Under the pieces are notes generated by a model that ran no database searches, had not been told where the DNA came from, and saw only the letters and a list, made by a program, of their open reading frames with translations. This document shows, in pieces, positions 1 through 58,852 of a stretch of 58,852 nt of DNA. The stretch is taken from contig JAGWIS010000002.1 in the NCBI GenBank assembly GCA_028866135.1, positions 1-58,852 on the forward strand. Direction: 5' to 3'. The position numbers were made by a program, and so were the translations under genes. How positions within the stretch are numbered: position 1 is the first letter of the stretch; every line of letters starts with the position of its first letter. The DNA comes from Patescibacteria group bacterium. GTDB lineage: Bacteria; Patescibacteriota; Minisyncoccia; Phycocordibacterales; Phycocordibacteraceae.

Positions 1-16
1 TTTTTCATGGGGTATA

Positions 17-75
17 CCCAGTGAGATAAAAACTCTCGGGCGCACAACATAGCGAATAAGAGACATCTCATGGGG
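17..75. repeat. Short hairpin element, a variant of the CCCCRTGAGATAA / TTATCTCAYGGGG inverted-repeat family. Its right arm contains the ATG of the SDR gene.
   Basis: CCCAGTGAGATAA at 17-29 pairs with CATCTCATGGGG at 64-75. A 13-nt direct repeat TCATGGGGTATAC occurs at 5-17 and 68-80. Confidence 0.35.
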
Positions 76-867
76 TATACTTTCCGCATGGAACAGAAAC
101 CGATTTCCGAACTCATGAGCCTCTCGGGGAAGTCCGTGATCGTGACGGGCGGCGCGATGGGCATCGGCTTTGCGATTGCGAGTCGGCTCGCGGAAGCGGG
201 GGCGAAGGTGCTTGTTGCGGATAAGGACGCGGCCGCCGCGGAAGCGGCGGCCGCGAAGATCGGCGGAGCCGCGATATCCGTCGACGTTTCGGAGGGAGCG
301 CAGGTGGAGGCGATGGTCGCCAAAGCAGTTGCGGAGTTCGGCGGCGTCGACATTCTCGTCAATAACGCCGGCATCTATCCGCAGAAGCTCGTGATGGACT
401 CGACAAAGGAAGATTTCGAAAAGATTGTCCACGTAAATCTCATGGGCGCATTCTTTGCGGCGAAAGCCGCGGCGAAGCAGATGATCGCGCAGGGCAGGGG
501 CGGCAAGATCATCAACATCACTTCAGTCGATGCACTCCACCCATCCTCGACCGGCCTCGCTTTCTACGATGCGTCAAAGCACGGCCTCTGGGGCTTCACG
601 AAGAATCTCGCGCTCGAGCTCGCCCTGCACAAGATCTGGGTGAACGCGATTGCCCCGGGCGGCGTCGCCACTCCTGGGACGGGGCTCGGCAAGCCCGTCG
701 ACCCCGCGTTTGCGGCTCTGATGGAACCGTTTATGAAAAAGATCCCGATGCACCGCATGGCGGATGCGGATGAAATTGGGAAAGTCGCGCTCTTCCTCGC
801 TTCCGACCTCTCGTCCTACATGACCGGCTCGCAGGTCGTCGTCGACGGCGGTGTTCTTCTTGCGTAA
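70..867 (+). CDS. SDR-family oxidoreductase (3-oxoacyl-ACP reductase-like)
   Basis: TGGAMGIG Rossmann motif, NNAG, and the catalytic YDASK (YxxxK) motif; 265 aa. Confidence 0.9.
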   Translation: MGYTFRMEQKPISELMSLSGKSVIVTGGAMGIGFAIASRLAEAGAKVLVADKDAAAAEAAAAKIGGAAISVDVSEGAQVEAMVAKAVAEFGGVDILVNNAGIYPQKLVMDSTKEDFEKIVHVNLMGAFFAAKAAAKQMIAQGRGGKIINITSVDALHPSSTGLAFYDASKHGLWGFTKNLALELALHKIWVNAIAPGGVATPGTGLGKPVDPAFAALMEPFMKKIPMHRMADADEIGKVALFLASDLSSYMTGSQVVVDGGVLLA

Positions 868-926
868 AATCCTATCTATTGTATATTGAACGCATCGGCC
901 CGCGAGGCCATTTTTATTTGTATGGA

Positions 927-966
927 CCCCGTAGTAAAACTCACAAAAGCCTCGTTTACTACGGGG
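927..966. repeat. Perfect 12-bp hairpin CCCCGTAGTAAA / TTTACTACGGGG between the SDR gene and typA
   Basis: The inverted repeat was read directly. Related CCCCGTAG-initiated hairpins occur at 44153-44192 and 45097-45128. Confidence 0.6.
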
Positions 967-991
967 CGAGAATCCGTAACAACATTTATGT

Positions 992-2830
992 ATGGAGATT
1001 AGAAATATCGCGATTATTGCGCACGTAGACCACGGAAAGACCGCGCTCACTGACGCTATCCTGAAGCAGACAGGCGCCGCTTCCGAGGGTACTTCGATGG
1101 ACTCAAACGCACTCGAGCGCGAGCGCGGCATCACCATTTACGCGAAAAACGCAGCGGTCGAATACAAGGGCACGAAGATCAATATCGTCGACACGCCCGG
1201 GCACGCCGACTTCGGCAGCGAAGTCGAGCGTGTGCTGCGCTCTATCGACTCCGTGCTGCTCGTCGTCGATGCGCAGGAAGGCCCGATGCCGCAGACGCGT
1301 TTCGTGTTGAAGAAGTCCCTTGAGCTCGGCCTGAAGCCCATCCTCGTGCTCAATAAAATCGACAAGCCGGCGGCGAATCCGGCCCGTTCGGAAGAGCAAG
1401 TGCTCGAACTTTTCCTCGAGCTCGGTGCAAGCGATGAGCAGTCGAACTTTCCGGTCATCTACTCGATCGGGCGCGAGGGCATCGCTATCAAGAATTTGGC
1501 CGACGAGCGCAAAGATCTCACGCCGCTCCTCGACACCATCCTCGAGAAAGTGCCGCCGGCAAATGCGAACGCCGATGCGACCGCGCCCCTCATGCTCCAG
1601 CCCTTCAATCTCGCCTACGACAACTTCCTCGGACGGCTTGCGGTCGGCCGCATCTACTCCGGCACCGTGCGCCCCAATCAGAGCGTATTCATAAAGAAGC
1701 CGGACGGCACGACGCGCGCAGGCCGCACGACGAAAGTCTTTACTTTCAAAGGCCTCGACCGCGTCGAGGCGGCGGAGGCGAGCGCGGGCGACATCGCGCT
1801 TATCGCCGGTCTTCCCGACATCTACATCGGCGAGACGGTCACGACCGACGAGAGCGCCGCGCCCCTGCCGGCGATCGCGGTCGACGAGCCGACTATCGCG
1901 CTCAATTTCTTCGTAAACAATTCGCCCTTTGCCGGGCGGGAAGGGAAGTTCGTGACGAGCCGCCAGATCCGCGACCGTCTCGAGAAGGAGCTTGAAGTGA
2001 ACGTCGGCCTCAAGGTCGATTTCGGCAGCGCCCTAAACGCTTCGCGAAGCGAAGCGTCGGGCGAACATGTCAAGCATGTTTTAGCCGAATCATTTCACGT
2101 CTCCGGCCGCGGAGAGCTCCACATCGCGGTCCTTCTCGAAAATATGCGCCGCGAGGGCTACGAGCTCCAGGTCTCCCAGCCGCACGTCATCATCCGCGAG
2201 GAGAACGGCGTAAAGCTCGAGCCGTTTGAGGAAGTCATCATCGACACCCCGTCGGAATTCCAGGGTGCCATAATCGAAAAGCTCGGCATGCGCGCATTCG
2301 TGCTCCAGAATCTCGTGCAGCACGGCGACATCGTCCGGCTTACGCTTATCGGCCCGACGCGCGGACTTCTCGGCTACAAGAGCAGTTTCGTCGTCGACAC
2401 GCGCGGTGAGGGCATTCTCTCTTCGCGCGTCACCGGCTTCCAGCCATACGCCGGCGAAATCAGGAAGCGCATCGTCGGCTCGATGATCTCGATGGCCGCC
2501 GGCAAGTCGCTCGGCTTCTCGCTCTGGAATCTTCAGGATCGCGGCACGCTCTACATCAAGCCCGCGACCGAAGTGTATGAGGGCATGGTCATCGGCAACA
2601 CCTCGAAAGGGGAGGAGATGGTCGTGAATCCGACGAAGGGCAAACAGCTTTCCAACATGCGCGCCTCCGGCTCCGACGAGGCCATCGTGCTCACCCCGCC
2701 GTTTGAGCTTTCCATTGAGCGTGGACTCGAAATCATGGCAGATGATGAGTATCTCGAAATCACCCCGAAATCAGTTCGTTTGCGCAAACAGCACCTCACC
2801 GAAAACGACCGCGCAAAAGCGCGCCGGTAA
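992..2830 (+). CDS. typA: Translational GTPase TypA/BipA
   Basis: N-terminus [25 protein letters not shown] and NKID G-motifs; 612 aa with BipA-type C-terminal domains. Confidence 0.95.
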
Positions 2831-2842
2831 ATAAAATAAAAA

Positions 2843-2874
2843 GAGCTCGTGGCGCGCCATTGCGCCACGAGCTC
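2843..2874. terminator. Bidirectional hairpin terminator between the convergent genes typA and pyrE
   Basis: 13-bp stem GAGCTCGTGGCGC / GCGCCACGAGCTC, preceded by an A-run. Confidence 0.55.
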
Positions 2875-2889
2875 CCCTAATGTTCCGGC

Positions 2890-3606
2890 TCACGCCGCTC
2901 CGTACCGTTCCTGGTAGCGGAGGATAGTATCGAGCCTTTTCCCCGCCTCGCCGTTTAAGCGGGGGTTCTCCGCGTAATCCTTCTTGAGGAAGGCGACCAG
3001 GTCGGCAAGCGTGGCGACTGCCACGACGGAAATCTCATGCTGTTCCCGGAACTGCTGCATTGCCGATAGAGAGCTTTCCTCGCTCCAGCGTTCTTGCCGA
3101 TCAAGACCGATCACGCACCCAACGGGATTCCCGCCGTGCGCGCGAATGATCTGAATCGCCTCGCCGGAAGAAGATCCGGTCGTCATCACGTCATCGACGA
3201 CGATAACTCTCTTTCCTTTGACCGGCGCGCCGAGCAGGACGCCCTTTTCGGCGTGCTTTTTCGGCTCTTTGCGGTGAGAGGCGATGCCTATTTCAGGTCC
3301 CGGACCGCAGCCGTGATCCTCGCCGAGAGCAAATGATATGGCAGTAGCGAGCTGGATGCCCTTGTAAGGCGGGCCGTAGACTATCTCCGGCAGTCCCATT
3401 CCCTCGATCCGGAAAGCGTATGCCAGGCTCAGGCGCTTGAGCGCCCGATTGCTGGAGAACGCGCCGATGTCGAAGAAGTACGGGGACATTCTCCCGCCCT
3501 TCAGTTCGAACCCGCCTGGAGGAAACCGTATGGCTCCAGCGGCAAGCGCGTCTCTGACGAACCTCTCGGCATGGGTTAATTCCGTTTCCTCGCGGACAAT
3601 CTTCAT
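2890..3606 (-). CDS. pyrE: Orotate phosphoribosyltransferase
   Basis: PRPP-binding motif VIVVDDVMTTGSS and an N-terminal FELKGGRMSPYFFD motif. Confidence 0.85.
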   Translation of the reverse strand: MKIVREETELTHAERFVRDALAAGAIRFPPGGFELKGGRMSPYFFDIGAFSSNRALKRLSLAYAFRIEGMGLPEIVYGPPYKGIQLATAISFALGEDHGCGPGPEIGIASHRKEPKKHAEKGVLLGAPVKGKRVIVVDDVMTTGSSSGEAIQIIRAHGGNPVGCVIGLDRQERWSEESSLSAMQQFREQHEISVVAVATLADLVAFLKKDYAENPRLNGEAGKRLDTILRYQERYGAA

Positions 3607-3768
3607 CGTGATGCTCCTCCCTTCAATTGCAGGTTGAGATGATTACCGATGCGAAAATTTTCTTTCACAACGAACTACAGCCCGACCGGGCTGCTTCCGC
3701 GAGGAAGACTAGGCAAAAATATGCGGCGCGTCAAGCAAAAATGGCGTAGCCCCGATTTGCGGTCGGGG

Positions 3769-4299
3769 CTAGCGGGAGGCGCTCTTTCTGAAAGGAGCGG
3801 CGAGATCTTCCGATGGAACAATCTTTTCCGGAGGCAGGAGATACGTGGCACGTCGGCCTTCAATCAAAACGATTTTAACTGGCTCCCGGTGAAGCTCGAC
3901 TTCGCCGACGAGATTGCCGTTCTCGACGCGGATCCCCGACGAGGCAGGGAGGCGCTCGAGAAGGGAACGAAGGAGAGTGTCGATTGCGCCGACGGGTCCC
4001 CACAGCTCAAGGACCATCCAGAAGCTGACCTTCCGGCCGCTGATGTCCACGATAAGCACGCGGGCCTCAAACGGCTTTCGGTTCACGAATGAAATTGCGG
4101 CGTACTTCGCCACGCTCTCTTTCATGAGTTTCGGCGTCAGTCGCCCAAGAGCGCAGTCGTACTTTTCTGCCGCAAGCCGGGTCACGGCTGCGTAGAGGGC
4201 GACGTCTGCTCCGGGGAGACTGTTGGAACTCACTTCGATGTCCAGGATTTCCGAGAGGAGTCCTGGCGAGGCCGCGCGGGCCTGCTTTATTCGGGCCAT
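3769..4299 (-). CDS. Hypothetical protein. Start chosen at MARIKQ, which follows an AAGGAGG Shine-Dalgarno site.
   Basis: Open frame with an SD site 5 nt upstream of the ATG at 4299 and a hairpin plus T-run just downstream. No motif was recognised. Confidence 0.55.
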   Translation of the reverse strand: MARIKQARAASPGLLSEILDIEVSSNSLPGADVALYAAVTRLAAEKYDCALGRLTPKLMKESVAKYAAISFVNRKPFEARVLIVDISGRKVSFWMVLELWGPVGAIDTLLRSLLERLPASSGIRVENGNLVGEVELHREPVKIVLIEGRRATYLLPPEKIVPSEDLAAPFRKSASR

Positions 4300-4470
4300 G
4301 CCGCCTCCTTGGTTAAGGGTTGTACTGCCTGGCCCGAGCCTATTCTTTTTGCAGATGCGAGTCAAGCAAAAATCGCCGAAAGGCGATTTTTGCTTAGACC
4401 TCTTTGGTCCTTATTAAAGAGAAGAGCAGACATTTCACGATGTCTGCTCTTCGATAAACTCTTGGAGCTT

Positions 4471-4794
4471 TCATGTTCTGGGATGCAAGATGACAACGTT
4501 GGGTTCTGTGTTTCGATCGTCGATCTTCAGACATTCCCATGTTACAGAGTAACCGACAGCTTCATAAAGTTCTTTGAGAAGCTGGCGAACGGTGTCGCCA
4601 ACTTTTTCCGATAGATCGAATACGTTGAGGCCCCACTGGTCTGAAACTGTTCCGAAGTGCGAGCGATGCGGAAACGTAAGGGCATCATCAATCGTCTGTT
4701 CGCCCCTCCGTATCATTTCTTGTACCTTTGTCGGTTGTTCGGCGATCTTTCGCCGTACATACAGGACTGGCCATTCATTAGGTGAAAGAGCCAT
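4471..4794 (-). CDS. Hypothetical protein (107 aa)
   Basis: Open frame in an AT-richer segment, followed by the hairpin AGCAAAAATCGCC-GAAA-GGCGATTTTTGCT. No motif was recognised. Confidence 0.5.
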   Translation of the reverse strand: MALSPNEWPVLYVRRKIAEQPTKVQEMIRRGEQTIDDALTFPHRSHFGTVSDQWGLNVFDLSEKVGDTVRQLLKELYEAVGYSVTWECLKIDDRNTEPNVVILHPRT

Positions 4795-4922
4795 GATTTT
4801 TCCTTTCGGTTAAGAGTTGGATGCTTTTCTGTAACAGACTCTAGCATTTCTTATACATAATCACAAATATATAAAAACACCTCGTTTCCGAGGCATTTTT
4901 ATTCTTCCATATCGTTCTACGT

Positions 4923-5386
4923 TGGTGGAGGTGTCGAGAGTCGAACTCGAGTCCGAATCCGTCTATGAAAGCGAGTCTACGACGCATAGTCAGCGTTAGT
5001 GTCTGAGGCAGGGTGCGAGGAACGCAGACGAAACCACTCCTGCCCGATCCCCTAGAACATGCCTTTCGGCATGTTCGGGCGAACATTTGCAAAGCAAATG
5101 TTTTAGCCATTCTTTTGCCAGGAAGGGTGCCCGGCAGCATATTCTGCAGATAATTCCGCCCATCCCTCCTGCTGCAGAAACCAGGGAGGATGAACGTCGC
5201 GCAGGCGAAGAGCCGTTAGGCTGCCGCGTACGCGAACGCGAAGTCACGCATACCGAAGTACGGGGACTTCACGCTTGCAAGAGTGTTCTTGGCAAGTTTG
5301 GGTGCTCGTTGGATTTGGAGTGTCATACGAGCGTGCACTGCGTCGCACGTCTTTCAAGGAACAGACCGTCAAAGCCGGTCACCCCC
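4923..5386 (-). ncRNA. ssrA: tmRNA (SsrA)
   Basis: On the minus strand the 5' end reads GGGGGUGACCGGCUUUGACGG. The 3' end reads GGACUCGAGUUCGACUCUCGACACCUCCACCA, giving a T-arm and an acceptor stem with a G3:U70 pair. An internal tag frame ends ...DFAFAYAAA-TAA (stop at 5218-5216). smpB lies upstream on the same strand. Confidence 0.85.
5049..5109. repeat. 61-nt two-hairpin repeat inside the tmRNA; a copy of the 3' part of the GIY-YIG element at 5384-5445
   Basis: The sequence cccctagaacatgccttYcggcatgttcgggcgaacattt...aaatgttttagcca is shared by both copies. The second hairpin differs by compensatory changes. Confidence 0.7.
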
Positions 5387-5734
5387 CTAGAACATGCCTT
5401 CGGCATGTTCGGGCGAACATTTTTGTTGCAAAAATGTTTTAGCCAGAAAACATACCGTTAACTCCGCATGCCCTTTAGCCATCCTAGCAATATTTTCTTT
5501 TTCTCGCGCGCTCCCCAAAGGCTTTTGAGGAAACGTTCACGTTCGAAAGCCTCTGCTACTGATTCGAACTGCTCAGTATGAATCAGATCGAATGGCCTAC
5601 GATTGGCCGTTGCTCGAACTTGTCCATTCAGATGACGTTCCAATCGTTCAGAAATATTGCTAGTGCATCCGACGTACAGTCCACGATCCTTTTGACTGTA
5701 AAGGACGTAGACGGTGTAAGCCATGCTCTAGGGG
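5384..5734 (-). mobile_element. GIY-YIG ORF-bearing element with 13-nt terminal inverted repeats, abutting the tmRNA 5' end
   Basis: CCCCTAGAACATG at 5384-5396 versus the reverse complement of CATGCTCTAGGGG at 5722-5734 matches at 12 of 13 positions. The ORF ATG lies inside the right repeat. Confidence 0.5.
5458..5724 (-). CDS. GIY-YIG (URI-domain only) nuclease family protein
   Basis: YTVYVLYS...GLYVGCTSN..ERLERH matches the GIY-x10-YVG motif, followed by R and E residues; 88 aa. Confidence 0.85.
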   Translation of the reverse strand: MAYTVYVLYSQKDRGLYVGCTSNISERLERHLNGQVRATANRRPFDLIHTEQFESVAEAFERERFLKSLWGAREKKKILLGWLKGMRS

Positions 5735-5744
5735 ATTGATCGTC

Positions 5745-6188
5745 CTATCTATTTTTCAAAACGCGTCCCGTTTCGCGAAGTGCATCGCGCTTCTTCAAGT
5801 CTTCACGGCGGTCGGATTTTCCTTTGCCGCGGGCGATGGCGATGCGGGCTTTCACGAGCGTGCGGCTAGTATATACCTCAAGAGGGACAATTGTCAACCC
5901 TTTCTTCGACTCGGCCGCAGCGAGCGTGGCGATTTCTTTCTTTGCAAGCAAGAGGCGTCGCGGGCGCTCGGGGTCGTAGTCCTTCTTTATATTTGCCGGC
6001 TGGTACGGGGGAATGGTCATGCCGACGATGAACGCTTCGCCGCCGCGCACCACCACGCGCGCGCCTTCAAGCGAGCCAAGCTTGCTGCGGAGCGCTTTTA
6101 CTTCCTGGCCGATAAGCTCAATGCCCGCCGAGAAACTCTCGATCGGCGCGTATTTGAGCAGGGCTTTCTTATATTCGACGAGGGTCAT
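5745..6188 (-). CDS. smpB: SsrA-binding protein SmpB
   Basis: IELIGQEVKALR, PPYQPANIKKDYDPERPRRLLL and KKGLTIVPL motifs. Start taken at MTLVEYKK. Confidence 0.9.
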   Translation of the reverse strand: MTLVEYKKALLKYAPIESFSAGIELIGQEVKALRSKLGSLEGARVVVRGGEAFIVGMTIPPYQPANIKKDYDPERPRRLLLAKKEIATLAAAESKKGLTIVPLEVYTSRTLVKARIAIARGKGKSDRREDLKKRDALRETGRVLKNR

Positions 6189-6234
6189 GCAGGAGAGTAT
6201 ACCGCGCAAGACGCCAGTTCCGTTCGAAAGATCG

Positions 6235-6630
6235 TCATGGGCTCTTTCCGAACAAGAGACGGTTCACAAAGGCGAATAAGGTCTCCATCTTGAGAGGCGC
6301 TTGTTCGATGGCGACGACAAGCGCATCGTATCCGAAGTCGGGTTCTCGCGGAACAAGTCCGGAAACTTGGCAATATACATCGAACCAAAGCAGGGCGAGT
6401 CGTTTATTCCCGTCCGTTAAAGGATGATTCTTGATGAGAAGACAGAGATATGCGACCGCCTTGTCTCTCGGGGTCGGAAACCGCTCAATGCCGAAATAGT
6501 TTGCATTTACTGTTTTAACGACGGAATCCAGCGCATGCTTGTGCGATTCGCGCAGCGGGAAGCTGACTTGGCCGTTTTTATGCAGCTCGCTATACGTTCT
6601 GCACAACAGTTCTGAGATCGGGTGCATCAA
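6235..6630 (-). CDS. doc: Fic/Doc family toxin (death-on-curing type)
   Basis: HPLTDGNKRLA matches the Doc variant of the Fic motif, HxFx(D/N)GNKR; 131 aa. Confidence 0.8.
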   Translation of the reverse strand: MMHPISELLCRTYSELHKNGQVSFPLRESHKHALDSVVKTVNANYFGIERFPTPRDKAVAYLCLLIKNHPLTDGNKRLALLWFDVYCQVSGLVPREPDFGYDALVVAIEQAPLKMETLFAFVNRLLFGKSP

Positions 6631-6781
6631 TCTTTTTTTCTCCCTGATCGTATTTTTTCAAAGAGTCTATATCGCGGATGCGACGGCGGTAGGAGTGAAC
6701 GATAACGTCCGAATTCACCGAAGAAACCACGCGCGTTACTTCGCGGTTGCTCAGACGGAACATGCGTCGGAGAAATTCCAT
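6590..6781 (-). CDS. Putative cognate antitoxin; small ORF overlapping the doc start
   Basis: 63-aa frame from the ATG at 6781, directly upstream of doc and overlapping it by 41 nt. No motif was recognised, and the upstream part of the 184-aa track ORF is antisense to ftsH. Confidence 0.35.
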   Translation of the reverse strand: MEFLRRMFRLSNREVTRVVSSVNSDVIVHSYRRRIRDIDSLKKYDQGEKKIDAPDLRTVVQNV

Positions 6782-6803
6782 GCGGCCATGATAGCACACA
6801 AAC

Positions 6804-8789
6804 ATGACATACAGTATCCAGGGGAGTATAGTACCTTTCATGCCGGTTGTATCGCCGAAGAAATCCAGAAATAAGAAGGGCGGCGCCCCGACTCCGCCGC
6901 GCCGCGACTGGCGCTCATATTTCAATAACCCTTCCTTTTTCGGCAATCTCGTCACCACGATCCTCATCTTCCTCCTCCTCATGAGCGGGTACTCGCTCAT
7001 CTCGAGCTTCGTACAACCCGAGAACAGCATCCCGCTCTCGACCGTCGCGGCGGATGTCGCGGCAGGGAAGATTACGACCATCAAAGTAAACGGCGATTCG
7101 CTCGACCTCACGTATGCGGACCAGTCCGCGAAGACTTCGCGCAAGGATCCCTCCGCCGGCTTGCCGGAGACACTCGCGACCTACGGCGTAACGCCGGCGC
7201 AGCTTTCCAAGGTAGCGATTACGGTCGAGGGGCAGTCGGGATTCCAATTCTGGTTCCTTCTGCTTGCGCCGATCCTCCTCCCGCTTCTTTTCATCGGTTT
7301 CTTCTTTTGGTTCCTCTCCCGGCAGGTGAGGGGCGCGGGCATGCAGGCATTTAGTTTCGGCCAATCGAAGGCGCGCATCACCGATCCGGCCGATTCTTCG
7401 CAGCGGGTGACGTTTGCGGACGTCGCGGGCGCGCGCGAAGCAAAAGAGGAGCTGCTTGAGATCGTGGATTTCCTCAAGAGTCCGAAGAAGTTCCTCGACA
7501 TCGGCGCGCGCATACCGAAAGGCATCATCCTCATGGGCGCACCGGGCACGGGGAAGACCTTGCTTGCGCGCGCGGTCGCGGGCGAGGCGGGCGTGCCGTT
7601 CTTCTCCATTTCGGGCTCGGAATTCGTCGAGATGTTCGTCGGCGTCGGAGCATCAAGGGTGCGCGACCTCTTCCAGATGGCGAAGAAAGCTGCGCCCGCC
7701 ATCATCTTCGTCGACGAGATCGATGCGGTCGGGCGCGTGCGCGGCGCGGGAGTGGGGGGTGGGAACGACGAGCGCGAACAGACACTGAATCAAATCCTCG
7801 TCGAGATGGACGGTTTCGAGCCGACGGAGAAAGTCGTGGTCATGGCAGCGACCAACAGGCCGGACGTGCTCGACCCGGCTCTGCTTCGCCCCGGGCGCTT
7901 CGACCGGCGCGTGACGATCGACCTTCCGGACCGCCGCGATCGCGAAGAGATTCTCCAGATTCATGCGCGCAAGAAGCCCCTGGGCCCGGACGTCGTCCTC
8001 TCGGTCATCGCCGAGCGCACACCCGGCTTCTCGGGGGCAGAGCTCTACTCGCTCATGAACGAGGGCGCCATCCTCGCGGCGCGCGAGAATCGCACGGAAG
8101 TCACGCAGTACGACCTCATCCGCTCCATAGAGAAAGTGATGCTTGGTCCGGAGCGCAAGTCCCACCTGCTTACGAAAAAAGAAAAGGAGCTCACTTCCTA
8201 TCACGAAGCCGGCCACGCGCTCGTCTCCTCGGTGCTGCCGAACGCCGATCCGGTGCACAAAATTTCCATCATCAGTCGCGGTCGCGCGGCCGGCTATACG
8301 CTGAAGCTCCCGTTTGAAGACAAGAAGATGCAGTCGAAGAAACAGTTCCTCGATGACATCGCGGCGACGCTTGGCGGATACGTGGCTGAAGAAATGCTTT
8401 TTGACGACGTAACGACGGGGCCGTCGAATGATCTCATGGTCATCACCGCGCTTGCGCGCGACATGGTCGTGCGCTACGGCATGAGCGAGAAATTGGGCCC
8501 GATCTCTTTTGGCGAGCGGCAGCTCGGGAATGAGCCGTACTCCGAGAAGGTGGCTGCAGAGATAGATGCCGAAGTCTCGCGCATCATCGACGAGGCGAAG
8601 GCACGCGCGAAGAAAGTCATCGGCGAGCATCGCGGCGCGCTCGACGCCATTGCCAAAGAGCTCATAGAGCGGGAAACGATCGAGCGCGACGAGTTCGAAA
8701 AGATTTTGATTGCAAACGGCATCACGCCGAAAAAGAGGGAAGAAGAGGGTATCGTCATCGCCCCGCCCGGCTCGGGCGATATCGCATAA
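6804..8789 (+). CDS. ftsH: ATP-dependent zinc metalloprotease FtsH
   Basis: Walker A GAPGTGKT, Walker B IIFVDEID, the second region of homology, and the zinc site HEAGHAL. Two N-terminal transmembrane segments. Confidence 0.95.
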
Positions 8790-8817
8790 ACCCTTCGTTG
8801 TTGTAATATGGGCGAAT

Positions 8818-8889
8818 ACGCCCGTAGCTCAATGGTAGAGCGAACGACTTATACTCGTTTGGTTGGGGGTTCGAGTCCCTCCGGGCGTA
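8818..8889 (+). tRNA. tRNA-Ile with anticodon UAU
   Basis: Manual cloverleaf: acceptor ACGCCCG/CGGGCGU, D-arm GCUC/GAGC, anticodon arm AACGA-CUUAUAC-UCGUU, T-loop UUCGAGU. Confidence 0.7.
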
Positions 8890-8899
8890 CCGATGCGAC

Positions 8900-9451
8900 A
8901 TGTCCAAAGTTCATTTCCTTAAAACCGCGCTGCAGGACTACAAAGTCGGAGCGCTTACGCCGAGCTCTCCGTTTGTCGTGAGGCAGATCGTAAAAAGGCT
9001 TCCGCGTCATTCGCGGGCGTGCATCGTCGAGTACGGAGCGGGAGACGGCGTTATCACCAAAGCGCTTTTGGAACATATGCCCCGCGATGGAAAACTCGTG
9101 GCCATCGAGATGAATCCGCACTTCGTCGCGCTCCTTAAGAAAATCCATGATCCGCGGCTGCAGGTGATACACGGGAACGTCCTGAAAGTCTGCAACGACC
9201 TCTCCAATTTGAAGCTTCCGCGCATCGACGCCGTCGTCTCCGGCATCCCATTTTCCTTCTTCAGTCCGAGCGAGCGGGAATTCGTGGCAGAGCACACCTT
9301 TCGAAATCTCTCGGAGCATGGCCGCTTCATTCTCTACCAAATCTCTCCGCTCATGCTTCCGTGCCTCAAAAGATATTTTAAGAAGAAAGTGGAACTATCG
9401 CTCGAAGTCCGCAATTTCCCTCCGTACGTCATCCTCGCAGCCGAAAAATAA
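8900..9451 (+). CDS. Class I SAM-dependent methyltransferase (rRNA adenine dimethylase / PmtA-like fold)
   Basis: SAM-binding motif VEYGAGDGVITKAL, an acidic residue after beta-2 (VAIEMN), and the motif IV-like VVSGIPF. Confidence 0.8.
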   Translation: MSKVHFLKTALQDYKVGALTPSSPFVVRQIVKRLPRHSRACIVEYGAGDGVITKALLEHMPRDGKLVAIEMNPHFVALLKKIHDPRLQVIHGNVLKVCNDLSNLKLPRIDAVVSGIPFSFFSPSEREFVAEHTFRNLSEHGRFILYQISPLMLPCLKRYFKKKVELSLEVRNFPPYVILAAEK

Positions 9452-9456
9452 TCGAG

Positions 9457-11763
9457 TTATTCCAAATGCATTTCGCGGTCAGCGGTGAGGGCACGCTCGG
9501 CGAGGACGGGATGATTTTTTAGTGTCGGATCGGCGGCGATGAGCTTCGCCGCTTCGGCGCGGGCGGCTTCCACTAATTTTATATTTTTGAGCGCTTCCAT
9601 CGCGATGTCGGAGACGCCCCACTGCCTGCCGCCGACGAGCTCGCCCGCGCCCCGGAGCGCGAGGTCGTACTCGGCGAGCTCAAAGCCGTTTTTTGCCGAG
9701 ACGAAGGCTTTCATGCGTTCTTTCGTTGCCGGGCCGAATGACCCAGGCAGTGCGAAGCAGTACGACTGGTGTGTGGAGCGAATGACTCGCCCGCGCAGCT
9801 GGTGGAGCTGCGCGAGCCCGAAGCGCTCGGCGCCCTCGATGAGGATGACGGTCGCGTTTGGCACGTTTACCCCCACTTCGACCACCGAGGTCGCGACGAG
9901 GATATCTATGTCTCCTTTCTCGAATCGATTCATTACGGCTTCTTTCTCGGCCGGCTTCATCTTGCTGTGGAGGATGTCGATGCGCGCGTCGGGGAATACG
10001 ACTTTTTGGAGTCGTGCCGCTTCTGCTTTGACCGACTTCGCTTGGAGCGCGAGCTCTTTGGCCGGGTCCGGCTCGTCGATGCGCGGGCAGATGACGTATG
10101 CCTGGTGGCCTGCCGCGAGCTCGGCGCGCACGCGCTCGTACGCCTGCTCGCGCTTCTTCGGATCGAGCACGTCGGTGATGACTCTCTTCCGGCCCGCAGG
10201 CATTTCGTCGAGGATGGTGAGGTCGAGGTCGCCGTAGATGGTGAGCGCGAGCGTGCGCGGGATGGGCGTCGCCGTCATTGAGAGCAGGTGCGGTGCGATA
10301 GCGCCTTTGGTCGCGAGCTTTTGCCGATGCATGGTGCCGAAGCGGTGCTGCTCGTCGATGATGGCGTACGCGAAGTACTTGAATGAAAGCGATTTCTCGA
10401 TGAGCGCGTGCGTGCCGATGACGATCGGGATTTCGCCGTTCGCGACCATTTTCTTGAATGCCGCTTTGGAGAGCTTCGCGGATTCTTCATAACGAATCTT
10501 CGAAGGAAATTTCCGGCACTCGCTTCCGGTGATGAGACCGATAGGAATCGGGTGATCTTTGAAATACGACACGAAGGTCGAGAAGTGCTGTTTCGCAAGG
10601 ATTTCAGTGGGGCATAAGTACGCGACTTGGAGGTACCCGCCTCGAACATGTCCAAAAGTTCCATCTGCCGCGTTGCGGGTCCTACCGATTTCCTCCGTCG
10701 TACTATTCAGTACGTCTCCAGAAATCGGCTGCCCGCGCCTTGCGTCTGGAAACTTTTTTCCACGTTCGAATATTTTCGGAGGTAGGGAAGTAACCACCAA
10801 ATATGCGGTCGCGGCAGCGACCGCGGTTTTTCCGCTCCCCACATCGCCCTCGAGGAGGCGGAGCATGGGGTGCGGCTTCTCGAAGTCGGTAACGATGGCT
10901 TCTATTGCGCGCATCTGCGCGTCGGTCGCCGGGAAAGGGAACGACGCGATGAAATCTGCGAGCGCACTGCGATCGACCGCGACCGGGAGGGCTTTTTCTT
11001 GCAGAAGCGCTTTTCGGCGCCGTTGCATCACTATCTGGAGCGCAAACACCTCTTCAAATGCGAAACGCTTCCGGGCCGCTGCCGCATCATTGAGTTGCCG
11101 CGGCGCGTGTATGAAGACGAGTGCGGAAGAAAGCGTTGGCAAGTTGTAGCGCTTGAGAATCTCGCCTGGAATCGGATCGGCGATGCGCTCGTGCGCATTC
11201 GTCTCAAAAATTTTCCTGACCGCATGCAGAAACCAGAGCGACGACACTCCCTGGCTCTCCGGATAAATCGGATACAGAGACGTATCCAAGGTCGAACCTT
11301 GTAACAAGGTTCGACCTTGTTGAAAGAGCGAGTCGTGTACGGCATCCGGTGCAACGGGAGACTTATCTATTTCCGGATTCGCGAGGTAGAGCTTTGCGCC
11401 TGCGCCACCGATTTTCCCGCTCACTTTCACTACCATGCCGTCATGGAGCGTCTTCGCGATGTAGGGCTGGCTAAACCACATCATCTTTATTCTTCCCGAG
11501 GCATCCTCGAGCCACGCCTCGGCTATGGGCCGGCGGCTCTTCCAGGTCTTGCGCACGTCGGGCTTGCGCACCGTGCCGTAGAGCGTCACTTCGGCGCCTG
11601 GAGCCACGCCGGCGATGGTCCCCGTCGGTCCGGCGTTTTCGTAGCGGGCGGGGAAGTGGTAGAGGAGATCGCGGATGGTGCGGATGCCGAGCTTATGGAG
11701 CGCCCGCTTCTGCTCCGGCTTCAGCCGCGTAAAGTGCTTTTCGACAATATCCTCCGGATTCAC
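9457..11763 (-). CDS. recG: ATP-dependent DNA helicase RecG, carrying in-frame repeat insertions
   Basis: Wedge domain, GDVGSGKT, PTEILAKQH, DEQHRFG, SMTATPIPRT and QLHQLRGRVIR motifs; 768 aa. Confidence 0.93.
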   Translation of the reverse strand: MNPEDIVEKHFTRLKPEQKRALHKLGIRTIRDLLYHFPARYENAGPTGTIAGVAPGAEVTLYGTVRKPDVRKTWKSRRPIAEAWLEDASGRIKMMWFSQPYIAKTLHDGMVVKVSGKIGGAGAKLYLANPEIDKSPVAPDAVHDSLFQQGRTLLQGSTLDTSLYPIYPESQGVSSLWFLHAVRKIFETNAHERIADPIPGEILKRYNLPTLSSALVFIHAPRQLNDAAAARKRFAFEEVFALQIVMQRRRKALLQEKALPVAVDRSALADFIASFPFPATDAQMRAIEAIVTDFEKPHPMLRLLEGDVGSGKTAVAAATAYLVVTSLPPKIFERGKKFPDARRGQPISGDVLNSTTEEIGRTRNAADGTFGHVRGGYLQVAYLCPTEILAKQHFSTFVSYFKDHPIPIGLITGSECRKFPSKIRYEESAKLSKAAFKKMVANGEIPIVIGTHALIEKSLSFKYFAYAIIDEQHRFGTMHRQKLATKGAIAPHLLSMTATPIPRTLALTIYGDLDLTILDEMPAGRKRVITDVLDPKKREQAYERVRAELAAGHQAYVICPRIDEPDPAKELALQAKSVKAEAARLQKVVFPDARIDILHSKMKPAEKEAVMNRFEKGDIDILVATSVVEVGVNVPNATVILIEGAERFGLAQLHQLRGRVIRSTHQSYCFALPGSFGPATKERMKAFVSAKNGFELAEYDLALRGAGELVGGRQWGVSDIAMEALKNIKLVEAARAEAAKLIAADPTLKNHPVLAERALTADREMHLE
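10662..10749. repeat. About 88-nt palindromic repeat inside the recG coding sequence; a second copy lies at 28320-28408
   Basis: The two copies share a 24-nt identical block, ctccagaaatcggctgcccgcgcc, and are about 80 percent identical overall by eye. Internal inverted repeat ccgatttc / gaaatcgg. Confidence 0.7.
11287..11319. repeat. Perfect 15-bp-stem hairpin (CAAGGTCGAACCTTG-TAA-CAAGGTTCGACCTTG) inside the recG coding sequence
   Basis: Read directly. The same core ACAAGGTYSRACCTTGT occurs at 28503-28521 and 43604-43624. Confidence 0.75.
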
Positions 11764-11788
11764 TTCCGTAGTATACTAGCGGTCTCGT

Positions 11789-12925
11789 ATGGATGCGAAA
11801 TCAAAGAAGATACTGGCGGCTTTTAAGAAGCAGGGCGCGCGCATCGAGACGGCTGCAAGGGTAAAGCTTGCAGGAAAGCCCGACTTCTCGCTCTGGTACA
11901 CGCCGGGCGTCGGCGTTGCGTCCACGTACCTCGCGAAGCATCCGGAAGATGCGAGGAAATTGTCCGTAAAGAAGAACAGCGTCGCCGTCATCTCCGATGG
12001 CTCTGCTGTGCTCGGCCTCGGCAACATCGGCCCCTATGGCGCGCTTCCGGTGATGGAAGGGAAGGCGCTCATATTTAAAGAGAAGGCGAACGTCGATGCG
12101 TGGCCGCTTGTCCTCGACACTCAGGATCCGGACGAGATCGTGCGGATAGTGAAAGCCGTCGCGCCGTCCTTTGGCGGCATCAATCTCGAAGACATCGCCG
12201 CGCCCAACTGCTTCGACATTGAGCGGCGCCTCGTCGAGGAGCTCGACATTCCGGTGATGCACGACGATCAGCACGGCACGGCCATCGTCGTGCTTGCGGG
12301 GCTTCTGAACGCGGCGAAAGTCGCAAAGAAGAATTTCAAGACGTTGAAGGTGGTCGTGAGCGGGGCGGGGGCGGCCGGCACCGCAGTTGCAAAATTGCTC
12401 ATGCTCGCGGGCATCAAAGACATCACTCTCCTCGATCGCGCGGGGACGCTCTACGCCGGCCGCAAAGGTATGAACACGCACAAAGCCGAGCTCGCCGCGC
12501 TCACGAATCCGCGCGGCGTGAAAGGCGGGCTCGCCGAAGCGATGCGGGGCGCGGACGTATTCATCGGCGTCTCCGGCAAAGGGCTCTTGAAGGCCGAGCA
12601 AGTGGCCTCGATGGCGCCGCGAAGCATCGTCTTTGCGATGGCGAATCCCGACCCTGAAATCCTTCCGGATGAGGCCAAGAAAGCGGGCGCGCTCGTGGTC
12701 GCCACCGGCCGCTCCGACTTCCCGAATCAGATAAATAACGCTCTCGTCTTTCCGGGTATCTTCCGCGGCGCGCTCGACCGCGGCGTGTCGAAGATTACCG
12801 AGACCACGAAGCTCCGCGCCGCTCGCGCGCTCGCGGCGCTCGTCGGCAAGCCGACTGCGAGTCACATCATCCCCGACCTCCTTGACCCGAGGGTGGTAAA
12901 GGCCGTCGCGCGCGCCGTGCGCTAG
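11789..12925 (+). CDS. NAD(P)-dependent malic enzyme (short prokaryotic type)
   Basis: YTPGV, GLGNIGP, DDQHGTA and the GAGAAG dinucleotide-binding motif; 378 aa. Confidence 0.9.
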   Translation: MDAKSKKILAAFKKQGARIETAARVKLAGKPDFSLWYTPGVGVASTYLAKHPEDARKLSVKKNSVAVISDGSAVLGLGNIGPYGALPVMEGKALIFKEKANVDAWPLVLDTQDPDEIVRIVKAVAPSFGGINLEDIAAPNCFDIERRLVEELDIPVMHDDQHGTAIVVLAGLLNAAKVAKKNFKTLKVVVSGAGAAGTAVAKLLMLAGIKDITLLDRAGTLYAGRKGMNTHKAELAALTNPRGVKGGLAEAMRGADVFIGVSGKGLLKAEQVASMAPRSIVFAMANPDPEILPDEAKKAGALVVATGRSDFPNQINNALVFPGIFRGALDRGVSKITETTKLRAARALAALVGKPTASHIIPDLLDPRVVKAVARAVR

Positions 12926-12943
12926 TTTTGCTATAATCCGCGT

Positions 12944-13504
12944 ATGTCTACCACCACCATCATTCTCATCGTCATCGCGATTATCGTGCTCTGGGTTATT
13001 AGCGCGTACAACCGCCTCGTTACGCTCGTGAATCAGGCAAAGGAAGCCTGGGCCGATATCGCCGTCCAGCTGAAGCGCCGCTACGATCTCATCCCGAATC
13101 TCGTCGAGACGGTGAAAGGATACGCCGCGCACGAATCAAGCGCGTTTGAAAACGTGACGAAAGCGCGCGCGGCCGCGATGGGCGCCTCCGCTCCCGCTGC
13201 TAAAGCGCAGGCCGAGAATCAGCTCTCGGGCGCTCTCAAAACGCTCTTCGCCGTTTCCGAAGCGTATCCGGATCTCAAAGCGAATCAGAATTTCCTCCAG
13301 CTCCAGCGGGAGCTCGGCGACACCGAAGACAAGATTCAGGCCTCCCGCCGCTTTTACAACACGACCGTGATGACGCTCAACACTGCGGAGCAATCCTTCC
13401 CCGGCAATCTCATCGCCTCGTCATTTGGCTTCACGCCGATGGATCTTTTTGAGCTTTCCGCCGCAGACGCCGCGGCTTCCGAGCCAGTAAAGGTTAGTTT
13501 TTAG
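12944..13504 (+). CDS. lemA: LemA family protein
   Basis: N-terminal transmembrane segment, YNRLV, RRYDLIPNLV, YPDLKAN and RRFYN motifs. Confidence 0.9.
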   Translation: MSTTTIILIVIAIIVLWVISAYNRLVTLVNQAKEAWADIAVQLKRRYDLIPNLVETVKGYAAHESSAFENVTKARAAAMGASAPAAKAQAENQLSGALKTLFAVSEAYPDLKANQNFLQLQRELGDTEDKIQASRRFYNTTVMTLNTAEQSFPGNLIASSFGFTPMDLFELSAADAAASEPVKVSF

Positions 13505-13530
13505 CCACTAGGGAATGGCCACTAGTGAAA

Positions 13531-13890
13531 ATGCAGTCATACAAAGATCTCATCGTTTGGCAGAAGGGAATCGATCTTGTAGCCTCGGTTTATAAACTTA
13601 CCGATCGGTTCCCGAAATCGGAACAATTCGGCCTTGTCAGTCAAATGCGGCGCGCCTCCGTTTCCATTCCTTCAAACCTTGCCGAGGGGTACGCGCGCAA
13701 GCATCGGGCCGAATATCTTCAGTTCGTGCGTATAGCTTTCGGTTCTGGCGCCGAGCTCGAGACACAATTGATCATCGCGAAAAAACTCGGATTCGCGCAA
13801 AGCAAGGACCTCACGGTCATCATGTCCTTGCTCGACGAGATCATGCGCATGCTGAATAAGTTTTCTTCCTCCCTAATGGCTAAACCCTAA
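13531..13890 (+). CDS. Four-helix-bundle protein (23S rRNA intervening-sequence protein family)
   Basis: YKDLIVWQK, FPK.E.FGL.SQ.RRA..SI.SN.AEG and G.E..TQL motifs. Start taken at the ATG at 13531 (the track GTG is at 13525). Confidence 0.85.
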   Translation: MQSYKDLIVWQKGIDLVASVYKLTDRFPKSEQFGLVSQMRRASVSIPSNLAEGYARKHRAEYLQFVRIAFGSGAELETQLIIAKKLGFAQSKDLTVIMSLLDEIMRMLNKFSSSLMAKP

Positions 13891-14801
13891 TGGCTATGAA
13901 CTTGTATCAGCAGCGGTCGAGCAATATCCGACGGACCTGGGCGCTCGTGTTCGGGTTCCTGATTGTCGTCATCGCGGTGGGGTACGCCGTCTCCTGGTAC
14001 TACGGCAATCCATCCATTCTCTACATTGCGGTCGTCATTGCGTTTGCGACCAATTTCTACGCATACTGGGCCTCGGATAAACTTGTGCTCTCTCTGAACC
14101 ATGCCCGTCCGGCGACCCGGGAGGAATTTTTCGATTACTACACCGTCGTCGAGAATCTCTCCATTGCTGCCGGCCTGCCGAAGCCGAAGCTCTACGTGAT
14201 CGACGATCCGGCGCCAAATGCGTTTGCCACCGGGCGTGATGAAAAGCATGCGGTCGTCTGCGCAACGACCGGCCTGCTTTCCATGATGACCCGCGCCGAG
14301 CTCGAGGGCGTCATCGGCCACGAGCTCTCGCACATCAAGAATCGCGACATGCTCCTCATGACGATCGCGGTCGTGCTCGCCGGCTTCGTCGCCATAGTTG
14401 CAGACATCTTCCTCCGCATGTCGTTCTGGGGCGGCGGGCAGCGCGACGATCGCCAGGGTGGAAACAATGCTCTTCTTATGATTCTCGCGGTCGTCGGCAT
14501 CGTGCTCGCGCCTATTGCCGCAAAGCTCATCGAGCTCGCCGTCTCGCGCCGCCGCGAATTCCTCGCCGACGCTTCCGGCGTCCTCCTCACGCGCTATCCG
14601 GAAGGACTCGCCTCCGCGCTCCGGAAGATCGGCAGCTATGCCTCGCCGATGCAAAACGCAAACGCCGCCACTGCGCACCTCTTCATCGGCGATCCCTTCG
14701 GGGCGAAGCCCGCGGGGAGCGCGGGCTGGCTCGAGCGGATGTTCTCCACGCACCCGCCGATACCGGACCGTATCAAGGCGCTCCTTAATTCGCAAGCCTA
14801 A
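13890..14801 (+). CDS. htpX: Zinc metalloprotease HtpX (M48 family)
   Basis: HELSHIKNRD (HExxH) motif, four transmembrane segments, and a C-terminal STHPPIPDRI motif. Confidence 0.9.
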   Translation: MAMNLYQQRSSNIRRTWALVFGFLIVVIAVGYAVSWYYGNPSILYIAVVIAFATNFYAYWASDKLVLSLNHARPATREEFFDYYTVVENLSIAAGLPKPKLYVIDDPAPNAFATGRDEKHAVVCATTGLLSMMTRAELEGVIGHELSHIKNRDMLLMTIAVVLAGFVAIVADIFLRMSFWGGGQRDDRQGGNNALLMILAVVGIVLAPIAAKLIELAVSRRREFLADASGVLLTRYPEGLASALRKIGSYASPMQNANAATAHLFIGDPFGAKPAGSAGWLERMFSTHPPIPDRIKALLNSQA

Positions 14802-14855
14802 TTTCAGGATTTTTTAGAAAATGTTTATTTGGTACTAGACCAAGTGTTATTATGT

Positions 14856-15491
14856 ATGGGTATGCGATCGGATACCCCTCTTAAATATCCGAAGAAGAGC
14901 CATCGCAAGACGGTCCGCATACCGAGACCGTCGCAATCGCTCGCAGAATTTTTCGGCATCATGTTAGGTGATGGGGGCATCAACAATCTCTGGCAGGCGA
15001 ACATCACGATGAATTCCGTCGAAGATGCGGAGTATGCACTCTATGTACAGAAACTCATAGAAAATCTTTTCGGCATCTTGCCGCCGGTTCGGAAACGAAA
15101 GGGGCGCAACGCGGTCGTCATATCGGCCGCAAGCACCACGCTCGTCGATTTCCTGGTCGAGAAAGGTCTCCCACGCGGTAACAAACTCAAAAACGGAGTG
15201 TGTATACCGGATTGGGTCCTTGAGAAATGCTCTTACCGTGTCGCGTGCGTACGAGGGTTGATGGATACGGACGGTTGCCTGTTCATACATTCGCACCGAA
15301 CAGGAGGGAAGAGGTATGAGAACATCGGGCTCTGCTTTACCAGCTATTCTCCAAAGATGCTTGGGCAGGTCGCGGGGGTATTTGAAGAATTCGGGATTAT
15401 GCCGCATATTGGTAGTCAGGGACGCAGTATCTACCTGTATCGGGCAGATGCCGTCGCTAAGTATCTGAAGGTGTTTAGTACGTCTATATAG
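14856..15491 (+). CDS. Free-standing double-motif LAGLIDADG homing-endonuclease-like protein
   Basis: Two LAGLIDADG motifs, FFGIMLGDGG and VRGLMDTDGC. Lies in an AT-richer segment directly upstream of tRNA-Ser. Confidence 0.8.
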   Translation: MGMRSDTPLKYPKKSHRKTVRIPRPSQSLAEFFGIMLGDGGINNLWQANITMNSVEDAEYALYVQKLIENLFGILPPVRKRKGRNAVVISAASTTLVDFLVEKGLPRGNKLKNGVCIPDWVLEKCSYRVACVRGLMDTDGCLFIHSHRTGGKRYENIGLCFTSYSPKMLGQVAGVFEEFGIMPHIGSQGRSIYLYRADAVAKYLKVFSTSI

Positions 15492-15532
15492 ACGGATTAG
15501 TTCGCTGCATGAAAAATGGAAGAGTGCACACG

Positions 15533-15621
15533 GAGGCGTCGGATAGCGGTTTATTCCACCGCCTTGGAAAGGCGGCAGGCTCGAAAGGGTCTCGAGAGTT
15601 CGAATCTCTCCGCCTCCGCCA
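15533..15621 (+). tRNA. tRNA-Ser (anticodon GGA), CCA encoded
   Basis: Acceptor GGAGGCG/CGCCUCC, anticodon arm CCGCC-UUGGAAA-GGCGG, long variable arm, T-arm GAGAG-UUCGAAU-CUCUC. Confidence 0.9.
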
Positions 15622-15653
15622 GGGATACTTTTTATCGGAGAGACCCGAGTGCC

Positions 15654-16967
15654 TTATTTTAAGCCGTCGTTTGGAACGGTTCGAATCCCGTTGCGGTTCG
15701 ACCGCGAAGGGATTCGAACTTTTATGCGCCATTGTAGGATAGCTAGATCGGCGAATAATGGTTCGAGTTCAACGACGAAAGCGCGGCGCTTGAGTTGATG
15801 CGCCGCGACGAGCGTGCTGCCGCTTCCCGAGAAGGAATCCAGAATAATTTCACCCGGACGCGTACACCTACGAATAGCCCGCTCGTGAAGCTGGGGCGGT
15901 TTAGCCGTTGCATGAGTGTATTCGTTGCCCGGTAGCCGCTTGGCGAGCCATATATCAAGCATGTCGAGAATGTCGTCGGCGAGGCGGTTGCCGGTGCCCG
16001 TTTCTTTGTTCATCACCTCGTTCAGATTCTCAAGGCCTTTGGCGAGATAAGGGGTTCCACGAGTCGCATAGACGGTCGGTTCGTAGCACTTCGAGAACGC
16101 GACCCGCGGGGTCATATTGATCCCATTTTTTATCCACAAGCAGACCCGTCGATTCTTAAGGCCGAGTTCCTCGAATAATTCTTGGATTAGACCGATCTGG
16201 CTTTGGTCGTTCCAGTAGAAGACGTGCGCGTCGTCCTTGGTGACGGCGAGTGCCGCCTCCATGCTTTTTTTGAGGAACTCGCGGTACTCGGACTTCGTGC
16301 GTTTGTCATTTACCGAACCGCCGTATGACTGCTTGCCGCCGAGGCCGCGATCATAGTCGATGGAAAGGTTGTACACGGGGTCGCTGTATATCATCGACGC
16401 GCGTTCCTTGCCGAAGAGTTTCTTCAGCACCGCCGGATCGGTGGAATCGCCAACAATCAATCGATGCGGTCCCAACTGGTACAGGTCGCCGACCTTGCTT
16501 TTGGGCTTCTTGATTTTCGCCTTTTCCTTTTCTTCGTCCCAATCGTCGTCTTCGACTTCAAGTTGAGCGTCCCACATCTCGGACAGCACGCTTTCGTCCA
16601 TGCCGATATCCATCAAGAACTGGGGGTCGAAAGCTTCGAGTTTGTCGATATCCCAGGTGCCACCGAGCGCGTTGCTGGCAATCAGATACCGCCGTTCTTC
16701 TTCCGCTGTAAGCAGCCTGCTTGGTACCCGAACGTCTATCATTTCGTCACCTCTGCCAAGTTGTATCATCGCTTGACGGCGCTGATTACCGGCAAGCATT
16801 CTCATATTGAGATTTATGGCGATGATCTCTGCATAGCCGAGTTTATCGATATTGCACATAAGGTCGGCCATCTGTTTTACCGAGATCGTTCTCGGATTAT
16901 CCGGATGCGGTATTAAGTCGGAGACGCGCCGTTGTTCCGTGTGCCACACTATTTTTGGTTTTTTCAT
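15654..16967 (-). CDS. ParB-like nuclease domain fused to a beta-class N6A/N4C DNA methyltransferase
   Basis: N-terminal ParB box (LIPHPDNPR ... GNQRRQA), motif IV SDPVYN, then motif I DSFSGSGST. Motif IV preceding motif I indicates the beta class. Confidence 0.85.
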   Translation of the reverse strand: MKKPKIVWHTEQRRVSDLIPHPDNPRTISVKQMADLMCNIDKLGYAEIIAINLNMRMLAGNQRRQAMIQLGRGDEMIDVRVPSRLLTAEEERRYLIASNALGGTWDIDKLEAFDPQFLMDIGMDESVLSEMWDAQLEVEDDDWDEEKEKAKIKKPKSKVGDLYQLGPHRLIVGDSTDPAVLKKLFGKERASMIYSDPVYNLSIDYDRGLGGKQSYGGSVNDKRTKSEYREFLKKSMEAALAVTKDDAHVFYWNDQSQIGLIQELFEELGLKNRRVCLWIKNGINMTPRVAFSKCYEPTVYATRGTPYLAKGLENLNEVMNKETGTGNRLADDILDMLDIWLAKRLPGNEYTHATAKPPQLHERAIRRCTRPGEIILDSFSGSGSTLVAAHQLKRRAFVVELEPLFADLAILQWRIKVRIPSRSNRNGIRTVPNDGLK

Positions 16968-17435
16968 ACCGAGTAGAGCTGATTGAGTAAACGATAATCA
17001 GCCGTGCCCGGAATTCGACGACTAGAGATGCAAAAACCTGTCGCAGATTTCCGAGCCCAGGGAGGTTTTGCCTTGCGGCAAAACAACAACGTAATTTCCC
17101 CTTCAGCTTCGAAATCTACGACAGGCTTTTCAGCACCGCGTAACATGGTAACGATACTCTCATTGGTCCAGCGTGCAATGTGGATAACTTTGGTCCCGCT
17201 AAATATGCCGTACTTACAGCACGTTCTTGAAAAAACGTTACCAGTCCAATAACCCTTAAGGGGCCTAACATTCGTAACATTTGGAAAATCGACCCGCGAC
17301 CCGAGTGCATCGGAATGGCCGAGTAAAATGCGCTAAAATACCCTTATGGTGCTTGGCCTCAAAATCTTGAATCCCGAGTAGCCCGCAAAATAAGAAGCTG
17401 TGAGCGAAAGCTCGCGGCGACTATATTTTGCGAGA

Positions 17436-17577
17436 AGGCGGAGAGATTTGAACGCCGGAGCATGTTTCAGCCAGCAGGCTGAAACAGCGAGGCGGTGCCT
17501 AGCCCGAGGATGAGCGACGGCGAATCCGAGAGGCGAAGGAGAAAAGCGTAATCGCGGTCTCTCCACCTCCGCCCGAA
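17436..17577 (-). pseudogene. tRNA-Ser-like remnant (degenerate; T-arm and anticodon arm do not fold)
   Basis: The minus strand ends TTCAAATCTCTCCGCCTTC, compared with TTCGAATCTCTCCGCCTCC in tRNA-Ser(GGA). The 5' GGAGGTG can pair with CGCCTTC. The length of about 140 nt is far too long for a tRNA. Confidence 0.3.
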
Positions 17578-17657
17578 GTATTTAGTATCGGAGGTATGCG
17601 GACGCATATCCCAACGATGCGCCGTGGACGCATTGGAGGTATAGTTATGATGAGATT

Positions 17658-18719
17658 ATGAGTTCTAAAAAGATCAAAGTTATAGACCTGTTCTGCGGTA
17701 TCGGTGGCCTCTCCCACGGCCTCGTAAAAGAAGGGCTTGATGTTGTCGCGGGCATCGACAACGACGGCGACTGCAAATTTGGATACGAGTACAACAATAA
17801 GGCTCGGTTCATTTGCGAAGACATACTTAAGGTCACCGCAAGCGACATCAACGAGATGTTTGGCAACAAAGAAAAAACTATACGCGTTCTCGCGGGTTGC
17901 GCTCCGTGCCAACCGTTCTCCAAACTGAATCTCAAAAAAGTTACGGAGAAGCAACTCCAGCCGTTGGAAAAGTTCGCTTGCCTTATCGAAGAGACTCAGC
18001 CCGATATCGTCTCGATGGAAAACGTAAGTGGCCTCGCCGACAAGAAAAAGTACCCAATATTCGATACGTTCATCAAGACGCTCGAAAAAAATGGCTATCA
18101 ATATAAATATGAGGTCGTTGATGTATCCGAATATGGCGTGCCTCAACGCAGGAAGCGTTTGGTGCTTCTTGCTTCGAAATTTGGCGAAATCGCCCTTATA
18201 AAACGCACACACAAAAACAAAAAAGTCACTGTTCGCGACGTTATCAGCGGACTTGAACCGATCGGTCACGGGGAAGCGAGTGCCACCGATCCGCTTCATC
18301 GCGCCAGGACATTGAACGCAACGAATCTCAAGAGGGTGAAGGCTACTCCATGTGACGGTGGAAATTCATCAAGTTGGAGTAAGGACTTGGTTTTGAAGTG
18401 TCACAAAGCAAAGAGCGGCAAGACGTATCAAGCAACCGTCTATGGCCGCATGCGCTGGGACGATCCCGCTCCAACAATGACCACTCATTGCACAGGGCTA
18501 GGCAATGGACGTTTCGGCCACCCGGAACAAAATCGAGCGATTAGCCTACGCGAAGCCGCCCTTTTTCAAACGTTCCCAAAAAGTTATAAATTTACGCCCG
18601 ATGACGAGCCGATCGTGATGAAACGAATCTCGAAATTCATCGGTAACGCCGTCCCGGTCAAATTGGGCTCCGTCATCGGCAAAAGCATCAGGGAGCATGT
18701 TGACCTGTATGGCAACTAA
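17658..18719 (+). CDS. dcm: DNA (cytosine-5)-methyltransferase
   Basis: Motif I DLFCGIGG, motif IV GCAPCQPFS, motif VI ENV, motif VIII QRRKR, motif X GNAVP. Confidence 0.92.
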   Translation: MSSKKIKVIDLFCGIGGLSHGLVKEGLDVVAGIDNDGDCKFGYEYNNKARFICEDILKVTASDINEMFGNKEKTIRVLAGCAPCQPFSKLNLKKVTEKQLQPLEKFACLIEETQPDIVSMENVSGLADKKKYPIFDTFIKTLEKNGYQYKYEVVDVSEYGVPQRRKRLVLLASKFGEIALIKRTHKNKKVTVRDVISGLEPIGHGEASATDPLHRARTLNATNLKRVKATPCDGGNSSSWSKDLVLKCHKAKSGKTYQATVYGRMRWDDPAPTMTTHCTGLGNGRFGHPEQNRAISLREAALFQTFPKSYKFTPDDEPIVMKRISKFIGNAVPVKLGSVIGKSIREHVDLYGN

Positions 18720-20334
18720 ACCACAATTTTCGTTCGGAATATCGCTGAGCGTCCTGAACCACCTCGGCAGAAACTTATATCGCAGCTTCACCACCGTGTT
18801 GGGCGAGGCGATTTCGAATTCTTGGGATGCCGATGCGAGCAATGTTTGGATACATATAGACCGCGATAGCAATAGCTTTTTCATCAAAGATGATGGATCG
18901 GGTATGGACGCGACAGATTTTCAGGATAAATTCTTGAAAATCGGTTATTCGAAGAGGAAAGAGGCGACCGCTTCCTCTCGCAACCGCCCGTTCATCGGTC
19001 GCAAAGGCATAGGCAAACTCGCTCTTCTTTCCTGCGCCGAACAGATAACCGTCATTTCGAAGGTTCGCGGTGGCGAGTACGTGGGGGGCCTGATTGACAA
19101 TCGTGGCTTAGATCAAGCTATTACCGACGACCTGACGCCGGACGAATACCCGTTGGATACCGTAGATATGACAGCTTTCGCTTCTTACATCGAAGGTCAC
19201 GACCAAGGGACCATAATCCGTTTCCAAAACACCAAGGACGGCATACGCAACAGTTCGGATTTCCTCAAGAAGACGATTGCGCTCTATTTCCGTTTCGCTT
19301 TGCTGGACGATTCATTCGCCATCTTTCTTGACGGCGAGAAAGTGACACTCGACGACCTGAACGATCTCGCCGAAAAAACCGAATTTCTTTGGAGCATAAA
19401 CGGCATTGAAGACCCGTACATCGCCGAAAAGCTGAAGAAACTCAAAGAGAGGAAGGATATGACGGTGGGCACTGAATTCAAAGGGTTTATCGCTTCAGTC
19501 GAGAAGCCGCGTGACCTCAAAGCAATTGGAACCGCGGAAAAAGCCAGCATTGATCTATTCGTTAACGGCAGAATGCGTGAGAGGGATATTTTGAAGCATA
19601 TCCCTACGGCCCGAGTGGTCGAGAGCTACTTGTACGGTCAAATTCACTTTGACTCTTTGGACGACGATATAGATCGCTTCACCAGCAGCCGCGAAGGCAT
19701 CGTGGCCGACGATCCGAAGTTTGAGCAATTTCTCGGAGACTTCAAGACCCACGTGCTGACTCCCATACTTGAAGAGTGGGATAAGTGGCGCAGAAAGCAC
19801 AAGAAAGATGGCGATATCGATAACGATGCGATACCCGCGAAAGAGCGGAAAGCAGGAGAACTTTTCAATGCGATCTCGGGAGAATATACGTTGCCCGCTG
19901 GTTCGACGAACAAACAAAAAGTCGATGCCTGGGTGGATGCACTGAGCGGCGACGCGAGCTTTAATTTCGCGTCATATGCTGAGTGTTTTGTGTCCGAAAA
20001 TCTCGTACGAAAATTTATCGCAGATCAGGGCACTGTTCTTTCGACGGAAGCGCAGCGCGATATCACGGAGTGGAAGCGGAAGGAAACGCAAAATAAAACC
20101 AACGGGAACGTCATGATTGACCTCAGGCTCAACAATGACGACAAAAGTTATCTCGACATGGCAGGTCTCGCTAATTTGGTCGATCGTACGGGTAGTCTCT
20201 CTACGGATTCTAGAACATATCGTCCGATTCGAGATGCGCTCATGCACACCGCCCTTCTCACTGACAAAGCGAAGCGACGACTGACAACGGTTTACGACAA
20301 CATTCGGGCTAGAATAATCGCTCTCCTGAGTTGA
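18697..20334 (+). CDS. GHKL (HATPase_c_3 / MORC-like) ATPase with a C-terminal Rx4H HEPN-like motif
   Basis: Bergerat motifs EAISNSWDA, DDGSGMD and GRKGIGKLA. C-terminal RPIRDALMH at nt 20221-20247. The start overlaps the dcm stop. Confidence 0.85.
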   Translation: MLTCMATKPQFSFGISLSVLNHLGRNLYRSFTTVLGEAISNSWDADASNVWIHIDRDSNSFFIKDDGSGMDATDFQDKFLKIGYSKRKEATASSRNRPFIGRKGIGKLALLSCAEQITVISKVRGGEYVGGLIDNRGLDQAITDDLTPDEYPLDTVDMTAFASYIEGHDQGTIIRFQNTKDGIRNSSDFLKKTIALYFRFALLDDSFAIFLDGEKVTLDDLNDLAEKTEFLWSINGIEDPYIAEKLKKLKERKDMTVGTEFKGFIASVEKPRDLKAIGTAEKASIDLFVNGRMRERDILKHIPTARVVESYLYGQIHFDSLDDDIDRFTSSREGIVADDPKFEQFLGDFKTHVLTPILEEWDKWRRKHKKDGDIDNDAIPAKERKAGELFNAISGEYTLPAGSTNKQKVDAWVDALSGDASFNFASYAECFVSENLVRKFIADQGTVLSTEAQRDITEWKRKETQNKTNGNVMIDLRLNNDDKSYLDMAGLANLVDRTGSLSTDSRTYRPIRDALMHTALLTDKAKRRLTTVYDNIRARIIALLS

Positions 20335-20369
20335 ATGGCGTCGTGATCGTAATAGTGGCTTATGCGGAG

Positions 20370-21167
20370 ATGAGAAAGTGGATCGTAATCAAAAAATCCA
20401 TAGGCGAGACGCCGCTCATGGCGCTCAATCGCTGGAAGAAGGGGCATCCGGCGTATACGAGCATGCCCGCGTCATACGCGGGACGGCTTGATCCGATGGC
20501 GAGTGGCAAACTTCTCGTGCTCCTCGGAGAAGAATGCAAGCGGCAGAAAGAATACACGGGCCTCGATAAGGAGTACGAGATAGAAGTGCTGCTTGATGCG
20601 GGAAGCGATACGGGGGATGCGCTTGGGATGGTGGAGTATGCGGAGAAGGAATCAAAGATAAACTTCGGCGCGCTTCGCAAGGCGCTTCGCGCCGAACTCG
20701 GAACGCACGCGCGGCCATACCCGCTCTTCTCCTCGAAGACCGTGCACGGGAAGCCGCTTTTCCTGCACACACTCGAAGGCATGAGCCATCACATCGAAAT
20801 CCCGAAGCACGAAGAACGCATCTACCGCATTTCCGAGCGGGGAATTGCGCAGGTATCCGCGGCCGCGCTTCAAGCACGCATCGCGGACTTTCTCGCGAAG
20901 GTGCCGAAATCGGACGAGCCGTCGAAACAGCTCGGCGCGGACTTCCGCATTGACGACGTGTGCGCGAGCTGGGAGAAACTGTTTGCGGAAGTTGGCGAGG
21001 GCACGTTCACGATCCTCTCGCTTCGCGTCGCCTGCGGCTCGGGGACGTACATGCGCTCGCTCGCCGGGCGCATCGGAGAAGCGCTCGGCACGCGCGCGCT
21101 TGCGCTCTCCATCAAGCGCACGAAGATAGGGACGTATTGGATGGGGTGGTGGGTGAAAAGTCTCTAA
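20370..21167 (+). CDS. truB: tRNA pseudouridine synthase, TruB family
   Basis: Catalytic motif GRLDPMASGKLLVLLG and KEY motifs. Start taken at MRKWIVIKK. Confidence 0.8.
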   Translation: MRKWIVIKKSIGETPLMALNRWKKGHPAYTSMPASYAGRLDPMASGKLLVLLGEECKRQKEYTGLDKEYEIEVLLDAGSDTGDALGMVEYAEKESKINFGALRKALRAELGTHARPYPLFSSKTVHGKPLFLHTLEGMSHHIEIPKHEERIYRISERGIAQVSAAALQARIADFLAKVPKSDEPSKQLGADFRIDDVCASWEKLFAEVGEGTFTILSLRVACGSGTYMRSLAGRIGEALGTRALALSIKRTKIGTYWMGWWVKSL

Positions 21168-21232
21168 AGCCTTGCTTGGTGCGTTGTGTGGATAGCCGAT
21201 TGCGCGCCCGCCACGCGTACTAGAATGGAAGT

Positions 21233-21553
21233 GTGCCGGAAAACGCCGATACAGCGAAAAACGTCTTGAACACCCGTACCATTGCGGCCATCGTCGTGGT
21301 GATTGTCGTGATAGCGCTCGCCGCGTGGTATGCCTGGCCGGCGCCGCAGCAGCAGAGCGCTCAGACGGCCGGGGAGCTCAATGCCGCGCTTGAGCAGGTG
21401 CAGTCGGCGTCCTCGGTCTCCGTCCCCGCGACGTCCAATCCTCTGAAGCAGGCGACGCCCGCCGTGAATCCGATCGACGTGACGAATCCTTTTAATAGTC
21501 CTGCCGCCTCAAGCGGCGCTGCAAACCATGCGTACCAGAATCCTTTTCAGTAG
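21233..21553 (+). CDS. Hypothetical membrane-anchored protein (GTG start)
   Basis: Single transmembrane segment (IAAIVVVIVVIALAAWYAW) followed by a low-complexity tail. Overlaps the next gene by 26 nt. Confidence 0.5.
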   Translation: MPENADTAKNVLNTRTIAAIVVVIVVIALAAWYAWPAPQQQSAQTAGELNAALEQVQSASSVSVPATSNPLKQATPAVNPIDVTNPFNSPAASSGAANHAYQNPFQ

Positions 21554-23336
21554 CATCATAGGCGCCGCGCTCCTTTTCGGCGCCGCCGCTTCCGTCTCCG
21601 CGGCTTCCTCCGTCTTCGACATCACATATCCGATCCCCGAACTCGGCAACTGCGCCGATCGTCTCGCATGCAAGGCGTTCTGCAACGACACTGCAAACCA
21701 ATCCGCGTGCGAAGCGTTCGCGCAGGATCACGGAATTTCTGTCCAGCCCGCGGCTCCATCGCCATCGAGCGGGCAGGGAGAAGGACAGAATCAGGGCGCC
21801 GCGCTCGAGTCTCTCCAAAAGGACGGAGGTCCGGGGAAGTGCGCCTCCGGCGCCGCGGATCCGCAAGCCGCCTGCCACGCATACTGCAACGCCTCCGCGC
21901 ACATCCAGGAGTGCGTGCAGTATGGGAAAGATCACGGACTTCTGACGGGCGATCATCTCTCGCAGGCGGAGAAGGTGACGGCGGCGCTCAAGAGCGGGAT
22001 CCCGCTCCCTTCTGGATGCACCGATCAGGCGTCCTGCAAGCAGACGTGCGAGAATCCTTCATCGCTTGATCAGGCGAAGTCCTGCTTCGCGTTCGGCAAG
22101 GCCGCCGGGCTCCTGCCGCCGGGCTTCGATGAGTCGAAAGCTGAGAAAGTATTCTCGGCAGTTGCGAACGGGACCGCGCCGTTCTCGTCGATGAAAGACT
22201 TCCAGCAGTGCGAGCATCCGACGGACCCGGCGGTCGTGAAGAAGTGTACAGACTTTGCTGTGCAGAACGGGCTCATGACGCAGCAGCAAGCGGACGTGCT
22301 CCAACAGACGGGCGGCAAAGGCCCGGGCGGGTGCTCCGGGCAAGACGCATGCGAACAGTACTGTGCCAGTCATCAGGATGAGTGCTTCCAGTTCTCCCAG
22401 GAGCATAATCTGGTGACTCCGGAGCAGAAAGACGCGATGCAGCGCGCGGCCTCGCAGATGCAGAATGCGCTCAGCCGCGCTCCGGATTCCGTGCGGCAGT
22501 GCCTCGTGAGCGCTGTGGGGCAGGACACTCTCGACGCGATCACCTCCGGCGCGAAGCCGGGCACGCCGCAGCTCGGCCAGGCGATGCAGCAGTGCTTCCA
22601 ACAAGGGCAGAATGATTCCCAGATGCAGGAGCACCAAGGTCCGCCGCCGCAAGGTTTCGGCCAGGAGGGGATGGGCCCGCAGCCGCCAAACGGGCAGCCC
22701 GGCGGGCAGCAAGGATTCATGCCGCCAAACGGCCCGCAAGGCCCGAGCGGACAGAACCCTTCTCAGGATGGCCGGGGCCCAGATGGAGGAAATCAGAGAT
22801 TTTATCCGATGCCGCCAGGAGGAGCGCAGGGAGACCAGGGCCGGAGATTCATGCCGCCACCACAAAGTGGAAACCAAAGCGCGCCGCAATGGCAGCAGAA
22901 CGGGCAGGGAGCCCCGCAGCCCCAGGATCAAAACTATCCACAGATGAATTACGGGCCCCGGCCTGAAAGCGGATCGGGGCAAGGCGATTACGGAGATCAG
23001 AACTCCGGCGCCCCCTTCATGCCGCCGGGCGACCAGAGCGCACCGGGCACCGGAGTGTGGAATCCGCCGCAGGGCCAGACAGGCGAGGGCGGCGGAGGAA
23101 ACGTCATGATGCCGCCGCCCGGCTCAGGTTTGAATAATCCGCCGCCCGGCGCGGGGCAGATGCCGCCACCTCCGCCACCGGGAGGCATGATGGGAACTCC
23201 TCCACAAAGTACCAATACCGCGCCGGCGGGCGAAGTTGCTCCGCCCCCGCCTCCTCCGCCCTCTTCTCCTACTAGCTTCTCTTACCCGTTCAATCCGTCC
23301 ACTGCCGCCGCATTTCTGCCATTCATCCCGCACTAG
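21528..23336 (+). CDS. Secreted protein with repeated four-cysteine modules and a long P/G/Q-rich tail
   Basis: Signal peptide MRTRILFSSIIGAALLFGAAASVSA. Four to five C-x5-10-C-x3-C-x6-11-C-x2-[FY] modules. The C-terminal roughly 230 aa is rich in P, G and Q. Confidence 0.75.
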   Translation: MRTRILFSSIIGAALLFGAAASVSAASSVFDITYPIPELGNCADRLACKAFCNDTANQSACEAFAQDHGISVQPAAPSPSSGQGEGQNQGAALESLQKDGGPGKCASGAADPQAACHAYCNASAHIQECVQYGKDHGLLTGDHLSQAEKVTAALKSGIPLPSGCTDQASCKQTCENPSSLDQAKSCFAFGKAAGLLPPGFDESKAEKVFSAVANGTAPFSSMKDFQQCEHPTDPAVVKKCTDFAVQNGLMTQQQADVLQQTGGKGPGGCSGQDACEQYCASHQDECFQFSQEHNLVTPEQKDAMQRAASQMQNALSRAPDSVRQCLVSAVGQDTLDAITSGAKPGTPQLGQAMQQCFQQGQNDSQMQEHQGPPPQGFGQEGMGPQPPNGQPGGQQGFMPPNGPQGPSGQNPSQDGRGPDGGNQRFYPMPPGGAQGDQGRRFMPPPQSGNQSAPQWQQNGQGAPQPQDQNYPQMNYGPRPESGSGQGDYGDQNSGAPFMPPGDQSAPGTGVWNPPQGQTGEGGGGNVMMPPPGSGLNNPPPGAGQMPPPPPPGGMMGTPPQSTNTAPAGEVAPPPPPPPSSPTSFSYPFNPSTAAAFLPFIPH

Positions 23337-23353
23337 GCGAGACGCTCTCGGTC

Positions 23354-23397
23354 AAAGAGAACGCCCGGGCGCCTTTCGGCGCCCGGGCGTTCTCTTT
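23354..23397 (+). terminator. Rho-independent terminator
   Basis: 20-bp stem AAAGAGAACGCCCGGGCGCC-TTTC-GGCGCCCGGGCGTTCTCTTT followed by Ts. Confidence 0.7.
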
Positions 23398-23453
23398 TCA
23401 CCGGCATGGTTTTTAGAGAGTCCCATCGCCATGTACACTGCTAGGCACGCAGC

Positions 23454-24836
23454 ATGATCCCCAACAACTCGCCCTGGATACAGCAGCTGAAGCGCACGAG
23501 GCCGGTCGTCCCGCTTGAGGCTGACGCGCGAGCGGACGTGGCGATAGTGGGTGGCGGCATCGCCGGCGCAGCCACCGCATTCTTCACGCTCCGCGATACG
23601 GAGCAGAGCGTCATCTTGCTTGAGGCCGACAAGGTCGCGCACGGCGCGACCGGGCACAATGCCGGACAGATCACGAGCTACTTCGAGCGGCCGCTCTCCG
23701 AGCTCGCGCAGGAATTCGGACTCGAGCTTGCGATCGATGGCCAGCGCTCCGTCGAATCCGCATGGAAGCTCATCGACCAGATAGTTGAGGAAGCGGGACT
23801 CCAGACGCCGCTCTATCGCTTCACCGGATACACCGGCCTCTCCACTCTCGAGCAGGTCTTGCTTCACTTGAAAGATAATCGCTGCAGAGCAGACGGCGGG
23901 CTCCCGGTCGAGACGATGATCGTCGCCGAGGAGTGGGTGGAGCGCAAAGACATTCCTACAGAGTACAAAGACCTTTACGGAACAGTCCCGCAGAAGGATG
24001 TGCTTAGCCTCCTCGAAACGAACAATACCGACTACGTTGCTTCTCTCGCATTCCAGAAAGGCTGCATGAACAGCGCGCTCTTTACCGAAGAGCTCATCGG
24101 ATACCTCATGACGGAGTACAAAGGCCGGTTTGCGTTCTACGAGGGCAGCCCGGTGAAGACAGTGCGGCTCAAAGAGGGAAGCGGGACGCTCAAAGTCCTT
24201 GCTCACATGGTCGAAGCGCAGAAAATCATCCTCTGCACGAACGGATTCGAGCATTTTTCTATCGTGAACGAGGCGGGGCCGGAAATCGATACTGCATTCC
24301 ACCACTCGATTGCCGGACGCATCGGCTATATGTCGGGCTACATCGAGCCGTTTGATAATCCGCCTGCGGCCGTGAGCTATTTCCCAAAGACGAACGAGCG
24401 TGGCGGAGACCCGACGGGCGAAAGTTATTTCTACCTCACGCGCCGTCCGCACGAAGGCGACAAGAAGAGCTTCCACAGTCTCGTCTGCGCGGGCGGCCCG
24501 GAGAAAGTGCTTCCGAGCGGAGCGGATTATTCCCGCGCGCACTCGTGCTCGGAAGACATACGGGACGAGATCGATGATTTCCTGCGTTCTAATTACAGCA
24601 AGCACCCCGGGCCGGAGACCGAGTACGCTTTTTGCTGGCACGGACTCATGGGCTATACGCCAAGCGGCATCCGTCGCGTGGGCCCCGAGCCCTGCAATCC
24701 GGCGCTGCTCTACAATCTCGGCTGCAACGGCGTCGGCATCCTGCCGTCGGTCTTCGGCGGAAAAAGAATTTCCGAATTTCTGCAGGGCAAGAAGATGAAA
24801 CCCTCCCTCTTCGACCCGCACGACCAGAGGCGCTAG
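23454..24836 (+). CDS. FAD-dependent oxidoreductase (DAO family)
   Basis: N-terminal DVAIVGGGIAGAATAF dinucleotide-binding motif; 460 aa. Confidence 0.85.
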   Translation: MIPNNSPWIQQLKRTRPVVPLEADARADVAIVGGGIAGAATAFFTLRDTEQSVILLEADKVAHGATGHNAGQITSYFERPLSELAQEFGLELAIDGQRSVESAWKLIDQIVEEAGLQTPLYRFTGYTGLSTLEQVLLHLKDNRCRADGGLPVETMIVAEEWVERKDIPTEYKDLYGTVPQKDVLSLLETNNTDYVASLAFQKGCMNSALFTEELIGYLMTEYKGRFAFYEGSPVKTVRLKEGSGTLKVLAHMVEAQKIILCTNGFEHFSIVNEAGPEIDTAFHHSIAGRIGYMSGYIEPFDNPPAAVSYFPKTNERGGDPTGESYFYLTRRPHEGDKKSFHSLVCAGGPEKVLPSGADYSRAHSCSEDIRDEIDDFLRSNYSKHPGPETEYAFCWHGLMGYTPSGIRRVGPEPCNPALLYNLGCNGVGILPSVFGGKRISEFLQGKKMKPSLFDPHDQRR

Positions 24837-24856
24837 CCGCGTGGTAGCATTTATGT

Positions 24857-25324
24857 ATGGAGACACCGGATAAAGAACTCCACCGCATCGCGATCACCTG
24901 CATTATCCACAACGACGCAGGGAAATATCTGGTGACCAAGCGAAGTCCCCGCAAGAAAGCATTTCCCAATAAGTGGACGGTGCCGGGCGGAGGATTGACC
25001 ACTGACGACTACCGCAATACGCCTCCGACGCATCATGAGCAGTGGTACAACGCAGCAGAGAAAGCGCTCCGCAGGGAAGTGCAAGAGGAGGTGAATGTCG
25101 AAATAGGAAAAGTACAGTATCTGCTCGATCTCACTTTCCTTCGTCCCGACGGAACTCCTGTGTTGGTGCTCAGTTATTACGCACCCTACGTTTCCGGAGA
25201 GGTGAAGCTCGACGAAGACGCGGTCGAGTACCGATGGGTGAGCCTCAAAGAGGCGAAAGAGCTCGATCTCATTTCCGGCATTTACGAGGAGCTCGAGATG
25301 GTAGATTCGCTCCTGAAAAAGTAA
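24857..25324 (+). CDS. NUDIX hydrolase
   Basis: Nudix box GGGLTTDDY...EKALRREVQEEVNVE. Confidence 0.85.
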   Translation: METPDKELHRIAITCIIHNDAGKYLVTKRSPRKKAFPNKWTVPGGGLTTDDYRNTPPTHHEQWYNAAEKALRREVQEEVNVEIGKVQYLLDLTFLRPDGTPVLVLSYYAPYVSGEVKLDEDAVEYRWVSLKEAKELDLISGIYEELEMVDSLLKK

Positions 25325-25337
25325 GCCAATAACTCTC

Positions 25338-25805
25338 ATGCCACGACGCGTTTACGGGGTATGCTTGGCGCTCATTCTTTTTTGCCTATGGATAGTCGTC
25401 GCGTATGGGACAAAGCCGGTAACGGAACCATCGGCAACGGGGGAGTTTGGCGGGGTGTCCTTGAAAATTGACTATGCGACAGCCGATCCGGCTCGCGAGC
25501 GGGGCCTCGGGGGGCGAGAGAGCGTCCCCGGCGACTACGGCATGCTCTTCGTCTTCCCAAGGGACGATACGTATGGCTTCTGGATGAAGGATATGCTCGT
25601 CCCCATCGACATGTTTTGGCTTGATGATAAAGGACAGGTCGTTTCGATAGTCGAAGACGCGGCGACCTCCACCTACCCCTTTGTCTTTTACCCAAGTGCC
25701 CCTGCCAGGTATGTCCTTGAGACCGCTGCGGGCTTTGCGAAGGCCCACGGCATCGCCCCCGGGACCCCGCTTCTGTTGAAAAATTTTCCAACCGTTTCCA
25801 AATAA
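25338..25805 (+). CDS. DUF192 domain protein
   Basis: N-terminal transmembrane or signal segment, GMLFVF, FWMKDMLVPIDMFWLD and YVLE motifs. Confidence 0.8.
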   Translation: MPRRVYGVCLALILFCLWIVVAYGTKPVTEPSATGEFGGVSLKIDYATADPARERGLGGRESVPGDYGMLFVFPRDDTYGFWMKDMLVPIDMFWLDDKGQVVSIVEDAATSTYPFVFYPSAPARYVLETAAGFAKAHGIAPGTPLLLKNFPTVSK

Positions 25806-25891
25806 CGCTGTCCACATAGCATTTGCGACAACCAGGAGTAAACTTAACCCCAAGCAACAATTTATTACCCGTTATTAAAACCGCCTGGCTC

Positions 25892-28300
25892 ATGTCAAAA
25901 ACCGTCAAAGCTCCTGTGCGCGTGAAAGCCTCTTCCGCCGACAAGCAGGCGCCTGGCGTTCACATTCAGGAGGCAGTGAAGCCGCCGGTTTCGAAAGAAA
26001 CGCTTCGCTATCGCGAAATGGTTCCGCAAATCGAGAAGCGCGACGGCCGACTCGTGCCGTTTGATTTCGAAAAGATTGCGGCGGCCGTGTGGAAAGCGAT
26101 GGCGGCGGTAGAAGAGGGCGATCGGGACGATGCAAACCTCGTCGCGCACCAGGTGGCGGGCGAGCTCGGGCGATTTGCGAAGAAATACAAGAGCTTCCTT
26201 CCGACTGTTGAAGGCATTCAGGACTCGGTGGAGAAATATTTGATCCTGAACGACTACGTGAAGACCGCGAAGGCGTACATTCTCTACCGCGACAAGCGCG
26301 CGCAGCTGCGCGCGGCGCACGTGGAGATTCCGGCGCACGTAAAAAAGCTCGCGGACGAAAGCAAGAAATATTTTGAAGGCAATGCGCTCGGCGAATTTGT
26401 GTATCTGCGCACGTATGCGAAATGGATTCCGGAAGAAGGTCGCCGCGAGACGTGGATCGAGACGGTGGATCGCTATGTGAACTTCATGCGCGAGAATCTC
26501 GGCACCAAGCTCACCGAAAAAGAGTATGCCGAGATACGCATGGGGATTTTGAAGCAAGAAGTGATGCCGTCGATGCGGCTCATGCAGTTTGCGGGAGAGG
26601 CTGCGCGCCGCTGCAACACGTGCGCATATAATTGTACGTTCACTGCGCCGGTGAAGCTCGAAGACTTTGCCGAGATCATGTATCTCTCGATGCAGGGATG
26701 CGGCGTCGGCTTCGCGGTGGAGAGCCAAAACATCGAACAACTTCCGCAAATCATGAAGCAGACGGGAAAGAAAGCGGAAGAGCACGTCATCGCCGACTCG
26801 AAAGAAGGCTGGTGCGACGCGCTCACGCTCGGACTGAAGACCTGGTACTCCGGCAAAGACATCACGTTTGATTATTCGAAGATTCGCCCGGCGGGTGCCC
26901 GCCTCAAGACGATGGGCGGCAAGGCCTCCGGCCCCGAGCCGCTGCGCTCCCTGCTTTCTTTTGCCCGCGAGCGCATCCTTGCGCGCCAGGGACGCCGTCT
27001 GCGCAACATCGACGCGCACGACATCATCTGCAAGATAGGGGAATGCGTGGTCGCCGGCGGCGTGCGCCGCACCGCGATGATCTCGCTCTCCGATCTCGAC
27101 GACGTGGAGATGCGCGACGCCAAGAAAGGCCAGTTCTACATGACGGATCCGCACCGCTCGGTCGCAAACAACTCCGCCGTGTACGAAATGCAGCCGACGA
27201 ATGCGCAGCTCATGGACGAATGGGTCGCGCTCATGAAGAGCGGTGCCGGCGAGCGCGGCATCTTCAACCGCGGATCGCTCGCAGCGACGTTCCCGAAGCG
27301 CCGCACCGAGCACTTCAAGGAAATCGGGTTCATTGATGAGGGTGGCGTGGTGCGCGGCTCTATCGGCACGAATCCCTGCGCGGAGATCATCCTACAGTCG
27401 AAGCAATTCTGCAATCTTTCCGAAGTCATCGCGCGTGCACACGATACTGAAGCATCGCTTTTGCGCAAGGCGCGCCTCGCCGCCATCCTCGGCACGTACC
27501 AGTCGACGCTCACGAATTTCAGCTACATATCAAAGGAGTGGACCGATCACTGCAAAGCAGAACGCCTCCTCGGCGTCTCGGTGACGGGGCAGTGGGACTC
27601 ACCGGCATCTCGCCAGCCAGAGATCATGCGCAAGGTGCGCGACATGGCAGTGAAGACGAACGTCACGTATGCGAAGCGCTTCGGCGTGGAGCGCTCGATG
27701 GCGGTGACGGCCGTGAAGCCTTCGGGCACCGTCTCGCAGACCTTCAACTGCGCGTCCGGCATCCATCCGCGCCACGCGCCGTATTACATCCGCCGCGTGC
27801 GCATCAGCGCGACTGACTCGCTCTTCAAGATGCTCCGCGACCAGGGCGTGCCGTATTACCCGGAAGTGGGGCAGTCGATGGAGGAAGCGAATACATTTGT
27901 ATTTGAATTCCCGGTAAAAGCACCCGATCATTCCAAAGAAGCGCGTTTCAAGGATAGCCTCACGGCGCTCGACCAGCTCGAGTACTGGAAGAAGGTGAAG
28001 CTCAATTTCACCGAGCACAATCCGTCGGCGACGATTTCCGTGGGAGAAGACGAGTGGATCAGCGTCGTCGACTGGATTCAGAAGAATTGGGACATCATCG
28101 GCGGACTTTCCTTCCTCCCGCGCCTCAACCACGTCTACCGCCTCGCACCCTACGAGACGATTACGGAAAAGGAATACGAGGAGCGCCTCGCTCGCTTCCC
28201 GAAAGTGGACTACTCGAAGCTCGTCGCCTATGAGCGCCAGGATGAGTCGGATATGAAGAAGGAGCTGGCCTGCGCCGGCGGAACCTGCGAAATCGTTTAG
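25892..28300 (+). CDS. nrdJ: Adenosylcobalamin-dependent (class II) ribonucleotide reductase with an N-terminal ATP-cone
   Basis: ATP-cone (VPQIEKRDGRLVPFDFEKI), TNPCAEI active-site motif, and a C-terminal CAGGTCEI cysteine pair. Start at the ATG at 25892 (the track TTG is at 25823). Confidence 0.9.
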   Translation: MSKTVKAPVRVKASSADKQAPGVHIQEAVKPPVSKETLRYREMVPQIEKRDGRLVPFDFEKIAAAVWKAMAAVEEGDRDDANLVAHQVAGELGRFAKKYKSFLPTVEGIQDSVEKYLILNDYVKTAKAYILYRDKRAQLRAAHVEIPAHVKKLADESKKYFEGNALGEFVYLRTYAKWIPEEGRRETWIETVDRYVNFMRENLGTKLTEKEYAEIRMGILKQEVMPSMRLMQFAGEAARRCNTCAYNCTFTAPVKLEDFAEIMYLSMQGCGVGFAVESQNIEQLPQIMKQTGKKAEEHVIADSKEGWCDALTLGLKTWYSGKDITFDYSKIRPAGARLKTMGGKASGPEPLRSLLSFARERILARQGRRLRNIDAHDIICKIGECVVAGGVRRTAMISLSDLDDVEMRDAKKGQFYMTDPHRSVANNSAVYEMQPTNAQLMDEWVALMKSGAGERGIFNRGSLAATFPKRRTEHFKEIGFIDEGGVVRGSIGTNPCAEIILQSKQFCNLSEVIARAHDTEASLLRKARLAAILGTYQSTLTNFSYISKEWTDHCKAERLLGVSVTGQWDSPASRQPEIMRKVRDMAVKTNVTYAKRFGVERSMAVTAVKPSGTVSQTFNCASGIHPRHAPYYIRRVRISATDSLFKMLRDQGVPYYPEVGQSMEEANTFVFEFPVKAPDHSKEARFKDSLTALDQLEYWKKVKLNFTEHNPSATISVGEDEWISVVDWIQKNWDIIGGLSFLPRLNHVYRLAPYETITEKEYEERLARFPKVDYSKLVAYERQDESDMKKELACAGGTCEIV

Positions 28301-28319
28301 GGACCGAATAAAAAGCACG

Positions 28320-28408
28320 CATCTGCTTTGTTGCGGGTACCCGCCGATTTCTTCCGTCGTACCACGTAAGTACGCCTCCAGAAATCGGCTGCCCGCGCCG
28401 CGCATCTG
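28320..28408. repeat. Intergenic copy of the ~88-nt palindromic repeat found inside recG
   Basis: See 10662-10749. Flanked by AAAAAGCAC / GTGCTTTTT arms directly after the nrdJ stop. Confidence 0.7.
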
Positions 28409-28502
28409 AGTGCTTTTTATTCGCTCCGGGGTTCGCATTGTCGTACAAGTTTCGCGCCTCCGAGAGCCTCCGAAATCACCCTTGCCGCTTCTTTGTGAAT
28501 CC

Positions 28503-28521
28503 TACAAGGTTCGACCTTGTA
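28503..28521. repeat. TACAAGGTTCGACCTTGTA palindrome, intergenic copy
   Basis: 8-bp stem with a 3-nt loop. The same core occurs inside recG and tsaD. Confidence 0.7.
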
Positions 28522-28533
28522 AGGGGGAGATAA

Positions 28534-28565
28534 GCGAAAACCCACGCAGGAGCGTGGGTTTTCGC
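28534..28565 (-). terminator. Hairpin terminator downstream of rnpB
   Basis: 14-bp stem GCGAAAACCCACGC-UCCU-GCGUGGGUUUUCGC on the minus strand, followed by a U-rich tract. Confidence 0.6.
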
Positions 28566-28604
28566 ATTTGTGTGGACCGAGTCGGTAAGCCGAATTCTGT
28601 CTTG

Positions 28605-28700
28605 CCCCGTGAGATAGTCCATCTCGATTTCCATTAACATCTCGAAATCCTTTGCAGGCTCTCGGGTGCAACAGTTATCAATCGGTCTTATCTCATGGGG
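28605..28700. repeat. 96-nt hairpin insert in rnpB (copy 3)
   Basis: Termini CCCCGTGAGATA / TTATCTCATGGGG with internal ATCTCGATTTC...CTCGAAATCC. Confidence 0.75.
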
Positions 28701-28753
28701 CGGGGACGATCATTTATCTGGGCCCGCAATTGCTTGCGAGCTCGAGCGGCACT

Positions 28754-28849
28754 GCCCATGAGATAACCTTATTTCGATTTCAATCAGCCTCTCGAAATCC
28801 GTTAGGTTCTCAAGCGCTGATATAATCTCAACAGTTTTATCTCACGGGC
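28754..28849. repeat. 96-nt hairpin insert in rnpB (copy 2, at the P12 position)
   Basis: Termini GCCCATGAGATAA / TTATCTCACGGGC with internal ATTTCGATTTC...CTCGAAATCC. Colinear with copy 3. Confidence 0.75.
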
Positions 28850-29009
28850 CACGGCCTTGCATGCGGGTAAGGATTTATTCGTTGCACTTCTCCAGTTGCC
28901 TGGAGAACTCATCCCGCCCGAGGGCGGGATGCTCCGCGCTTTCGCTTGGGAGCGTCTCTGTAGGCACCTCTATCCTTGCGGACGACGGGCGTTACCCGCT
29001 ACCTTTCTA

Positions 29010-29105
29010 CCCCATGGGATAACAAATCTCGAAGCAAGTGAAATAGTGAATACTCATCAAACATTTCGATTTCACTCCCACCTCCAGACCTCTTATCCCA
29101 CGGGG
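29010..29105. repeat. 96-nt hairpin insert in rnpB (copy 1; interior inverted relative to copies 2 and 3)
   Basis: Termini CCCCATGGGATAA / TTATCCCACGGGG with internal AAATCTCGAAG...ATTTCGATTTC. Confidence 0.7.
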
Positions 29106-29124
29106 TGCATGTTCGGACTTTCCT

Positions 29125-29402
29125 CCCCGTGAGATAACTACTCACTATTCTGTATACGCGTTTTTAAGTATCTCTTGCCCCAAGCAGTTTTCAGGTAGCG
29201 CTCTCGTGCGAGCGCATCCTTCTTAGATAAGGACGCCTCGTAATAAACAAGTCGCCACGGGCCTCTCGATTTTGTTGCTAACGACCTTCCGTCTCGATGT
29301 TCTTCAAAACGTCTCTTAAGGTCGCCAGTCGAGCCGATGTAAAACTGCTTGGGGCCCCTGAGTACATATACGTAGTGCATACTGAGCAATTATCTCACGG
29401 GG
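29125..29402 (-). mobile_element. 278-nt element bounded by inverted repeats and encoding a GIY-YIG protein, occupying the P3 position of rnpB
   Basis: Perfect 13-nt inverted repeats CCCCGTGAGATAA (29125-29137) and TTATCTCACGGGG (29390-29402). Immediately 5' of AGGAAAGUCC in RNA sense. Confidence 0.6.
29138..29380 (-). CDS. GIY-YIG (URI-domain only) nuclease family protein
   Basis: MHYVYVLRG...FYIGSTGDLKRRFEEH...ERYLK. Start taken at the ATG at 29380 (the track TTG is at 29389). Confidence 0.85.
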   Translation of the reverse strand: MHYVYVLRGPKQFYIGSTGDLKRRFEEHRDGRSLATKSRGPWRLVYYEASLSKKDALARERYLKTAWGKRYLKTRIQNSE

Positions 29403-29561
29403 CGATCGTCTGACTCGGTCCGGAAATACTATACCACATCGCGTATGTGCGGTATAGCCCGCGAGAGAAGAGTCTTTTGATGTGTACAACGCGACGAGCT
29501 GCTGCACCCCATGAGGTATACTAAACGGCATTATCATTCAGTAACCGCAACAGAATTTATT

Positions 29562-31934
29562 ATGCCTCCGCAACAGCAGACAGTCGCCCCGCGCAGCCGC
29601 TCGCTTGAGACCATCAGCATCTGGGCGCTCCTCGCCACGCTCGTCGTCGCCATCTTCTTTTTCCTCCCGTCCTCGATTGTCCCGTTTGCAACGACGAAGA
29701 CATTTCTCCTTGCGGCGGGCGCTCTCATCACGCTCGCGCTCTACATCCTCGCGCGTCTCGGCCGGGGGAACGTCATTTTCCCTCCACTCGCGCTCGTCGG
29801 CGCGCTCTGGCTTCCCGTCGTTGCGTATGCCGTTTCAGCGACATTCTCGGGCACGCTCTTTTCGAACGCTTTGTGGGGATCCGCGCTTGAGCCTGACACG
29901 CTCGGCTTCATACTCGTGGCGACGGTTCTCGGAACGCTCTCCGCGCTCGTGCTGCGCCGCCCCGAGCACTATCAGCTGTTCCTGCGCGTCGGCGCGTACG
30001 TCTTCGGCGTACTCACCGCTCTGCAGGCGCTCATCGTCATCATCGGTCAATTCTCTCCGGGCACGGTCTCTCCGGCATTCTCCATTCCGGGCTCCTTCAA
30101 TGACCTCGGCGTGCTTCTAGGATTCGGTGTCATCGGCATCCTCATCACGCTACGATTCCTCGGTCTTTCGGGCCGCACGCGACAGCTCCTCTCCATCGCC
30201 GGCGTCGTGTCGCTCGTCCTGCTTGCGATTGCCAATTCTCCGCTTATTTGGACTCTGATTGCGCTCGTCTCGCTCGGCCTCTTCGTGGAGGCGGTCATGC
30301 AGCGCGGGACGAAGACCGTCGAAAGCGACCTCGATGAAACCGCGATTATGAACGAGACCCCGGTCGAAGCAGGAGAGAGCAGCCACTCGCTCCTCGTGCC
30401 GCTCGCCGTGCTCGCCATCTCGCTCTTTTTCCTCATCGGCGGCACGCTCGGCGACGCGCTCGCGAACGCTCTCCATATAAACATCCTGAACGTCCGTCCT
30501 TCCTGGCAGTCGACGCTCGCGGTCGGGCAAAACGTCTACGCAAGCTCGCCAGTATTTGGCACCGGCCCCGGAACCTTCGGCGTCGAGTGGCTCAAGCATC
30601 GCGACGCGGCCTTAAACGCGACCGTCTTCTGGAACGTCGACTTCTCCTCCGGCATCGGCTTCATTCCGACCTCGCTCGTGACGACCGGCATCGTGGGCAT
30701 CATCGGCTGGCTCGCATTCTTCGGCCTCTTTCTCGTGCTCGGCATGCGCCTCCTCATCTTGCGCGCGCCTCAGGATGCGTTCGCTCGCTACGTCTCGATC
30801 TTCTCGTTCGTCGCGGCCGTCTACTTCTTCGCGGTAACGATCTTTGATCTGCCAAATACGGTCATCATCGCGCTCGCATTCGTCTTCGCCGGCCTCTTCA
30901 TCTCCTCGACACGCTTTGCTGGCGGGGGAGAGCAGTGGGGCATCATCTTCGCGAAGAGCCCGCGACTCGGCTTCGTTATCGTGTTTTTGCTCACGATACT
31001 CCTGCTCGCGTCGGTCGGTGCTGCGTACGCGCTCGTCGGCCGCTACATCGCAGCGTCACAGCTCGCGACCGCAAGCAGCGCCTTTTCCTCCGGCGATCTC
31101 GATGCTGCCGATAAAGCTGCGCAGAACTCCATCGCATTTGCGCCGAGCGCGGCAGCCTATCAGATCGAAGCGGGCATCGCGAGCTCGCGTCTCGACAAGA
31201 TAGCCGTCTCCACCACCATGACGCCGACGGCCGCGCAGCAGGCATTCCAGACGGCGCTCTCGGGAGGCATCAACGCGGCGCTTACGGCGACGCGCATCAC
31301 GCCGTCCGACTACCAGAACTGGCTCGCGCTCGGGAATCTCTACAGCAAAGCGGTGCCGCTCGGGGTCGCGGGCGCCTACGACAGCGCGAAAACCGCCTAC
31401 CAAAAGGCGCAAGCGCTCAATCCGACGAATCCGCAGATTCCGTACATCCTCGCGCAGCTCGACATCGCGAACAAGAACATCAAAGGAGCGGAAGACAATC
31501 TGAAGACCGCGATCACGCTCAAGCAGGACTACACGGCCGCCATCTTCCTCCTCTCGCAGCTTGAAGTGCAGGACGGAAACGTGAAGGATGCCCTCGCCGC
31601 CGCCCTCGCCGCCGCGTACTTCACGCCGAACGACCCGAACATCCTCTTCCAGGTCGGCATCCTGCGCGCGGCGACGAACGACTTCGCGGGTGCTATCGTC
31701 GCTCTCTCCTCGGCAATTACGGTGAATCCGCAATTCGCGAACGCCCGCTACTTCCTCTCGGCCGTCTACGCGAAGCAGGGCGACTTCAAGAGCGCGGCCG
31801 CGCAGATGCAAGCCATCGCGGACATGTCGGCCGACAACGCGCACATGGTCGCCTCGCAGCTCGCTGCGCTTTCGGCAGGCAAGAATCCGTTCCCCGCGAA
31901 TCTCCTCTCCGTCTCTCCGGCGCCCGTCAAATAG
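29562..31934 (+). CDS. O-antigen ligase (Wzy_C)-like polytopic membrane protein with C-terminal TPR repeats
   Basis: At least 10 transmembrane segments and a C-terminal roughly 300 aa of TPR-like repeats (YQKAQALNPTNPQ, LKTAITLKQDYTAA, NARYFLSAVYAKQGDF). Confidence 0.7.
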   Translation: MPPQQQTVAPRSRSLETISIWALLATLVVAIFFFLPSSIVPFATTKTFLLAAGALITLALYILARLGRGNVIFPPLALVGALWLPVVAYAVSATFSGTLFSNALWGSALEPDTLGFILVATVLGTLSALVLRRPEHYQLFLRVGAYVFGVLTALQALIVIIGQFSPGTVSPAFSIPGSFNDLGVLLGFGVIGILITLRFLGLSGRTRQLLSIAGVVSLVLLAIANSPLIWTLIALVSLGLFVEAVMQRGTKTVESDLDETAIMNETPVEAGESSHSLLVPLAVLAISLFFLIGGTLGDALANALHINILNVRPSWQSTLAVGQNVYASSPVFGTGPGTFGVEWLKHRDAALNATVFWNVDFSSGIGFIPTSLVTTGIVGIIGWLAFFGLFLVLGMRLLILRAPQDAFARYVSIFSFVAAVYFFAVTIFDLPNTVIIALAFVFAGLFISSTRFAGGGEQWGIIFAKSPRLGFVIVFLLTILLLASVGAAYALVGRYIAASQLATASSAFSSGDLDAADKAAQNSIAFAPSAAAYQIEAGIASSRLDKIAVSTTMTPTAAQQAFQTALSGGINAALTATRITPSDYQNWLALGNLYSKAVPLGVAGAYDSAKTAYQKAQALNPTNPQIPYILAQLDIANKNIKGAEDNLKTAITLKQDYTAAIFLLSQLEVQDGNVKDALAAALAAAYFTPNDPNILFQVGILRAATNDFAGAIVALSSAITVNPQFANARYFLSAVYAKQGDFKSAAAQMQAIADMSADNAHMVASQLAALSAGKNPFPANLLSVSPAPVK

Positions 31935-31985
31935 CCGTCTCTGGCCCCGTTTGGCGAGGAAGTCATGACGGGCTAGAATAAGGCG

Positions 31986-33701
31986 ATGGTTCGGAAGATT
32001 TTCGAGCGCGTCGCGGCTCCGGTACGCGATCTCGTCATGCGGCCGATACGCAGCCTCCACCAGGCTGCGTATCTGCTTGCCGCGCTCACGCTCGCGTCGC
32101 AGGCGCTCGCCTTGCTCCGCGACCGCACCTTTGCGCACACCTTCGGCGCCGGCCAGGTGCTCGATCTCTACTACGCGGCCTTCCGCATGCCGGACCTCGT
32201 CTTCGCGCTCGTTTCGTCGCTCGTGAGCGCGTACGTGCTCATACCGCGCATCGCGGGGATGGACCGTGAGAAGACGCGCGAATTGCTCTCCGAATCGGCC
32301 TCCTTTCTCCTCATTGTGGGCGGGGTCATCTGCGTCGTCCTCGGAGTCTTCATGCCGCAATTCCTGGCGCTCCTGTATCCGGACTTCGTCGCCTCGCCCA
32401 ACCAGGCGGAGTTCATACTGCTCGCCCGCATCCTTCTCGTGCAGCCGATTCTCCTCGGACTCTCGGGCATCATCTCGAGCGTCACGCAGGTCGATCGGCG
32501 CTTCGCGCTCTTCGCTCTTTCGCCGCTCCTGTACAATCTCGGCATCATCTTCGGCGTCGTCGAGCTCTACCCGCTCTGGGGCCTGCCTGGCATCGGCATC
32601 GGTGTCGTCATTGGTGCCATCGCATACCTCGTCATCCATATTCCGGTCGTCATGAGCGCCGGAGTCGCTCCGCGCCTCTCCCTCCCCACGTTCTCTCTCA
32701 TGTTTTCGGTCGTGCGGGATTCCGTCCCGCGCTCGCTCGCGCTCGGCGTGAAATCCTTCATGCTGCTCATTCTGACCGCGATCGCTTCAAGGCTCGGCAC
32801 CGGCGAGATTTCCGTGTTCACGTTTGCGAGCAATCTCGAAGCCGTCCCGCTCGCGCTCATCGGCTCCTCCTACGCCATTGCGGCATTTCCGGCGCTTTCC
32901 GAGGCGTTCACGCGGGAGCGGCGGGAGGAGTTCGTGAAGATCCTCTCGACGGGCGCGCGGCACATCATCCTGTGGTCCATCGTGGCGCTCGGGCTCATCG
33001 TCGTGCTGCGGGCGCACATCGTGCGCGTCGTCCTCGGTACCGGCGCTTTCGACTGGAATGCGACGCGCCTCACCGCCGCTCTGCTTGCGATTCTCGCCGT
33101 CGGCCTCGTCGTCGATGCGCTCGGGCTTCTTTTTGTGCGCGCATTGTATGCGGCTCGTCAGTCATGGCGTCCGCTCGTGTACCAGCTTGCAGCCGCCTTC
33201 GTGACGATAATGCTTGCGATCATCTTCCTCTCTCTGCCGCACGCGGAGCTTGCGGCGCCCATCTCCGCCGTATTGAAAGTCGACGACATCGCCGGTACCG
33301 CCATCCTGCTTGTCGCGCTCGCCAGCATTCTCGGGCAATTTTTCCTTGTGGCGCTTTCTCTCTTCGCGCTCCGGAACATTGCTCCCGGGCTCGGACGGAC
33401 GCTCGTGCGGCCGGTCCTCGATGGATGCGTGGCGGCGTTTGCCGGCGGAGCGGCCGCGTACGCGACGCTCATGCTTGAGGGCGGCATAGCGCCCCTCACC
33501 ACGCTCCTGGCCGTTTTCACGCAGGGGCTCGTGGCGGGCGCGGCGGGTCTTACCATAGCGGCCTGCGCGCTTTACGTCGTCGAAAATGAAGAGTTCCGCA
33601 TAGTAACAAGCGCGCTTGAAAGGCTTCTGCGCGCGCGCGGAGCTGAAGCGGTCGCGCTCCCGTCTGCCGCGGAAGAGCCGCTGTCACCCAATCTACCGTG
33701 A
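31986..33701 (+). CDS. murJ: Lipid II flippase MurJ
   Basis: ALLRDRTFAHTFGAG..LDLYYAAFRMPD N-terminal signature and about 14 transmembrane segments. Confidence 0.88.
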   Translation: MVRKIFERVAAPVRDLVMRPIRSLHQAAYLLAALTLASQALALLRDRTFAHTFGAGQVLDLYYAAFRMPDLVFALVSSLVSAYVLIPRIAGMDREKTRELLSESASFLLIVGGVICVVLGVFMPQFLALLYPDFVASPNQAEFILLARILLVQPILLGLSGIISSVTQVDRRFALFALSPLLYNLGIIFGVVELYPLWGLPGIGIGVVIGAIAYLVIHIPVVMSAGVAPRLSLPTFSLMFSVVRDSVPRSLALGVKSFMLLILTAIASRLGTGEISVFTFASNLEAVPLALIGSSYAIAAFPALSEAFTRERREEFVKILSTGARHIILWSIVALGLIVVLRAHIVRVVLGTGAFDWNATRLTAALLAILAVGLVVDALGLLFVRALYAARQSWRPLVYQLAAAFVTIMLAIIFLSLPHAELAAPISAVLKVDDIAGTAILLVALASILGQFFLVALSLFALRNIAPGLGRTLVRPVLDGCVAAFAGGAAAYATLMLEGGIAPLTTLLAVFTQGLVAGAAGLTIAACALYVVENEEFRIVTSALERLLRARGAEAVALPSAAEEPLSPNLP

Positions 33702-35506
33702 CAAAGCACATACGAAACTTTTCTATCATCGCGCACGTCGACCACGGGAAGTCGACGCTTGCCGATCGTCTCCTCGAGCGCACCGGAACCATTCCCGCGC
33801 GCATGATGCGCGATCAGGTGCTCGACAGGATGGATCTCGAGCGGGAGCGGGGGATTACGATCAAGATGCAGCCGGTCCGAATGAATTACGCAAGCGGCGG
33901 CGCAGAGTACGTCCTCAATCTCATCGACACGCCCGGCCACATCGATTTTTCCTATGAAGTCTCGCGCGCGCTCCATGCGGTCGAGGGAGTGCTGCTTCTC
34001 GTTGATTCCACGCAGGGCGTTCAGGCCCAGACGCTCACGACGCTCGCGGCGGCGCGCGCGCAGGGCTGCGTCATCATTCCGGTTCTTTCGAAAATTGATT
34101 CTCCCGCTGCGCGCATCGCCGAAGTGAAAGATGAGCTGGCGACCCTGATCCACGTGCCCGCCGACCAAGTGCTCGCCGTATCAGGCCGGACGGGAGCGGG
34201 CGTCGAAGAACTCCTCGAAGCCATCGTGGAGCGCGTGCCTCCGCCGCGCGAATCCGCAGCAAAGTCGAATGACGAGCCGCGCGGTATCATTTTTGATTTC
34301 TCTTATTCGAAGCATCGCGGCGTCGCTGTATATCTGCGCGTCTTCGACGGCACGTTTAAGAAAGGGCAGCCGCTTCATTTTCATGCTGCAGGAAAGGAGT
34401 TCATCGCGCTTGAGACCGGTATCTTCACGCCGGAGGAGACGCCTTCCAAGTCGCTTTCCGCGGGCGAGATCGGCTACATCGTGACGGGCATCAAGGAGCC
34501 GGGCATCGTCGCTGTCGGCGACACCATTGGCGCGGCGCGCGGCGCGCTCCCGGCGCTCCCGGGCTACGAGCGCCCGCGTCCGGTCGTGTGGGCATCGGTC
34601 TATCCGGAGAGCCAGGATGATCTTCCGGTGCTGCGCAAATCGCTTGAGCGCCTGCGCCTCTCCGACTCCTCGCTCTCTTTTGAGGAAGAGTCCTCGGGCG
34701 TGCTCGGCAGAGGATTTCGCTGCGGCTTTCTTGGCCTTCTTCACCTCGAGATTGTCACCGAACGCTTGAAGCGCGAATTCGGCCTCGCGCTCGTCGTCAC
34801 CATTCCGACCATTTCCTATGTGGTCACGAAGAAAAACGGCCAGAGGGAGACCGTCTACACGCCCGCGAAGTTTCCGGAGTATGGCGAAATTTTGAAGATC
34901 GAGGAACCGTGGGCGAAAGTCATCATCATCACGCCGCCAGACTCGGTGAGCGCGCTCATTCAGCTCCTCTACGATCACGAGGCGCAGACGCTTGCGACCG
35001 AGACGTATCACGACGGCCGCATCGCTATGACGATAGAGATGCCGCTTCGCGAACTCATGCGCGGATTTTTCGACAAGCTGAAAAATATCTCATCCGGCTA
35101 CGCATCGCTCTCCTACGAGCTTCTTTCCGAGCGCGAGGCGGACGTTGTGCGGCTCGACGTGCTCATCGCCGAGGAGCCTGTGGCGGCGTTTGCGCGCGTG
35201 GTGGCGCGCCGGAGAGTAGAGGAGGAAGCGGAAAAGATGGTGGAAAAGCTCCACTCGATCCTGCCGAAGCAATTGTTCGTTACGAAGATCCAGGCGCGCG
35301 CGCTCGGGCGCATCATCGCCTCGCGTACGCTCTCGGCGATGAGGAAAGACGTTACCGGCTATCTCTACGGCGGTGATGTCTCGCGTAAAAACAAGCTCCT
35401 CGATAAGCAGAAGCGCGGCAAGAAGAAGATGCTCGAGCGGGGCACCGGCAAAGTGAACATCCCCGAGGAGGTCTTCATGAAGATGGTGCAGTCCTCCGCC
35501 GAATGA
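33698..35506 (+). CDS. lepA: Translation elongation factor 4 (LepA)
   Basis: [25 protein letters not shown], and LepA-specific C-terminal motifs (GYASLSYE, VNIPEEVF). GTG start. Confidence 0.95.
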   Translation: MTKHIRNFSIIAHVDHGKSTLADRLLERTGTIPARMMRDQVLDRMDLERERGITIKMQPVRMNYASGGAEYVLNLIDTPGHIDFSYEVSRALHAVEGVLLLVDSTQGVQAQTLTTLAAARAQGCVIIPVLSKIDSPAARIAEVKDELATLIHVPADQVLAVSGRTGAGVEELLEAIVERVPPPRESAAKSNDEPRGIIFDFSYSKHRGVAVYLRVFDGTFKKGQPLHFHAAGKEFIALETGIFTPEETPSKSLSAGEIGYIVTGIKEPGIVAVGDTIGAARGALPALPGYERPRPVVWASVYPESQDDLPVLRKSLERLRLSDSSLSFEEESSGVLGRGFRCGFLGLLHLEIVTERLKREFGLALVVTIPTISYVVTKKNGQRETVYTPAKFPEYGEILKIEEPWAKVIIITPPDSVSALIQLLYDHEAQTLATETYHDGRIAMTIEMPLRELMRGFFDKLKNISSGYASLSYELLSEREADVVRLDVLIAEEPVAAFARVVARRRVEEEAEKMVEKLHSILPKQLFVTKIQARALGRIIASRTLSAMRKDVTGYLYGGDVSRKNKLLDKQKRGKKKMLERGTGKVNIPEEVFMKMVQSSAE

Positions 35507-35613
35507 GCCTCGGTGTGGCGATTTTGGAGTACGGGATATTTTTCTGCTGAAAAATTTCCTCCTGCTCGGCTCGTCAGCCTACGCAGAGCCTCCAAAATCG
35601 CCACACCCTCGGC
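35507..35613. repeat. About 107-nt long-hairpin repeat after lepA
   Basis: Arms TCGGTGTGGCGATTTTGGAG / CTCCAAAATCGCCACACCCTCGG with a centre of TTTTTCTGCTGAAAAA. Related to 53247-53341 and to 28455-28480. Confidence 0.6.
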
Positions 35614-35633
35614 TCTCGCGGTATACTGGTATC

Positions 35634-35972
35634 ATGCACGCGAAGCAGTGGCGCCAGGGGTTGCTCATCGGCTTTCTTGTGCTTGTGGCTTTCTGGCTCG
35701 TCTCGCTCATCTGGGGGCTTTCGGGCAAGGCGCAAATCGCCGTCTCGCAGGCGCACGAAGCGCAGGCGCAGTACCAGGCGCTTGAAGATCGTAAAGCAGC
35801 GCTCCAGGCGACCCTCGATTCTCTGGGGACGGAGCGCGGGCAGGAAGCGGCAATTCGCACGGCCTTCGGAGTTGCGCGCCCCGGGGAAGAGGTTATCGTA
35901 GTGGTGCCCCCGACGACGACCGCGCCCACGACGTCGCCGTCCTGGTGGCAGGAGGTATTGAATTGGTTCTGA
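35634..35972 (+). CDS. Septum formation initiator (FtsB/DivIC-like)
   Basis: N-terminal transmembrane segment, a coiled coil (AQAQYQALEDRKAALQATLDSL), then IRTAFGVARPGEEVIVV. Confidence 0.65.
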   Translation: MHAKQWRQGLLIGFLVLVAFWLVSLIWGLSGKAQIAVSQAHEAQAQYQALEDRKAALQATLDSLGTERGQEAAIRTAFGVARPGEEVIVVVPPTTTAPTTSPSWWQEVLNWF

Positions 35973-36013
35973 GCGGGTATGGTTTAGTGGTAGAACCGCC
36001 ATTCGCTTTTTGT

Positions 36014-36084
36014 GCAGGATTAGTTTAGTGGTAGAATAAGTGCTTCCCAAGCATTGGGCGCGGGTTCGATTCCCGCATCCTGCA
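36014..36084 (+). tRNA. tRNA-Gly (anticodon CCC)
   Basis: Acceptor GCAGGAU/AUCCUGC, anticodon arm AGUGC-UUCCCAA-GCAUU, T-arm GCGGG-UUCGAUU-CCCGC. Confidence 0.9.
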
Positions 36085-36176
36085 CAAAGTGCGAATGCCG
36101 TTAAAAATCACTAAGGATTTTCAATTCCCAAGCAACGGGCGGGAGTTCGATTCTCCCATTCCGCACCAAAACACAT

Positions 36177-36776
36177 ATGGAAAAGATTGGAGCATGGGGC
36201 GACAGCATCACCTACGGCGCCGGGGATGAGGAATCCCTCGGCTGGGTGGGGCGACTGCGCCGCCGTTTCGAGAAAGAAAAGTACGTCGAAGTCTATAATT
36301 TTGGCATCAGCGGCGAGACTTCGAGCGACCTGCTCGAACGCTTTTCGGTTGAGCTCAAAAGCGTCCGGCCACAACTCATATTGATCGCTATCGGGACGAA
36401 TGATTCCATTTTCACGCAAGGAGAAGAGCAGGGAAGAAAGGTGTCACTTGAAAAATACGAAGAAAATCTCAAAAAACTCTTTTCGCTCGCAAAGCAAACC
36501 TCGAAACAGGTGTTTGCTATCGGGCTGACGATTGCGGACGACGCCCGTACGCAGCCGATGCCCTGGGGCACGACAGGAGATTCTTATAAGTCGGCCATTT
36601 TGAAGGAGTATGACGAAGTTTTGCAAACAACGGCGCAAAAGGCAGGAGTCCTTTATATCCGCATGTGGGACGTGCTTACCGCTTCTGATCTGGCCGACGG
36701 CATCCATCCGAATGCCGCAGGATATGAGAAGATGCACCTCAAGATATACGATGCAATCAAAGGTCTTTTTGACTAG
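36177..36776 (+). CDS. SGNH/GDSL hydrolase family protein
   Basis: Block I GDSITYG, block III GTNDS, block V DGIHPN. Confidence 0.85.
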   Translation: MEKIGAWGDSITYGAGDEESLGWVGRLRRRFEKEKYVEVYNFGISGETSSDLLERFSVELKSVRPQLILIAIGTNDSIFTQGEEQGRKVSLEKYEENLKKLFSLAKQTSKQVFAIGLTIADDARTQPMPWGTTGDSYKSAILKEYDEVLQTTAQKAGVLYIRMWDVLTASDLADGIHPNAAGYEKMHLKIYDAIKGLFD

Positions 36777-36826
36777 TTGGGTGTGGATAGCCATGCGTGG
36801 TATACTTGCCGCATAACGAACCAACC

Positions 36827-37069
36827 ATGGACAAAAAAGTAACCATTTACAGCACGCCGACCTGCCATTTTTGCCAGATGACCAAGGAATTTCTTAAGGA
36901 AAAGGGCATCGGTTATACCGAGTTCGACGTCGCGCGCGATCTCGCGAAGCGCCAGGAAATGATTCAGAAGTCCGGCCAGATGGGCGTACCCGTCATATTT
37001 GTGGGCGATGAGTTGATTATCGGTTTCGACAAGGAAAGGCTCGCGTCTTCGCTTGGCGTTACCGCATAG
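36827..37069 (+). CDS. Glutaredoxin-like protein (NrdH/YruB type)
   Basis: VTIYSTPTCHFCQ (CxxC) and GVPVIFVGDELIIGFD motifs. Start taken at MDKK. Confidence 0.85.
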   Translation: MDKKVTIYSTPTCHFCQMTKEFLKEKGIGYTEFDVARDLAKRQEMIQKSGQMGVPVIFVGDELIIGFDKERLASSLGVTA

Positions 37070-37077
37070 ATCGTCTC

Positions 37078-37149
37078 GCCCTTATAGTTCAATGGATAGA
37101 ACAGCCCCGTCCTAAGGGGTAGATGCTGGTTCGATTCCGGCTGAGGGCA
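37078..37149 (+). tRNA. tRNA-Arg (anticodon CCU)
   Basis: Acceptor GCCCUUA/UGAGGGC, anticodon arm GCCCC-GUCCUAA-GGGGU, T-loop UUCGAUU. Confidence 0.88.
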
Positions 37150-37173
37150 CTAGATCTGTTATACTAAACTCAC

Positions 37174-37464
37174 ATGGATCCCGAATTGAAACGGATGCTT
37201 GATGAGACGCACGCGCTTGTCAAAGATAATCACCGCATGCTGCGCGCGATCAGGAGAGACCAATGGATCGGGCTTATCGGCAAAATCATCATCTGGGCTA
37301 TCGTGCTCGCGCTGCCGCTCTACCTCTACCAGCAGTATCTGGGGCCGCTCGTGTCGAAGTTTTCCACGCTGTACGGCACGTCCATGCCGGGCACCGGCTC
37401 CTTCAGCATCCCGACTTCCGCCGAACTTCAAAAGCTGATAGACTCCTACAAAGTGGGGAAATAA
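37174..37464 (+). CDS. Hypothetical small membrane protein
   Basis: 96-aa frame with one transmembrane segment (LIGKIIIWAIVLALPLYLY). No motif was recognised. Confidence 0.55.
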   Translation: MDPELKRMLDETHALVKDNHRMLRAIRRDQWIGLIGKIIIWAIVLALPLYLYQQYLGPLVSKFSTLYGTSMPGTGSFSIPTSAELQKLIDSYKVGK

Positions 37465-37613
37465 CCCACGCGGACTTTCCCGCACACTAACTTTGGCGTC
37501 ATGGCTTTTCGCGAAGCCGATTTTATTGTAAGATGGCCGATACCTGCGCTAATTCACGCGTCTGAAGCTCGGTGCCTGTGGCCATGCTTCGCAACGCCAA
37601 ACTTAGTGTACGG

Positions 37614-37686
37614 GCTTGGATAGCTCAGTTGGTAGAGCACTTCCCTGAAGAGGAAGGGGTCGTCGGTTCGAGCCCGACTCCAAGCA
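37614..37686 (+). tRNA. tRNA-Phe (anticodon GAA)
   Basis: Acceptor GCUUGGA/UCCAAGC, D-arm GCUC/GAGC, anticodon arm CUUCC-CUGAAGA-GGAAG, T-arm GUCGG-UUCGAGC-CCGAC. Confidence 0.9.
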
Positions 37687-37818
37687 CTACTTCGCTCCAT
37701 TCGGAAATGGAGCTACGAAGTGCGCGGCACAATGATAGAGCAAACCGGTGGATTCGTCCGCCTTTCTGCGAAGTAGCCCTTCGTAGCCCGATAGGGCGAA
37801 GTAGGGCATAATTCCTGT

Positions 37819-38055
37819 ATGCATTACGTGTACATCCTACAGAATGGGAATGGAAGATGTTACGTCGGTTATTCACATGATTTGAAGCGGAGGTTGAGTG
37901 AGCATCAGTTTGGGAACGTCAGCACGACAAAAGTTTTCAAAAATGCCAAGCTTGCGTGGTATTGCGCCTTCGCCAGCAAGAGGAAGGCGCTCGGCTTCGA
38001 GAAATATCTGAAAGAAGGATCGGGACACGCTTTTGCGAGGAAGCGTCTCATATAA
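37819..38055 (+). CDS. GIY-YIG (URI-domain only) nuclease family protein
   Basis: MHYVYILQN...CYVGYSHDLKRRLSEH...EKYLK; 78 aa, 132 nt downstream of tRNA-Phe. Confidence 0.85.
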   Translation: MHYVYILQNGNGRCYVGYSHDLKRRLSEHQFGNVSTTKVFKNAKLAWYCAFASKRKALGFEKYLKEGSGHAFARKRLI

Positions 38056-38056
38056 C

Positions 38057-39163
38057 ATGCTACAACGGATCTTTCTCTGGATGAAGACCCACGAGCGGCA
38101 CCTCTCGGCGCTCGCGATGATTGCCGGCTTCATCGGCGACAACTTCTTTTTCGGGCGGGTCGATCTCTGGAAGACGCATGCGCTTTTTGCGCTTTACACG
38201 GTTGCCTGCTTCATCGCGATACCGCTTCTTCATGCGCTTGAAATTCGCGCGTCGCGCGTGGCGGCTCTCGGGGGGAGGCCGCCCTACGCTCGCTCCCGCC
38301 TCCTCCTGCCGTTTTTGATACAGTTCGCGCTCGGCGGATTCTGGAGTGGTTTCGTCATTTTCTATGGCCGCTCGGCAAATCTCGGTGCGTCGTGGCCGTT
38401 CCTTTTGTTCCTCTTTCTCGTCTTTCTCGGCAGCGAATACTTCCATCGCTATCACTCTCGACTCGTATTCACGAGCGTGCTTTTCTTTTTTGCGCTCTAC
38501 TCCTACGCCATATTCGCCGTGCCTATTTATGCCGGGAGCATCGGGACGGGCACGTTTCTCATAAGCGGCGCGATCGCTATTGGCTTGTTCGCGCTCTTTA
38601 CCATGCTTCTGCGCACGCTTGCGCGCGAGCGCTTCATGAACGACGTGTGGCGGATTCGCGCGGGCGCGCTGGCGGTGCTCGTCATTATCAACGTATCGTA
38701 CTTTACGAACGTTCTTCCGCCCCTGCCGCTCTCGGCCGAGGCTGCCGGAGTGTATCACGAGGTGTGGAGGGTTCCGGGCGCGTATCTGGCCCGCGGCGAG
38801 ACCGGAGAGTCCTGGCAGGCGCGCCTGCTCGGATTCCCCCCGACGCTTCATGTCGTTTCGGGCGAGTCGCTCTCCGCGTACAGCTCCATTTTCGCGCCGA
38901 CGACGCTCAGGGCGACCATCGTCCACCGCTGGCAGTGGTATGACCCGGCGCAGAAGGCGTGGGTGACCAAGGCGGTGGTCGCGTATCCGATCGTCGGGGG
39001 ACGCGACGGCGGCTACCGCGGCTACTCGACGGCGCCTATCGATGAAGCGGGAGAATGGCGGGTCAGCATAGAAACGAGCGACGGCCGCATCATCACGCGC
39101 CTGCCGTTTACCGTCGAGCACGTAGCAACGCCGCCGGTGCAAACAGCGGTTACGCTGAAATAG
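38057..39163 (+). CDS. Polytopic membrane protein with a beta-rich C-terminal domain (possibly DUF2914-like)
   Basis: About 7 transmembrane segments, then HRWQWYDP...GGYRGYS...GEWRVSIETSDG. The family assignment is from memory only. Confidence 0.65.
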   Translation: MLQRIFLWMKTHERHLSALAMIAGFIGDNFFFGRVDLWKTHALFALYTVACFIAIPLLHALEIRASRVAALGGRPPYARSRLLLPFLIQFALGGFWSGFVIFYGRSANLGASWPFLLFLFLVFLGSEYFHRYHSRLVFTSVLFFFALYSYAIFAVPIYAGSIGTGTFLISGAIAIGLFALFTMLLRTLARERFMNDVWRIRAGALAVLVIINVSYFTNVLPPLPLSAEAAGVYHEVWRVPGAYLARGETGESWQARLLGFPPTLHVVSGESLSAYSSIFAPTTLRATIVHRWQWYDPAQKAWVTKAVVAYPIVGGRDGGYRGYSTAPIDEAGEWRVSIETSDGRIITRLPFTVEHVATPPVQTAVTLK

Positions 39164-39168
39164 TTTTC

Positions 39169-39678
39169 TTACCCTGCCTTTACGCGGAGCTTGGTCTGCT
39201 TCGCTTTGTCGAGTCGCGGAAGGATGATGGTCAGGAGGCCGTCTTTTGCGCTTGCGGAGGAGGCCTCCACGTCGACTTCCTGGGGAAGGAGGATGGTGCG
39301 CGAGAATGAGCCCCAGAAGAGCTCGCGCGTGAAGTAGTCAGGGCCTGCGACCTGCTCACGCTCCGTGCGCGAACCGGAAATTTCCACCATATCGCGGCGT
39401 ATAGAAATGTTGAGCTCGTCGGGCCGCACGCCGGCCACGAACGCGCGAACGATGATATCGCCCGAGGTCTGGTATACGTCGATAGGGAGCTGGCCTTCGC
39501 TTGACGGAGCGTCGTCATCGAGCGGGGCCGGACGGGCGGGGGCCGCGCTCGCGCGGTCATGCGCGCCCTTGTGTGTGGATGGGGCCGGCGTAACCGGCAG
39601 TTCTTCGTCGAAGGAATCAAACGAAGCATCGGAGGAGCTTCCGGAAAGACGTTCAAAGAACGAGCGCTTCATGTTCAT
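39169..39678 (-). CDS. Hsp20/alpha-crystallin family small heat-shock protein
   Basis: Alpha-crystallin domain: PIDVYQT.GDIIVRAFVAGV, ISG.R, F.R...LP..VD and AKDGLLTIILP. Confidence 0.9.
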   Translation of the reverse strand: MNMKRSFFERLSGSSSDASFDSFDEELPVTPAPSTHKGAHDRASAAPARPAPLDDDAPSSEGQLPIDVYQTSGDIIVRAFVAGVRPDELNISIRRDMVEISGSRTEREQVAGPDYFTRELFWGSFSRTILLPQEVDVEASSASAKDGLLTIILPRLDKAKQTKLRVKAG

Positions 39679-39685
39679 AATGGGG

Positions 39686-40390
39686 TTAGCAGGTATTAGT
39701 AGGGAGGTTGCGGTACTGGAAATATTTTAGCACCTCGAATGCCGCGAAGAATGCGACGGCGACCGTCCACACGAGGAAGAACGCGGCAAAGGTGGGCAGA
39801 GTACCTTCATTGATGATAAGCGCATTGAACGCAGTGTGCAATGCGATCGCGAGGATAAGTCCGGCGGCCGACGCGAGGATGCGACCGGTAGGCCCCAATC
39901 CTCTTGAGAAGGCGAAGGCGAAGCCGATCGAGGCGGAGGCGACGACGTGGAGCAGCGTCGAGCCGAGGAAGCGGATATCGCCGGTGAAGAAGCTGGTGGC
40001 GATATTGCCGTCGGAAAGGGGCGTGAGGAGGAAGAGCATGTTTTCCGCCGAAGCGAAGCCGAGCGCCACGGTGATCATGTAGATCACGTAATCGGGCGCT
40101 TCATCGACCGCGTGCCGCCAGAGGATGAAGATCGCTGCCATGACGTACTTCAGTACTTCTTCGATGAGCGCCCACGCGCCGAGAACGGTCGTCATGTCGG
40201 TCAGATGATCTTTGGCGTATTGCTCAAAGGGGAGCGCGATCGGCACCGCCGCCATGCCCGCGACGAAAGCAAGGGCGATGAGTTTGCGCGGCTCCGGGCA
40301 GCGGGCGTCTTCCTTGAGGAGGAAATAGAGCCAGATGAAAGAAGGGAGGAGTCCGCCGAGAAATGCGTAGCCGAGCGTGGTAAAGGTCAC
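39686..40390 (-). CDS. PrsW family intramembrane metalloprotease
   Basis: EEVLKY, FASAENMLF and TLLHVVASA motifs across about 8 transmembrane segments. Confidence 0.8.
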   Translation of the reverse strand: MTFTTLGYAFLGGLLPSFIWLYFLLKEDARCPEPRKLIALAFVAGMAAVPIALPFEQYAKDHLTDMTTVLGAWALIEEVLKYVMAAIFILWRHAVDEAPDYVIYMITVALGFASAENMLFLLTPLSDGNIATSFFTGDIRFLGSTLLHVVASASIGFAFAFSRGLGPTGRILASAAGLILAIALHTAFNALIINEGTLPTFAAFFLVWTVAVAFFAAFEVLKYFQYRNLPTNTC

Positions 40391-40402
40391 AAGCGTATTG
40401 TA

Positions 40403-42556
40403 TCAGGCCTTTCCGGGCCACTTCGCTACCATCAGGAACTGAGCGTCCTTGGTCGGCATCGACTGCCAGATTTCCTCGGTGACGAACGGCATGAAAGGGT
40501 GAAGGAGGCGGAGCGTGCGGTCGAGAAGCGTGAGGAGAAGCGTCTGTCTCGATGCGCGCGCGTTTGCATCCGCGCCGGCAAGTATCGGCTTGGATTCTTC
40601 GAGAATCTTGTCCGCAAGTTCGTGCCACGCGTAGTGATAGAGTTTTTCTGCAGCCATGTAGACGCGGAATTCCTCGATATCGCTTGTCACTTCTTTTGAC
40701 AAGGCATCATGGGCGGAAAGTATTTCCGCATCGGCCGGCGTAAGGGGGTCGGCCCTCTCGATGCCGTGTGTGTTTTCGAGAATGAAGCGCGCAATATTCC
40801 AGAGCTTGTTCGCGAAGTGTTTATAGCCCTTCACTTTGTCTTCGCTGATGCGCATGTCGGTCCCTGGCGTGTTCCCGACGACAAGTGCCATGCGCGCGGC
40901 GTCTGCGCCAAACTTCGCTGTGATGTCGAGTGGGTCAAGATTATTCCCGAGCGATTTGCTCATCTTGCGCCCCTTGGCATCGCGCACGAGGCCGTGGAGG
41001 TAGACGGTCTTGAAGGGAATCGTGCCGAGTGCAAATTCGGTCATGAGCACCATGCGGGCGATCCAGAAAAAGAGGATGTCGTAGCCGGTCTCGAGGAGAT
41101 CGGTCGGATGGTAGTTCTTCATATCCTCCGTTGCTTCGGGCCAGCCGAGCGTTGAAAACGTCCAGAGGCCGGAGGAAAACCACGTGTCGAGTGTGTCTTC
41201 GTCCTGCACCCAGCCCTCTCCGGCAGGCGCTTCGCCCACGGCCACTTCCTCTCCCTTGTACCACACGGGGACGCGATGGCCGTACCAGATCTGGCGGCTG
41301 ATGCACCAGTCGCGGAGATTTTCTATCCAGTGGAAATACGTTTTTTCGAAATGCTCCGGGATGATTTTGATGGCTCCGGAGCGCACGGGCTCGAGCATGA
41401 GCTCTTTCAGGGTTTTCCCGCGTCCGGGAATCTCCCTATCTACTTCGACAAACCATTGAAGCTTCGGCAAAGGCTCGATGATGCCGCCCGTGCGCTCGGC
41501 GGTCGCGACATTCTGTTTAGTCTCCTCTTCTTTTTCAAGCAAGCTCTCGCTCTTGAGCCATTCGACGACCATCTCGCGCGCCTCGCTTGTCTTTTTGCCT
41601 TCGAGTCGCCCTGTGACCGTCATTTTCGCGTATTCATTGATGACGATGACTTCATGCGAAAGCTCGTGCCGATCGGAAATTTCCCAGTCTATCTGGCTGT
41701 GGGCGGGCGTAAGGCCGACCGCGCCCGTGCCAAACGCTGGATCCACCTCCTTGTCCGCGACTATTTTTATGTGAATCGGTACATCGCAGAAAGTCACGTC
41801 GTATTCTTTGCCGACGAACGCTTTGTAGCGAGGGTCGTCCGGATGCACCGCGACGCCGACGTCGCCCACCTTGGTCTCCGGGCGCGTAGTCGCGATGGGG
41901 ATGGGGAAGTCTTTGCTGTAGCGGAAAGTGTAGAGCTTTGCGGTACGCTCTTCATACACAATTTCGTCATCGGAAATGGTCGTCTGGCCTTTCGGATCCC
42001 AGTTCACCACGCGCAGTCCGCGGTAGATGAGGCCGGCATCGTACATCTTCTTGAAAACGGCACGCACGGCGCGACTCCTCTTTTCGTCGAGCGTAAACGC
42101 TTCGCGCGACCAGTCGAGAGAGGCGCCCATCGTTTTCAGCTGGCTGATGATCGTGTCGTGACTCGCTGCGGCAAATGCCTCGACACGCTTCAGGAGCTCC
42201 TCGCGCCCGAGATCGTGGCGGCTCTTCTCCTCGTCCTTCTTGATTTGTTTCTCGACGACCGACTGCGTCGCAATGGCCGCGTGGTCGGTGCCCGGCACCC
42301 AGAGCGTGCGGAAGCCGTTCATGCGCTTGTAGCGGACGAAAATATCTTCGACCGCGAGCATGAGCGCGTGGCCCATATGGAGCCGGCCGGTCACGTTTGG
42401 CGGCGGAAGCACGATTGAGTAGGCGGGCGCGCTCTCTTTCGTTACGTCTTGCTTCACGCACTCATCGGGATTGAAAAGGCCGCTCTCTTCCCATGCGGCG
42501 TAGATGCGCGACTCGGTCGCGGTCGAGTCGTAGGGCTTTAGGAACTTCTCGTGCAT
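40403..42556 (-). CDS. valS: Valine--tRNA ligase (compact form, 717 aa)
   Basis: PPPNVTGRLHMGHAL (HIGH region), KMSKSLGN, and the editing-domain block TTRPET. Confidence 0.92.
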   Translation of the reverse strand: MHEKFLKPYDSTATESRIYAAWEESGLFNPDECVKQDVTKESAPAYSIVLPPPNVTGRLHMGHALMLAVEDIFVRYKRMNGFRTLWVPGTDHAAIATQSVVEKQIKKDEEKSRHDLGREELLKRVEAFAAASHDTIISQLKTMGASLDWSREAFTLDEKRSRAVRAVFKKMYDAGLIYRGLRVVNWDPKGQTTISDDEIVYEERTAKLYTFRYSKDFPIPIATTRPETKVGDVGVAVHPDDPRYKAFVGKEYDVTFCDVPIHIKIVADKEVDPAFGTGAVGLTPAHSQIDWEISDRHELSHEVIVINEYAKMTVTGRLEGKKTSEAREMVVEWLKSESLLEKEEETKQNVATAERTGGIIEPLPKLQWFVEVDREIPGRGKTLKELMLEPVRSGAIKIIPEHFEKTYFHWIENLRDWCISRQIWYGHRVPVWYKGEEVAVGEAPAGEGWVQDEDTLDTWFSSGLWTFSTLGWPEATEDMKNYHPTDLLETGYDILFFWIARMVLMTEFALGTIPFKTVYLHGLVRDAKGRKMSKSLGNNLDPLDITAKFGADAARMALVVGNTPGTDMRISEDKVKGYKHFANKLWNIARFILENTHGIERADPLTPADAEILSAHDALSKEVTSDIEEFRVYMAAEKLYHYAWHELADKILEESKPILAGADANARASRQTLLLTLLDRTLRLLHPFMPFVTEEIWQSMPTKDAQFLMVAKWPGKA

Positions 42557-42663
42557 TCCCTAAAATATAGCAAATAAAGGCTATATTGGTTGCCTATTGA
42601 CTTTATTAATTAGTTGTGCAAGATTCTATTCGGATTCTTTCAACTTAAATAAGGAGGTGTGAC

Positions 42664-42897
42664 GTGCGTAAAGTAACGATTTCGTCCGAGGCCGAGTCAG
42701 TGATTACTGCCCCGAAAGGAGAACAGAAAAGAAGGATCGCAAAACTCTGCCGCCGTTGCGGGTTAACGGGGGAAGCCCGCGCCGTCGTCGATCGATTCGG
42801 GGAACTCGTCATCGAGATGCGCGATTGGGAGACAATGATCTCGCCAACCCGTGACCTTATGGAGGTGAAAGAACTGTCCGTAAGCCTTGGTCCATAA
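42664..42897 (+). CDS. Hypothetical small protein (GTG start)
   Basis: AAGGAGGTG Shine-Dalgarno site 7 nt upstream of the GTG, with a strong terminator right after the stop. AT-richer pocket; no motif was recognised. Confidence 0.45.
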   Translation: MRKVTISSEAESVITAPKGEQKRRIAKLCRRCGLTGEARAVVDRFGELVIEMRDWETMISPTRDLMEVKELSVSLGP

Positions 42898-42906
42898 GGG
42901 AGGTGT

Positions 42907-42940
42907 AAAAAACAGCGAGGTAACACCTCGCTGTTTTTTC
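42907..42940. terminator. Bidirectional rho-independent terminator (small ORF on +, tsaD on -)
   Basis: AAAAAA-CAGCGAGG-TAACA-CCTCGCTG-TTTTTT. Confidence 0.65.
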
Positions 42941-42941
42941 T

Positions 42942-44135
42942 CTACTGTGCCAGTGACCGATTGCCATTTGCAGACAGTGTTTCGGGGTCGGCAAAATCCT
43001 TGCGTAAGGCCCGGAAATAGCCGGCGAGCGCAATCATGATGGCGTTGTCGGTCGTGAGCGCGGCGGCGGGGATGCGGAGAGTTACGTCCGGGTGTTCGCT
43101 CCCGGTCTTTATCGTAAAGACGCGGCGGATGTGAGCATTCGCGGAGACACCGCCGCCGATGACAAGCGTCTTTGCCCCCGTCTCCTCAAGAGCGCGCGAC
43201 GTCTTCTTCCAGAGCACGTCCGCGACCGCATTTTCGAATTCGTGTGCGATATGCTGTTTTTCGCTCTCGCCGATTTCTGGATGCTTTTTTAGAAGATACA
43301 GCACCGCCGTCTTGAGGCCGGCAAAAGAAAAGTCGCAGGTTGCGTCATGCATCATCGGCCTCGGCAGCGCGAACGTGGAAGCTTCGCCTTCAATTTCGCG
43401 TATTTTTTCAGCGAGGCGGGAGATTTCGGGGCCGCCGGGGTAGGGGAGGCCGAGCATGCGCGCGACTTTGTCGAACGCCTCGCCGACCGCGTCGTCGCGC
43501 GTCTGTCCGACGAGCTCATACTGAAGCCACTCTTTCATGAGGACGAGCTCCGTGTGCCCGCCGGAGATGAGGAGCGCGAGCACCGGCATCTCCACTTCAG
43601 AAATTACAAGGTCGAACCTTGTAGAAGTCGTTGCCGTTGTCGCGAGCGCGGAAATGACGTGCCCCTCCATGTGGTTCACCGCCACAAGCGGCTTGTCCCA
43701 CACGAGCGCGAGCGCCTTTGCGAAATTGATCCCCACCCAGAGCGCCGGCTCGAGCCCCGGGCCCGCCGTCACCGCAATCGCGTCTATCTCCGGCGGCTCG
43801 CATTCGGAAATGAATGCGAAGAACTGTTCCTCAAGCCCAGGCTCGCGCTCAAGAATCTTGGCAATCTTCGAGCACATCTCCTCCGGAATTGCCTGCGTGT
43901 CTTCATGCAAAAGTTCCGCTTCCTCAAGCGCCGCTTCGAGTATGGGGACGAGATTCTTCGCGTGCTCGCGCTTCGCAAGCGCGGGGAAGACGCCGCCGTA
44001 TTCCTTATGCTTCTCAATCTGTGAGAGAAGCGCGTTGCCGAGCACGCGGAAATGAGCACTCCGCTCGTCGCCCTCGGCCTCGACCACTGCGATGGCGGTT
44101 TCATCGCATGATGTCTCTACCGCTAAAATACGCAT
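42942..44135 (-). CDS. tsaD: tRNA N6-adenosine threonylcarbamoyltransferase TsaD (Kae1/Gcp family)
   Basis: ILAVETSCDETA, HMEGH, SGGHTEL and GGGVSAN motifs; 397 aa with extra internal segments. Confidence 0.92.
   Translation of the reverse strand: MRILAVETSCDETAIAVVEAEGDERSAHFRVLGNALLSQIEKHKEYGGVFPALAKREHAKNLVPILEAALEEAELLHEDTQAIPEEMCSKIAKILEREPGLEEQFFAFISECEPPEIDAIAVTAGPGLEPALWVGINFAKALALVWDKPLVAVNHMEGHVISALATTATTSTRFDLVISEVEMPVLALLISGGHTELVLMKEWLQYELVGQTRDDAVGEAFDKVARMLGLPYPGGPEISRLAEKIREIEGEASTFALPRPMMHDATCDFSFAGLKTAVLYLLKKHPEIGESEKQHIAHEFENAVADVLWKKTSRALEETGAKTLVIGGGVSANAHIRRVFTIKTGSEHPDVTLRIPAAALTTDNAIMIALAGYFRALRKDFADPETLSANGNRSLAQ
43604..43624. repeat. TTACAAGGTCGAACCTTGTAG palindrome inside the tsaD coding sequence
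   Basis: Same core as 11287-11319 and 28503-28521. Encodes ...TSTRFDLVI... between the HMEGH and SGGHTEL motifs. Confidence 0.7.
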
Positions 44136-44204
44136 ACAAGTAGTCTCGCATGCCCCGTAGCCGACCGCGTCTTCGCGGTCGTGGTACCGGGGTCGCGCGA
44201 TGTC

Positions 44205-45083
44205 TCAATGGCCAGTATGTTCATCTATTTTCTCGACGGGCTTCCACGGCACTTTTCCTCCAAGCGCGATCTTGAATCCTGCCGCCGCCGGGTGCCCGTT
44301 CCCGCCGTGTTTGCGCGCGAGCGCGGCCACGTCGACGGTCTTGTCGCTCCTCAAAGAGATGCGCAGTTCCGAGGCATCCGCCGAAACGATGATGGCTATA
44401 GGCGGTTTCGCTTGCACGAGCCGGTTCCCGATGTCGCTCACGAACTCTCCGGAGGAGCCGACGAGGAAACACTCATAGCCTTCAAACTCAACCACTTCTG
44501 CGTGACGTACGCCGTTTTCAATGACGTGCTCATGGTATTCCTGAAATATCGCGCCTTTCTGTATGATGCGTTCCCGCTCCATGGGGTCGTCTAGCTCGCG
44601 CACCGCCGCATCCCAGTGCTCGAATGCGGAATTGAGAAGGGGAGAATTGTATTCGTACGCGAGTATCGCCCGCGACTGCGGCAGAGCGAATCGGTACAGA
44701 TCGCCGTCTTCGATATACGTCAATAACGTGGGAACGGGAGTGCCGGGATGAAAATAATTCCACGCGATAACTGCGCCGGAATGATGTTCATCAAAGACGT
44801 AGTCCGGCATGCTCTCCACGACGTCTTTTATTCCCAAATGATGATCGAGCACGGTTACGGATGCCGCCTCCGCGGCGATTGCGTCCATGGTGTCTTTCGG
44901 GTAGCAGAAGTCCACGAAGTAGAGCTTTCTTCCCGCAAGACCCATCGGTGCAGGATGGCCGTGCTTGACGGGAATATATTCGGCCGCGTCGCCGAATTTC
45001 TTCCACGCGGCATACGCTCCGCCAAGCCCATCCGGGCAACCGCCGTGGTAGAGAATCGCCGTTTCTTTATGAGTCTCGTGCAT
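44205..45083 (-). CDS. DHH/DHHA1 superfamily phosphoesterase (NrnB/COG2404-like)
   Basis: LYHGGCPDG, LDHH, and the DHHA1 motif GGNGHPAAAGF. Confidence 0.8.
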   Translation of the reverse strand: MHETHKETAILYHGGCPDGLGGAYAAWKKFGDAAEYIPVKHGHPAPMGLAGRKLYFVDFCYPKDTMDAIAAEAASVTVLDHHLGIKDVVESMPDYVFDEHHSGAVIAWNYFHPGTPVPTLLTYIEDGDLYRFALPQSRAILAYEYNSPLLNSAFEHWDAAVRELDDPMERERIIQKGAIFQEYHEHVIENGVRHAEVVEFEGYECFLVGSSGEFVSDIGNRLVQAKPPIAIIVSADASELRISLRSDKTVDVAALARKHGGNGHPAAAGFKIALGGKVPWKPVEKIDEHTGH

Positions 45084-45275
45084 TAGGATTCAGTGTACCC
45101 CGTAGTGAAGCAAAGCTCTACTACAGGACGTACCGCCTAGCGTACAAACCCGGCAGTACAACTTGGCATTGCGTAGTGTTCTAGGAAAACCAGTCGAGAG
45201 AAACACAGAGCTGTATATTGAGAATGTCGTCTGCGAGAGGTAAGTGTGATCGCGATGAACTATGCCAAGTTGTCC

Positions 45276-46241
45276 TCACCGGGCAAAGCGCACGTAGATG
45301 CCGGCGGGGACGACGCGCTCAGAGGCGGATTCACGTATGAGAAGCTCGCCGCACTCGCCGCCAATTTCTCCAAAAGCGCTCTCGACCGCCTGCGCGAATG
45401 AGCGCGGCGCGTATCCGGCGGCGTAGCCGTTGAGGAGGAAGAACGATCCGGATTTCTCCGACAGAAGTTCTTTGAGCGAGGCGAGGAGCGCAGGCAGATT
45501 TTCTTCAATCTTCCACACTTCGCCTTTGGCACCGCGGCCGAAGGCCGGCGGGTCGAGGATGATGCCGTCATATTTCGCACCGCGCCGCGCTTCGCGCTTC
45601 GCAAATGCAAGCGCATCGTCGAGCATCCAGCGGATGCGGCCCTCGGGAATCTCTGAAAGCCGCGCGTTCTCGTGCGCCCAGTCGAGAGACTGCTTTGATG
45701 CGTCTACGTGCGTGACGAATGCGCCCGCGTGCCCAGCCGCGAGCGATGCGACGCCCGTATACCCAAATAAATTCAGCACCTGCGGCATGTGGGACATACT
45801 ATGTCCCACATCGGACGCGGGATGCACGATGTCCCGGCACCGTTCGGAAAGCCACTGCCAGTTCGGCGCCTGCTCGGGAAAGAGTCCTGTGTGCTTGAAG
45901 CCGGTGAGCCGCACGAGGAGTCGGACTGCATTCCACGAAATCTGCCATGATTCCCCATCACGACCAGCAAAACTGGTCGTGGGGCGAGCGCCAGCAACTG
46001 GTGCTTTAGCCGGCACGGATTTCTTTACGTGCCATTCACCTTTCTTTTCATGGAATGCGAATTCCGCGTGCGCCGTTTTCCACAATTCCGGACGCAGCTT
46101 GCTCCACAGCGCTTGCGTTTCCGGCCGAGCGACGACGACGTCGCCGAAACGCTCAAGCTTCATCCCATCGCCTGAGTCGAGGAGTTCATAATCGCCCCAC
46201 GGTTGAGTGTGTAAATGTTGGTCGTATTGCATACCCGTCAC
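45276..46241 (-). CDS. Class I SAM-dependent rRNA methyltransferase (RlmI/RlmK-like)
   Basis: VLNLFGYTGVASL motif I, VDAS, and IILDPPAFGRG motif IV. Confidence 0.82.
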   Translation of the reverse strand: MTGMQYDQHLHTQPWGDYELLDSGDGMKLERFGDVVVARPETQALWSKLRPELWKTAHAEFAFHEKKGEWHVKKSVPAKAPVAGARPTTSFAGRDGESWQISWNAVRLLVRLTGFKHTGLFPEQAPNWQWLSERCRDIVHPASDVGHSMSHMPQVLNLFGYTGVASLAAGHAGAFVTHVDASKQSLDWAHENARLSEIPEGRIRWMLDDALAFAKREARRGAKYDGIILDPPAFGRGAKGEVWKIEENLPALLASLKELLSEKSGSFFLLNGYAAGYAPRSFAQAVESAFGEIGGECGELLIRESASERVVPAGIYVRFAR

Positions 46242-46379
46242 ACTAAAAAGCGTCGTTCGTCCTCTCGCTTATAAATTCTTTCCCACCATGGAACCGATGC
46301 GCCGTTTCCAGACTTTCCATACAGCGTCCGCCACACTGCCGGAGCAGTGAGTCGGATAACGCCTTTTTAGTGTGTCGGG

Positions 46380-47159
46380 TCATAACGCTTCCGGGTGTTT
46401 CTTCGACCATTCGTAAAAGACGACTGACGCGGAGACGGCGGCGTTGAGGGACTCGGTCCGCTTGTGTATGGGGATGGAGAGCGTAACGTCGCATGCTTCA
46501 AGCGTCTTCTCCCGTATGCCCGCGCCTTCGTTTCCGACGACAAACGCGCTCGGCGCGTCAAAGACGTCGGTGCCGAGCGCGGTCGTCCCATCCATCGCGA
46601 GGCCGTAGACCCAGAATCCTTTCTCTTTGAGCACTTTGAGCGCGTGGTTCACATTGCCTATCGTGACGAGCGGAATGCGGAACGTCATGCCGGCGGAGCT
46701 CTTTACGACCGCGCCTGTAAGGCCCGCCTGATTGTGCTCGGGGATGAGCACGGCTGAGAGTCCAAATGCTGCGGCTGAGCGAATGATGGCGCCCACGTTG
46801 TGCGGATCCTGTACTTCACTGAGCACGGCGACGGCCGGATTCTTCAAAGTATCAAGCGTCTTCAAGAAAGCGTCGAATGATATAAGCAGGGCAGAGGGGT
46901 CGATGGTAAATATGACGCCCTGATGCGCCGCCTCCTTTCCCACAAGCTCTTTGCCTTTGCCGGATGCGAGCGGCGCAGTCGGAATCTTGTGCTTTTCAAG
47001 AAGGACGCGCAATTCCGCATCCCGCAAGTCAGCCGCCAAGTGCACTTTCCGGATGATGTGCGGCGTATTCATAAGCGCTTCTTTGAGCGCGTGTTTTCCG
47101 TAGACGAACACTTTCCCTTGGGAAGATTTCTTTTCGCGCTTTTGTCCGTATGTTCTCAT
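46380..47159 (-). CDS. rlmB: SpoU/TrmH family RNA 2'-O-methyltransferase (RlmB-like)
   Basis: VQDPHNVGAIIRSA, FVVGNEGAGI and LSIPIHKRTESLNAAVS motifs with an N-terminal substrate-binding domain. Confidence 0.88.
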   Translation of the reverse strand: MRTYGQKREKKSSQGKVFVYGKHALKEALMNTPHIIRKVHLAADLRDAELRVLLEKHKIPTAPLASGKGKELVGKEAAHQGVIFTIDPSALLISFDAFLKTLDTLKNPAVAVLSEVQDPHNVGAIIRSAAAFGLSAVLIPEHNQAGLTGAVVKSSAGMTFRIPLVTIGNVNHALKVLKEKGFWVYGLAMDGTTALGTDVFDAPSAFVVGNEGAGIREKTLEACDVTLSIPIHKRTESLNAAVSASVVFYEWSKKHPEAL

Positions 47160-47180
47160 CTAGATTAAGTTTTATTTCGG

Positions 47181-47254
47181 TGGGCGGTACAGGGATCGAA
47201 CCTGTGAACCTTCCCGACGTCAACGGGACGCTCTACCAACTGAGCTAACCGCCC
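47181..47254 (-). tRNA. tRNA-Val (anticodon GAC)
   Basis: The reverse complement reads GGGCGGUUAGCUCAGUUGGUAGAGCG-UCCCG-UUGACGU-CGGGA...GGUUCGAUCCCUGUACCGCCCA. Confidence 0.9.
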
Positions 47255-47416
47255 GAACGAGCTTCAAAATCCTGCACGACGCTATCACGGAAGCCATGTG
47301 CAATATACATGAGACGTCGCTGTATTTCCACCTTCCCGCACGTTATGAGACACGCTCCTTTATACTGCGGATAGGAAAACGCCGTGCCAGTACAGTTCTG
47401 ACATAGTAAAATAAAA

Positions 47417-47445
47417 TAAAAGGCAGCCCAATGGGCTGCCTTTTC
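47417..47445 (+). terminator. Hairpin plus T-run about 20 nt upstream of the next ORF start (orphan terminator or attenuator)
   Basis: AAAA-GGCAGCCC-AAT-GGGCTGCC-TTTT. Confidence 0.5.
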
Positions 47446-47466
47446 TAATCCGGGGAGCGTGAGGGC

Positions 47467-48618
47467 ATGTTCCACCTTCTGACCGGATGCGATACAGTGA
47501 AAGGGACACTTATTATTCATTTCGCAACGCGCATGACGTTCAACACACATTTACGTTCGAAAACGGTTTCGATTGAAACAGGAGAGAGGCATATTGAGTA
47601 TGAAGAAATGAAAGATACAACCGGCTTCACAATCGTGTATGATCCGCAGTCGAACGGCGAAGTCGTCATGCGCGCGCGTGCCGAAGCCGAGCCAGCGCTC
47701 GAAATCATCTTCGCCAAGACATCGGTCGACGAGGCGCATATTCTCTATATGGAAGTGACAGAGCTTTTGCGTTCACGCGCCAAGGTCGGTCAGACTCACG
47801 AGCAGATTCGCGCAGCCATCGCAAAGCTTTTCGGTATATTCCGTGGTGAGAAACCGTCGATTGAAGTGGCTTCCGTCGTCAAGCCGGCGCAGATGCCGGG
47901 CGATTACGCACCGAATCCTGGCAAGGAGCTTGCGATTGATGTCGACGGCGTCACTTACCTGCGTTTGCCAATCAAGACGCGCATTATCACGATGCAGGAC
48001 ACCGACATACTCCCGCTTGTCGACGAGTACGTGCGACCGCATCTGCAGGAAGGAGATATCATATTTGTAAGCGAAAAGGCGCTCACGATTACACAGGGCA
48101 GAATCGTCGACATGAGCGATATCAAGCCGACGCGGTTCGCCCGCTTCCTCGCGCGCAATGTGGGGAACTACTACGGCACGGCCGACTTTCACGGCTTCGG
48201 ACACGGCACCGACCTGGCAATGCAGCTCTTCCTTGAGGAGGCGGGATATCCGCGCGTGCTCTTTGCGGCGGCAGTCTCGGCGATTACGCGGCCGCTCGGC
48301 GTCCGCGGTCTTTTCTATCGAATCTGCGGCCTGCGAGCCAAGTCGATAGATTGTCCAATGTCATTTCTCATCCTTGAGTACGCGCATTCGGCGAAGCTCG
48401 CTCCAAACGACCCCGATGGTGCGGCGCGCAAGATACGCGAGCTTCTCGGGCACGAAACCGTCATACTCGATGCCAATTATCGTGGCGCTTTCTCGCTCGG
48501 CAAATCGACGAGCGCGATCTCGGAATCATTCGTCGGCAAGCTGTTCCGTGACAACCCGCTTGGCCAGTCTGACGAGATGACGCCGTTCTGTATCGTTCGG
48601 AGGGGTGTTTCGGTCTGA
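47467..48618 (+). CDS. Protein with a C-terminal F420-0:gamma-glutamyl ligase (CofE)-like domain and an unassigned ~150-aa N-terminal region
   Basis: The segment LRLPIKTRIIT..D.DILPLV......L.EGDIIFVSEKALTITQGR resembles CofE-family proteins. The start is uncertain. Confidence 0.55.
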   Translation: MFHLLTGCDTVKGTLIIHFATRMTFNTHLRSKTVSIETGERHIEYEEMKDTTGFTIVYDPQSNGEVVMRARAEAEPALEIIFAKTSVDEAHILYMEVTELLRSRAKVGQTHEQIRAAIAKLFGIFRGEKPSIEVASVVKPAQMPGDYAPNPGKELAIDVDGVTYLRLPIKTRIITMQDTDILPLVDEYVRPHLQEGDIIFVSEKALTITQGRIVDMSDIKPTRFARFLARNVGNYYGTADFHGFGHGTDLAMQLFLEEAGYPRVLFAAAVSAITRPLGVRGLFYRICGLRAKSIDCPMSFLILEYAHSAKLAPNDPDGAARKIRELLGHETVILDANYRGAFSLGKSTSAISESFVGKLFRDNPLGQSDEMTPFCIVRRGVSV

Positions 48619-48837
48619 AGGATACGGCGGCTTGACGCCATATCCGCAATGGGCACTTCTCTCGCTCTTTTTTGAAGAGACTCATCCTGGAGAAAGCAGA
48701 CGATTTGCAGGCTCGCCGGGCGCTGGTGAGCTTGTTTTTCGAGGAGACACCTACCTACCTCGAGTTAGTTAATGGAACAGCGAAATTACAGCCCCTCTTC
48801 AGGCTTTCTGAGGAATTCAAACGTGATAAAACCCAAT

Positions 48838-48912
48838 TGGTGACCCCACGGGGAATCGAACCCCGATTTACGCCGTGAAAGGGCGCTGTCCTAACCGTTA
48901 GACGATGGGGCC
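48838..48912 (-). tRNA. tRNA-Glu (anticodon UUC), CCA encoded
   Basis: The reverse complement reads GGCCCCAUCGUCUAACGGUUAGGACA-GCGCC-CUUUCAC-GGCGU...CGGGGUUCGAUUCCCCGUGGGGUCACCA. Confidence 0.9.
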
Positions 48913-48968
48913 GCACGTACTCAGGAATCCTAGCATTTTCATGCTCAAATGCTAGAATCGCGGGACAC

Positions 48969-49056
48969 GGAGGGGTCGCATAGAGGTCTAGTGCAGTGGT
49001 TTCGAAAACCACCGTGGCGCAAGCCACCGCGAGTTCGAATCTCGCCCCCTCCGCCA
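48969..49056 (+). tRNA. tRNA-Ser (anticodon CGA), CCA encoded
   Basis: Acceptor GGAGGGG/CCCCUCC, anticodon arm GUGGU-UUCGAAA-ACCAC, long variable arm, T-arm GCGAG-UUCGAAU-CUCGC. Confidence 0.9.
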
Positions 49057-49250
49057 AGGATACTTTTTATCGGGATGACCCGAGTTCCTCGATGCTTTGG
49101 CGCTGTGAATGTAATAAGATAGGATTGACGTGCTATGGCTCAAAAGAAAATTCAAAAAGAAATTTACAATTTTCTTTCCAATGCGGAGTATCATCTCGCA
49201 GCAGCATTGAGAGTCGAAGTGATACGAGACAATCCGCAGTCGACGCGGCG

Positions 49251-49973
49251 TTAGCGGATCGGCGTCCAGTCGTCGGCGACGGCTTTGTCGAAGAGCGTGA
49301 CGCTGATTGTGTTTACGATCCAGATATACCAGAGGCGCGCCCAGCCGAGCTTATGCGCGCGCCGCGCGCCGTGATAGATCATGAGCGTGGGATCGAAGAC
49401 GGTGCGGCCGACTTTCGAGAGGCGACAGAAGAAGTCGCCATCCTCGCGCGTGACGAGGTCTTCGCGGAAGCCGCCGACTTTGTCGAATGCGGCGCGCGAG
49501 ACGAGCATGAATTTCCCGGACGCTTCGCCGCGCCCGAGCACGTTATTTTGGAAACGGATGACGGCATTGAGGTAGCCAAAGGAGAGCCGGTCGGCCCAGG
49601 TCTCGATAGCGGGCGCGGCGCGCTGCGGCCCCGTGACGCCGACTACCGTCGGATCTTCTTCAAAGTGTTTAAACGCGCGTTCGAAAAACGCGTGGGGCTC
49701 GGGTATCTCGGTATCGGCATCAACGAATGCCAGGTATTCACCGTGAGCGACTTTCGCGCCGTCGTTTCTGCCGATGCCGGCCGTGTGTTTGGTACCGTCG
49801 AACACGACGACGACGTGCGCGGCCTCTCGTGCAACGGCGACCGTGCGATCTTTGCTTCGTGCGTCGGAGACGATGGTCTCATGGTGGATGAGAAGCTTGT
49901 CTTTGAACTGCGCAAGCGTCTTCGCAATCGCTTTTTCTTCCTCGCGCGCAGGGATGATGATGGAGAGTTTCAT
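49251..49973 (-). CDS. Family 2 glycosyltransferase
   Basis: LSIIIPAREEE, the acidic motif FVDADT, and a GGF..R motif. Confidence 0.88.
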   Translation of the reverse strand: MKLSIIIPAREEEKAIAKTLAQFKDKLLIHHETIVSDARSKDRTVAVAREAAHVVVVFDGTKHTAGIGRNDGAKVAHGEYLAFVDADTEIPEPHAFFERAFKHFEEDPTVVGVTGPQRAAPAIETWADRLSFGYLNAVIRFQNNVLGRGEASGKFMLVSRAAFDKVGGFREDLVTREDGDFFCRLSKVGRTVFDPTLMIYHGARRAHKLGWARLWYIWIVNTISVTLFDKAVADDWTPIR

Positions 49974-50162
49974 AGGAATCTATCTCAAAAATAATGGCGT
50001 TGCGAGACTCGCCCCGCGCGAGCGAGGTACCGCGGCGCAGGACGAGGCGTGCCTGAAGCACGTCGAGGCCGAGCCGTTCGGTTCCGCAGCCGTGCGGGGC
50101 GAGTCGCAGTAGCCAAGTTTCGTAGAGTATTTCATAAACGGTTATTTTTGAGATAGATTCAC

Positions 50163-50747
50163 TTACCAATCGACTTCTTTAAGCTTGCGATTCACCCAGC
50201 GCAGCCCGAAGAAGAAGAGGAACGGCACTGCGATTGCGACCGCTATCTGAAGGTCCTTCGGAATCAAATGCAGCACATCACCGAAGTAGTACCCGATGCC
50301 CATCAAGAAGAGTATCCATACGATGCCTCCCAGGAAATTGATGGTGGCAAAGCGCGCAAACGGCACGCGCATCATGCCCGCCACGATGAGCACCGGCACC
50401 GCGAGCCCGAGGCCCATGGTGAGTTTTGAAATGATGAGGATCTTCGTGTGGTAGTGATTAAAGCGCCGTTCGACTTTCTCGATTACGTCTGGCGTCGCGC
50501 CGAAGAAGTGGCCCCAGCGGTCGAAGAATGAGCGTGCAGCGAAGTGGCCGATCACATACCACATGACATCCGCGAGGAAATCACCGGCCATGAGCGCGAG
50601 GTATGCGGGCCAGAATTCGACGGTGCCGATGTGCCAGAGAAGGCCGGTCGTCATCATGACCGCCGAGCCCTCGAAGAAGGATCCGAGGAAGATGAGGACG
50701 TATTTCGATTGCTCTACAAGCGCGAGCAGGGGAGAGAGGATGTCCAT
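50163..50747 (-). CDS. DedA family membrane protein
   Basis: FLGSFFEGSAVMMTTG, a GHFAARSFFDRWG-like segment, and ARF...N..GG..W. Confidence 0.85.
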   Translation of the reverse strand: MDILSPLLALVEQSKYVLIFLGSFFEGSAVMMTTGLLWHIGTVEFWPAYLALMAGDFLADVMWYVIGHFAARSFFDRWGHFFGATPDVIEKVERRFNHYHTKILIISKLTMGLGLAVPVLIVAGMMRVPFARFATINFLGGIVWILFLMGIGYYFGDVLHLIPKDLQIAVAIAVPFLFFFGLRWVNRKLKEVDW

Positions 50748-50788
50748 AATGGGGAAGTAGGGACAGTATAAACTACGCGGCGCACGTC

Positions 50789-51702
50789 TGTATAAAGTTC
50801 AATAGCTTGGAATCGCTTTGAGCATTTCTGACGGTGTTTTGCAGTCAATGCCCATGTGCGGACGTTCGGTGTTGTACCAGTCGCAGAAGACGGGGATATC
50901 CTTCGCCTCGGCAAAGCACAACCCCTCCTTCGGCATCTCCTCCTGCAAGGTGCGGTTGAATCGTTCGAGATGCCCGTTCTCGTTCGGCGAGCGCGGATGA
51001 TTGTGCCGATGTGCAATACCCCGGCGGTTTAGATGATCGGTGAACCAGAGTTTGAATTCCGGACCGTTGTCAGTCTGGATCGTTTCGATACGGAACGAGA
51101 AATACCGCCGTGTTTTGTCGAAGAAGCGAGTCGACGCGACCGCGTTCGCCGCGTCGCTCGCCATCGCGTACCCGGTACGGGAATACACGTCGAGCGCGGT
51201 GTACACGTACCGCTTGATGCCGTCGGTGCCGAAAAAGTGAATGGTATCCATCTCAACCAGGGCTCCCGGATGGTCGGCGTCAGGCCGCGATGCGTACGTC
51301 CGCGTCCTCGCCCAGGCGCTCTTCCGCTTCAAGGGCGCGCAGTATGTGCCGATGATTCGCTTCACGCTTGAGAGCGAGACCGTCACGCTTTCTCGTTTCA
51401 AGAGCGCGTGCACCACGATGGCGCAGCGGCGTACCTCCAGGCGTTTGGCGATCACGTGGGCGACGAGCTCGGGAGGAAGCGCCCGAGGCGAGGTCTTCGG
51501 TATGGGCGGCTCGTTCTCGACGTGTTTCCGGCGACTCCATTTCACCACCGCGCTCTGTGTGTATCCCAAATGCCGGGCGACCTTGCGGGTCGACCATCCT
51601 TGCGCAAGCAACTCGCGGGCGCGTCGTCTGACTTCGGGAAGCTTGGGGTTCGTGGTGTATGCCATATGCCTTGGGGTGATTCCAAGGTATTGAACCATTA
51701 CG
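50789..51702 (-). mobile_element. Compact IS481-family insertion sequence (914 bp) with terminal inverted repeats and a 5-bp target-site duplication
   Basis: The left end TGTATAAAGTTCAATAGCTTGGAATCGC and the reverse complement of the right end CGTAATGGTTCAATACCTTGGAATCACC share a 20-nt block, GTTCAATASCTTGGAATCRC, with 2 mismatches. ACGTC occurs at 50784-50788 and 51703-51707. Confidence 0.75.
50799..51665 (-). CDS. IS481-family DDE transposase (HTH plus rve integrase core)
   Basis: HTH (GWSTRKVARHLGYTQSAVVKW), DDE core (VEMDT..., IQTDNGPEF, NGHLERFNRTLQEE). Start at MAYTT, inside the inverted repeat. The stop lies within the other repeat. Confidence 0.85.
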   Translation of the reverse strand: MAYTTNPKLPEVRRRARELLAQGWSTRKVARHLGYTQSAVVKWSRRKHVENEPPIPKTSPRALPPELVAHVIAKRLEVRRCAIVVHALLKRESVTVSLSSVKRIIGTYCAPLKRKSAWARTRTYASRPDADHPGALVEMDTIHFFGTDGIKRYVYTALDVYSRTGYAMASDAANAVASTRFFDKTRRYFSFRIETIQTDNGPEFKLWFTDHLNRRGIAHRHNHPRSPNENGHLERFNRTLQEEMPKEGLCFAEAKDIPVFCDWYNTERPHMGIDCKTPSEMLKAIPSY

Positions 51703-51775
51703 ACGTCTTGACAATTGTCCACTGCATAGTGTAGAGTATTCGAGGGTAACTCAATCTTTGAAAAGGAGGTGGGCC

Positions 51776-52387
51776 ATGACGCCCATTCTGATTTCCTGGC
51801 CAACGCTTGTCGTTCTGGAGGCGATGGTCGTGCTTCAGGGACTTCTCGCCTATCGTGATGGATTTTTCTTTCCATCACAAATGTTGGAGCGTACCAAGGC
51901 GGGCTTGTCCTTTATCGAGCACGCCGGCATGTGGGCCGATCTGATTGTGCTTTCTCCGCTCCTTGCGATCATCGTGGCCTATCGGGGCGAAGAATGGTCG
52001 CTGGCCGACATTATGATCGCCGGCGTCTTTGGTCTCGCGGTGAGCGTGGGGATGCATGAGCAGTACAAGCAGATTCCGTGGCCGGAGGCGCATGTGCAAA
52101 ACGGGGGGCTGACCCTTGTGGGGTGGATTCACGTGGTGTACATGGCCGTGGCGGTCGGGAAGCTCGGGCTCTATTTCCTCAGCGGAGAGTACACATCGTA
52201 CATGTGGTGGGTCTCTCTCGTGGTCGTGGGTATCGTCTTTGTCGGCAACCACATGCTCTTCGGCTCCAATCCTCCGGAACACTATCCTGGACGGCCGATC
52301 GAGAATGTGGGCGGATGGCTCGCCATCGCGGGGACGGCGGGGTTGACTTTCGGGGCAACCACCCTCCGCTACTTCAGGGTTTTCTAG
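51776..52387 (+). CDS. Hypothetical polytopic membrane protein
   Basis: AAGGAGGTG Shine-Dalgarno site before the ATG at 51776; about 6 transmembrane segments. No motif was recognised. Confidence 0.6.
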   Translation: MTPILISWPTLVVLEAMVVLQGLLAYRDGFFFPSQMLERTKAGLSFIEHAGMWADLIVLSPLLAIIVAYRGEEWSLADIMIAGVFGLAVSVGMHEQYKQIPWPEAHVQNGGLTLVGWIHVVYMAVAVGKLGLYFLSGEYTSYMWWVSLVVVGIVFVGNHMLFGSNPPEHYPGRPIENVGGWLAIAGTAGLTFGATTLRYFRVF

Positions 52388-52471
52388 CTTCCAGCTCCTT
52401 TGTTTTACAGGGCCGCACAAACCATCGGGGTTTGTGCGGCCTCTTCCTTTTAGGTACTATCTCAATACGAT

Positions 52472-53215
52472 ATGAAAATCAGTTTCGTCATCCCGGCCTA
52501 CAACGAGGAAAAGCGTTTGCCGCAATGCTTGGCGGCAGTTGAAAGCGAGCTCGCGCGCACGCCGTGCGATGCGGAAGTCATCGTCGTCAATAATGCGAGC
52601 ACCGACCATACGGGCGAAGTGGCTCGCAGCTACTCGTGGGTGCGCACCGTCGACGAGCCGAGGAAGGGCCTCGTGCGCGCGCGCCACGCCGGACTTGAGG
52701 CGGCCACGGGCGACATCATCGCGAATGTGGACTCCGATACGATGCTACCCGAGGGATGGCTCCAGACGGTGCTCAATGAATTTTCAAAAGACGACAATCT
52801 TGCGGCCCTGAGCGGCCCGTTCATTTACCATGATCTCTCGCTGTTCCATCGCGCCCTCACGCGCCTCTTCTACACCGCCGGGTATCTTTCGTACCTGGTG
52901 AATCACTACGTCTTTCGTTCGGGCGCGATGCTCCAGGGCGGCAATTTCATTGTGCGCCGAAAGCATCTCGAACAAGTGGGCGGATTCGACACCACGATAG
53001 AGTTCTACGGCGAAGACACGGACGTGGCGCGCCGCATCAGCAAAGCAGGAAAGGTGAAGTGGACGTTTAAATTGCCGATGTACGCTTCCGGTCGCCGGCT
53101 CAAACACGAAGGAATCGTTACCTCGGGGCTTCGCTATGCCGGCAACTACCTCCACGTCCTTCTCTACGGCAAGCCGCTCACGGAAACCTACACCGACATC
53201 CGCGTGAACGAGTAG
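52472..53215 (+). CDS. Family 2 glycosyltransferase
   Basis: ISFVIPAYNEE, NNASTD, the acidic motif VDSDT, and GGNF..RR. Confidence 0.88.
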   Translation: MKISFVIPAYNEEKRLPQCLAAVESELARTPCDAEVIVVNNASTDHTGEVARSYSWVRTVDEPRKGLVRARHAGLEAATGDIIANVDSDTMLPEGWLQTVLNEFSKDDNLAALSGPFIYHDLSLFHRALTRLFYTAGYLSYLVNHYVFRSGAMLQGGNFIVRRKHLEQVGGFDTTIEFYGEDTDVARRISKAGKVKWTFKLPMYASGRRLKHEGIVTSGLRYAGNYLHVLLYGKPLTETYTDIRVNE

Positions 53216-53246
53216 AACCCATTTCAAAAATCTGAGCGAAGCGAGC

Positions 53247-53341
53247 GGTATGTCGTGGGAAAGGGCTCTCGGAGCCCGACGGGGCGAGAGCGAGCCGCTT
53301 TTTCAGCAGAAAAAGACGGCGTACCTTTCACGCGACATACC
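53247..53341. repeat. About 95-nt long-hairpin repeat between GT2 and trxB
   Basis: Arms GGTATGTCGTGGGAAAGG / CCTTTCACGCGACATACC with a centre of TTTTTCAGCAGAAAAA, also seen (reverse complement) at 35507-35613. Confidence 0.6.
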
Positions 53342-53363
53342 CGAGCGGAGGTTGAAATGAGCT

Positions 53364-54287
53364 CTAACGCTTTTTGATCCAGAGATAGATGTCTTCTAGC
53401 GCCTTCACGCCGTCTCCGGCGGCGATGTTGTTCTGGTGGTAGAGCTCGTCGGTCGCGTCTCCCGCAGCCCAAATGCCCTCGACGCTCGTGCGCTGATTGC
53501 GCGGGTCAGCCTTGATGCGCTTTACGGCATCAAGCTCTACGAGTCCTTCGACGAACCCGGTATTTGGAATGACGCCTGCTTCGACGAATACGCCCGAGAC
53601 CGGAATTTCTTTTATCTCCCCGGAATCTTTATCTTTGTATTTGAGGCCGGTGACGAACTGCTCGCCCACGACTTCGGTCGGTTCGGCGTGCCGGATAATG
53701 CGCATATTAGGATGCGCACTCGCTTTTTCAACAGTCACTGGGTCCGCTTTGAACTCCTGATGCCGGTGGATGAGCGTCACTGATTTCGCATACGCCAGAA
53801 GCTGGAGCGCGGTCTCGAAACCGGCGTTTCCGCCGCCCACCACCGCGACGTCCATCCCGCCGAAAAGCGGGCCGTCGCAAGACGCGCAGTACGTGACGCC
53901 CTTGTTCTCGAAGAGCTGCGCGCCCGGCACGTCGAGCTTCCGGCGCCCTGCGCCCGAGGCGATGAGCACCGCTTTCGCGGTGAACGCCTTTCCCTTTTTC
54001 GTTTCCGCTGCAAATCCCTCCGCGGTCTTTTGAAGAGACACGACCCGCTCGCCGAGCTCAAGCGCGACCACGTGTCCTTTCACCGCTTCAAGATGCGCTT
54101 TAAATGCTTTTGCGAGATCAGCGCCGCTTATCTTTGGCGATCCGATCCAGTTCTCGATGCCCTCGGAGACGCTCGATTGCCCGCCGATCTCCTCTGTGAT
54201 GAGGACTGCGCGCAGGCGCTTGCGCGCAGCGTACACTGCGGCGGCAATGCCGGCCGGCCCTCCGCCGATGATGATGAGGTCGTACAT
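53364..54287 (-). CDS. trxB: Thioredoxin-disulfide reductase
   Basis: YDLIIIGGGPAGIAAAVYAAR, redox-active CASCDG, VVGGGNAGFE and GDATD motifs. Start taken at the ATG at 54287. Confidence 0.92.
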   Translation of the reverse strand: MYDLIIIGGGPAGIAAAVYAARKRLRAVLITEEIGGQSSVSEGIENWIGSPKISGADLAKAFKAHLEAVKGHVVALELGERVVSLQKTAEGFAAETKKGKAFTAKAVLIASGAGRRKLDVPGAQLFENKGVTYCASCDGPLFGGMDVAVVGGGNAGFETALQLLAYAKSVTLIHRHQEFKADPVTVEKASAHPNMRIIRHAEPTEVVGEQFVTGLKYKDKDSGEIKEIPVSGVFVEAGVIPNTGFVEGLVELDAVKRIKADPRNQRTSVEGIWAAGDATDELYHQNNIAAGDGVKALEDIYLWIKKR

Positions 54288-54496
54288 AGGGACAGTATGT
54301 CGTATATAGTCGACAACAGAAAGACATTGACAAATGATAATGAGTATGCTAGCATATATTCGTAGTTCTTTGAAAGGTTCAGAACTCATGAGACGAGCTT
54401 TTTATGGCTTATTCGTTAGGCCCTAGCAAGCTCGTCTCATCAGAGATCAGTCGCCGTCCCGACGAATCGGGCATCAACCACATGTGGAGGTATGCG

Positions 54497-55264
54497 ATGG
54501 AGACCATCGTGAGCCGCACCTTGTCGGTACACAAGGAACACGAAGTCCTTCTCAAGCTCGAAGCGGCCGGTCTGTGCGACGATCTTGCACAGAAGGTCAT
54601 CGACTCGAAGGAAAACGCCCTGGCGCAAAAGGTGATCCGCCTGATCGCCAATGGCGGCTTCGAGCCGTCGACGAGCCAGAAGCGCGCCCGTGAGATCATG
54701 GGCAAGAACTTCTTCGGCGTCGAGGAAGCGATCAAGCACTTCGGGGTCAACCCCTCGAAGCAGCAGAGCGCCTACCTCGCCGAGGTTCCGTTCTCGAAAG
54801 CCGTTCTCGAGGCGTGCAAGAATACACACGTTCTCGTCGCGGTGTTCCCGCTCTCGATCCTCGACATCCGGGGCAAGGTCGACCGCAGGATCTTCTCCTC
54901 CCACGAGGACTCCTGGTACAACAATCAGGCGTTCGCGAAGGAGAAGGGCGAGATCGGTTGGCAGCTCGTCCGCAAGACGCCGGTCGAAAATTCCACCAAC
55001 AAGACGTGGAACGGCCAGCAGACGTTGCTGTCGAAGGACGACGAGACGCCGAAGGCGCAGGTGGCCGTCTACACGATCATCGGCCACTTCCTGGCGACCG
55101 GCGAGCGCCTGTTCGAGAACATTTACGTCAGGTGTTCCGATTTCGACTCGGATGTCCCTCACGTCATCGTCGGCCACTTCGACGCCGAGGGTCTCAATGT
55201 CAACTACAACTGGGACGATAGCCGCCACGATAACCTCGGTGTGGCCTCTGCCCGGAAGTCCTGA
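54497..55264 (+). CDS. Hypothetical protein with an N/D/R-rich C-terminus ending ...NYNWDDSRHDNLGVASARKS
   Basis: GGAGGT Shine-Dalgarno site 6 nt before the ATG at 54497; host-like codon bias. No family was recognised with confidence. Confidence 0.6.
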   Translation: METIVSRTLSVHKEHEVLLKLEAAGLCDDLAQKVIDSKENALAQKVIRLIANGGFEPSTSQKRAREIMGKNFFGVEEAIKHFGVNPSKQQSAYLAEVPFSKAVLEACKNTHVLVAVFPLSILDIRGKVDRRIFSSHEDSWYNNQAFAKEKGEIGWQLVRKTPVENSTNKTWNGQQTLLSKDDETPKAQVAVYTIIGHFLATGERLFENIYVRCSDFDSDVPHVIVGHFDAEGLNVNYNWDDSRHDNLGVASARKS

Positions 55265-55325
55265 ACCTTGAATTCTTGAGGGCTTGTCCCTCTTGATTCC
55301 TTGAGCCCTCGCGCAAATTTTTTAG

Positions 55326-55643
55326 CGCGGGGGCTCTTTGTTTTTGCGTGCGCGGCTCGCGTTATCGCTACACCCGGATAAAGTATTCATACGCAAATAT
55401 CGCCAGGGCATAGATTTCCTTGGGTATGTGGCATTGTCGCAACACACCAGAGTACGCCGGAAGACAAAACGGCGGATGTTCCGTAAGCTACGCGGCAGAG
55501 TGAAAGATTTCAGGGCGGGACTAATCGGCGAGGTAACGCTATTTTCATCCCTCAACTCGTATCTCAGCGTGTTGGCTCATGCGGACGCATACGAAGTCGC
55601 CGAAGAGCTTAAGAATCAATTTTGGTTTTGGATGAAAGAATAA
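55326..55643 (+). pseudogene. 5'-truncated reverse transcriptase remnant; only the C-terminal palm/thumb part remains
   Basis: LSLHPDKVFIRKYRQGIDFLGYV (RT motif 7 region), a basic RRKTKRRMFRKLR stretch, and ...SYLSVLAHADAY. The frame opens only 12 nt before the TTG at 55338, and no RT motifs 1-5 lie upstream. Confidence 0.6.
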
Positions 55644-55654
55644 CTGACAATTTC

Positions 55655-56902
55655 CTACTTTTTGTGTCTGCGCAGGAATGCCGGAATTGCGCCCCAGGCC
55701 TCCTCGTCTTCTGGCGCGGGCGTCGCGCTCTCGCGTTTCTGGGGAGTGGCGGTCACGATCGGCTCTTCCTTCTCTTCCTTATGCGAATCGCCTTTCGCAG
55801 AAACTGCTTTTTCCGCTTTCAGTTCAGGCTCATCGCGCTTCAAGATGTCGTGATAGATGCGGCCGCGCTCTTCCTCGCGCTTCTCGGCGGGTACGGAAAA
55901 GAGCGAGCGTTCGAAACCTCCTGGCGCCGAGTGGTGCGCAGCGCTCTCGGGGAAGCCGGTCGCGATGACGATGATGCGGATCTGGCCCTTCTTGAGCTTC
56001 TCGTCGCGCATGATGCCGAAGATGACCTTCGCATTCTTGTCGACGGACTCGTTGATGACTTTCGCGGCTTCCTGCACTTCCATGATGCCGAGATCGTCGG
56101 AACCGGCGACGACGAAGAGGATGCCTTTCGCGCCCGAGATGGAGACGTCGAGGAGCGGGGAATTGACCGCCCGAGTGGCGGCTTCCTTGGCGCGCTCGTC
56201 GCCCTCGGCGATGCCGATGCCCATGAGCGCCGGGCCGGCACCCTCCATGATGGCCTTGATGTCATTGAAGTCAGTGTTGATGTCGCCCGGCATCGTGATG
56301 ATGTCGGAGACGCCCTCGACCGCCTGGCGCAGGATCTCGTCGCACATCGCGAAGGCGCTCTTCGCGGAGGTCTCTTTATTCACGATGGAGAGCAGCTTGT
56401 CGTTCGGGATGACGATGAACGCGTCCACTTCTTTCTTGAGTTCGGCGAGCCCGCGCTCGGCGATGTCTCTGCGCTGCGCGCCCTCGAAAGAGAAGGGCTT
56501 CGTCACGACCGCGATGACGAGTGCGCCGACTTCCTTCGCCATCTTCGCGACGACGGCCGCCGCGCCGGTGCCGGTGCCGCCGCCCATGCCGCAGGTGATG
56601 AAGACCATGTCGCTTCCGGCGAGCGCTTCCTGGATTTCCTGTCGAGTCTCTTCTGCCGCGCGTTTGCCGAGCTCCGGATTCATGCCCGTGCCGAGTCCGC
56701 GGGTGAGATTCTTGCCGATATGGATCTTGCGCTTCGCAAGAGAGCGGTGGAGGTCCTGCGCGTCGGAGTTGATGGCGATGAATTCCACCCCGCGCACCTT
56801 CGAGGAGATCATGTGGTTGATGGCATTCTTGCCCGAGCCGCCCACGCCGACGACGCGGATCCGTGCGAATGTCTCGACTTCCGGCTCAACGCGCTTTGAC
56901 AT
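55655..56902 (-). CDS. ftsZ: Cell division protein FtsZ
   Basis: GVGGSGKNAINHM and the tubulin signature GMGGGTGTGAAAVVA; 415 aa. Confidence 0.95.
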   Translation of the reverse strand: MSKRVEPEVETFARIRVVGVGGSGKNAINHMISSKVRGVEFIAINSDAQDLHRSLAKRKIHIGKNLTRGLGTGMNPELGKRAAEETRQEIQEALAGSDMVFITCGMGGGTGTGAAAVVAKMAKEVGALVIAVVTKPFSFEGAQRRDIAERGLAELKKEVDAFIVIPNDKLLSIVNKETSAKSAFAMCDEILRQAVEGVSDIITMPGDINTDFNDIKAIMEGAGPALMGIGIAEGDERAKEAATRAVNSPLLDVSISGAKGILFVVAGSDDLGIMEVQEAAKVINESVDKNAKVIFGIMRDEKLKKGQIRIIVIATGFPESAAHHSAPGGFERSLFSVPAEKREEERGRIYHDILKRDEPELKAEKAVSAKGDSHKEEKEEPIVTATPQKRESATPAPEDEEAWGAIPAFLRRHKK

Positions 56903-57022
56903 AGATAGCCGCTATCATAGCAGAACCGAAAACTATGCAAATCTTGACAGCGTTCATTAAAATGTCTTAGGGCTAAATCAATTTTGCTGCAACATTGATC
57001 GCCCGAACACGCGAAGCGTGTT

Positions 57023-58183
57023 CTAGGGAAGGAATTGCTGGAAAAACTTTCCGAAAAACGCACGCATGCTTTTCTTCGGCGCGGTGGTGTCGCCGGTGAG
57101 GCCCCAGAGCGCGAGGCCGTATGCGACGGCCCATGTCGCATCGCGGATTTTCGTGTCGGAGGAGAGACGGAACTCCGCAAGCCGTGCCGGAAGCTTCAGC
57201 GATCCTTTCGCGATGTCGCTAATTGATCCCACGCCCGCGCCGCCGCCCGAGATGATGATGCCGGCGGGCAAGGGGCCGCGGCGCCCGAGGGATTTCAAGT
57301 GCTTGTCGATGAGCGCAAACATCATGTTGAGCCGGCTCGCGATGAGGTCGTCGACTTTCTTGCGCGAATACATCTGTCCGGAGAGCCGGCCGAGCTTCAC
57401 GCGCTCTGCTTCCTCGAGCGAGATGCGGAATCCAAGCGCGATGTCGTCGGTGATGTGGCTTGAGCCGATCGGGAACACTTTTACGGAGATGGGAATGCCC
57501 TCGTCGTAGACGACGATGGAGACCGTCTCGGCGCCGATGTTTGCAAGCACGCAGCCTTTCATCTTCTGGTCGCCCTCAAGCAGGACGTAGGAGCCCGCGA
57601 GCGGGGAAGCCATCTGATCGATGATTTCAATGTCGGTGTCCTCGACCGCTTTCGCGAGCGCTTCCTCGTGCTGGGCGAGGCAGGTGATGAAGAGATAGTC
57701 GGCTTCGAGGCGGACGCCCTTCATGCCGATGGGGTCGCCGAGCACTTTGGTGCCGTCCACGCGATATTCGACGGGGATGCTGTGGAGCACGTGGCGATTG
57801 AGGAATCCGGGCGCGGCCGCTTCGCGCGCGGCTTTCGCCGCCTTCTCGAGATCGAGCGTTGTGATCTCCTGGTCGGCGCGAGAAATGATGGCGAAGCCGG
57901 TTGCGCGCGCTTCATCAAGGGAGATTCCGCCGACCGCGAGGAATCCGGCCTTCAGTGGGACGCGCGCCGCCGCCTCCGCCTGGCGCTTCGCTTCGCGTAT
58001 GCTCGCGGAGACTTCCTCAGTATTGACGATGTAGCCGTGGCGCAGTCCCTTTGACTCCGCGAGGCCCGTGCCGAGTATGCGCACCTGCCGGGCGCCCGAG
58101 CGCTTATCCGAGAGTTCCTCGATGACGACTATCTTTACCTGGTAGGTCCCGATGTCGATGCCGGTGGCTATGCGTCGTTTCAT
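57023..58183 (-). CDS. ftsA: Cell division protein FtsA
   Basis: Actin-like ATPase motifs GIDIGTYQVKIVV, ANIGAETVSIVVY and IISGGGAG. Located upstream of ftsZ. Confidence 0.93.
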   Translation of the reverse strand: MKRRIATGIDIGTYQVKIVVIEELSDKRSGARQVRILGTGLAESKGLRHGYIVNTEEVSASIREAKRQAEAAARVPLKAGFLAVGGISLDEARATGFAIISRADQEITTLDLEKAAKAAREAAAPGFLNRHVLHSIPVEYRVDGTKVLGDPIGMKGVRLEADYLFITCLAQHEEALAKAVEDTDIEIIDQMASPLAGSYVLLEGDQKMKGCVLANIGAETVSIVVYDEGIPISVKVFPIGSSHITDDIALGFRISLEEAERVKLGRLSGQMYSRKKVDDLIASRLNMMFALIDKHLKSLGRRGPLPAGIIISGGGAGVGSISDIAKGSLKLPARLAEFRLSSDTKIRDATWAVAYGLALWGLTGDTTAPKKSMRAFFGKFFQQFLP

Positions 58184-58583
58184 TTAGATAATCGCGGACA
58201 TTCCCCTTGGCGAATCGTGCCAAGAGCGTTCGTTCGCATTTCTCCATCCTAGCACCATGCGCCCATCCCTTCAGGTGGAGTGTGCCGTGGATAAATAGGT
58301 ACAAGATAAAGGTTCGCGTGCTCATGCCGTATGCAGGGGCCTGCTTCTTTGCCTCGCTCGGGCAAATGATGATTTCGCCACTCTTGTTTTCGAGAGCGTA
58401 GGAGAGGACGTTTGGTACGTACGACTTTCCGCGAAGTTTTTTGTTGAGCGCGCGTGCTTTCGCAGGAGTGACGAAGACGAGCGAGAGATCCCATCCGGGA
58501 AGCACGCTCTTCGCGATTGCCGCATACGCAAAACGCGGCACACCGCCCCGCCGCGTCAGATTTTGTATTGAGACGCCCACCAT
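58104..58583 (-). CDS. ybeY: rRNA maturation RNase YbeY
   Basis: Zinc motif HGTLHLKGWAH (HGxLHLxGxxH). Start at MVGVS, 4 nt after the rpsU stop. The 3' end overlaps ftsA by 80 nt. Confidence 0.85.
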   Translation of the reverse strand: MVGVSIQNLTRRGGVPRFAYAAIAKSVLPGWDLSLVFVTPAKARALNKKLRGKSYVPNVLSYALENKSGEIIICPSEAKKQAPAYGMSTRTFILYLFIHGTLHLKGWAHGARMEKCERTLLARFAKGNVRDYLNETTHSHRHRHRDLPGKDSRHRGTLG

Positions 58584-58587
58584 CCCT

Positions 58588-58852
58588 CTAGCGCTTGCCG
58601 CCCTTGCCCCGCGCATTTCTTTTTGCAGCAGGATCTATCTTGCCGAGCTTCACCAACTCGTTGTAGGTCTCGCGGCGGACTTTGGAGATGAGTGCGCGCT
58701 TGTGGCCGACGTTCTTGGATTTGACGCGCTGCCAGTAGCGATTATTGCGCACGGCGCGCACGAGGCCGAGCCCCTGCGCTCTGCGGGTAAAGCGGCGGAT
58801 GAGCGCGGCCGAACTTTCGTTCTTCCCGCGTCGAACTTCGACTCGTGTGCCT
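58588..58852 (-). CDS. rpsU: 30S ribosomal protein S21 (partial; the 5' end lies outside the window)
   Basis: The minus-strand frame reads ...VEVRRGKNESSAALIRRFTRRAQGLGLVRAVRNNRYWQRVKSKNVGHKRALISKVRRETYNELVKLGKIDPAAKRNARGKGGKR-TAG. It is absent from the ORF track because it has no in-window start. Confidence 0.8.
   Translation of the reverse strand, partial: GTRVEVRRGKNESSAALIRRFTRRAQGLGLVRAVRNNRYWQRVKSKNVGHKRALISKVRRETYNELVKLGKIDPAAKRNARGKGGKR

Follow-up and report, generated by a model that had tools for sequence, protein, structure and literature searches.

The smpB-GIY-YIG-ssrA unit

The window (the whole 58.9-kb stretch of DNA analysed here) belongs to a genome of the Paceibacteria (Parcubacteria), a class within the ultra-small CPR bacteria, and carries the genes for SmpB, a small GIY-YIG protein and tmRNA side by side on the minus strand. 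Matches to PF01668 and PF01541 place the 88-aa GIY-YIG ORF between smpB and ssrA on their common strand, as a preliminary description of this DNA had it. The features of the unit are as follows.

5745-6209 (-): smpB, the first gene of the conserved unit (PF01668, E=2.7e-40)
5868-5897 (-): match to a sigma-70-like promoter, TTGACA-18-TATACT, within smpB, a candidate internal promoter for the GIY-YIG gene and ssrA (consensus match alone, 11 of 12 positions)
5720-5736 (-): left arm or "box" AUCCCCUAGAGCAUGGC, which includes the start codon of the GIY-YIG ORF; complementary to the leader-module 3' end and the first Gs of tmRNA
5458-5724 (-): GIY-YIG nuclease of the UPF0213 type, 88 aa, single domain (PF01541, E=3.5e-13)
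4923-5386 (-): tmRNA (ssrA), 464 nt (ARAGORN and Rfam RF00023)
5216-5293 (-): tmRNA tag reading frame AKNTLASVKSPYFGMRDFAFAYAAA with its stop, the homologue of the tag that ARAGORN assigns in L001 (translated)
4871-4902 (-): hairpin and U-run resembling an intrinsic terminator, immediately 3' of tmRNA (terminator scan)

The RF00023 match spans the full-length model (79.2 bits, E=4e-29, threshold 47). ARAGORN returns the same ends, and both programs agree with the tmRNA 5' end proposed earlier. The acceptor pairs G1-G7 with CACCUCC, G3:U included, and the molecule shows a tRNA-like domain with a G3:U70 acceptor, a T-arm, a tag frame with a stop and a score above the gathering threshold. Its unusual length, also remarked upon in the preliminary description, stands out against the 408-430 nt found in relatives. 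The tag peptide that ARAGORN assigns to the window tmRNA was rejected as a mis-call in favour of the homologous frame listed above, which terminates in AYAAA and a stop codon.

The GIY-YIG protein matches PDB entries 1ZG2 and 1YWL (E=4e-12). It has the GIY and YIG motifs and the active-site Arg, His and Glu of the UPF0213 branch of the superfamily, and Y6, Y17, G19, R27, H31 and E63 are invariant in a 20-sequence alignment. The predicted catalytic residues are intact. No DNA-binding domain is evident in the 88 residues, which comprise the catalytic domain alone. The superfamily has been surveyed (PMC1564403).

Synteny of the unit is strict. In all 80 orthologue-bearing Paceibacteria species-level genome loci, smpB lies directly upstream of the GIY-YIG orthologue, and tmRNA lies directly downstream wherever it is detectable; eight closer-relative loci have the same gene order. 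No empty smpB-ssrA junction was seen among these 80 and eight loci, and no second copy of a composite repeat-ORF-repeat unit was found. The exception is contig L135, where smpB, module and ssrA follow one another with no GIY-YIG gene in between. SmpB identity across the species-level genomes ranges from 37 to 85%; the median is 51.4% for SmpB and 61.6% for the GIY-YIG protein, which is the more conserved of the two in 74 of 78 loci. The preliminary description had treated the GIY-YIG unit as a mobile element at ssrA, and this proposal fails on both position and conservation. Because every one of the 80 genomes has the gene at this position, we judge the repeat-bracketed ORF to be non-mobile here. 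On gene order, the nuclease gene did not arrive as a recent mobile insertion.

The 13-nt inverted repeat bracketing the ORF (CCCCTAGAACATG at 5384-5396 and CATGCTCTAGGGG at 5722-5734) is located where it had been reported, with 12 of 13 positions matching. The sole mismatch is a G:U in RNA sense, and therefore all 13 positions pair. A run of six Gs (5387-5382) spans the module/tmRNA junction, so the repeat end overlaps tmRNA nucleotides 1-3; the overlap with the tmRNA 5' end claimed earlier is thus borne out. The left arm resembles the module 5' end (GCCUAAAGCAU versus GGCUAAAACAU) and pairs with 5384-5400 in the minimum-energy fold. It is kept in close relatives, with one G to A and C to U double change in L004. 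Across the class, the left arm is found in about 28 of 85 loci. The expectation that inverted repeats would flank other GIY-YIG loci accordingly holds for about one-third of the orthologous loci and fails for about two-thirds, whereas a mobile ORF-bearing element requires flanking terminal inverted repeats (TIRs) in all members. Closure of the ORF by long-range pairing is predicted in 15 of 25 loci with the left box and in about 1 of 41 without it; we therefore rejected closure as a class-wide feature and regard it as subclade-specific. For covariation between left arm and module end, the loci offer a single variable position, at which compensated and mismatched cases are both seen. In a subclade, the left arm may close the nuclease ORF into one large predicted loop. 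A perfect 12-bp inverted repeat inside the ORF (5484-5495 with 5652-5663) was also considered and discarded as a conserved structure: only the nearest relatives keep it, and over 69 loci pairing averages 5.7 of 12 positions for cognate and 5.5 of 12 for non-cognate arms.

The two-hairpin module and its copies in the window

The stretch between the nuclease gene and ssrA is one instance of a module of about 60 nt, CUAAAAC-hairpin 1-GUUCGCCCGAAC-hairpin 2-GUU(U/C)UAG, bounded by GG on each side and with ends complementary over 7 bp. The module directly precedes tmRNA in essentially all 85 sampled loci, and in nearly all loci the covariance-model match abuts tmRNA G1. The terminal UUUAG or UCUAG is nearly invariant and the unpaired GGCUAA, CGCCC and UAGGG fully so; in many loci the UAA of GGCUAA is the nuclease stop codon.

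Both hairpins described previously in the window fold as predicted, with z-scores of -4.5 (leader copy) and -5.5. The further proposal that their structure is kept by compensatory change gains support from 48 module sequences, in which 97% of cells are paired, double changes occur at 19 of 22 pairs and none of 500 shuffles does as well. The stems of 190 modules contain 3472 Watson-Crick pairs, 35 G:U pairs (1%) and 18 A.C mismatches. Hairpin 2 is closed at its base by a conserved G.U in 182 of the 190, a feature more in keeping with RNA than with DNA. The reverse strand of the module likewise matches the covariance model, and in some hairpins the palindrome is perfect and runs through the centre. 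No Rfam 15 family overlaps any module copy at E<=1, self-cleaving ribozymes, group I and II introns, riboswitches and leaders included. The module contains no credible -35/-10 pair, the only good promoter match being the one in smpB. The likeness of GUUUUAG...CUAAAAC to a CRISPR repeat was treated as coincidental, there being no spacers or arrays.

Copies were scored with covariance model R1, built from other genomes. It matches the window five times, in four distinct contexts.

5385-5444 (-): leader copy GGCUAA-H1-CGCCCGAAC-H2-CUAGGG, ending at tmRNA G1/G2 (72 bits, E=1e-17)
5050-5108 (-): internal tmRNA copy (64 bits, E=2e-15)
2031-2086 (-): copy in bipA/typA (ORF 992-2830, +; BipA domains), antisense to the gene and read through in frame (48 bits, E=5e-11)
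45953-46011 (-): diverged copy in a SAM-methyltransferase ORF (45276-46241, -; Pfam), sense (35 bits, E=2e-7)
56971-57028 (+): copy in the ftsA-ftsZ spacer, antisense to both genes (60 bits, E=3e-14; ORFs and Pfam)

The leader and internal copies share 87% identity across 63 nt (blastn E=5e-15), in keeping with the earlier claim that a 61-nt block within tmRNA is a secondary copy of the stretch between the GIY-YIG gene and ssrA. The internal copy occupies a single-stranded linker of the pseudoknot domain, with a CCGG hairpin on one side and the GGCAGGA/UCCUGCC helix on the other, and the Rfam model treats it as an unmodelled 62-nt insertion. Because four close relatives (L001, L008, L009 and L011) lack the block and show the empty site ..UCUAAAUAA-GG-GAUCGGG, it is an insertion, as had been suspected, and no native pseudoknot. 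It had also been taken for the ORF-less remains of an insertion that carries an ORF elsewhere; it is instead a full-length module, and the same element recurs in the other contexts listed.

Elsewhere in the window, BipA has 18 extra residues exactly at the module in comparison with the BipA proteins of L008, L010 and L108. In the ftsA-ftsZ copy, the complement of the module CUA forms the ftsA stop codon, and both hairpins differ from those of the leader copy by compensatory changes. Hairpin 2 is common to the leader and internal copies of the window; in L024 it is hairpin 1 that the two copies have in common.

Module insertion accounts for oversized tmRNAs in CPR genomes and probably explains the ARAGORN tag mis-call in the window tmRNA. 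Similar insertions disturb rnpB detection, the window rnpB being below the Rfam threshold, and the module adds otherwise unexplained insertions of 18-20 residues to conserved proteins.

Distribution of the module in other genomes

Filled and empty sites can be compared among relatives at bipA, at tmRNA +279 and at a second tmRNA site. The last is filled in L019, L020, L024, L055 and L088 and empty in near relatives L087, L050, L066, L079 and L085; the contrasts include L088 against L087, L050 and L066, and L055 against L079. Dispersed copies within one genome are seen in the window and on some metagenomic contigs with several copies; in most other genomes few copies lie outside the operon within the approximately 5 kb sampled. 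The module lies 3' of the nuclease gene in all loci and on both sides of it in at least nine lineages, and tandem arrays occur in many loci. ORF-internal copies take both orientations (11 sense, 6 antisense); operon-internal copies are all sense. By its filled and empty sites, the module is a small mobile palindromic DNA element, independent of the ORF.

Most copies are flanked by GG on both sides, and a single G-run is present at each of the four empty sites; the GG may be a duplication of the target site or, instead, part of the element. A microhomology model of insertion was considered, in which the empty tmRNA site CUAAA..AGGG resembles joined module ends. The simpler GG model is preferred because the other three empty sites have no such resemblance. 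A phage origin was rejected on finding zero exact-pattern matches in 2.9 million viral contigs.

Of the 124 copies sampled from metagenomes, 28 are tmRNA leaders. A further 17 lie against a tRNA 5' end on its own strand, 5 do so in reverse, again putting GUUUUA beside nucleotide 1, and 3 abut the P4 strand of rnpB. About 43% of the sampled copies thus lie at the 5' end of tmRNA, tRNA or the RNase P RNA core, and about half of the copies adjoin no stable RNA. This bias, together with the exact placement at tmRNA -1, exceeds expectation for selfish random insertion and suggests either a role at the RNA level or a targeting mechanism.

Mechanism, alternatives and related systems

Taken together, these data are probably best read as a conserved smpB-GIY-YIG-ssrA unit accompanied by a mobile module of about 60 nt, similar in kind to REPINs and Rickettsia palindromic elements (RPEs), with the nuclease as its possible mobiliser. 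The copy beside the nuclease gene is retained across the clade, and further copies arise at G-runs elsewhere. One such copy entered the pseudoknot-domain linker of a tmRNA of approximately 408 nt and added about 57 nt; others entered bipA in frame, the methyltransferase gene and the ftsA-ftsZ spacer. The terminator scan found no terminator-like site between the GIY-YIG ORF and ssrA. Transcripts from smpB or an internal promoter would cover the nuclease ORF, the module and ssrA, and RNase P would then cut the leader off after UAG, and the internal copy would remain in mature tmRNA as two extra, tolerated hairpins.

The role of the nuclease is the more speculative part. Genomic linkage is the sole evidence that ties it to the module. 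It is conceivable, although we lean against it, that the conserved, single-copy, vertically inherited GIY-YIG protein spreads the module by cutting donor or target DNA. GIY-YIG homing enzymes make 2-nt staggered cuts, and a cut of this kind would explain the GG on each flank. With similar reserve, we propose that Paceibacteria may harbour a REPIN-RAYT-like pair, in which a minimal, domesticated GIY-YIG (UPF0213) nuclease spreads the module to GG sites, mainly at the 5' edges of stable-RNA genes (tmRNA, tRNAs and the RNase P RNA core). Insertions at such edges would be harmless thanks to RNase P processing.

The strongest alternative holds that the module is primarily a functional RNA, a structured 5' leader or signal for the processing of RNase P substrates (tmRNA, tRNAs) that also punctuates operons, and that the dispersed copies are by-products. 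We consider it unlikely as the primary explanation, while noting how much it accommodates: the module stops at tmRNA -1 in essentially all loci with a nearly invariant UUUAG/UCUAG, it favours the 5' ends of tmRNA, tRNA and the rnpB P4 strand, its operon-internal copies are all sense, its unpaired segments and the G.U closing hairpin 2 are conserved, and L135 retains it without a nuclease gene. The proposed cutter just past UAG is RNase P, RNase III or another nuclease. Such a role sits poorly with the bipA and ftsA-ftsZ copies, which are antisense to transcription, and with ORF-internal copies in either orientation. The nearly pure Watson-Crick stems are unlike those of typical structured RNAs, some hairpins are palindromic through the centre, no Rfam family matches, known self-cleaving ribozymes included, and about half of the copies lie away from any stable RNA. 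The functional-RNA reading and mobility of the module are not mutually exclusive.

It is quite improbable that the GIY-YIG protein is instead a domesticated factor of trans-translation or RNA maturation, with the module as its RNA recognition element and no role in DNA mobility. One example would be an endonuclease that cuts precursor RNAs between UAG and G. A gene present class-wide between smpB and ssrA and very strongly conserved would suit such a factor, as would paralogues adjoining tRNAs, tmRNA and rnpB and a module that always terminates at the mature 5' end. To our knowledge, however, every GIY-YIG enzyme characterised to date acts on DNA; rnpB is in the window, which makes RNase P available, and the in-frame insertions in protein genes are left unexplained.

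Least probable of all, and largely refuted by synteny, is a composite mobile element (TIR, homing-type GIY-YIG ORF, TIR) at the tmRNA 5' end with the internal block as its decayed, ORF-less remnant: the inverted repeat is real, kept in close relatives and predicted to pair, paralogues are inserted in or beside stable RNA genes (rnpB P3, tRNA-Phe, the tRNA-Ser of L153) and GIY-YIG ORFs are published from non-intron insertions of CPR rRNA genes (PMC11270868), but the ORF position is the same in all 80 species, purifying selection on it is stronger than on SmpB, relatives show neither an empty site nor a second composite copy, the internal block is an entire module that matches the full-length model at 64 bits and about two-thirds of orthologous loci lack the left arm.

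The preferred reading, a conserved unit with a mobile module, finds a close behavioural parallel in RPEs, which are roughly 100-150 nt long against about 60 nt for the module and for which we know of no enzyme. Both are short, dispersed palindromic repeats of reduced genomes that insert into protein genes in frame and in either orientation without destroying them, and both have entered a tmRNA gene: of the 526 RPEs of R. bellii, 53 lie in protein genes and one in ssrA (PMC1458961). The likeness is one of behaviour alone, the sequences being called unrelated and the host phylum different. Unlike RPEs, the module has one copy fixed across the clade at the tmRNA 5' end, strongly favours stable-RNA 5' ends and is physically linked to a candidate nuclease.

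REPIN-RAYT systems occur in single copy and are inherited vertically (10.1101/2022.05.22.493013). They share with the module system a hairpin doublet within a larger palindrome, tandem clusters by the gene and long evolutionary persistence, and here too a single-copy, conserved, vertically inherited gene is flanked by repeats. The linked gene is GIY-YIG (UPF0213) and not an IS200/IS605-type HUH Y1 transposase. REPs have a described GTAG/CGTC head (PMC3733652), which the module lacks, and module copies lie in genes and RNA genes, not in intergenic regions alone. MITEs (miniature inverted-repeat transposable elements) resemble the module in their short TIRs (CTAAAAC/GTTTTAG), flanking GG dinucleotides and non-coding, multicopy nature; in contrast to MITEs, the module has no parent insertion sequence with a transposase, and its stems covary between genomes and its junction nucleotides are invariant class-wide, a combination unusual for MITEs.

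T4 SegB is a free-standing GIY-YIG homing endonuclease in a tRNA cluster, and Seg proteins carry DNA-binding domains. SegB and the CPR rRNA-insertion ORFs resemble the window in placing small GIY-YIG genes in or beside stable RNA genes. Sporadic homing ORFs of this type differ from the ssrA-linked gene, which is fixed, orthologous and strongly conserved and, in comparison with Seg, consists of the catalytic domain only. Unlike GIY-YIG homing genes, the mobile part here is a 60-nt ORF-less module.

Our literature search found no published description of the module or of the smpB-GIY-YIG-ssrA operon, nothing joining smpB and GIY-YIG, and nothing linking GIY-YIG to REP or RAYT. Among the matches listed for module core strings, most were HIV and primer sequences and none were bacterial repeats. 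The gene is a conserved, undescribed third member of the trans-translation locus throughout one bacterial class. Structures have been solved for the UPF0213/YhbQ/YazA family, for which we know of no function, and the proposed nuclease-module link gives this family a functional hypothesis. If true, the partnership would provide the first function for the widespread orphan UPF0213, a new class of bacterial mobile DNA and a long-lived nuclease-repeat pairing of a new kind; should the module be an RNA leader instead, it would be a new, conserved signal for the processing of RNase P substrates.

GIY-YIG paralogues elsewhere were found beside tRNAs, tmRNA and rnpB. Those in the window lie at rnpB P3 and tRNA-Phe, rnpB being detected there though its Rfam score falls below threshold, and the L153 paralogue at tRNA-Ser is accompanied by a 15-nt duplication.

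The GIY-YIG gene between smpB and ssrA

ARAGORN and Rfam agree on a tmRNA of 464 nt at 4923-5386 (-) (79.2 bits, full-length model), confirming the 5' end and approximate length proposed in the preliminary description; in its acceptor, CACCUCC pairs with G1-G7, a G3:U pair included. Upstream, in same-strand 5' to 3' order, lie the following genes, the last of them where it had been described, between smpB and ssrA.

6235-6630, minus strand, Fic/DOC ORF
5745-6209, minus strand, smpB
5458-5724, minus strand, GIY-YIG ORF, 88 aa

The ORF, module and tmRNA are probably co-transcribed, as no terminator-like site was found in the ORF-to-tmRNA interval of the window, such a site is present 3' of the tmRNA, and smpB contains a promoter-like site.

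The nearest homologues of the GIY-YIG protein are annotated as Patescibacteria, Kaiserbacteria and Paceibacterota, and all contigs encoding 75-83% identical proteins carry the order smpB - GIY-YIG - tmRNA. A survey of one genome per species gave 80 loci, labelled Kaiser-, Zambryski-, Nomura-, Sung-, Vogel-, Colwell-, Wolfe-, Yonath-, Liptonbacteria and others. smpB is directly upstream of the GIY-YIG gene in all 80, and the tmRNA directly downstream wherever ARAGORN or an nhmmer profile detected one; ARAGORN overlooked it altogether at about 30 of these loci. Measured against the window, GIY-YIG has a median identity of 61.6% and SmpB of 51.4% (78 comparable loci), GIY-YIG being the better conserved in 74, and the active-site residues Y6, Y17, G19, R27, H31 and E63 are invariant in the aligned proteins. 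Such fixed synteny, strong conservation and an intact active site would not be expected of a decaying selfish endonuclease. The ORF had been read as a mobile insertion; by these comparisons it is instead a fixed operon member, and the smpB-GIY-YIG-module-ssrA arrangement is class-wide. The encoded protein is a member of UPF0213, a group represented by the structures 1ZG2 and 1YWL, to which no function has been assigned.

The surroundings vary. The Fic/DOC-family ORF separates ftsH from smpB in the window and looks like a lineage-specific gene insertion, since the two genes adjoin in the relatives L001, L004 and L008. In close relatives, a gene for a 521-aa serine recombinase with Resolvase/Recombinase domains follows the tmRNA 3' end directly, on the opposite strand (L001 3675-5240; L004 3749-5314; also L006, L007), and its position suggests an integrated element at ssrA; there the window has two ORFs (4471-4794, 3769-4365) with no Pfam match. 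A tRNA-Ile with anticodon UAU (8818-8891, +) stands beside ftsH in the window and at the same place in L004, L006, L008, L020 and L040.

Sequence and pairing of the module

The module was defined on the sequence before tmRNA G1 in 85 loci, where it almost always reads GGCUAA-hairpin 1-CGCCCGA(A/U)C-hairpin 2-(U/C)UAG, followed by GGGG. The leader's last five positions hardly vary (UUUAG or UCUAG), and the UAA of GGCUAA is the nuclease stop codon in many loci. Many loci have two or three tandem units, and tandem modules or half-modules lie between the GIY-YIG gene and the tmRNA in many lineages (L004-L006 3255-3400; leaders of L019, L026, L027, L040, L041, L044, L060, L068, L072 and L088), successive units sharing a junction GG (GUUUUAU-GG-CUAAA).

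The leader copy and the copy inside the tmRNA each fold as two hairpins (z = -4.5 and -5.5). Across 48 distinct modules, 97% of cells are standard pairs and both partners have changed in 19 of 22 pairs; no shuffle out of 500 equalled this, and pairing fell to ~45% when partners were slid. Compensatory hairpin changes had first been noticed between two copies; across modules, a clean example is the exchange of GAAC...GUU for GAUC...GAU at the hairpin 2 base.

In 190 distinct modules the stems comprise 3472 Watson-Crick, 35 G:U, 18 A.C and 28 other pairs. Structured RNAs are usually far richer in wobble pairs, and some modules have hairpins palindromic through their centre; together these features point to a DNA-level palindrome. 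The sole exception to DNA-like pairing is a conserved G.U (G.T) closing hairpin 2 in 182 of 190 modules. The module is near-symmetric (CUAAAAC...GUUCG-CC-CGAAC...GUUUUAG), so the reverse strand also fits the covariance model at a lower score. No Rfam family matches it (E<=1).

Module copies and their insertion sites

The covariance model located five copies in the window.

5385-5444, minus strand, 72 bits, tmRNA 5' leader
5050-5108, minus strand, 64 bits, within the tmRNA
56971-57028, plus strand, 60 bits, ftsA-ftsZ spacer, antisense to both
2031-2086, minus strand, 48 bits, antisense within bipA (992-2830, plus)
45953-46011, minus strand, 35 bits, diverged, sense and read through in a SAM-dependent methyltransferase ORF (45276-46241, minus)

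The leader copy recurs inside the tmRNA at 87% identity (E=5e-15), bearing out the repeat first noticed; the two share the stem of hairpin 2, and the two copies in L024 share hairpin 1. In the Rfam alignment the block at 5050-5108 is left as an unmodelled 62-nt insertion, and it is missing from the tmRNAs of four relatives, where the empty site, in a linker joining two helices, has the sequence ...UCUAAAUAA-GG-GAUCGGG. The tmRNA apparently tolerates it. The tag frame common to relatives is AKNTLASVKSPYFGMRDFAFAYAAA plus stop at 5216-5293 (-); ARAGORN's tag, AEYAAGHPSWQKNG plus stop (5103-5147), is not this homologous frame, and its tag finder was probably misled by the inserted module. A second tmRNA site, ~200-230 nt into the gene and just past the tag stop, is filled in L019, L020, L024, L055 and L088 and empty in their near relatives L087, L050, L066, L079 and L085; the tmRNA has thus been invaded more than once.

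Relative to BipA of L008, L010 and L108, window BipA gains 18 residues precisely where the module lies, an in-frame insertion between domains II and III of a conserved protein. The module's CUA is complementary to the ftsA stop codon (57023-57025), which the insertion therefore supplies. Dispersed, and with lineage-specific insertions into tmRNA and bipA, the module is mobile. Like Rickettsia palindromic elements, which invade protein genes and the tmRNA gene (PMC1458961), it occurs in both. In most copies CTAA...TTAG is bounded by GG on both sides, and a single G-run is present at each of the four empty sites, which fits, and does not prove, a 2-bp target duplication.

An exact-pattern scan of metagenome contigs gave at least 120 stretches with at least 124 instances.

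Module contexts among the 124 matches listed
tmRNA 5' leaders: 28
abutting tRNA first nucleotide, same strand: 17 (Glu 8, Ser 4, Ala 3, Trp 2)
abutting tRNA 5' end, module reversed: 5
abutting the GGAGGAAAGUCC strand of RNase P RNA (P3 position): 3
within ORFs of at least 120 aa: 17 (11 sense, 6 antisense)
other or intergenic: 54

Because the module is symmetric, reversed copies also put GUUUUA beside tRNA nucleotide 1. About 43% of copies among the matches listed abut a stable-RNA gene at its 5' edge; this bias reflects either targeted insertion, insertion that is harmless only there (RNase P trims), or a co-opted leader. An exact-pattern search of 2.9 million viral contigs found no copy.

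Nuclease, module and inverted repeat

Profile search located two further GIY-YIG genes in the window, so that three of three lie in or beside stable RNA genes.

29141-29380, minus strand, paralogue, 80 aa, in the P3 loop of rnpB (28570-29440)
37819-38055, plus strand, ORF, 78 aa, 130 nt after tRNA-Phe (37614-37687)

The rnpB ORF is flanked by CCCCGUGAGAUAA / UUAUCUCACGGGG, directly 5' of GGAGGAAAGUCC; two ORF-less blocks with near-identical ends lie further 3' (about 29005-29100 and 28755-28850). Rfam RF00010 covers only 28570-29078 of this rnpB, at 50.6 bits, below its gathering score of 100. Paralogues also lie directly 3' of the tmRNA in at least 10 other lineages and, on metagenomic contigs, directly 5' of tRNA-Arg, -Ile, -Ser and -Cys. 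GIY-YIG ORFs have been reported in non-intron insertions of CPR rRNA genes (PMC11270868).

We suggest that the GIY-YIG protein may mobilise the module, much as in REPIN-RAYT, a known partnership of single-copy nuclease and repeat. This proposal draws on their linkage, on that analogy and on the 2-nt staggered ends left by GIY-YIG homing enzymes, which would fit the GG flanks. RNase P would remove the leader. The main rival reading, in which the module serves chiefly as a leader or processing signal at the RNA level, is supported by its precise placement at the tmRNA 5' end and may well be true alongside mobility. A literature search found no description of the module, the smpB-GIY-YIG-ssrA operon or a GIY-YIG-associated palindromic repeat, and the case would become considerably more interesting were the nuclease-module link confirmed.

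The 13-nt inverted repeat around the ORF is present as described, and its lone mismatch is G:U in RNA sense, so all 13 positions pair. The left arm, AUCCCCUAGAGCAUGGC, spans the start codon; the nearest relatives retain it (L004 with one G->A / C->U double change), and it resembles the module 5' end (GCCUAAAGCAU vs GGCUAAAACAU). Present in about 28 of 85 loci, it is a genuine subclade feature and does not delimit a mobile unit. Where this arm occurs, it is often paired in the minimum-energy fold with the module 3' end and first tmRNA Gs, looping the ORF: 15 of 25 loci with the arm have such a predicted closure, versus about 1 of 41 without. The repeat could mask the start codon or serve as a processing stem. 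The whole ORF plus leader RNA folds with z = -8. Inside the ORF, a perfect 12-bp inverted repeat, CUAGCAAUAUUU / AAAUAUUGCUAG (5484-5495 and 5652-5663), was rejected as a conserved structure, being kept only in the nearest relatives.

Three loci (L153 5848-6301, L124 11132-11360, L134 4498-4827) show the order module, 15-27-nt tRNA 5' fragment, insert, complete tRNA. The L124 tRNA is flanked by a 13-nt inverted repeat; L153 has a module, the first 15 nt of tRNA-Ser, a GIY-YIG ORF ending at the tRNA, and the complete tRNA-Ser.

Follow-up and report, generated by a model that had tools for sequence, protein, structure and literature searches.

Fusions of a GHKL (paraMORC) ATPase to a HEPN domain in restriction-modification neighborhoods are already known from comparative genomics and were predicted in 2013 (PMC3710099; PMC2441816). 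In the paraMORC-Ymh fusions of the R.NmeAIP type, which lie in such neighborhoods, the GHKL ATPase is followed by a C-terminal Hypoth_Ymh (PF09509) HEPN domain (PMC2441816, PMC3710099). VcSduA, a GHKL-Shedu protein, loses its defense both in ATPase mutants and in nuclease mutants (PMC12137116). The BbrUII/HgiDII restriction enzymes are described by the curated family NF050001. Bona fide members from plasmids, used here as controls, matched this profile end to end with 650-830 bits and adjoined a Dcm, and a GRxD...[ED]xK (PD-(D/E)XK-type) motif at the C-terminus was invariant in six members of the family.

We analyzed a two-gene locus in a 58,852-nt stretch of DNA from a Patescibacteria group bacterium (the window). 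The dcm gene and the ATPase gene at this locus form a discrete 2.7-kb mobile cassette and move together. In the ATPase protein, a different helical domain, specific to its family, takes the place of the PD-(D/E)XK nuclease domain of BbrUII/HgiDII enzymes. The features are listed below; residue numbers follow the 541-aa protein.

17636 to 20339, plus strand: limits of the mobile two-gene cassette, from blastn against locus L001 and from the contigs of protein P0002
17658 to 18719, plus strand: dcm, predicted C5-cytosine DNA methyltransferase of 353 aa (PF00145), related to the methylases of HgiDII-type systems
18697 to 18719, plus strand: gene overlap, with the ATPase start (ATG 18697 or 18709) inside the 3' end of dcm (TAA 18717-18719), read from the sequence
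18709 to 19095, plus strand: GHKL (Bergerat-fold) ATPase domain, from the HATPase_c_3 match and motif invariance
18805 to 18831, plus strand: motif I, EAISNSWDA
18889 to 18909, plus strand: motif II, DDGSGMD
18997 to 19023, plus strand: motif III, GRKGIGKLA
19096 to 19791, plus strand: middle (transducer or clamp-like) domain, common to BbrUII/HgiDII-type enzymes (NF050001, PADLOC, tblastn)
19792 to 20334, plus strand: family-specific all-helical domain, probably HEPN-like, residues 362-541 and stop codon (AlphaFold2, phmmer, Foldseek)
19996 to 20010, plus strand: Ex3R, E430-N431-x2-R434, in the long helix before the insert, invariant in alignments A1, A2 and A3
20230 to 20247, plus strand: Rx4H, R508-D-A-L-M-H513, putative catalytic motif, invariant, at the end of the penultimate helix in the model

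Profile matches predict that the first gene encodes a C5-cytosine DNA methyltransferase. The protein matched PF00145 end to end (residues 6-345, E 1.6e-59, 202 bits against a cut-off of 22) and TIGR00675 (E 3e-40, 138.7 bits against a cut-off of 100.65). The PADLOC models MTase_II and DrmMII were matched with E 5e-85 and 1e-78, respectively. The motifs DLFCGxGG, PCQPFS, ENV, QRRxR and GNAVP are visible and conserved, so the complete Dcm gene with readable motifs described in an earlier sequence-only reading is confirmed. This Dcm is of the M.HgiDII/M.BbrUII type. It is 47-48% identical to the Dcms adjoining bona fide BbrUII/HgiDII-family enzymes, the target-recognition region is alignable with theirs, and this region is conserved across 62 partner Dcms. 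The window contains 30 GTCGAC sites where 23 were expected; the site is thus not depleted, and the count lends GTCGAC specificity no support.

The ATPase ORF spans 18697-20334 and has in-frame ATGs at 18697 and 18709, giving an overlap with dcm of 23 or 11 nt, respectively. Gene callers choose the ATG at 18709, which yields 541 aa, compared with 545 aa from 18697. Coordinates and ORFs agree with the earlier description of a Dcm stop codon overlapping the start of a 545-aa protein, and in most related loci the two genes likewise abut or overlap. The 541-aa protein belongs to the GHKL ATPase superfamily. A Pfam search matched HATPase_c_3 over residues 30-125 of the 545-aa ORF (E 3.3e-20, 73 bits against a cut-off of 25). 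The three Bergerat motifs read from the sequence are present, and their key residues are invariant in 33 divergent relatives: E33, N37, D61, G63, G65, G97, K99, G100, G102 and K103. G167 and T168, the GT of ATPase motif IV, are invariant or nearly so. The full-length model was nearest to the N-terminal and middle domains of TRAP1/Hsp90 (Foldseek E 5e-11), with only the Hsp90/TRAP1 part matched. Against PDB sequences, the whole protein gave only weak matches, to Hsp90, MutL and MORC N-terminal domains.

Sequence comparison shows that the ATPase chassis (GHKL and middle domain) is common with the BbrUII/HgiDII (paraMORC3-like) enzymes and that the partner methylases are one family. NF050001 matched the 541-aa protein with E 2.1e-87, aligning its residues 11-371 with the first 367 of the 659 profile positions. 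The PADLOC REase_II models covered the same span, and in tblastn against plasmid relatives the similarity ended at about residue 361-413. The sequence-only reading had found no recognizable restriction endonuclease; this claim falls, since a curated family of restriction enzymes matches the first two thirds of the protein. Full membership in that family does not apply to the 541-aa protein. Its whole-protein score was 294 bits against an equivalog cut-off of 550, and the GRxD...[ED]xK region is absent, the last 180 residues being all-helical. HgiDII-type enzymes may read the DNA sequence or its methylation state through the PD-(D/E)XK domain, and the 541-aa protein lacks that domain. A Shedu-type (DUF4263) nuclease was rejected, as neither the 541-aa protein nor the HgiDII-type controls gave such a match. 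No characterized family with an unrelated role matched the 541-aa protein. The proposal of a minimal, non-canonical pair of Dcm and GHKL-HEPN protein stands in one part, since the two-gene pair is real, but residues 11-371 and the Dcm are both homologous to BbrUII/HgiDII systems. This homology indicates that the pair derives from a known restriction-modification type.

The C-terminal domain alone was modeled by AlphaFold2 as all alpha, with a pLDDT of 91.9 and a pTM of 0.82. A phmmer search against 1.84 billion representatives gave 179 matches. Among the full-length matches listed, the domain is C-terminal in proteins of 550-590 aa, and most other matches are short pieces. By this search, the 180-aa helical domain appears to be found only in its own protein family. 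Published HEPN hallmarks are Ex3[KR] in helix 2 and Rx4-6H with a polar N, D or H after the R, the latter placed at the end of the penultimate helix, together with an insert (PMC3710099). The C-terminal domain carries both an Rx4-6H motif with a polar residue and an upstream Ex3[KR]. Nucleotides 20221-20247 encode RPIRDALMH, as had been read earlier. An Rx4-6H string alone is at chance level, and three occur in the 541-aa protein; only the R508/H513 pair (R512/H517 in 545-aa numbering) is fully invariant among relatives of 35-53% identity. All 26 close and all 33 divergent relatives carry R508-[D/N]-x3-H513, in which D or N always follows the R. Just six positions are invariant in the last 180 residues: Y423, E430, N431, R434, R508 and H513. 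In the domain model, the penultimate helix (136-151 of the model) has the R in its last turn, and the loop after it begins with the H. Beyond this loop comes a final helix, and ahead of the motif helix lies a helical insert.

The suggestion of a HEPN-like C-terminus was upheld in part. The predicted all-helical structure appears to fit the published hallmarks and both R and H proved invariant, but Pfam, Foldseek and a PDB profile search gave no significant match to a known HEPN family. The top Foldseek match of the C-terminal model in the PDB was the HEPN protein 2q00 of the HEPN-T family (prob 0.82, E 0.5), and nothing was significant against PDB or viral structures. Pfam at E up to 10 gave no matches for the C-terminal 178 aa and the middle region of the window's own sequence, and a PDB search with the C-terminal profile gave chance matches only (ferritin, NF-YC). 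Among relatives, HEPN_Swt1 was the most recurrent non-GHKL Pfam match; it matched 3 of 35 members and 6 of 150, always below threshold (best E 6.8e-4). PF09509 was absent in the window protein and in the top families for 35 relatives; a Neisseria Ymh control matched it with E 2.9e-25. A divergent Ymh domain was rejected after hhalign was negative against one Ymh sequence and a 5-sequence Ymh alignment; the Ymh-seeded homologue search had returned 4 proteins only, too few for a good profile. From its motifs, from where these fall in a confident model and from matches that are weak but consistent, the C-terminal domain is probably HEPN-like, a probable RNA-cutting tail.

These features suggest a self-contained, horizontally mobile, restriction-modification-like cassette in which methylation would mark self and the ATPase would gate a HEPN RNase, a reading that we hold to be about evenly balanced between right and wrong. 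Dcm would methylate a short target site in host DNA, perhaps a GTCGAC-like one in view of its family ties. The chassis would bind DNA lacking the methyl mark, and ATP-driven GHKL dimerization would join two HEPN-like domains. The active site of HEPN nucleases forms only when two Rx4-6H motifs lie next to each other. The activated HEPN-like domain may then cut RNA and cause translation arrest, and the phage or plasmid would be halted through abortive infection or dormancy, not through DNA cutting. Lost methylation would activate the toxin, which would make the cassette addictive. Against this mechanism, the nearest characterized relatives cut DNA, not RNA.

An ordinary HgiDII-type Type II restriction-modification system is the rival that survives best. 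In such a system, the ATPase protein would cut unmethylated DNA and the helical domain would be a new DNase or DNA-recognition domain. The N-terminal 370 residues are homologous to characterized restriction enzymes, the methylase family and gene order are identical, and under the REBASE-derived PADLOC models the pair would count as RM type II. However, the NF050001 shortfall described above extends to everything beyond profile position 367, and in place of the absent PD-(D/E)XK motif the protein has an all-helical replacement with no recognizable DNase domain. Its invariant residues fit the metal-independent RNase signature of HEPN domains, and characterized HEPN nucleases are all RNases (PMC3710099). 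We consider a DNA-cutting enzyme of this type unlikely.

Relatives of the ATPase protein were found in 380 species genomes. The best 80 loci (57-92% identity) cover many bacterial phyla as well as Woesearchaeota, Pacearchaeota and Thaumarchaeota, and bacterial and archaeal proteins share 57-64% identity. A Dcm homologue was present in 77 of these 80 loci, and about 70 of the homologues immediately precede the ATPase gene on its own strand, which bears out the predicted linkage of homologues to methyltransferases. No conserved third gene stood beside the pair in the best 80 loci, where the next commonest neighbor family occurred in at most 5. Two of the three loci in which Dcm was not found sit behind the DISARM genes drmA/drmB, and there the methylase may fall outside the fetched DNA. 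Across 62 pairs, the co-divergence of Dcm and ATPase showed only a weak correlation (Pearson 0.12), on a star-like tree in which most pairs lie near 60% and 50% identity.

This neighborhood bears on a PrrC-like second-line guard, in which the Dcm protein itself, or an associated restriction-modification or DISARM complex, would keep the HEPN RNase in check and the RNase would fire when a phage disables that partner, with no sensing of unmethylated DNA. A model of this kind was put forward for the paraMORC-Ymh fusions (PMC3710099). Several loci speak for it. In L016, one Dcm lies with a split HgiDII-type gene, vsr and the HEPN-type gene; in L037 and L046, the HEPN-type gene follows drmA/drmB; and in L007, a second GHKL effector, an SpbK-like version, lies upstream between the Dcm and the HEPN-type gene. 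At about 70 of the 80 loci, however, Dcm is the sole conserved neighbor and there is no restriction enzyme to guard, and the cassette consists of exactly two genes in both the window and L001. We regard a guard role as improbable, slightly more so than the DNA-cutting enzyme.

Sister proteins carry other tails on the same chassis. In Neisseria, a Ymh-HEPN version lies next to a Dcm. The L007 GHKL paralogue matched only the PADLOC SpbK model, with no Pfam TIR match. From these Ymh-HEPN and SpbK-like tails, the effector domain on the GHKL chassis appears to be swappable. Returning to the methylation-gated RNase, we tentatively extend it to a widespread bacterial and archaeal cassette, present in hundreds of species. 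Cytosine methylation of a short site would denote self, and unmethylated DNA would trigger an ATP-gated HEPN ribonuclease, leading to growth arrest or abortive infection by cutting RNA and not the DNA of the invader. The chassis would serve as a general methylation-state sensor with swapped DNase, HEPN and SpbK/TIR-like effectors. This broader version is somewhat more probably wrong than right.

The mobility of the cassette was evident from blastn of window positions 14000-24000 against L001, a Saccharibacteria MAG contig. Similarity was confined to 17636-20339 at 85.6% nucleotide identity, and the flanks were unrelated. The pair in the window shares 95% and 92% identity with the two L001 proteins. 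P0002, a 92% identical protein, has different downstream genes on its contigs (DUF1801, FecR), and another copy lies on a conjugative Paracoccus plasmid. The pair on plasmid pBM153 of Paracoccus tegillarcae, a cultured organism, is 50% identical. No convincing direct repeats were found around the cassette or island. The pair had been placed in an AT-richer island that stops exactly at the truB start. GC content is indeed 49-51% over about 15000-20500, compared with about 58-65% in the flanks, but this low-GC stretch exceeds the pair. The ATPase gene ends with TGA at 20332-20334, and it meets truB only where that ORF opens mechanically (20331), the first in-frame ATG being at 20370.

Sharp mobile limits, carriage on a conjugative plasmid and very high conservation over distant phyla would also suit a purely selfish addiction module, with the methylase as antidote, the ATPase-HEPN protein as toxin and no role in phage or plasmid defense. 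Post-segregational killing and defense are nevertheless known to be compatible in restriction-modification systems, and other defense genes (Type I restriction-modification, DISARM, vsr) are often near the ATPase gene, so we give addiction as the only function little credence. A non-catalytic dimerization or regulatory role of the C-terminal domain, in a protein working with an unlinked nuclease, would suit the lack of significant homology to any nuclease. This role is very improbable: the six invariant residues include five (E, N, R ... R, H) that form an active-site pattern and not a hydrophobic interface, and no other gene is conserved nearby.

The 2013 prediction of GHKL-HEPN proteins makes the idea behind the pair less new. 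That prediction, in which a GHKL-HEPN protein couples methylation recognition to RNA-level suicide, would become directly testable in a minimal two-gene system. Automated pipelines would annotate the pair as Type II restriction-modification or as an "ATP-binding protein". Should its effector prove to be a HEPN RNase, then a sizeable group of systems now listed among the DNA-cutting restriction enzymes operates on another principle. DNase, Ymh-HEPN and SpbK-like tails on one chassis provide a natural domain-swap series for locating the methylation sensor. Being so well conserved between phyla, the cassette is also a clear case of genes transferred recently between domains.

Among known systems, the BbrUII/HgiDII enzymes (NF050001; ParaMORC3 in one phage record) resemble the window protein in their first 370 or so residues, which are homologous at 30-35% identity (E 2e-87). 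In most loci their gene, too, comes immediately after that of a same-family Dcm (47-48% identity). Both kinds of system are plasmid-borne, and the BbrUII/HgiDII type also occurs in a P2-like phage, there with a Dcm in convergent orientation. These enzymes differ in having about 650-680 aa and a GRxD...[ED]xK C-terminal domain, whereas the window protein has 541 aa and an unrelated 180-aa helical domain. The paraMORC-Ymh fusions share the GHKL chassis, 26.6% identical over residues 14-385 in the Neisseria locus, and a C-terminal HEPN-type domain, with an R-N/D-x3-H motif in both. Their C-terminal domains have no detectable relation to that of the window protein by PF09509 or hhalign.

The remaining likenesses are in architecture. 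VcSduA, once annotated paraMORC3, and paraMORC4 (GHKL-TIR) also have a GHKL domain and a clamp-like middle domain controlling a C-terminal effector. VcSduA has no methylase and carries a PD-(D/E)xK DNase, whereas the effector here is probably HEPN-like and its gene goes with a Dcm. In sacsin, an Hsp90-like GHKL module is likewise joined to a HEPN domain, and the sacsin N-terminal ATP-binding model matched weakly (E 8e-7), but sacsin is a giant multidomain eukaryotic chaperone with a HEPN domain of a different family and no methylase. The PrrC/RloC anticodon nucleases share an NTPase-regulated C-terminal HEPN nuclease, a restriction-modification context and abortive-infection logic (PMC3710099). 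Their ATPase has the ABC fold, unrelated to the GHKL fold of the window protein. PrrC guards the complete Type I restriction-modification system to which it is linked, whereas the usual sole partner of the window's ATPase protein is a lone methylase.

The two genes of the cassette overlap on the forward strand:

17658-18719, + strand: dcm, 353 aa, complete C5-cytosine methyltransferase (ORF list, PF00145, TIGR00675)
18697-20334, + strand: GHKL ATPase ORF, 545 aa (ORF list)

The sequence-only reading had described a complete Dcm overlapped by a second ORF, and this was borne out. PF00145 matches the Dcm end to end (E 1.6e-59, residues 6-345), its TIGR00675 score exceeds that model's cut-off, and the dcm TAA stop (18717-18719) falls after both in-frame ATGs of the ATPase gene (18697 and 18709). 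Residue numbers below refer to the 541-aa product from 18709, as in public gene calls; those of the sequence-only reading are higher by 4. The three Bergerat motifs named earlier are present (HATPase_c_3, E 3.3e-20), and nt 20221-20247 translate to RPIRDALMH as reported. The AT-richer island and the abutment on truB also held: GC is 49-51% over ~15000-20500 versus roughly 58-65% on both sides, and the ATPase TGA stop (20332-20334) meets the truB ORF directly 3' of it (mechanical start 20331, first in-frame ATG 20370).

The low-GC stretch also holds a second methylase beside the first, a 437-aa protein (15654-16967, - strand) with an N6/N4 DNA methylase domain in its C-terminal half (PF01555, E 2e-27), a full-length match to PADLOC MTase_II PDLC03229 (E 8e-46) and an N-terminus that looks ParB-like by eye only. 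It is bracketed by tRNA-Ser(GGA) (15532-15621) and a 25-nt inverted copy of the tRNA 3' end (84% complementary; 17436-17460, within the 690-nt spacer that precedes dcm), a possible scar of integration or rearrangement. Between the tRNA and the 3' end of the convergent methylase gene, a hairpin with near-perfect 19-nt arms (15679-15719) looks like a bidirectional terminator; its sole Rfam match, a microRNA model, arose by chance. A free-standing LAGLIDADG homing-endonuclease-like ORF (14829-15491, +, 220 aa; LAGLIDADG_3 E 1.9e-8) sits between htpX (13890-14801) and tRNA-Ser. Farther away, the tag peptide predicted for the tmRNA gene (4923-5386, - strand), AEYAAGHPSWQKNG, ends without the usual hydrophobic (LAA-type) residues, and a 602-aa protein (21528-23336, +) starts with a signal-like stretch, carries repeated modules that contain cysteine and ends in a long, low-complexity, Pro/Gly/Gln-rich tail.

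The ATPase family comprises >4,700 database clusters, and 380 species genomes among those scanned carry a relative. In the best 80 loci, identity is 57-92%, an unusually high conservation. Hosts of these 80 include Patescibacteria, Omnitrophota, Planctomycetota, Chloroflexota, Bacteroidota, Nitrospirota, Acidobacteriota, Pseudomonadota and other bacteria, and the archaeal Woesearchaeota, Pacearchaeota and Thaumarchaeota. The proposed linkage to Dcm was confirmed by tblastn with the window Dcm, which found a homologue in 77 of the 80 loci. It lies directly upstream on the same strand in ~70, directly downstream on the same strand in two, convergent in two and 2-3 kb upstream in two. Clustering of all neighbouring ORFs in the 80 loci revealed no conserved gene beyond these two; the next family is present in at most 5. 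On a Saccharibacteria MAG contig whose pair proteins are 92-95% identical to those of the window, nucleotide likeness is confined to window 17636-20339, starting 22 nt ahead of the dcm ATG and ending 5 nt past the ATPase stop codon, between unrelated flanks. Downstream genes differ on other contigs with a 92%-identical protein, and a 50%-identical pair resides on pBM153, a 20-kb conjugative plasmid of Paracoccus tegillarcae. The pair is thus a conserved, mobile two-gene unit. Of the five assemblies with the 92%-identical cassette among the matches listed, three begin 48 nt upstream of dcm and two are cut within it, which points to a repeat or a variable junction at the left end of the cassette.

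The earlier statement that no recognisable restriction endonuclease is present did not hold. Residues 11-371 match NF050001, the NCBIfam "BbrUII/HgiDII family restriction enzyme" (E 2.1e-87), scoring 294 bits where the cut-off is 550 and covering only profile positions 1-367 of 659; that span is also recognised by PADLOC models derived from REBASE. In 2008 R.HgiDII was reported to combine a GHKL domain at the N-terminus with a C-terminal domain without assigned fold (PMC2441816), and its methylase is an m5C enzyme at GTCGAC (PMC2441816; PMC5867850). Bona fide members on plasmids of Burkholderia glumae, Halobaculum and Rhizobium score 650-830 bits over full length, and each one retrieved lies directly downstream of a Dcm. 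Their alignment has an invariant GRxD...G.H..[ED]xK block close to the C-terminal end, a PD-(D/E)XK-type motif; weak HSDR_N and PDDEXK_2 matches coincide with its position. The window protein lacks this region, and its homology stops at ~residue 370. The window Dcm shares 47-48% identity with the Dcms of bona fide systems, target-recognition region included, and across 62 partner Dcms this region is conserved as much as the catalytic motifs. Because the chassis homology ends at ~370, the PD-(D/E)XK region is absent and the Dcms are 47-48% identical, the cassette is a derivative of an HgiDII-type system with the nuclease domain replaced. GTCGAC is absent from window 7716-27501 (20 kb, cassette included), a gap that may be chance; the whole window has 30 sites versus 23 expected.

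The replacing domain appears restricted to this ATPase family, judging from sequence searches. With it, Pfam gave zero matches even at E 10, and a profile search of PDB sequences gave chance matches only. phmmer with the last 178 residues against 1.84 billion cluster representatives found 179 proteins; among the matches listed, the full-length ones are 550-590-aa proteins that match at their C-terminus, and the others are mostly short pieces. The Rx4-6H string on which the HEPN assignment had been built is present, but by itself means little because the ATPase has three such strings; R508/H513 exceeds chance only through its conservation. Both residues are invariant in 26 close homologues (61-92% identity) and 33 divergent cluster representatives (35-53% identity), as the sequence-only reading required of a genuine motif. 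Only six positions in the last 180 residues are invariant (Y423, E430, N431, R434, R508 and H513), and the residue after R508 is D or N in every relative aligned. A full-length structure model was mediocre in the C-terminal region, and a domain-only model (35-sequence alignment) reached pLDDT 91.9 and pTM 0.82. It is wholly helical, with residue 1 corresponding to residue 362:

16-32, 41-79, 85-104, 123-130, 136-151, 158-179: main helices
117-120: short turn

In this model, the long helix 41-79 contains E69/N70/R73 (E430/N431/R434), helix 136-151 has R147 (R508) in its final turn, and the loop that leads to the final helix opens with H152 (H513). Foldseek against the PDB gave 2q00 as best match (probability 0.82, E 0.5, TM 0.49 on target) and, at rank 19, 7bxo_F (TM 0.51), a HEPN toxin. 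HEPN_Swt1 (PF18731) was the most recurrent Pfam match besides GHKL models (3/35 and 6/150 members, best E 6.8e-4). No single one of these three matches is significant, and together they offer weak yet consistent independent support. 2q00 is listed as a HEPN-T family structure, and the HEPN domain is defined by a four-helix up-down core in which helices 2 and 3 are often separated by an insert, by an Rx4-6H motif whose R is followed by a polar residue (N, D or H), and by an upstream Ex3[KR] in helix 2 (PMC3710099). The window domain has both sequence motifs, and the modelled Rx4H placement and insert fit these features. We consider the HEPN assignment probable.

Other loci suggest one GHKL plus middle-domain chassis and one Dcm family with exchangeable C-terminal effectors:

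L007, 3011-7644: Dcm, then 628-aa GHKL protein, then HEPN-type gene; both GHKL paralogues on the same chassis
L016, 2371-7665: Dcm, then split HgiDII-type gene (two ORFs), vsr, intact HEPN-type gene
L037, 40-7674, and L046, 950-5367: HEPN-type gene directly downstream of DISARM drmA/drmB

The PADLOC model for SpbK, a TIR protein, hits the C-terminal part of the 628-aa product (E 2.4e-16), but Pfam did not confirm TIR there. A vsr-like gene lies upstream in L007. The split ORFs of L016 lack the last ~100 profile positions, and this locus could hold a decaying DNase-type partner being replaced. No Dcm was found within the fetched DNA of L037 and L046. Immediately downstream of the HEPN-type gene in L007 (7689-8378) and L037 (7676-8383) is a 229-235-aa Cys-rich protein with a CxxC...HVPS motif, possibly HNH- or zinc-ribbon-like, for which no family match was found. 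In a P2-like coliphage, an N-terminal chassis relative annotated "ParaMORC3" adjoins a Dcm. A Neisseria gonorrhoeae pseudogene has the chassis at 26.6% identity over residues 14-385 and a Hypoth_Ymh C-terminus (PF09509, E 2.9e-25); this R.NmeAIP type was noted in 2008 (PMC2441816) and later recognised as a paraMORC-HEPN fusion (PMC3710099).

Linkage, domain replacement and intact ATPase motifs are established here, as is HEPN-type motif geometry in the predicted structure, and we propose a model of the mechanism. Dcm would mark host DNA and the chassis would detect unmarked DNA; the middle domain of GHKL relatives is a DNA- or client-binding clamp (PMC12137116). ATP-dependent dimerisation may pair two HEPN-like domains, switching on RNA cleavage that would end in abortive infection or dormancy. 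Two points speak for this model: the HEPN and SpbK-like effectors on this chassis are of the abortive-infection kind, and characterised HEPN nucleases are all RNases (PMC3710099). Its weaknesses are that the HEPN matches are all non-significant, that the nearest characterised relatives cut DNA, and that the methylation or sequence reader of HgiDII-type enzymes might reside in the nuclease domain, which the window protein lacks. If the ATPase were a genuine Type II enzyme that cuts DNA through a novel nuclease domain, it would suit those relatives and depart from the RNase record of HEPN nucleases; we regard this as unlikely. Somewhat less likely still is a PrrC-like guard of another system, with the two DISARM-adjacent loci speaking for it and the prevailing two-gene linkage to Dcm against it. 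A pure addiction module, which the mobile two-gene form would suit, seems improbable. A non-catalytic C-terminal domain, with sub-significant HEPN matches on one side and invariant R508 and H513 on the other, is very unlikely.

The adjacency of GHKL ATPases and Dcm genes was recognised in 2008 (PMC2292703). We found no paper on this C-terminal domain or family, and none with experiments on a GHKL-HEPN protein. For the Ymh family, such fusions in restriction-modification neighbourhoods were reported in 2013, with a comparison to PrrC/RloC (PMC3710099). New here is a distinct, family-specific HEPN-like effector on an HgiDII/paraMORC3-type chassis, which stands out by being abundant, conserved in both bacteria and archaea, and pared down to two genes.

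Follow-up and report, generated by a model that had tools for sequence, protein, structure and literature searches.

Hairpin repeats and a small GIY-YIG nuclease gene in peripheral helices of a Parcubacterial RNase P RNA gene

The gene described here, for the RNA of the tRNA-trimming ribozyme RNase P (rnpB) in a CPR bacterium with a tiny genome, carries four inserts, and the one that forms its P3 helix encloses an intact open reading frame (ORF) for an 80-aa GIY-YIG protein. We think that this is probably a nuclease and hairpin system of the REP/RAYT or Ssn kind sitting in rnpB, with its copies as inert helix extensions, and that the gene is a working type A RNase P RNA gene of a Kaiserbacteria-like Parcubacterium, its activity being predicted. 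One hairpin repeat family occupies four peripheral positions in the gene: P3, the P5/P7 junction, P16/17 and P19. By the window we mean the whole stretch of DNA that was analysed, 58,852 nt of contig JAGWIS010000002.1. The gene and its core parts are located as follows.

28574..29421, minus strand: rnpB, type A RNase P RNA, about 848 nt including four inserts; identified by RF00010 match, conserved blocks and P1/P2 covariation
29412..29421, minus strand: P1 5' strand GGACCGAGUC; perfect pairing with 28574-28583, compensatory changes in relatives
28574..28583, minus strand: P1 3' strand GACUCGGUCC; gives a 10-bp P1 with 100% complementarity to 29412-29421
29404..29410, minus strand: P2 5' strand GACGAUC; pairs with 28705-28711, duplex -11.3 kcal/mol
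28705..28711, minus strand: P2 3' strand GAUCGUC; partner of 29404-29410
29115..29124, minus strand: P4 5' strand AGGAAAGUCC; from sequence reading and covariance model alignment
28584..28600, minus strand: P4 3' strand with J4/1, ACAGAAUUCGGCUUACC; from sequence reading and covariance model alignment
29428..29436, minus strand: extended -10-like box TGgTATAGT, 6 nt upstream of P1; read from the sequence
28534..28565, minus strand: probable terminator, a 14-bp G+C-rich hairpin directly 3' of P1

The RF00010 covariance model (CM) matched the region with an E-value of 2.4e-14 and 50.6 bits and aligned P4, P8-P15 and P18, with P12, P13 and P14 present and ordinary. Because inserts are present, the 5' part of the gene was misaligned. 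The gathering score of the model, 100 bits, was not reached in the window, nor at locus L002 (86.5 bits). We attribute these scores to the inserts and to CPR divergence, the latter effect being one already described: reduced CM scores are usual among CPR RNase P RNAs (PMC8172020). Pairing in both P1 and P2 is kept in 13/13 relatives despite differing sequences, which is covariation, and TATAAT-like -10 boxes stand at the same place just 5' of P1 in relatives. A consensus promoter scan upstream of rnpB found no full sigma-70 site.

A preliminary description of this DNA, made by reading its letters, had proposed an rnpB of about 850 nt closed by a 10-bp terminal pairing, a 278-nt P3 segment bounded by perfect 13-nt inverted repeats, an intact 80-aa GIY-YIG ORF in the sense of the RNA, and three 96-nt hairpin inserts. 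We recovered all of these, and each of the three hairpins folds (z -5.4 to -8.7). The conserved P4 strands and universal blocks (AGGAAAGUCC, GGUAACGCC and ACAGAAUUCGGCUUA) lie where that description had put them, in canonical order, and both the P1/P2 pairing and the -10 box set the RNA 5' end upstream of the ORF, also as it had supposed. One placement was wrong: a 96-nt hairpin had been assigned to P12, but P12-P14 are ordinary in the CM alignment and the inserts are at J5/7, P16/17 and P19. The inserts, and a further copy of the family in the window, are listed below.

29125..29402, minus strand: P3, a 278-nt hairpin element enclosing the ORF; the stem is perfect over 13 bp and reaches about 20 bp when wobble pairs are counted
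29138..29380, minus strand: ORF for an 80-aa single-domain GIY-YIG nuclease (UPF0213/Slx1/Ssn-like); PF01541, E 3.7e-13
29341..29355, minus strand: 5' arm of an internal 15-bp helix (codons P-K-Q-F-Y); perfect inverted repeat with 29177-29191
29177..29191, minus strand: 3' arm of the internal helix (codons K-T-A-W-G); pairs with 29341-29355
29010..29105, minus strand: 96-nt ORF-less hairpin at the P5/P7 junction (P5.1-like), -47.5 kcal/mol, z -6.8; precedes UAGAAAGGUAGCGGGUAAC (P7/P8)
28754..28849, minus strand: 96-nt ORF-less hairpin at P16/P17, -43.8 kcal/mol, z -8.7; the CM aligns its stem to P16/17
28605..28700, minus strand: 96-nt ORF-less hairpin at P19, between the 3' strands of P2 and P4, -34.8 kcal/mol, z -5.4
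1..80, no strand given: tandem units between genes, also of this hairpin family and flanked by GTATAC; the window edge truncates the first of them

The inverted repeats that bound the P3 element extend to 24 nt at 88%, and the rod as a whole has a fold energy of -123.5 kcal/mol (z -9.8). The ORF lies between P2 and P4, and the basal part of the P3 stem contains both its start and its stop codon. The chief domain of its protein is PF01541, with a borderline, overlapping match to T5orf172. AlphaFold2 models a compact GIY-YIG fold (pLDDT 91.7) whose best PDB matches are 1zg2 (UPF0213) and Slx1 7cq3. We retrieved 342 homologues. All of the catalytic residues are retained, and nothing follows the catalytic domain.

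Translation of the ORF is uncertain, since the stem buries its start codon and a clear Shine-Dalgarno sequence is absent. Having no promoter of its own, the ORF must be transcribed within the rnpB transcript, and the transcript would therefore be ribozyme and mRNA in one.

We found the same arrangement, with the ORF in P3, in 17 independent Parcubacteria assemblies from different projects. The ORF is intact in 17/17 rnpB copies at 65-83% identity, and the rnpB-borne ORFs form one clade in a neighbour-joining tree. A Mantel test of ORF distances against rnpB-core distances gave r 0.03, an uninformative value that probably reflects saturation and noise in the core alignment. These distances are uncorrelated and so do not bear out strict vertical descent. 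As a test of descent we replaced this comparison with GC3 tracking: the GC3 of the ORF correlates with the GC of its host flanks (r 0.80, p 2e-4). We take the P3 insertion to be old and mostly vertical within one clade, with the qualification just given, and not a recent invasion. A random sample of 120 other rnpB genes from metagenomes, all sharing this P4 motif, contained neither the module nor the ORF, and the arrangement is therefore restricted to a clade and not a general CPR trait. Two short ORF contigs (L206 and L207) were considered as assembled transcripts and rejected. Both run on for 450-630 nt upstream and end within rnpB, so they are genomic contigs that broke at the repeats.

Both the fold of P3 and its coding sequence show constraint. 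Across 16 genomes the synonymous sites in the ORF-internal helix are frozen; in its 3' arm the codons ACT and GCT are used in 16/16 genomes, as against 3-5 codons at other invariant residues. At the base of P3, pairs 17/265, 18/264 and 19/263 have 9, 8 and 6 double changes in the 16 genomes, and pair 16/266 is G.U in 12/16. These patterns indicate that the P3 RNA fold is under selection, as in our account the protein is too, and that the internal helix reflects an RNA or single-stranded DNA constraint on synonymous sites.

What happens to the inserts in the RNA could differ from simple retention. RNase III might cut them from the precursor without religation, as happens with intervening sequences (IVSs), leaving a fragmented but base-paired RNase P RNA and releasing the P3 loop as a small mRNA with its start codon now exposed. 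The stems of 13-20 bp, perfect or nearly so, and the position of start and stop codons at the stem base would suit this, and P1, P2 and the base of P3 could jointly hold two fragments together. ORF-bearing rRNA IVSs and the non-intron GIY-YIG inserts of CPR rRNA genes are precedents (PMC11270868). However, the internal helices and bulges do not look like clear RNase III sites, and we judge this fate unlikely. It concerns the RNA only and is compatible at the DNA level with a nuclease and hairpin system in rnpB.

The three 96-nt hairpins have a common 12-13-nt stem with the P3 rod, and the ORF-bearing and ORF-less units have their termini alone in common. Within the 0.85-kb rnpB the terminus CCCRTGRGATAA occurs exactly 8 times. 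With at most one mismatch it has 10 matches in the whole window, where 0.61 would be expected from shuffles. The P16/17 and P19 copies have a 33-nt internal segment that is 82% identical. The hairpin at the P5/P7 junction has an orthologous hairpin in locus L006, and the one at P16/17 has an orthologous hairpin in L007. Among close relatives the positions of hairpins in rnpB differ. At L002 a single base separates the P13 hairpin from the P19 hairpin, and in L014 and L015 the hairpin copies are near-identical within each rnpB gene; hairpin copying within rnpB thus looks recent, to go by these likenesses.

The family is also found outside rnpB. The units at 1-80 of the window fold with z -6.2, and CAYGGGGTATAC is matched 5 times in the window, where 0.12 matches would be expected; at locus L020, ORF-less hairpin copies lie between genes. 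More widely, the same inverted repeat goes with this small GIY-YIG subfamily in many phyla: the ORF lies between inverted-repeat arms of 11 nt or more in 38/57 loci, compared with 1/57 shuffled controls, with variant repeats in other clades. The sequence of the stem itself, beyond its pairing, is conserved from CPR to Verrucomicrobia. The unit of repeat and ORF is also found in organisms where it has no link to rnpB, both in intergenic positions and within protein-coding genes. In Verrucomicrobia the element lies in frame inside a DUF1016 coding gene, and the host frame is open across it. Relatives' copies were considered for a location in rRNA or other known RNAs, which we rejected: an Rfam scan showed only unrelated tRNA and tmRNA genes nearby, and at Rfam gathering thresholds none of the 36 scanned loci of relatives was in an rRNA gene. 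The hairpin arms of the family are written CCCCGTGAGATAA...TTATCTCACGGGG.

Direct repeats (TATA, TATAA, TTATA, TGAA or TTCA) border some intergenic copies and many others are without them; at the rnpB copies we found no target-site duplication. Terminal inverted repeats common to ORF-bearing and ORF-less copies, by which MITEs are matched with an autonomous partner, are present here. The preliminary description had suggested an autonomous and miniature mobile family. Its common termini, the association of repeat and nuclease and the dispersed copies all bear this out, but the P3 insertion appears old, and the mobility of the element is something that we infer from sequence comparison.

Taken together, we favor the following account as the probable one. 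The hairpin family would belong to a small single-domain GIY-YIG nuclease whose gene sits in the loop of one of the hairpins, here P3. By analogy with Ssn, the nuclease may recognise the conserved stem CCCCGTGAGATA/TATCTCACGGGG on folded single-stranded DNA, and its nicks may then drive hairpin copying and gene conversion. Copies would persist in a ribozyme gene because each folds on itself and lengthens a solvent-exposed helix, and for that reason no splicing would be needed and the inserts would stay in the mature RNA. The P3 copy would have entered once, in the ancestor of a Parcubacteria clade, and been inherited since.

A stronger claim is possible, which we put forward tentatively and regard as somewhat doubtful. 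Hairpin and GIY-YIG gene together might be a distinct selfish element that lives as a self-closing helix without splicing, with the rnpB transcript as the only mRNA of the nuclease in this clade. The sites in question would be P3, J5/7, P13, P16/17 and P19 of rnpB and the in-frame site in Verrucomicrobial DUF1016. The nuclease may be selfish or domesticated, and the ribozyme transcript may double as its messenger RNA.

Domestication could also have gone further, into a ribonucleoprotein. The CCCCGUGAGAU stems would then be RNA binding sites for a lineage-specific protein, possibly the GIY-YIG protein encoded in P3, acting as a cofactor or assembly factor of RNase P. The preservation of the ORF in every rnpB copy, the conservation of stem sequence as far as Verrucomicrobia and wobble pairs that fit the sense strand are all consistent with this. 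In the sampled flanks of the rnpB clade we found no hairpins outside rnpB, with an exact-arm pattern scan that missed the degenerate copy at 1-80 as well, and such confinement would equally fit a function tied to RNase P. Against it, repeat and ORF units are intergenic or in protein-coding genes where rnpB is uninvolved, the window has its own intergenic copy, the catalytic residues are all retained, hairpin positions vary among close relatives, and characterised Ssn enzymes do not bind RNA (PMC11893778). We consider such a role quite improbable.

Removal of the inserts with religation, as in introns that self-splice or are assisted by proteins, seems very improbable to us. GIY-YIG ORFs are common in group I introns, and the Verrucomicrobial element inside a coding gene could suggest splicing, but there the host frame is open across the element. 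The preliminary description had seen no group I or group II hallmarks, and indeed no intron covariance model matched in 28400-29600 up to E 10. Only about 35 nt of the element are non-coding, too few to make a ribozyme core. Exact excision would leave the RNA with no P3 at all, since P3 is formed by the stem of the element itself, and the CPR rRNA inserts that bear GIY-YIG ORFs are likewise not introns (PMC11270868). We also rejected a homing endonuclease of the I-TevI type: at 80 aa there is no separate DNA-binding domain, and TIGR01453 scores 19.4 bits against a cut-off of 56.

We give next to no weight to a decayed pseudogene or assembly artefact, in which case a second rnpB or a protein-only HARP at another locus would supply the true RNase P. 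The gene does fall short of the CM gathering threshold and contigs often break within rnpB, but CPR RNase P RNAs commonly score low (PMC8172020), the core blocks are preserved intact with P1, P2 and P3 covarying, and the architecture recurs in all 17 independent assemblies.

A gene long kept in the P3 helix, with coding and fold selected together, would be a rare natural case of a ribozyme that is also an mRNA. Systems of the Ssn type would then reach into CPR bacteria, with helices of structural RNAs as a niche that is new for them. That an insert which folds on itself is nearly harmless suggests why such repeats spread. The inserts lower CM scores and break assemblies, which is part of the reason why rnpB genes are apparently missing from CPR genomes. 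The stem CCCCGTGAGATA offers a candidate recognition site for an Ssn-like enzyme of new specificity.

In the literature that we searched, by subject and by the terminus sequence, no paper described this arrangement of a GIY-YIG ORF and palindromic elements inside RNase P RNA. The preliminary description had known of no endonuclease ORF reported inside an RNase P RNA helix. Such lack of precedent holds for RNase P RNA only, since the Ssn nucleases with their SRM repeats and the GIY-YIG inserts of CPR rRNA genes have been described.

The more distant comparisons each match in part. Like I-TevI and the Seg enzymes, found in group I introns and as free-standing phage genes, the protein has the GIY-YIG fold, keeps the catalytic residues and goes with insertions in conserved genes; unlike them it has no DNA-binding domain in its 80 aa, no intron and no phage context. 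REP/BIME sequences with RAYT are also short palindromic repeats spread over a genome and accompanying one repeat-flanked gene, but the RAYT enzyme has an HUH/Y1 fold where here we have a GIY-YIG fold. Genes tolerate the in-frame insertion of Rickettsia palindromic elements, for which no autonomous partner is known. Some IVSs of bacterial 23S rRNA carry an ORF, 23S_rRNA_IVP (PF05635, a four-helix bundle), and these IVSs are not known to form a dispersed repeat family. In both cases an extended stem-loop replaces the tip of a helix in an essential structural RNA, sometimes with a small ORF, but the ORF of the IVS encodes a four-helix-bundle protein and ours a nuclease. IVSs are also tolerated without religation (summarised in PMC11270868).

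The second precedent is nearer. Tsurumaki et al. 2024 (PMC11270868) described non-intron insertion sequences in the 16S and 23S rRNA genes of CPR bacteria that encode GIY-YIG proteins; the paper cites Brown et al. 2015 for the original report of CPR rRNA insertions. The host group, the GIY-YIG ORF within an insert in a structural RNA gene, the lack of a group I or II intron, and the position at helix tips or bases in less conserved regions are all the same. What differs is the host gene, here RNase P RNA, which is mentioned neither in that paper nor in the Ssn paper (PMC11893778), and that PMC11270868 describes no inverted-repeat termini, ORF-less copies or conservation of RNA fold.

Of the known systems, Ssn and its hairpin repeats come closest. 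In Chenal et al. 2025 (Nat Commun, PMC11893778), Ssn proteins are described as site-specific single-stranded DNA nucleases with SRM/NTS hairpin repeats in an NTS-ssnA-NTS architecture, and the NTS repeats are reported to lie rarely inside genes. The published SRM motif, HGTCWYN(0-2)YYVSBRHN(0-5)WNVSBRGN(0-2)RNCYNB, was absent from the window and occurred twice in the 562 kb of loci from relatives. With hhalign, the profile of our ORF family matched an SRM-flanked Sinorhizobium GIY-YIG protein at 97.7% probability (E 1.6e-12, 44% identity). A tblastn search of plasmids gave 3 weak matches, one of which proved to be SRM-flanked, and a protein search from a gammaproteobacterial relative gave unnamed close matches only and did not reach Neisseria SsnA. 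Both systems have a tiny single-domain GIY-YIG protein (about 80-95 aa for Ssn, 80 aa here), a gene with its own hairpin-forming repeat on either side, further copies of that repeat scattered through the genome, and a pairing of protein and repeat that is kept in different phyla, the architecture resembling that of IS elements or REP/RAYT. The Ssn gene stands between two short hairpins, whereas ours lies in the loop of one long hairpin with helices running through the ORF, and the copies here are in a ribozyme gene and, in Verrucomicrobia, in frame in a protein gene.

Read directly from the sequence, the conserved blocks of the RNase P RNA gene (rnpB) fall on the minus strand exactly where the preliminary description put them, and the 10-bp P1 pairing (29412-29421 with 28574-28583) is perfect. 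In the RF00010 check proposed there, a local scan matches (E 2.4e-14, 50.6 bits) and handles the inserts as insertions, with the 5' end misplaced because the ORF is more than the model can span. Rfam gives no report for this gene at gathering thresholds. One 96-nt hairpin had been thought to replace P12, which is wrong, as the layout makes clear.

Layout of rnpB in the window
29421-29412, minus: P1, 5' strand
29410-29404, minus: P2, 5' strand
29402-29125, minus: P3, formed by the ORF-bearing hairpin
29124-29115, minus: P4, 5' strand, then P5
29105-29010, minus: 96-nt hairpin at the P5/P7 junction
after that hairpin, minus: P7-P14, ordinary in the CM alignment
28849-28754, minus: 96-nt hairpin at P16/17, with P15, then P18
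28711-28705, minus: P2, 3' strand
28700-28605, minus: 96-nt hairpin at the P19 position
28600-28584, minus: P4, 3' strand
28583-28574, minus: P1, 3' strand
28565-28534, minus: 14-bp G+C-rich hairpin, 3' of the P1 3' strand

As first described, perfect inverted repeats of 13 nt bound the 278-nt segment 29125-29402, and its ORF (29380..29138) encodes an 80-aa GIY-YIG protein; the match to PF01541 has E 3.7e-13. AlphaFold2 predicts a confident GIY-YIG fold (pLDDT 91.7); among solved structures, UPF0213 BH0048 and the Slx1 nuclease domain come closest. The GIY, YIG, Arg, His and Glu motif residues show no variation across 60 sequences. Upstream of P1, at a distance of 6 nt, is an extended -10-like box, TGgTATAGT, and relatives have TATAAT-like boxes at the equivalent position. 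From P1 to the ORF start codon there are about 45 nt, filled by P1, P2 and the P3 stem, so there is no room for a promoter of the ORF's own. The ORF is necessarily carried on the rnpB transcript.

At 29503-29521 (plus strand), 85 nt upstream of rnpB, there is a solo arm-like remnant, TGCACCCCATGAGGTATAC. The ATG (29511) of a divergent 807-aa TPR/membrane ORF falls within it, so the protein would start MRYT, just as the element arm CCC-ATG-AGR-TAY is read. In a Zambryskibacteria relative, an IS200-type Y1 transposase gene (PF01797; L002 1341-1970) is directly upstream of an insert-bearing rnpB. The tmRNA gene of the window (4923-5386, minus) measures 464 nt where its model has 374 positions; it contains several insertions of about 40-60 nt each, and no CCCCGTGAGAT termini are present on them.

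At E<=1e-3 the protein collection yields 342 homologues of the protein; nearly all of the 120 best have a length close to 80 aa and 58-83% identity. A scan of one genome per species gave more than 596 relatives. Every relative with at least 65% identity comes from a record of Parcubacteria/Paceibacteria or of another CPR MAG, and several records bear the title 'uncultured Candidatus Saccharibacteria'. The ORF sits in P3 of rnpB, in the same stem, in the window and 16 further loci (17 assemblies). P1 and P2 pair in 13/13 loci with unrelated sequences, and the RNA 5' end therefore lies upstream of the ORF, where it was originally placed. The rnpB-resident ORFs group as a single clade by neighbour joining, sister to a clade of Parcubacterial copies that do not lie in any RNA detected at Rfam gathering thresholds; the copy checked, at locus L020, is intergenic. 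In a sample of 120 rnpB genes from metagenomes that share the P4 motif, all P3 hairpins were ordinary and short, so the ORF-in-P3 arrangement is clade-specific. Third-position GC of the ORF tracks the GC of the host flanks (r 0.80, p 2e-4), which argues for long residence. Comparing rnpB core and ORF distances gave no informative relation. Five contigs (L001, L011, L025, L206, L207) stop 40-260 nt past the ORF, within rnpB. Short-read assembly probably fails at the repeated hairpins, and such breaks may add to the apparent absence of RNase P RNA genes from CPR bins.

The P3 unit of the window folds at -123.5 kcal/mol (z -9.8). In an alignment of 16 P3 elements, pairing in the basal stem is maintained by compensatory changes, with double changes at pairs 17/265 (9), 18/264 (8), 19/263 (6) and 8/281 (3); pair 16/266 is G.U in 12/16. 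Within the ORF, a 15-bp internal helix pairs the P-K-Q-F-Y codons with the K-T-A-W-G codons. Its four-fold degenerate codons are fixed (ACT and GCT, each 16/16), as is AAG (16/16), whereas invariant residues elsewhere in the ORF use 3-5 codons each. The helix is also present in the intergenic copy L020 and differs in other clades of the GIY-YIG subfamily; folding of the whole element therefore belongs to the element itself and not to RNase P. The wobble pairs are compatible with the sense strand, either as RNA or as same-sense single-stranded DNA. In such other clades, loci L031, L037, L052 and L085 (~4071-4085 with 4230-4244) have a perfect 12-15-nt helix, GGAAACGCTTCAG/CTGAAGCGTTTCC, from mid-ORF to the ORF 3' end, and a variant terminal repeat, CCCGTTAGAG.

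The three 96-nt units are indeed hairpins, folding far better than shuffled controls (z -5.4, -8.7 and -6.8). The 12-nt terminus has 8 exact occurrences in the 0.85 kb of rnpB; the window as a whole has 10 matches at <=1 mismatch, against 0.61 expected from shuffles. Apart from the termini, the ORF-less hairpins share nothing with the ORF unit or, across phyla, with one another. In 38/57 loci from many phyla the ORF is flanked by an inverted repeat of 11 nt or more with the conserved core CCCCGT[GT]AG, versus 1/57 shuffled controls. Dispersed intergenic hairpin copies are found at L020 and at 1-80 of the window, where two tandem units with GTATAC flanks, the first truncated by the window edge and one arm degenerate (CCCAGTGAGATAA), lie just upstream of a short-chain-dehydrogenase-like ORF. 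Short direct repeats (TATA, TATAA, TTATA) stand beside some intergenic copies, not consistently.

Hairpin sites in relatives' rnpB vary (J5/7, P13, P16/17, P19). In L002 the P13 and P19 copies differ by 1 base, L014 and L015 likewise hold near-identical copies inside one gene, and the P16/17 and P19 copies of the window are 82% identical over a 33-nt internal segment. Such similarity within one gene points to recent copying or gene conversion. A second, unrelated module with a UUCG loop, GATTYTGC...CCACCTTCGGYGGGCAGAATC, is present at J5/7, P19 or P3 of close relatives' rnpB (L007 ~4275-4395 and ~4770-4805; L006 ~2230-2365; L161, in P3). At these sites the window has the CCCCGTGAGAT module, which makes the helix tips of this gene look like hot spots for exchange. 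Three compact relatives (L009, L013, L016; compare window 29106-29114) have, between P5 and P7, a small P5.1-like hairpin of a sort usually associated with type-B RNase P RNA, and the P5/P7 module of the window sits at this pre-existing position. In Verrucomicrobia (L059 2869-4473, L060 2881-4491, L034, L036, L057), a DUF1016/YhcG-like nuclease gene contains the ORF-bearing element (267-279 nt) along with short hairpins. The host frame is open across the inserts (534-536-aa ORFs in L059 and L060), with the GIY-YIG ORF in another frame; tolerated in-frame insertion could account for this, as could chance in G+C-rich DNA.

The best-supported reading is a repeat system that pairs a nuclease with hairpins, in the manner of Ssn or REP/RAYT. 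rnpB would tolerate its units because each one closes on itself as a helix and extends a peripheral position, and the P3 copy would have been gained once and then retained under selection. Ssn proteins, of about 94 aa with GIY-YIG as their single domain, bind the NTS/SRM hairpin repeat on single-stranded DNA and cut beside it, leaving dsDNA and RNA untouched; their genes are usually repeat-flanked, an architecture likened to IS elements and REP/RAYT (Chenal et al. 2025, PMC11893778). The P3-ORF family shares this logic of a repeat-flanked GIY-YIG gene, and its profile matches a Sinorhizobium GIY-YIG protein (probability 97.7%) on whose flanks we found SRM-type hairpins. However, the repeats of the P3-ORF family do not match the published SRM motif, and its gene lies inside one long hairpin. 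From CPR rRNA genes, 30 GIY-YIG ORFs are reported in inserts that are not introns of group I or group II, in an account from which RNase P is absent (Tsurumaki et al. 2024, PMC11270868). CPR RNase P RNAs have been described as diverged, with extended helices and below model thresholds, and no ORF was noted (Lui et al. 2021, PMC8172020). No relevant paper came up in literature searches on the terminus sequence or on RNase P combined with GIY-YIG. The arrangement in RNase P is not an already described case; it relates to known kinds, and is of clear interest for specialists in RNase P and mobile elements.
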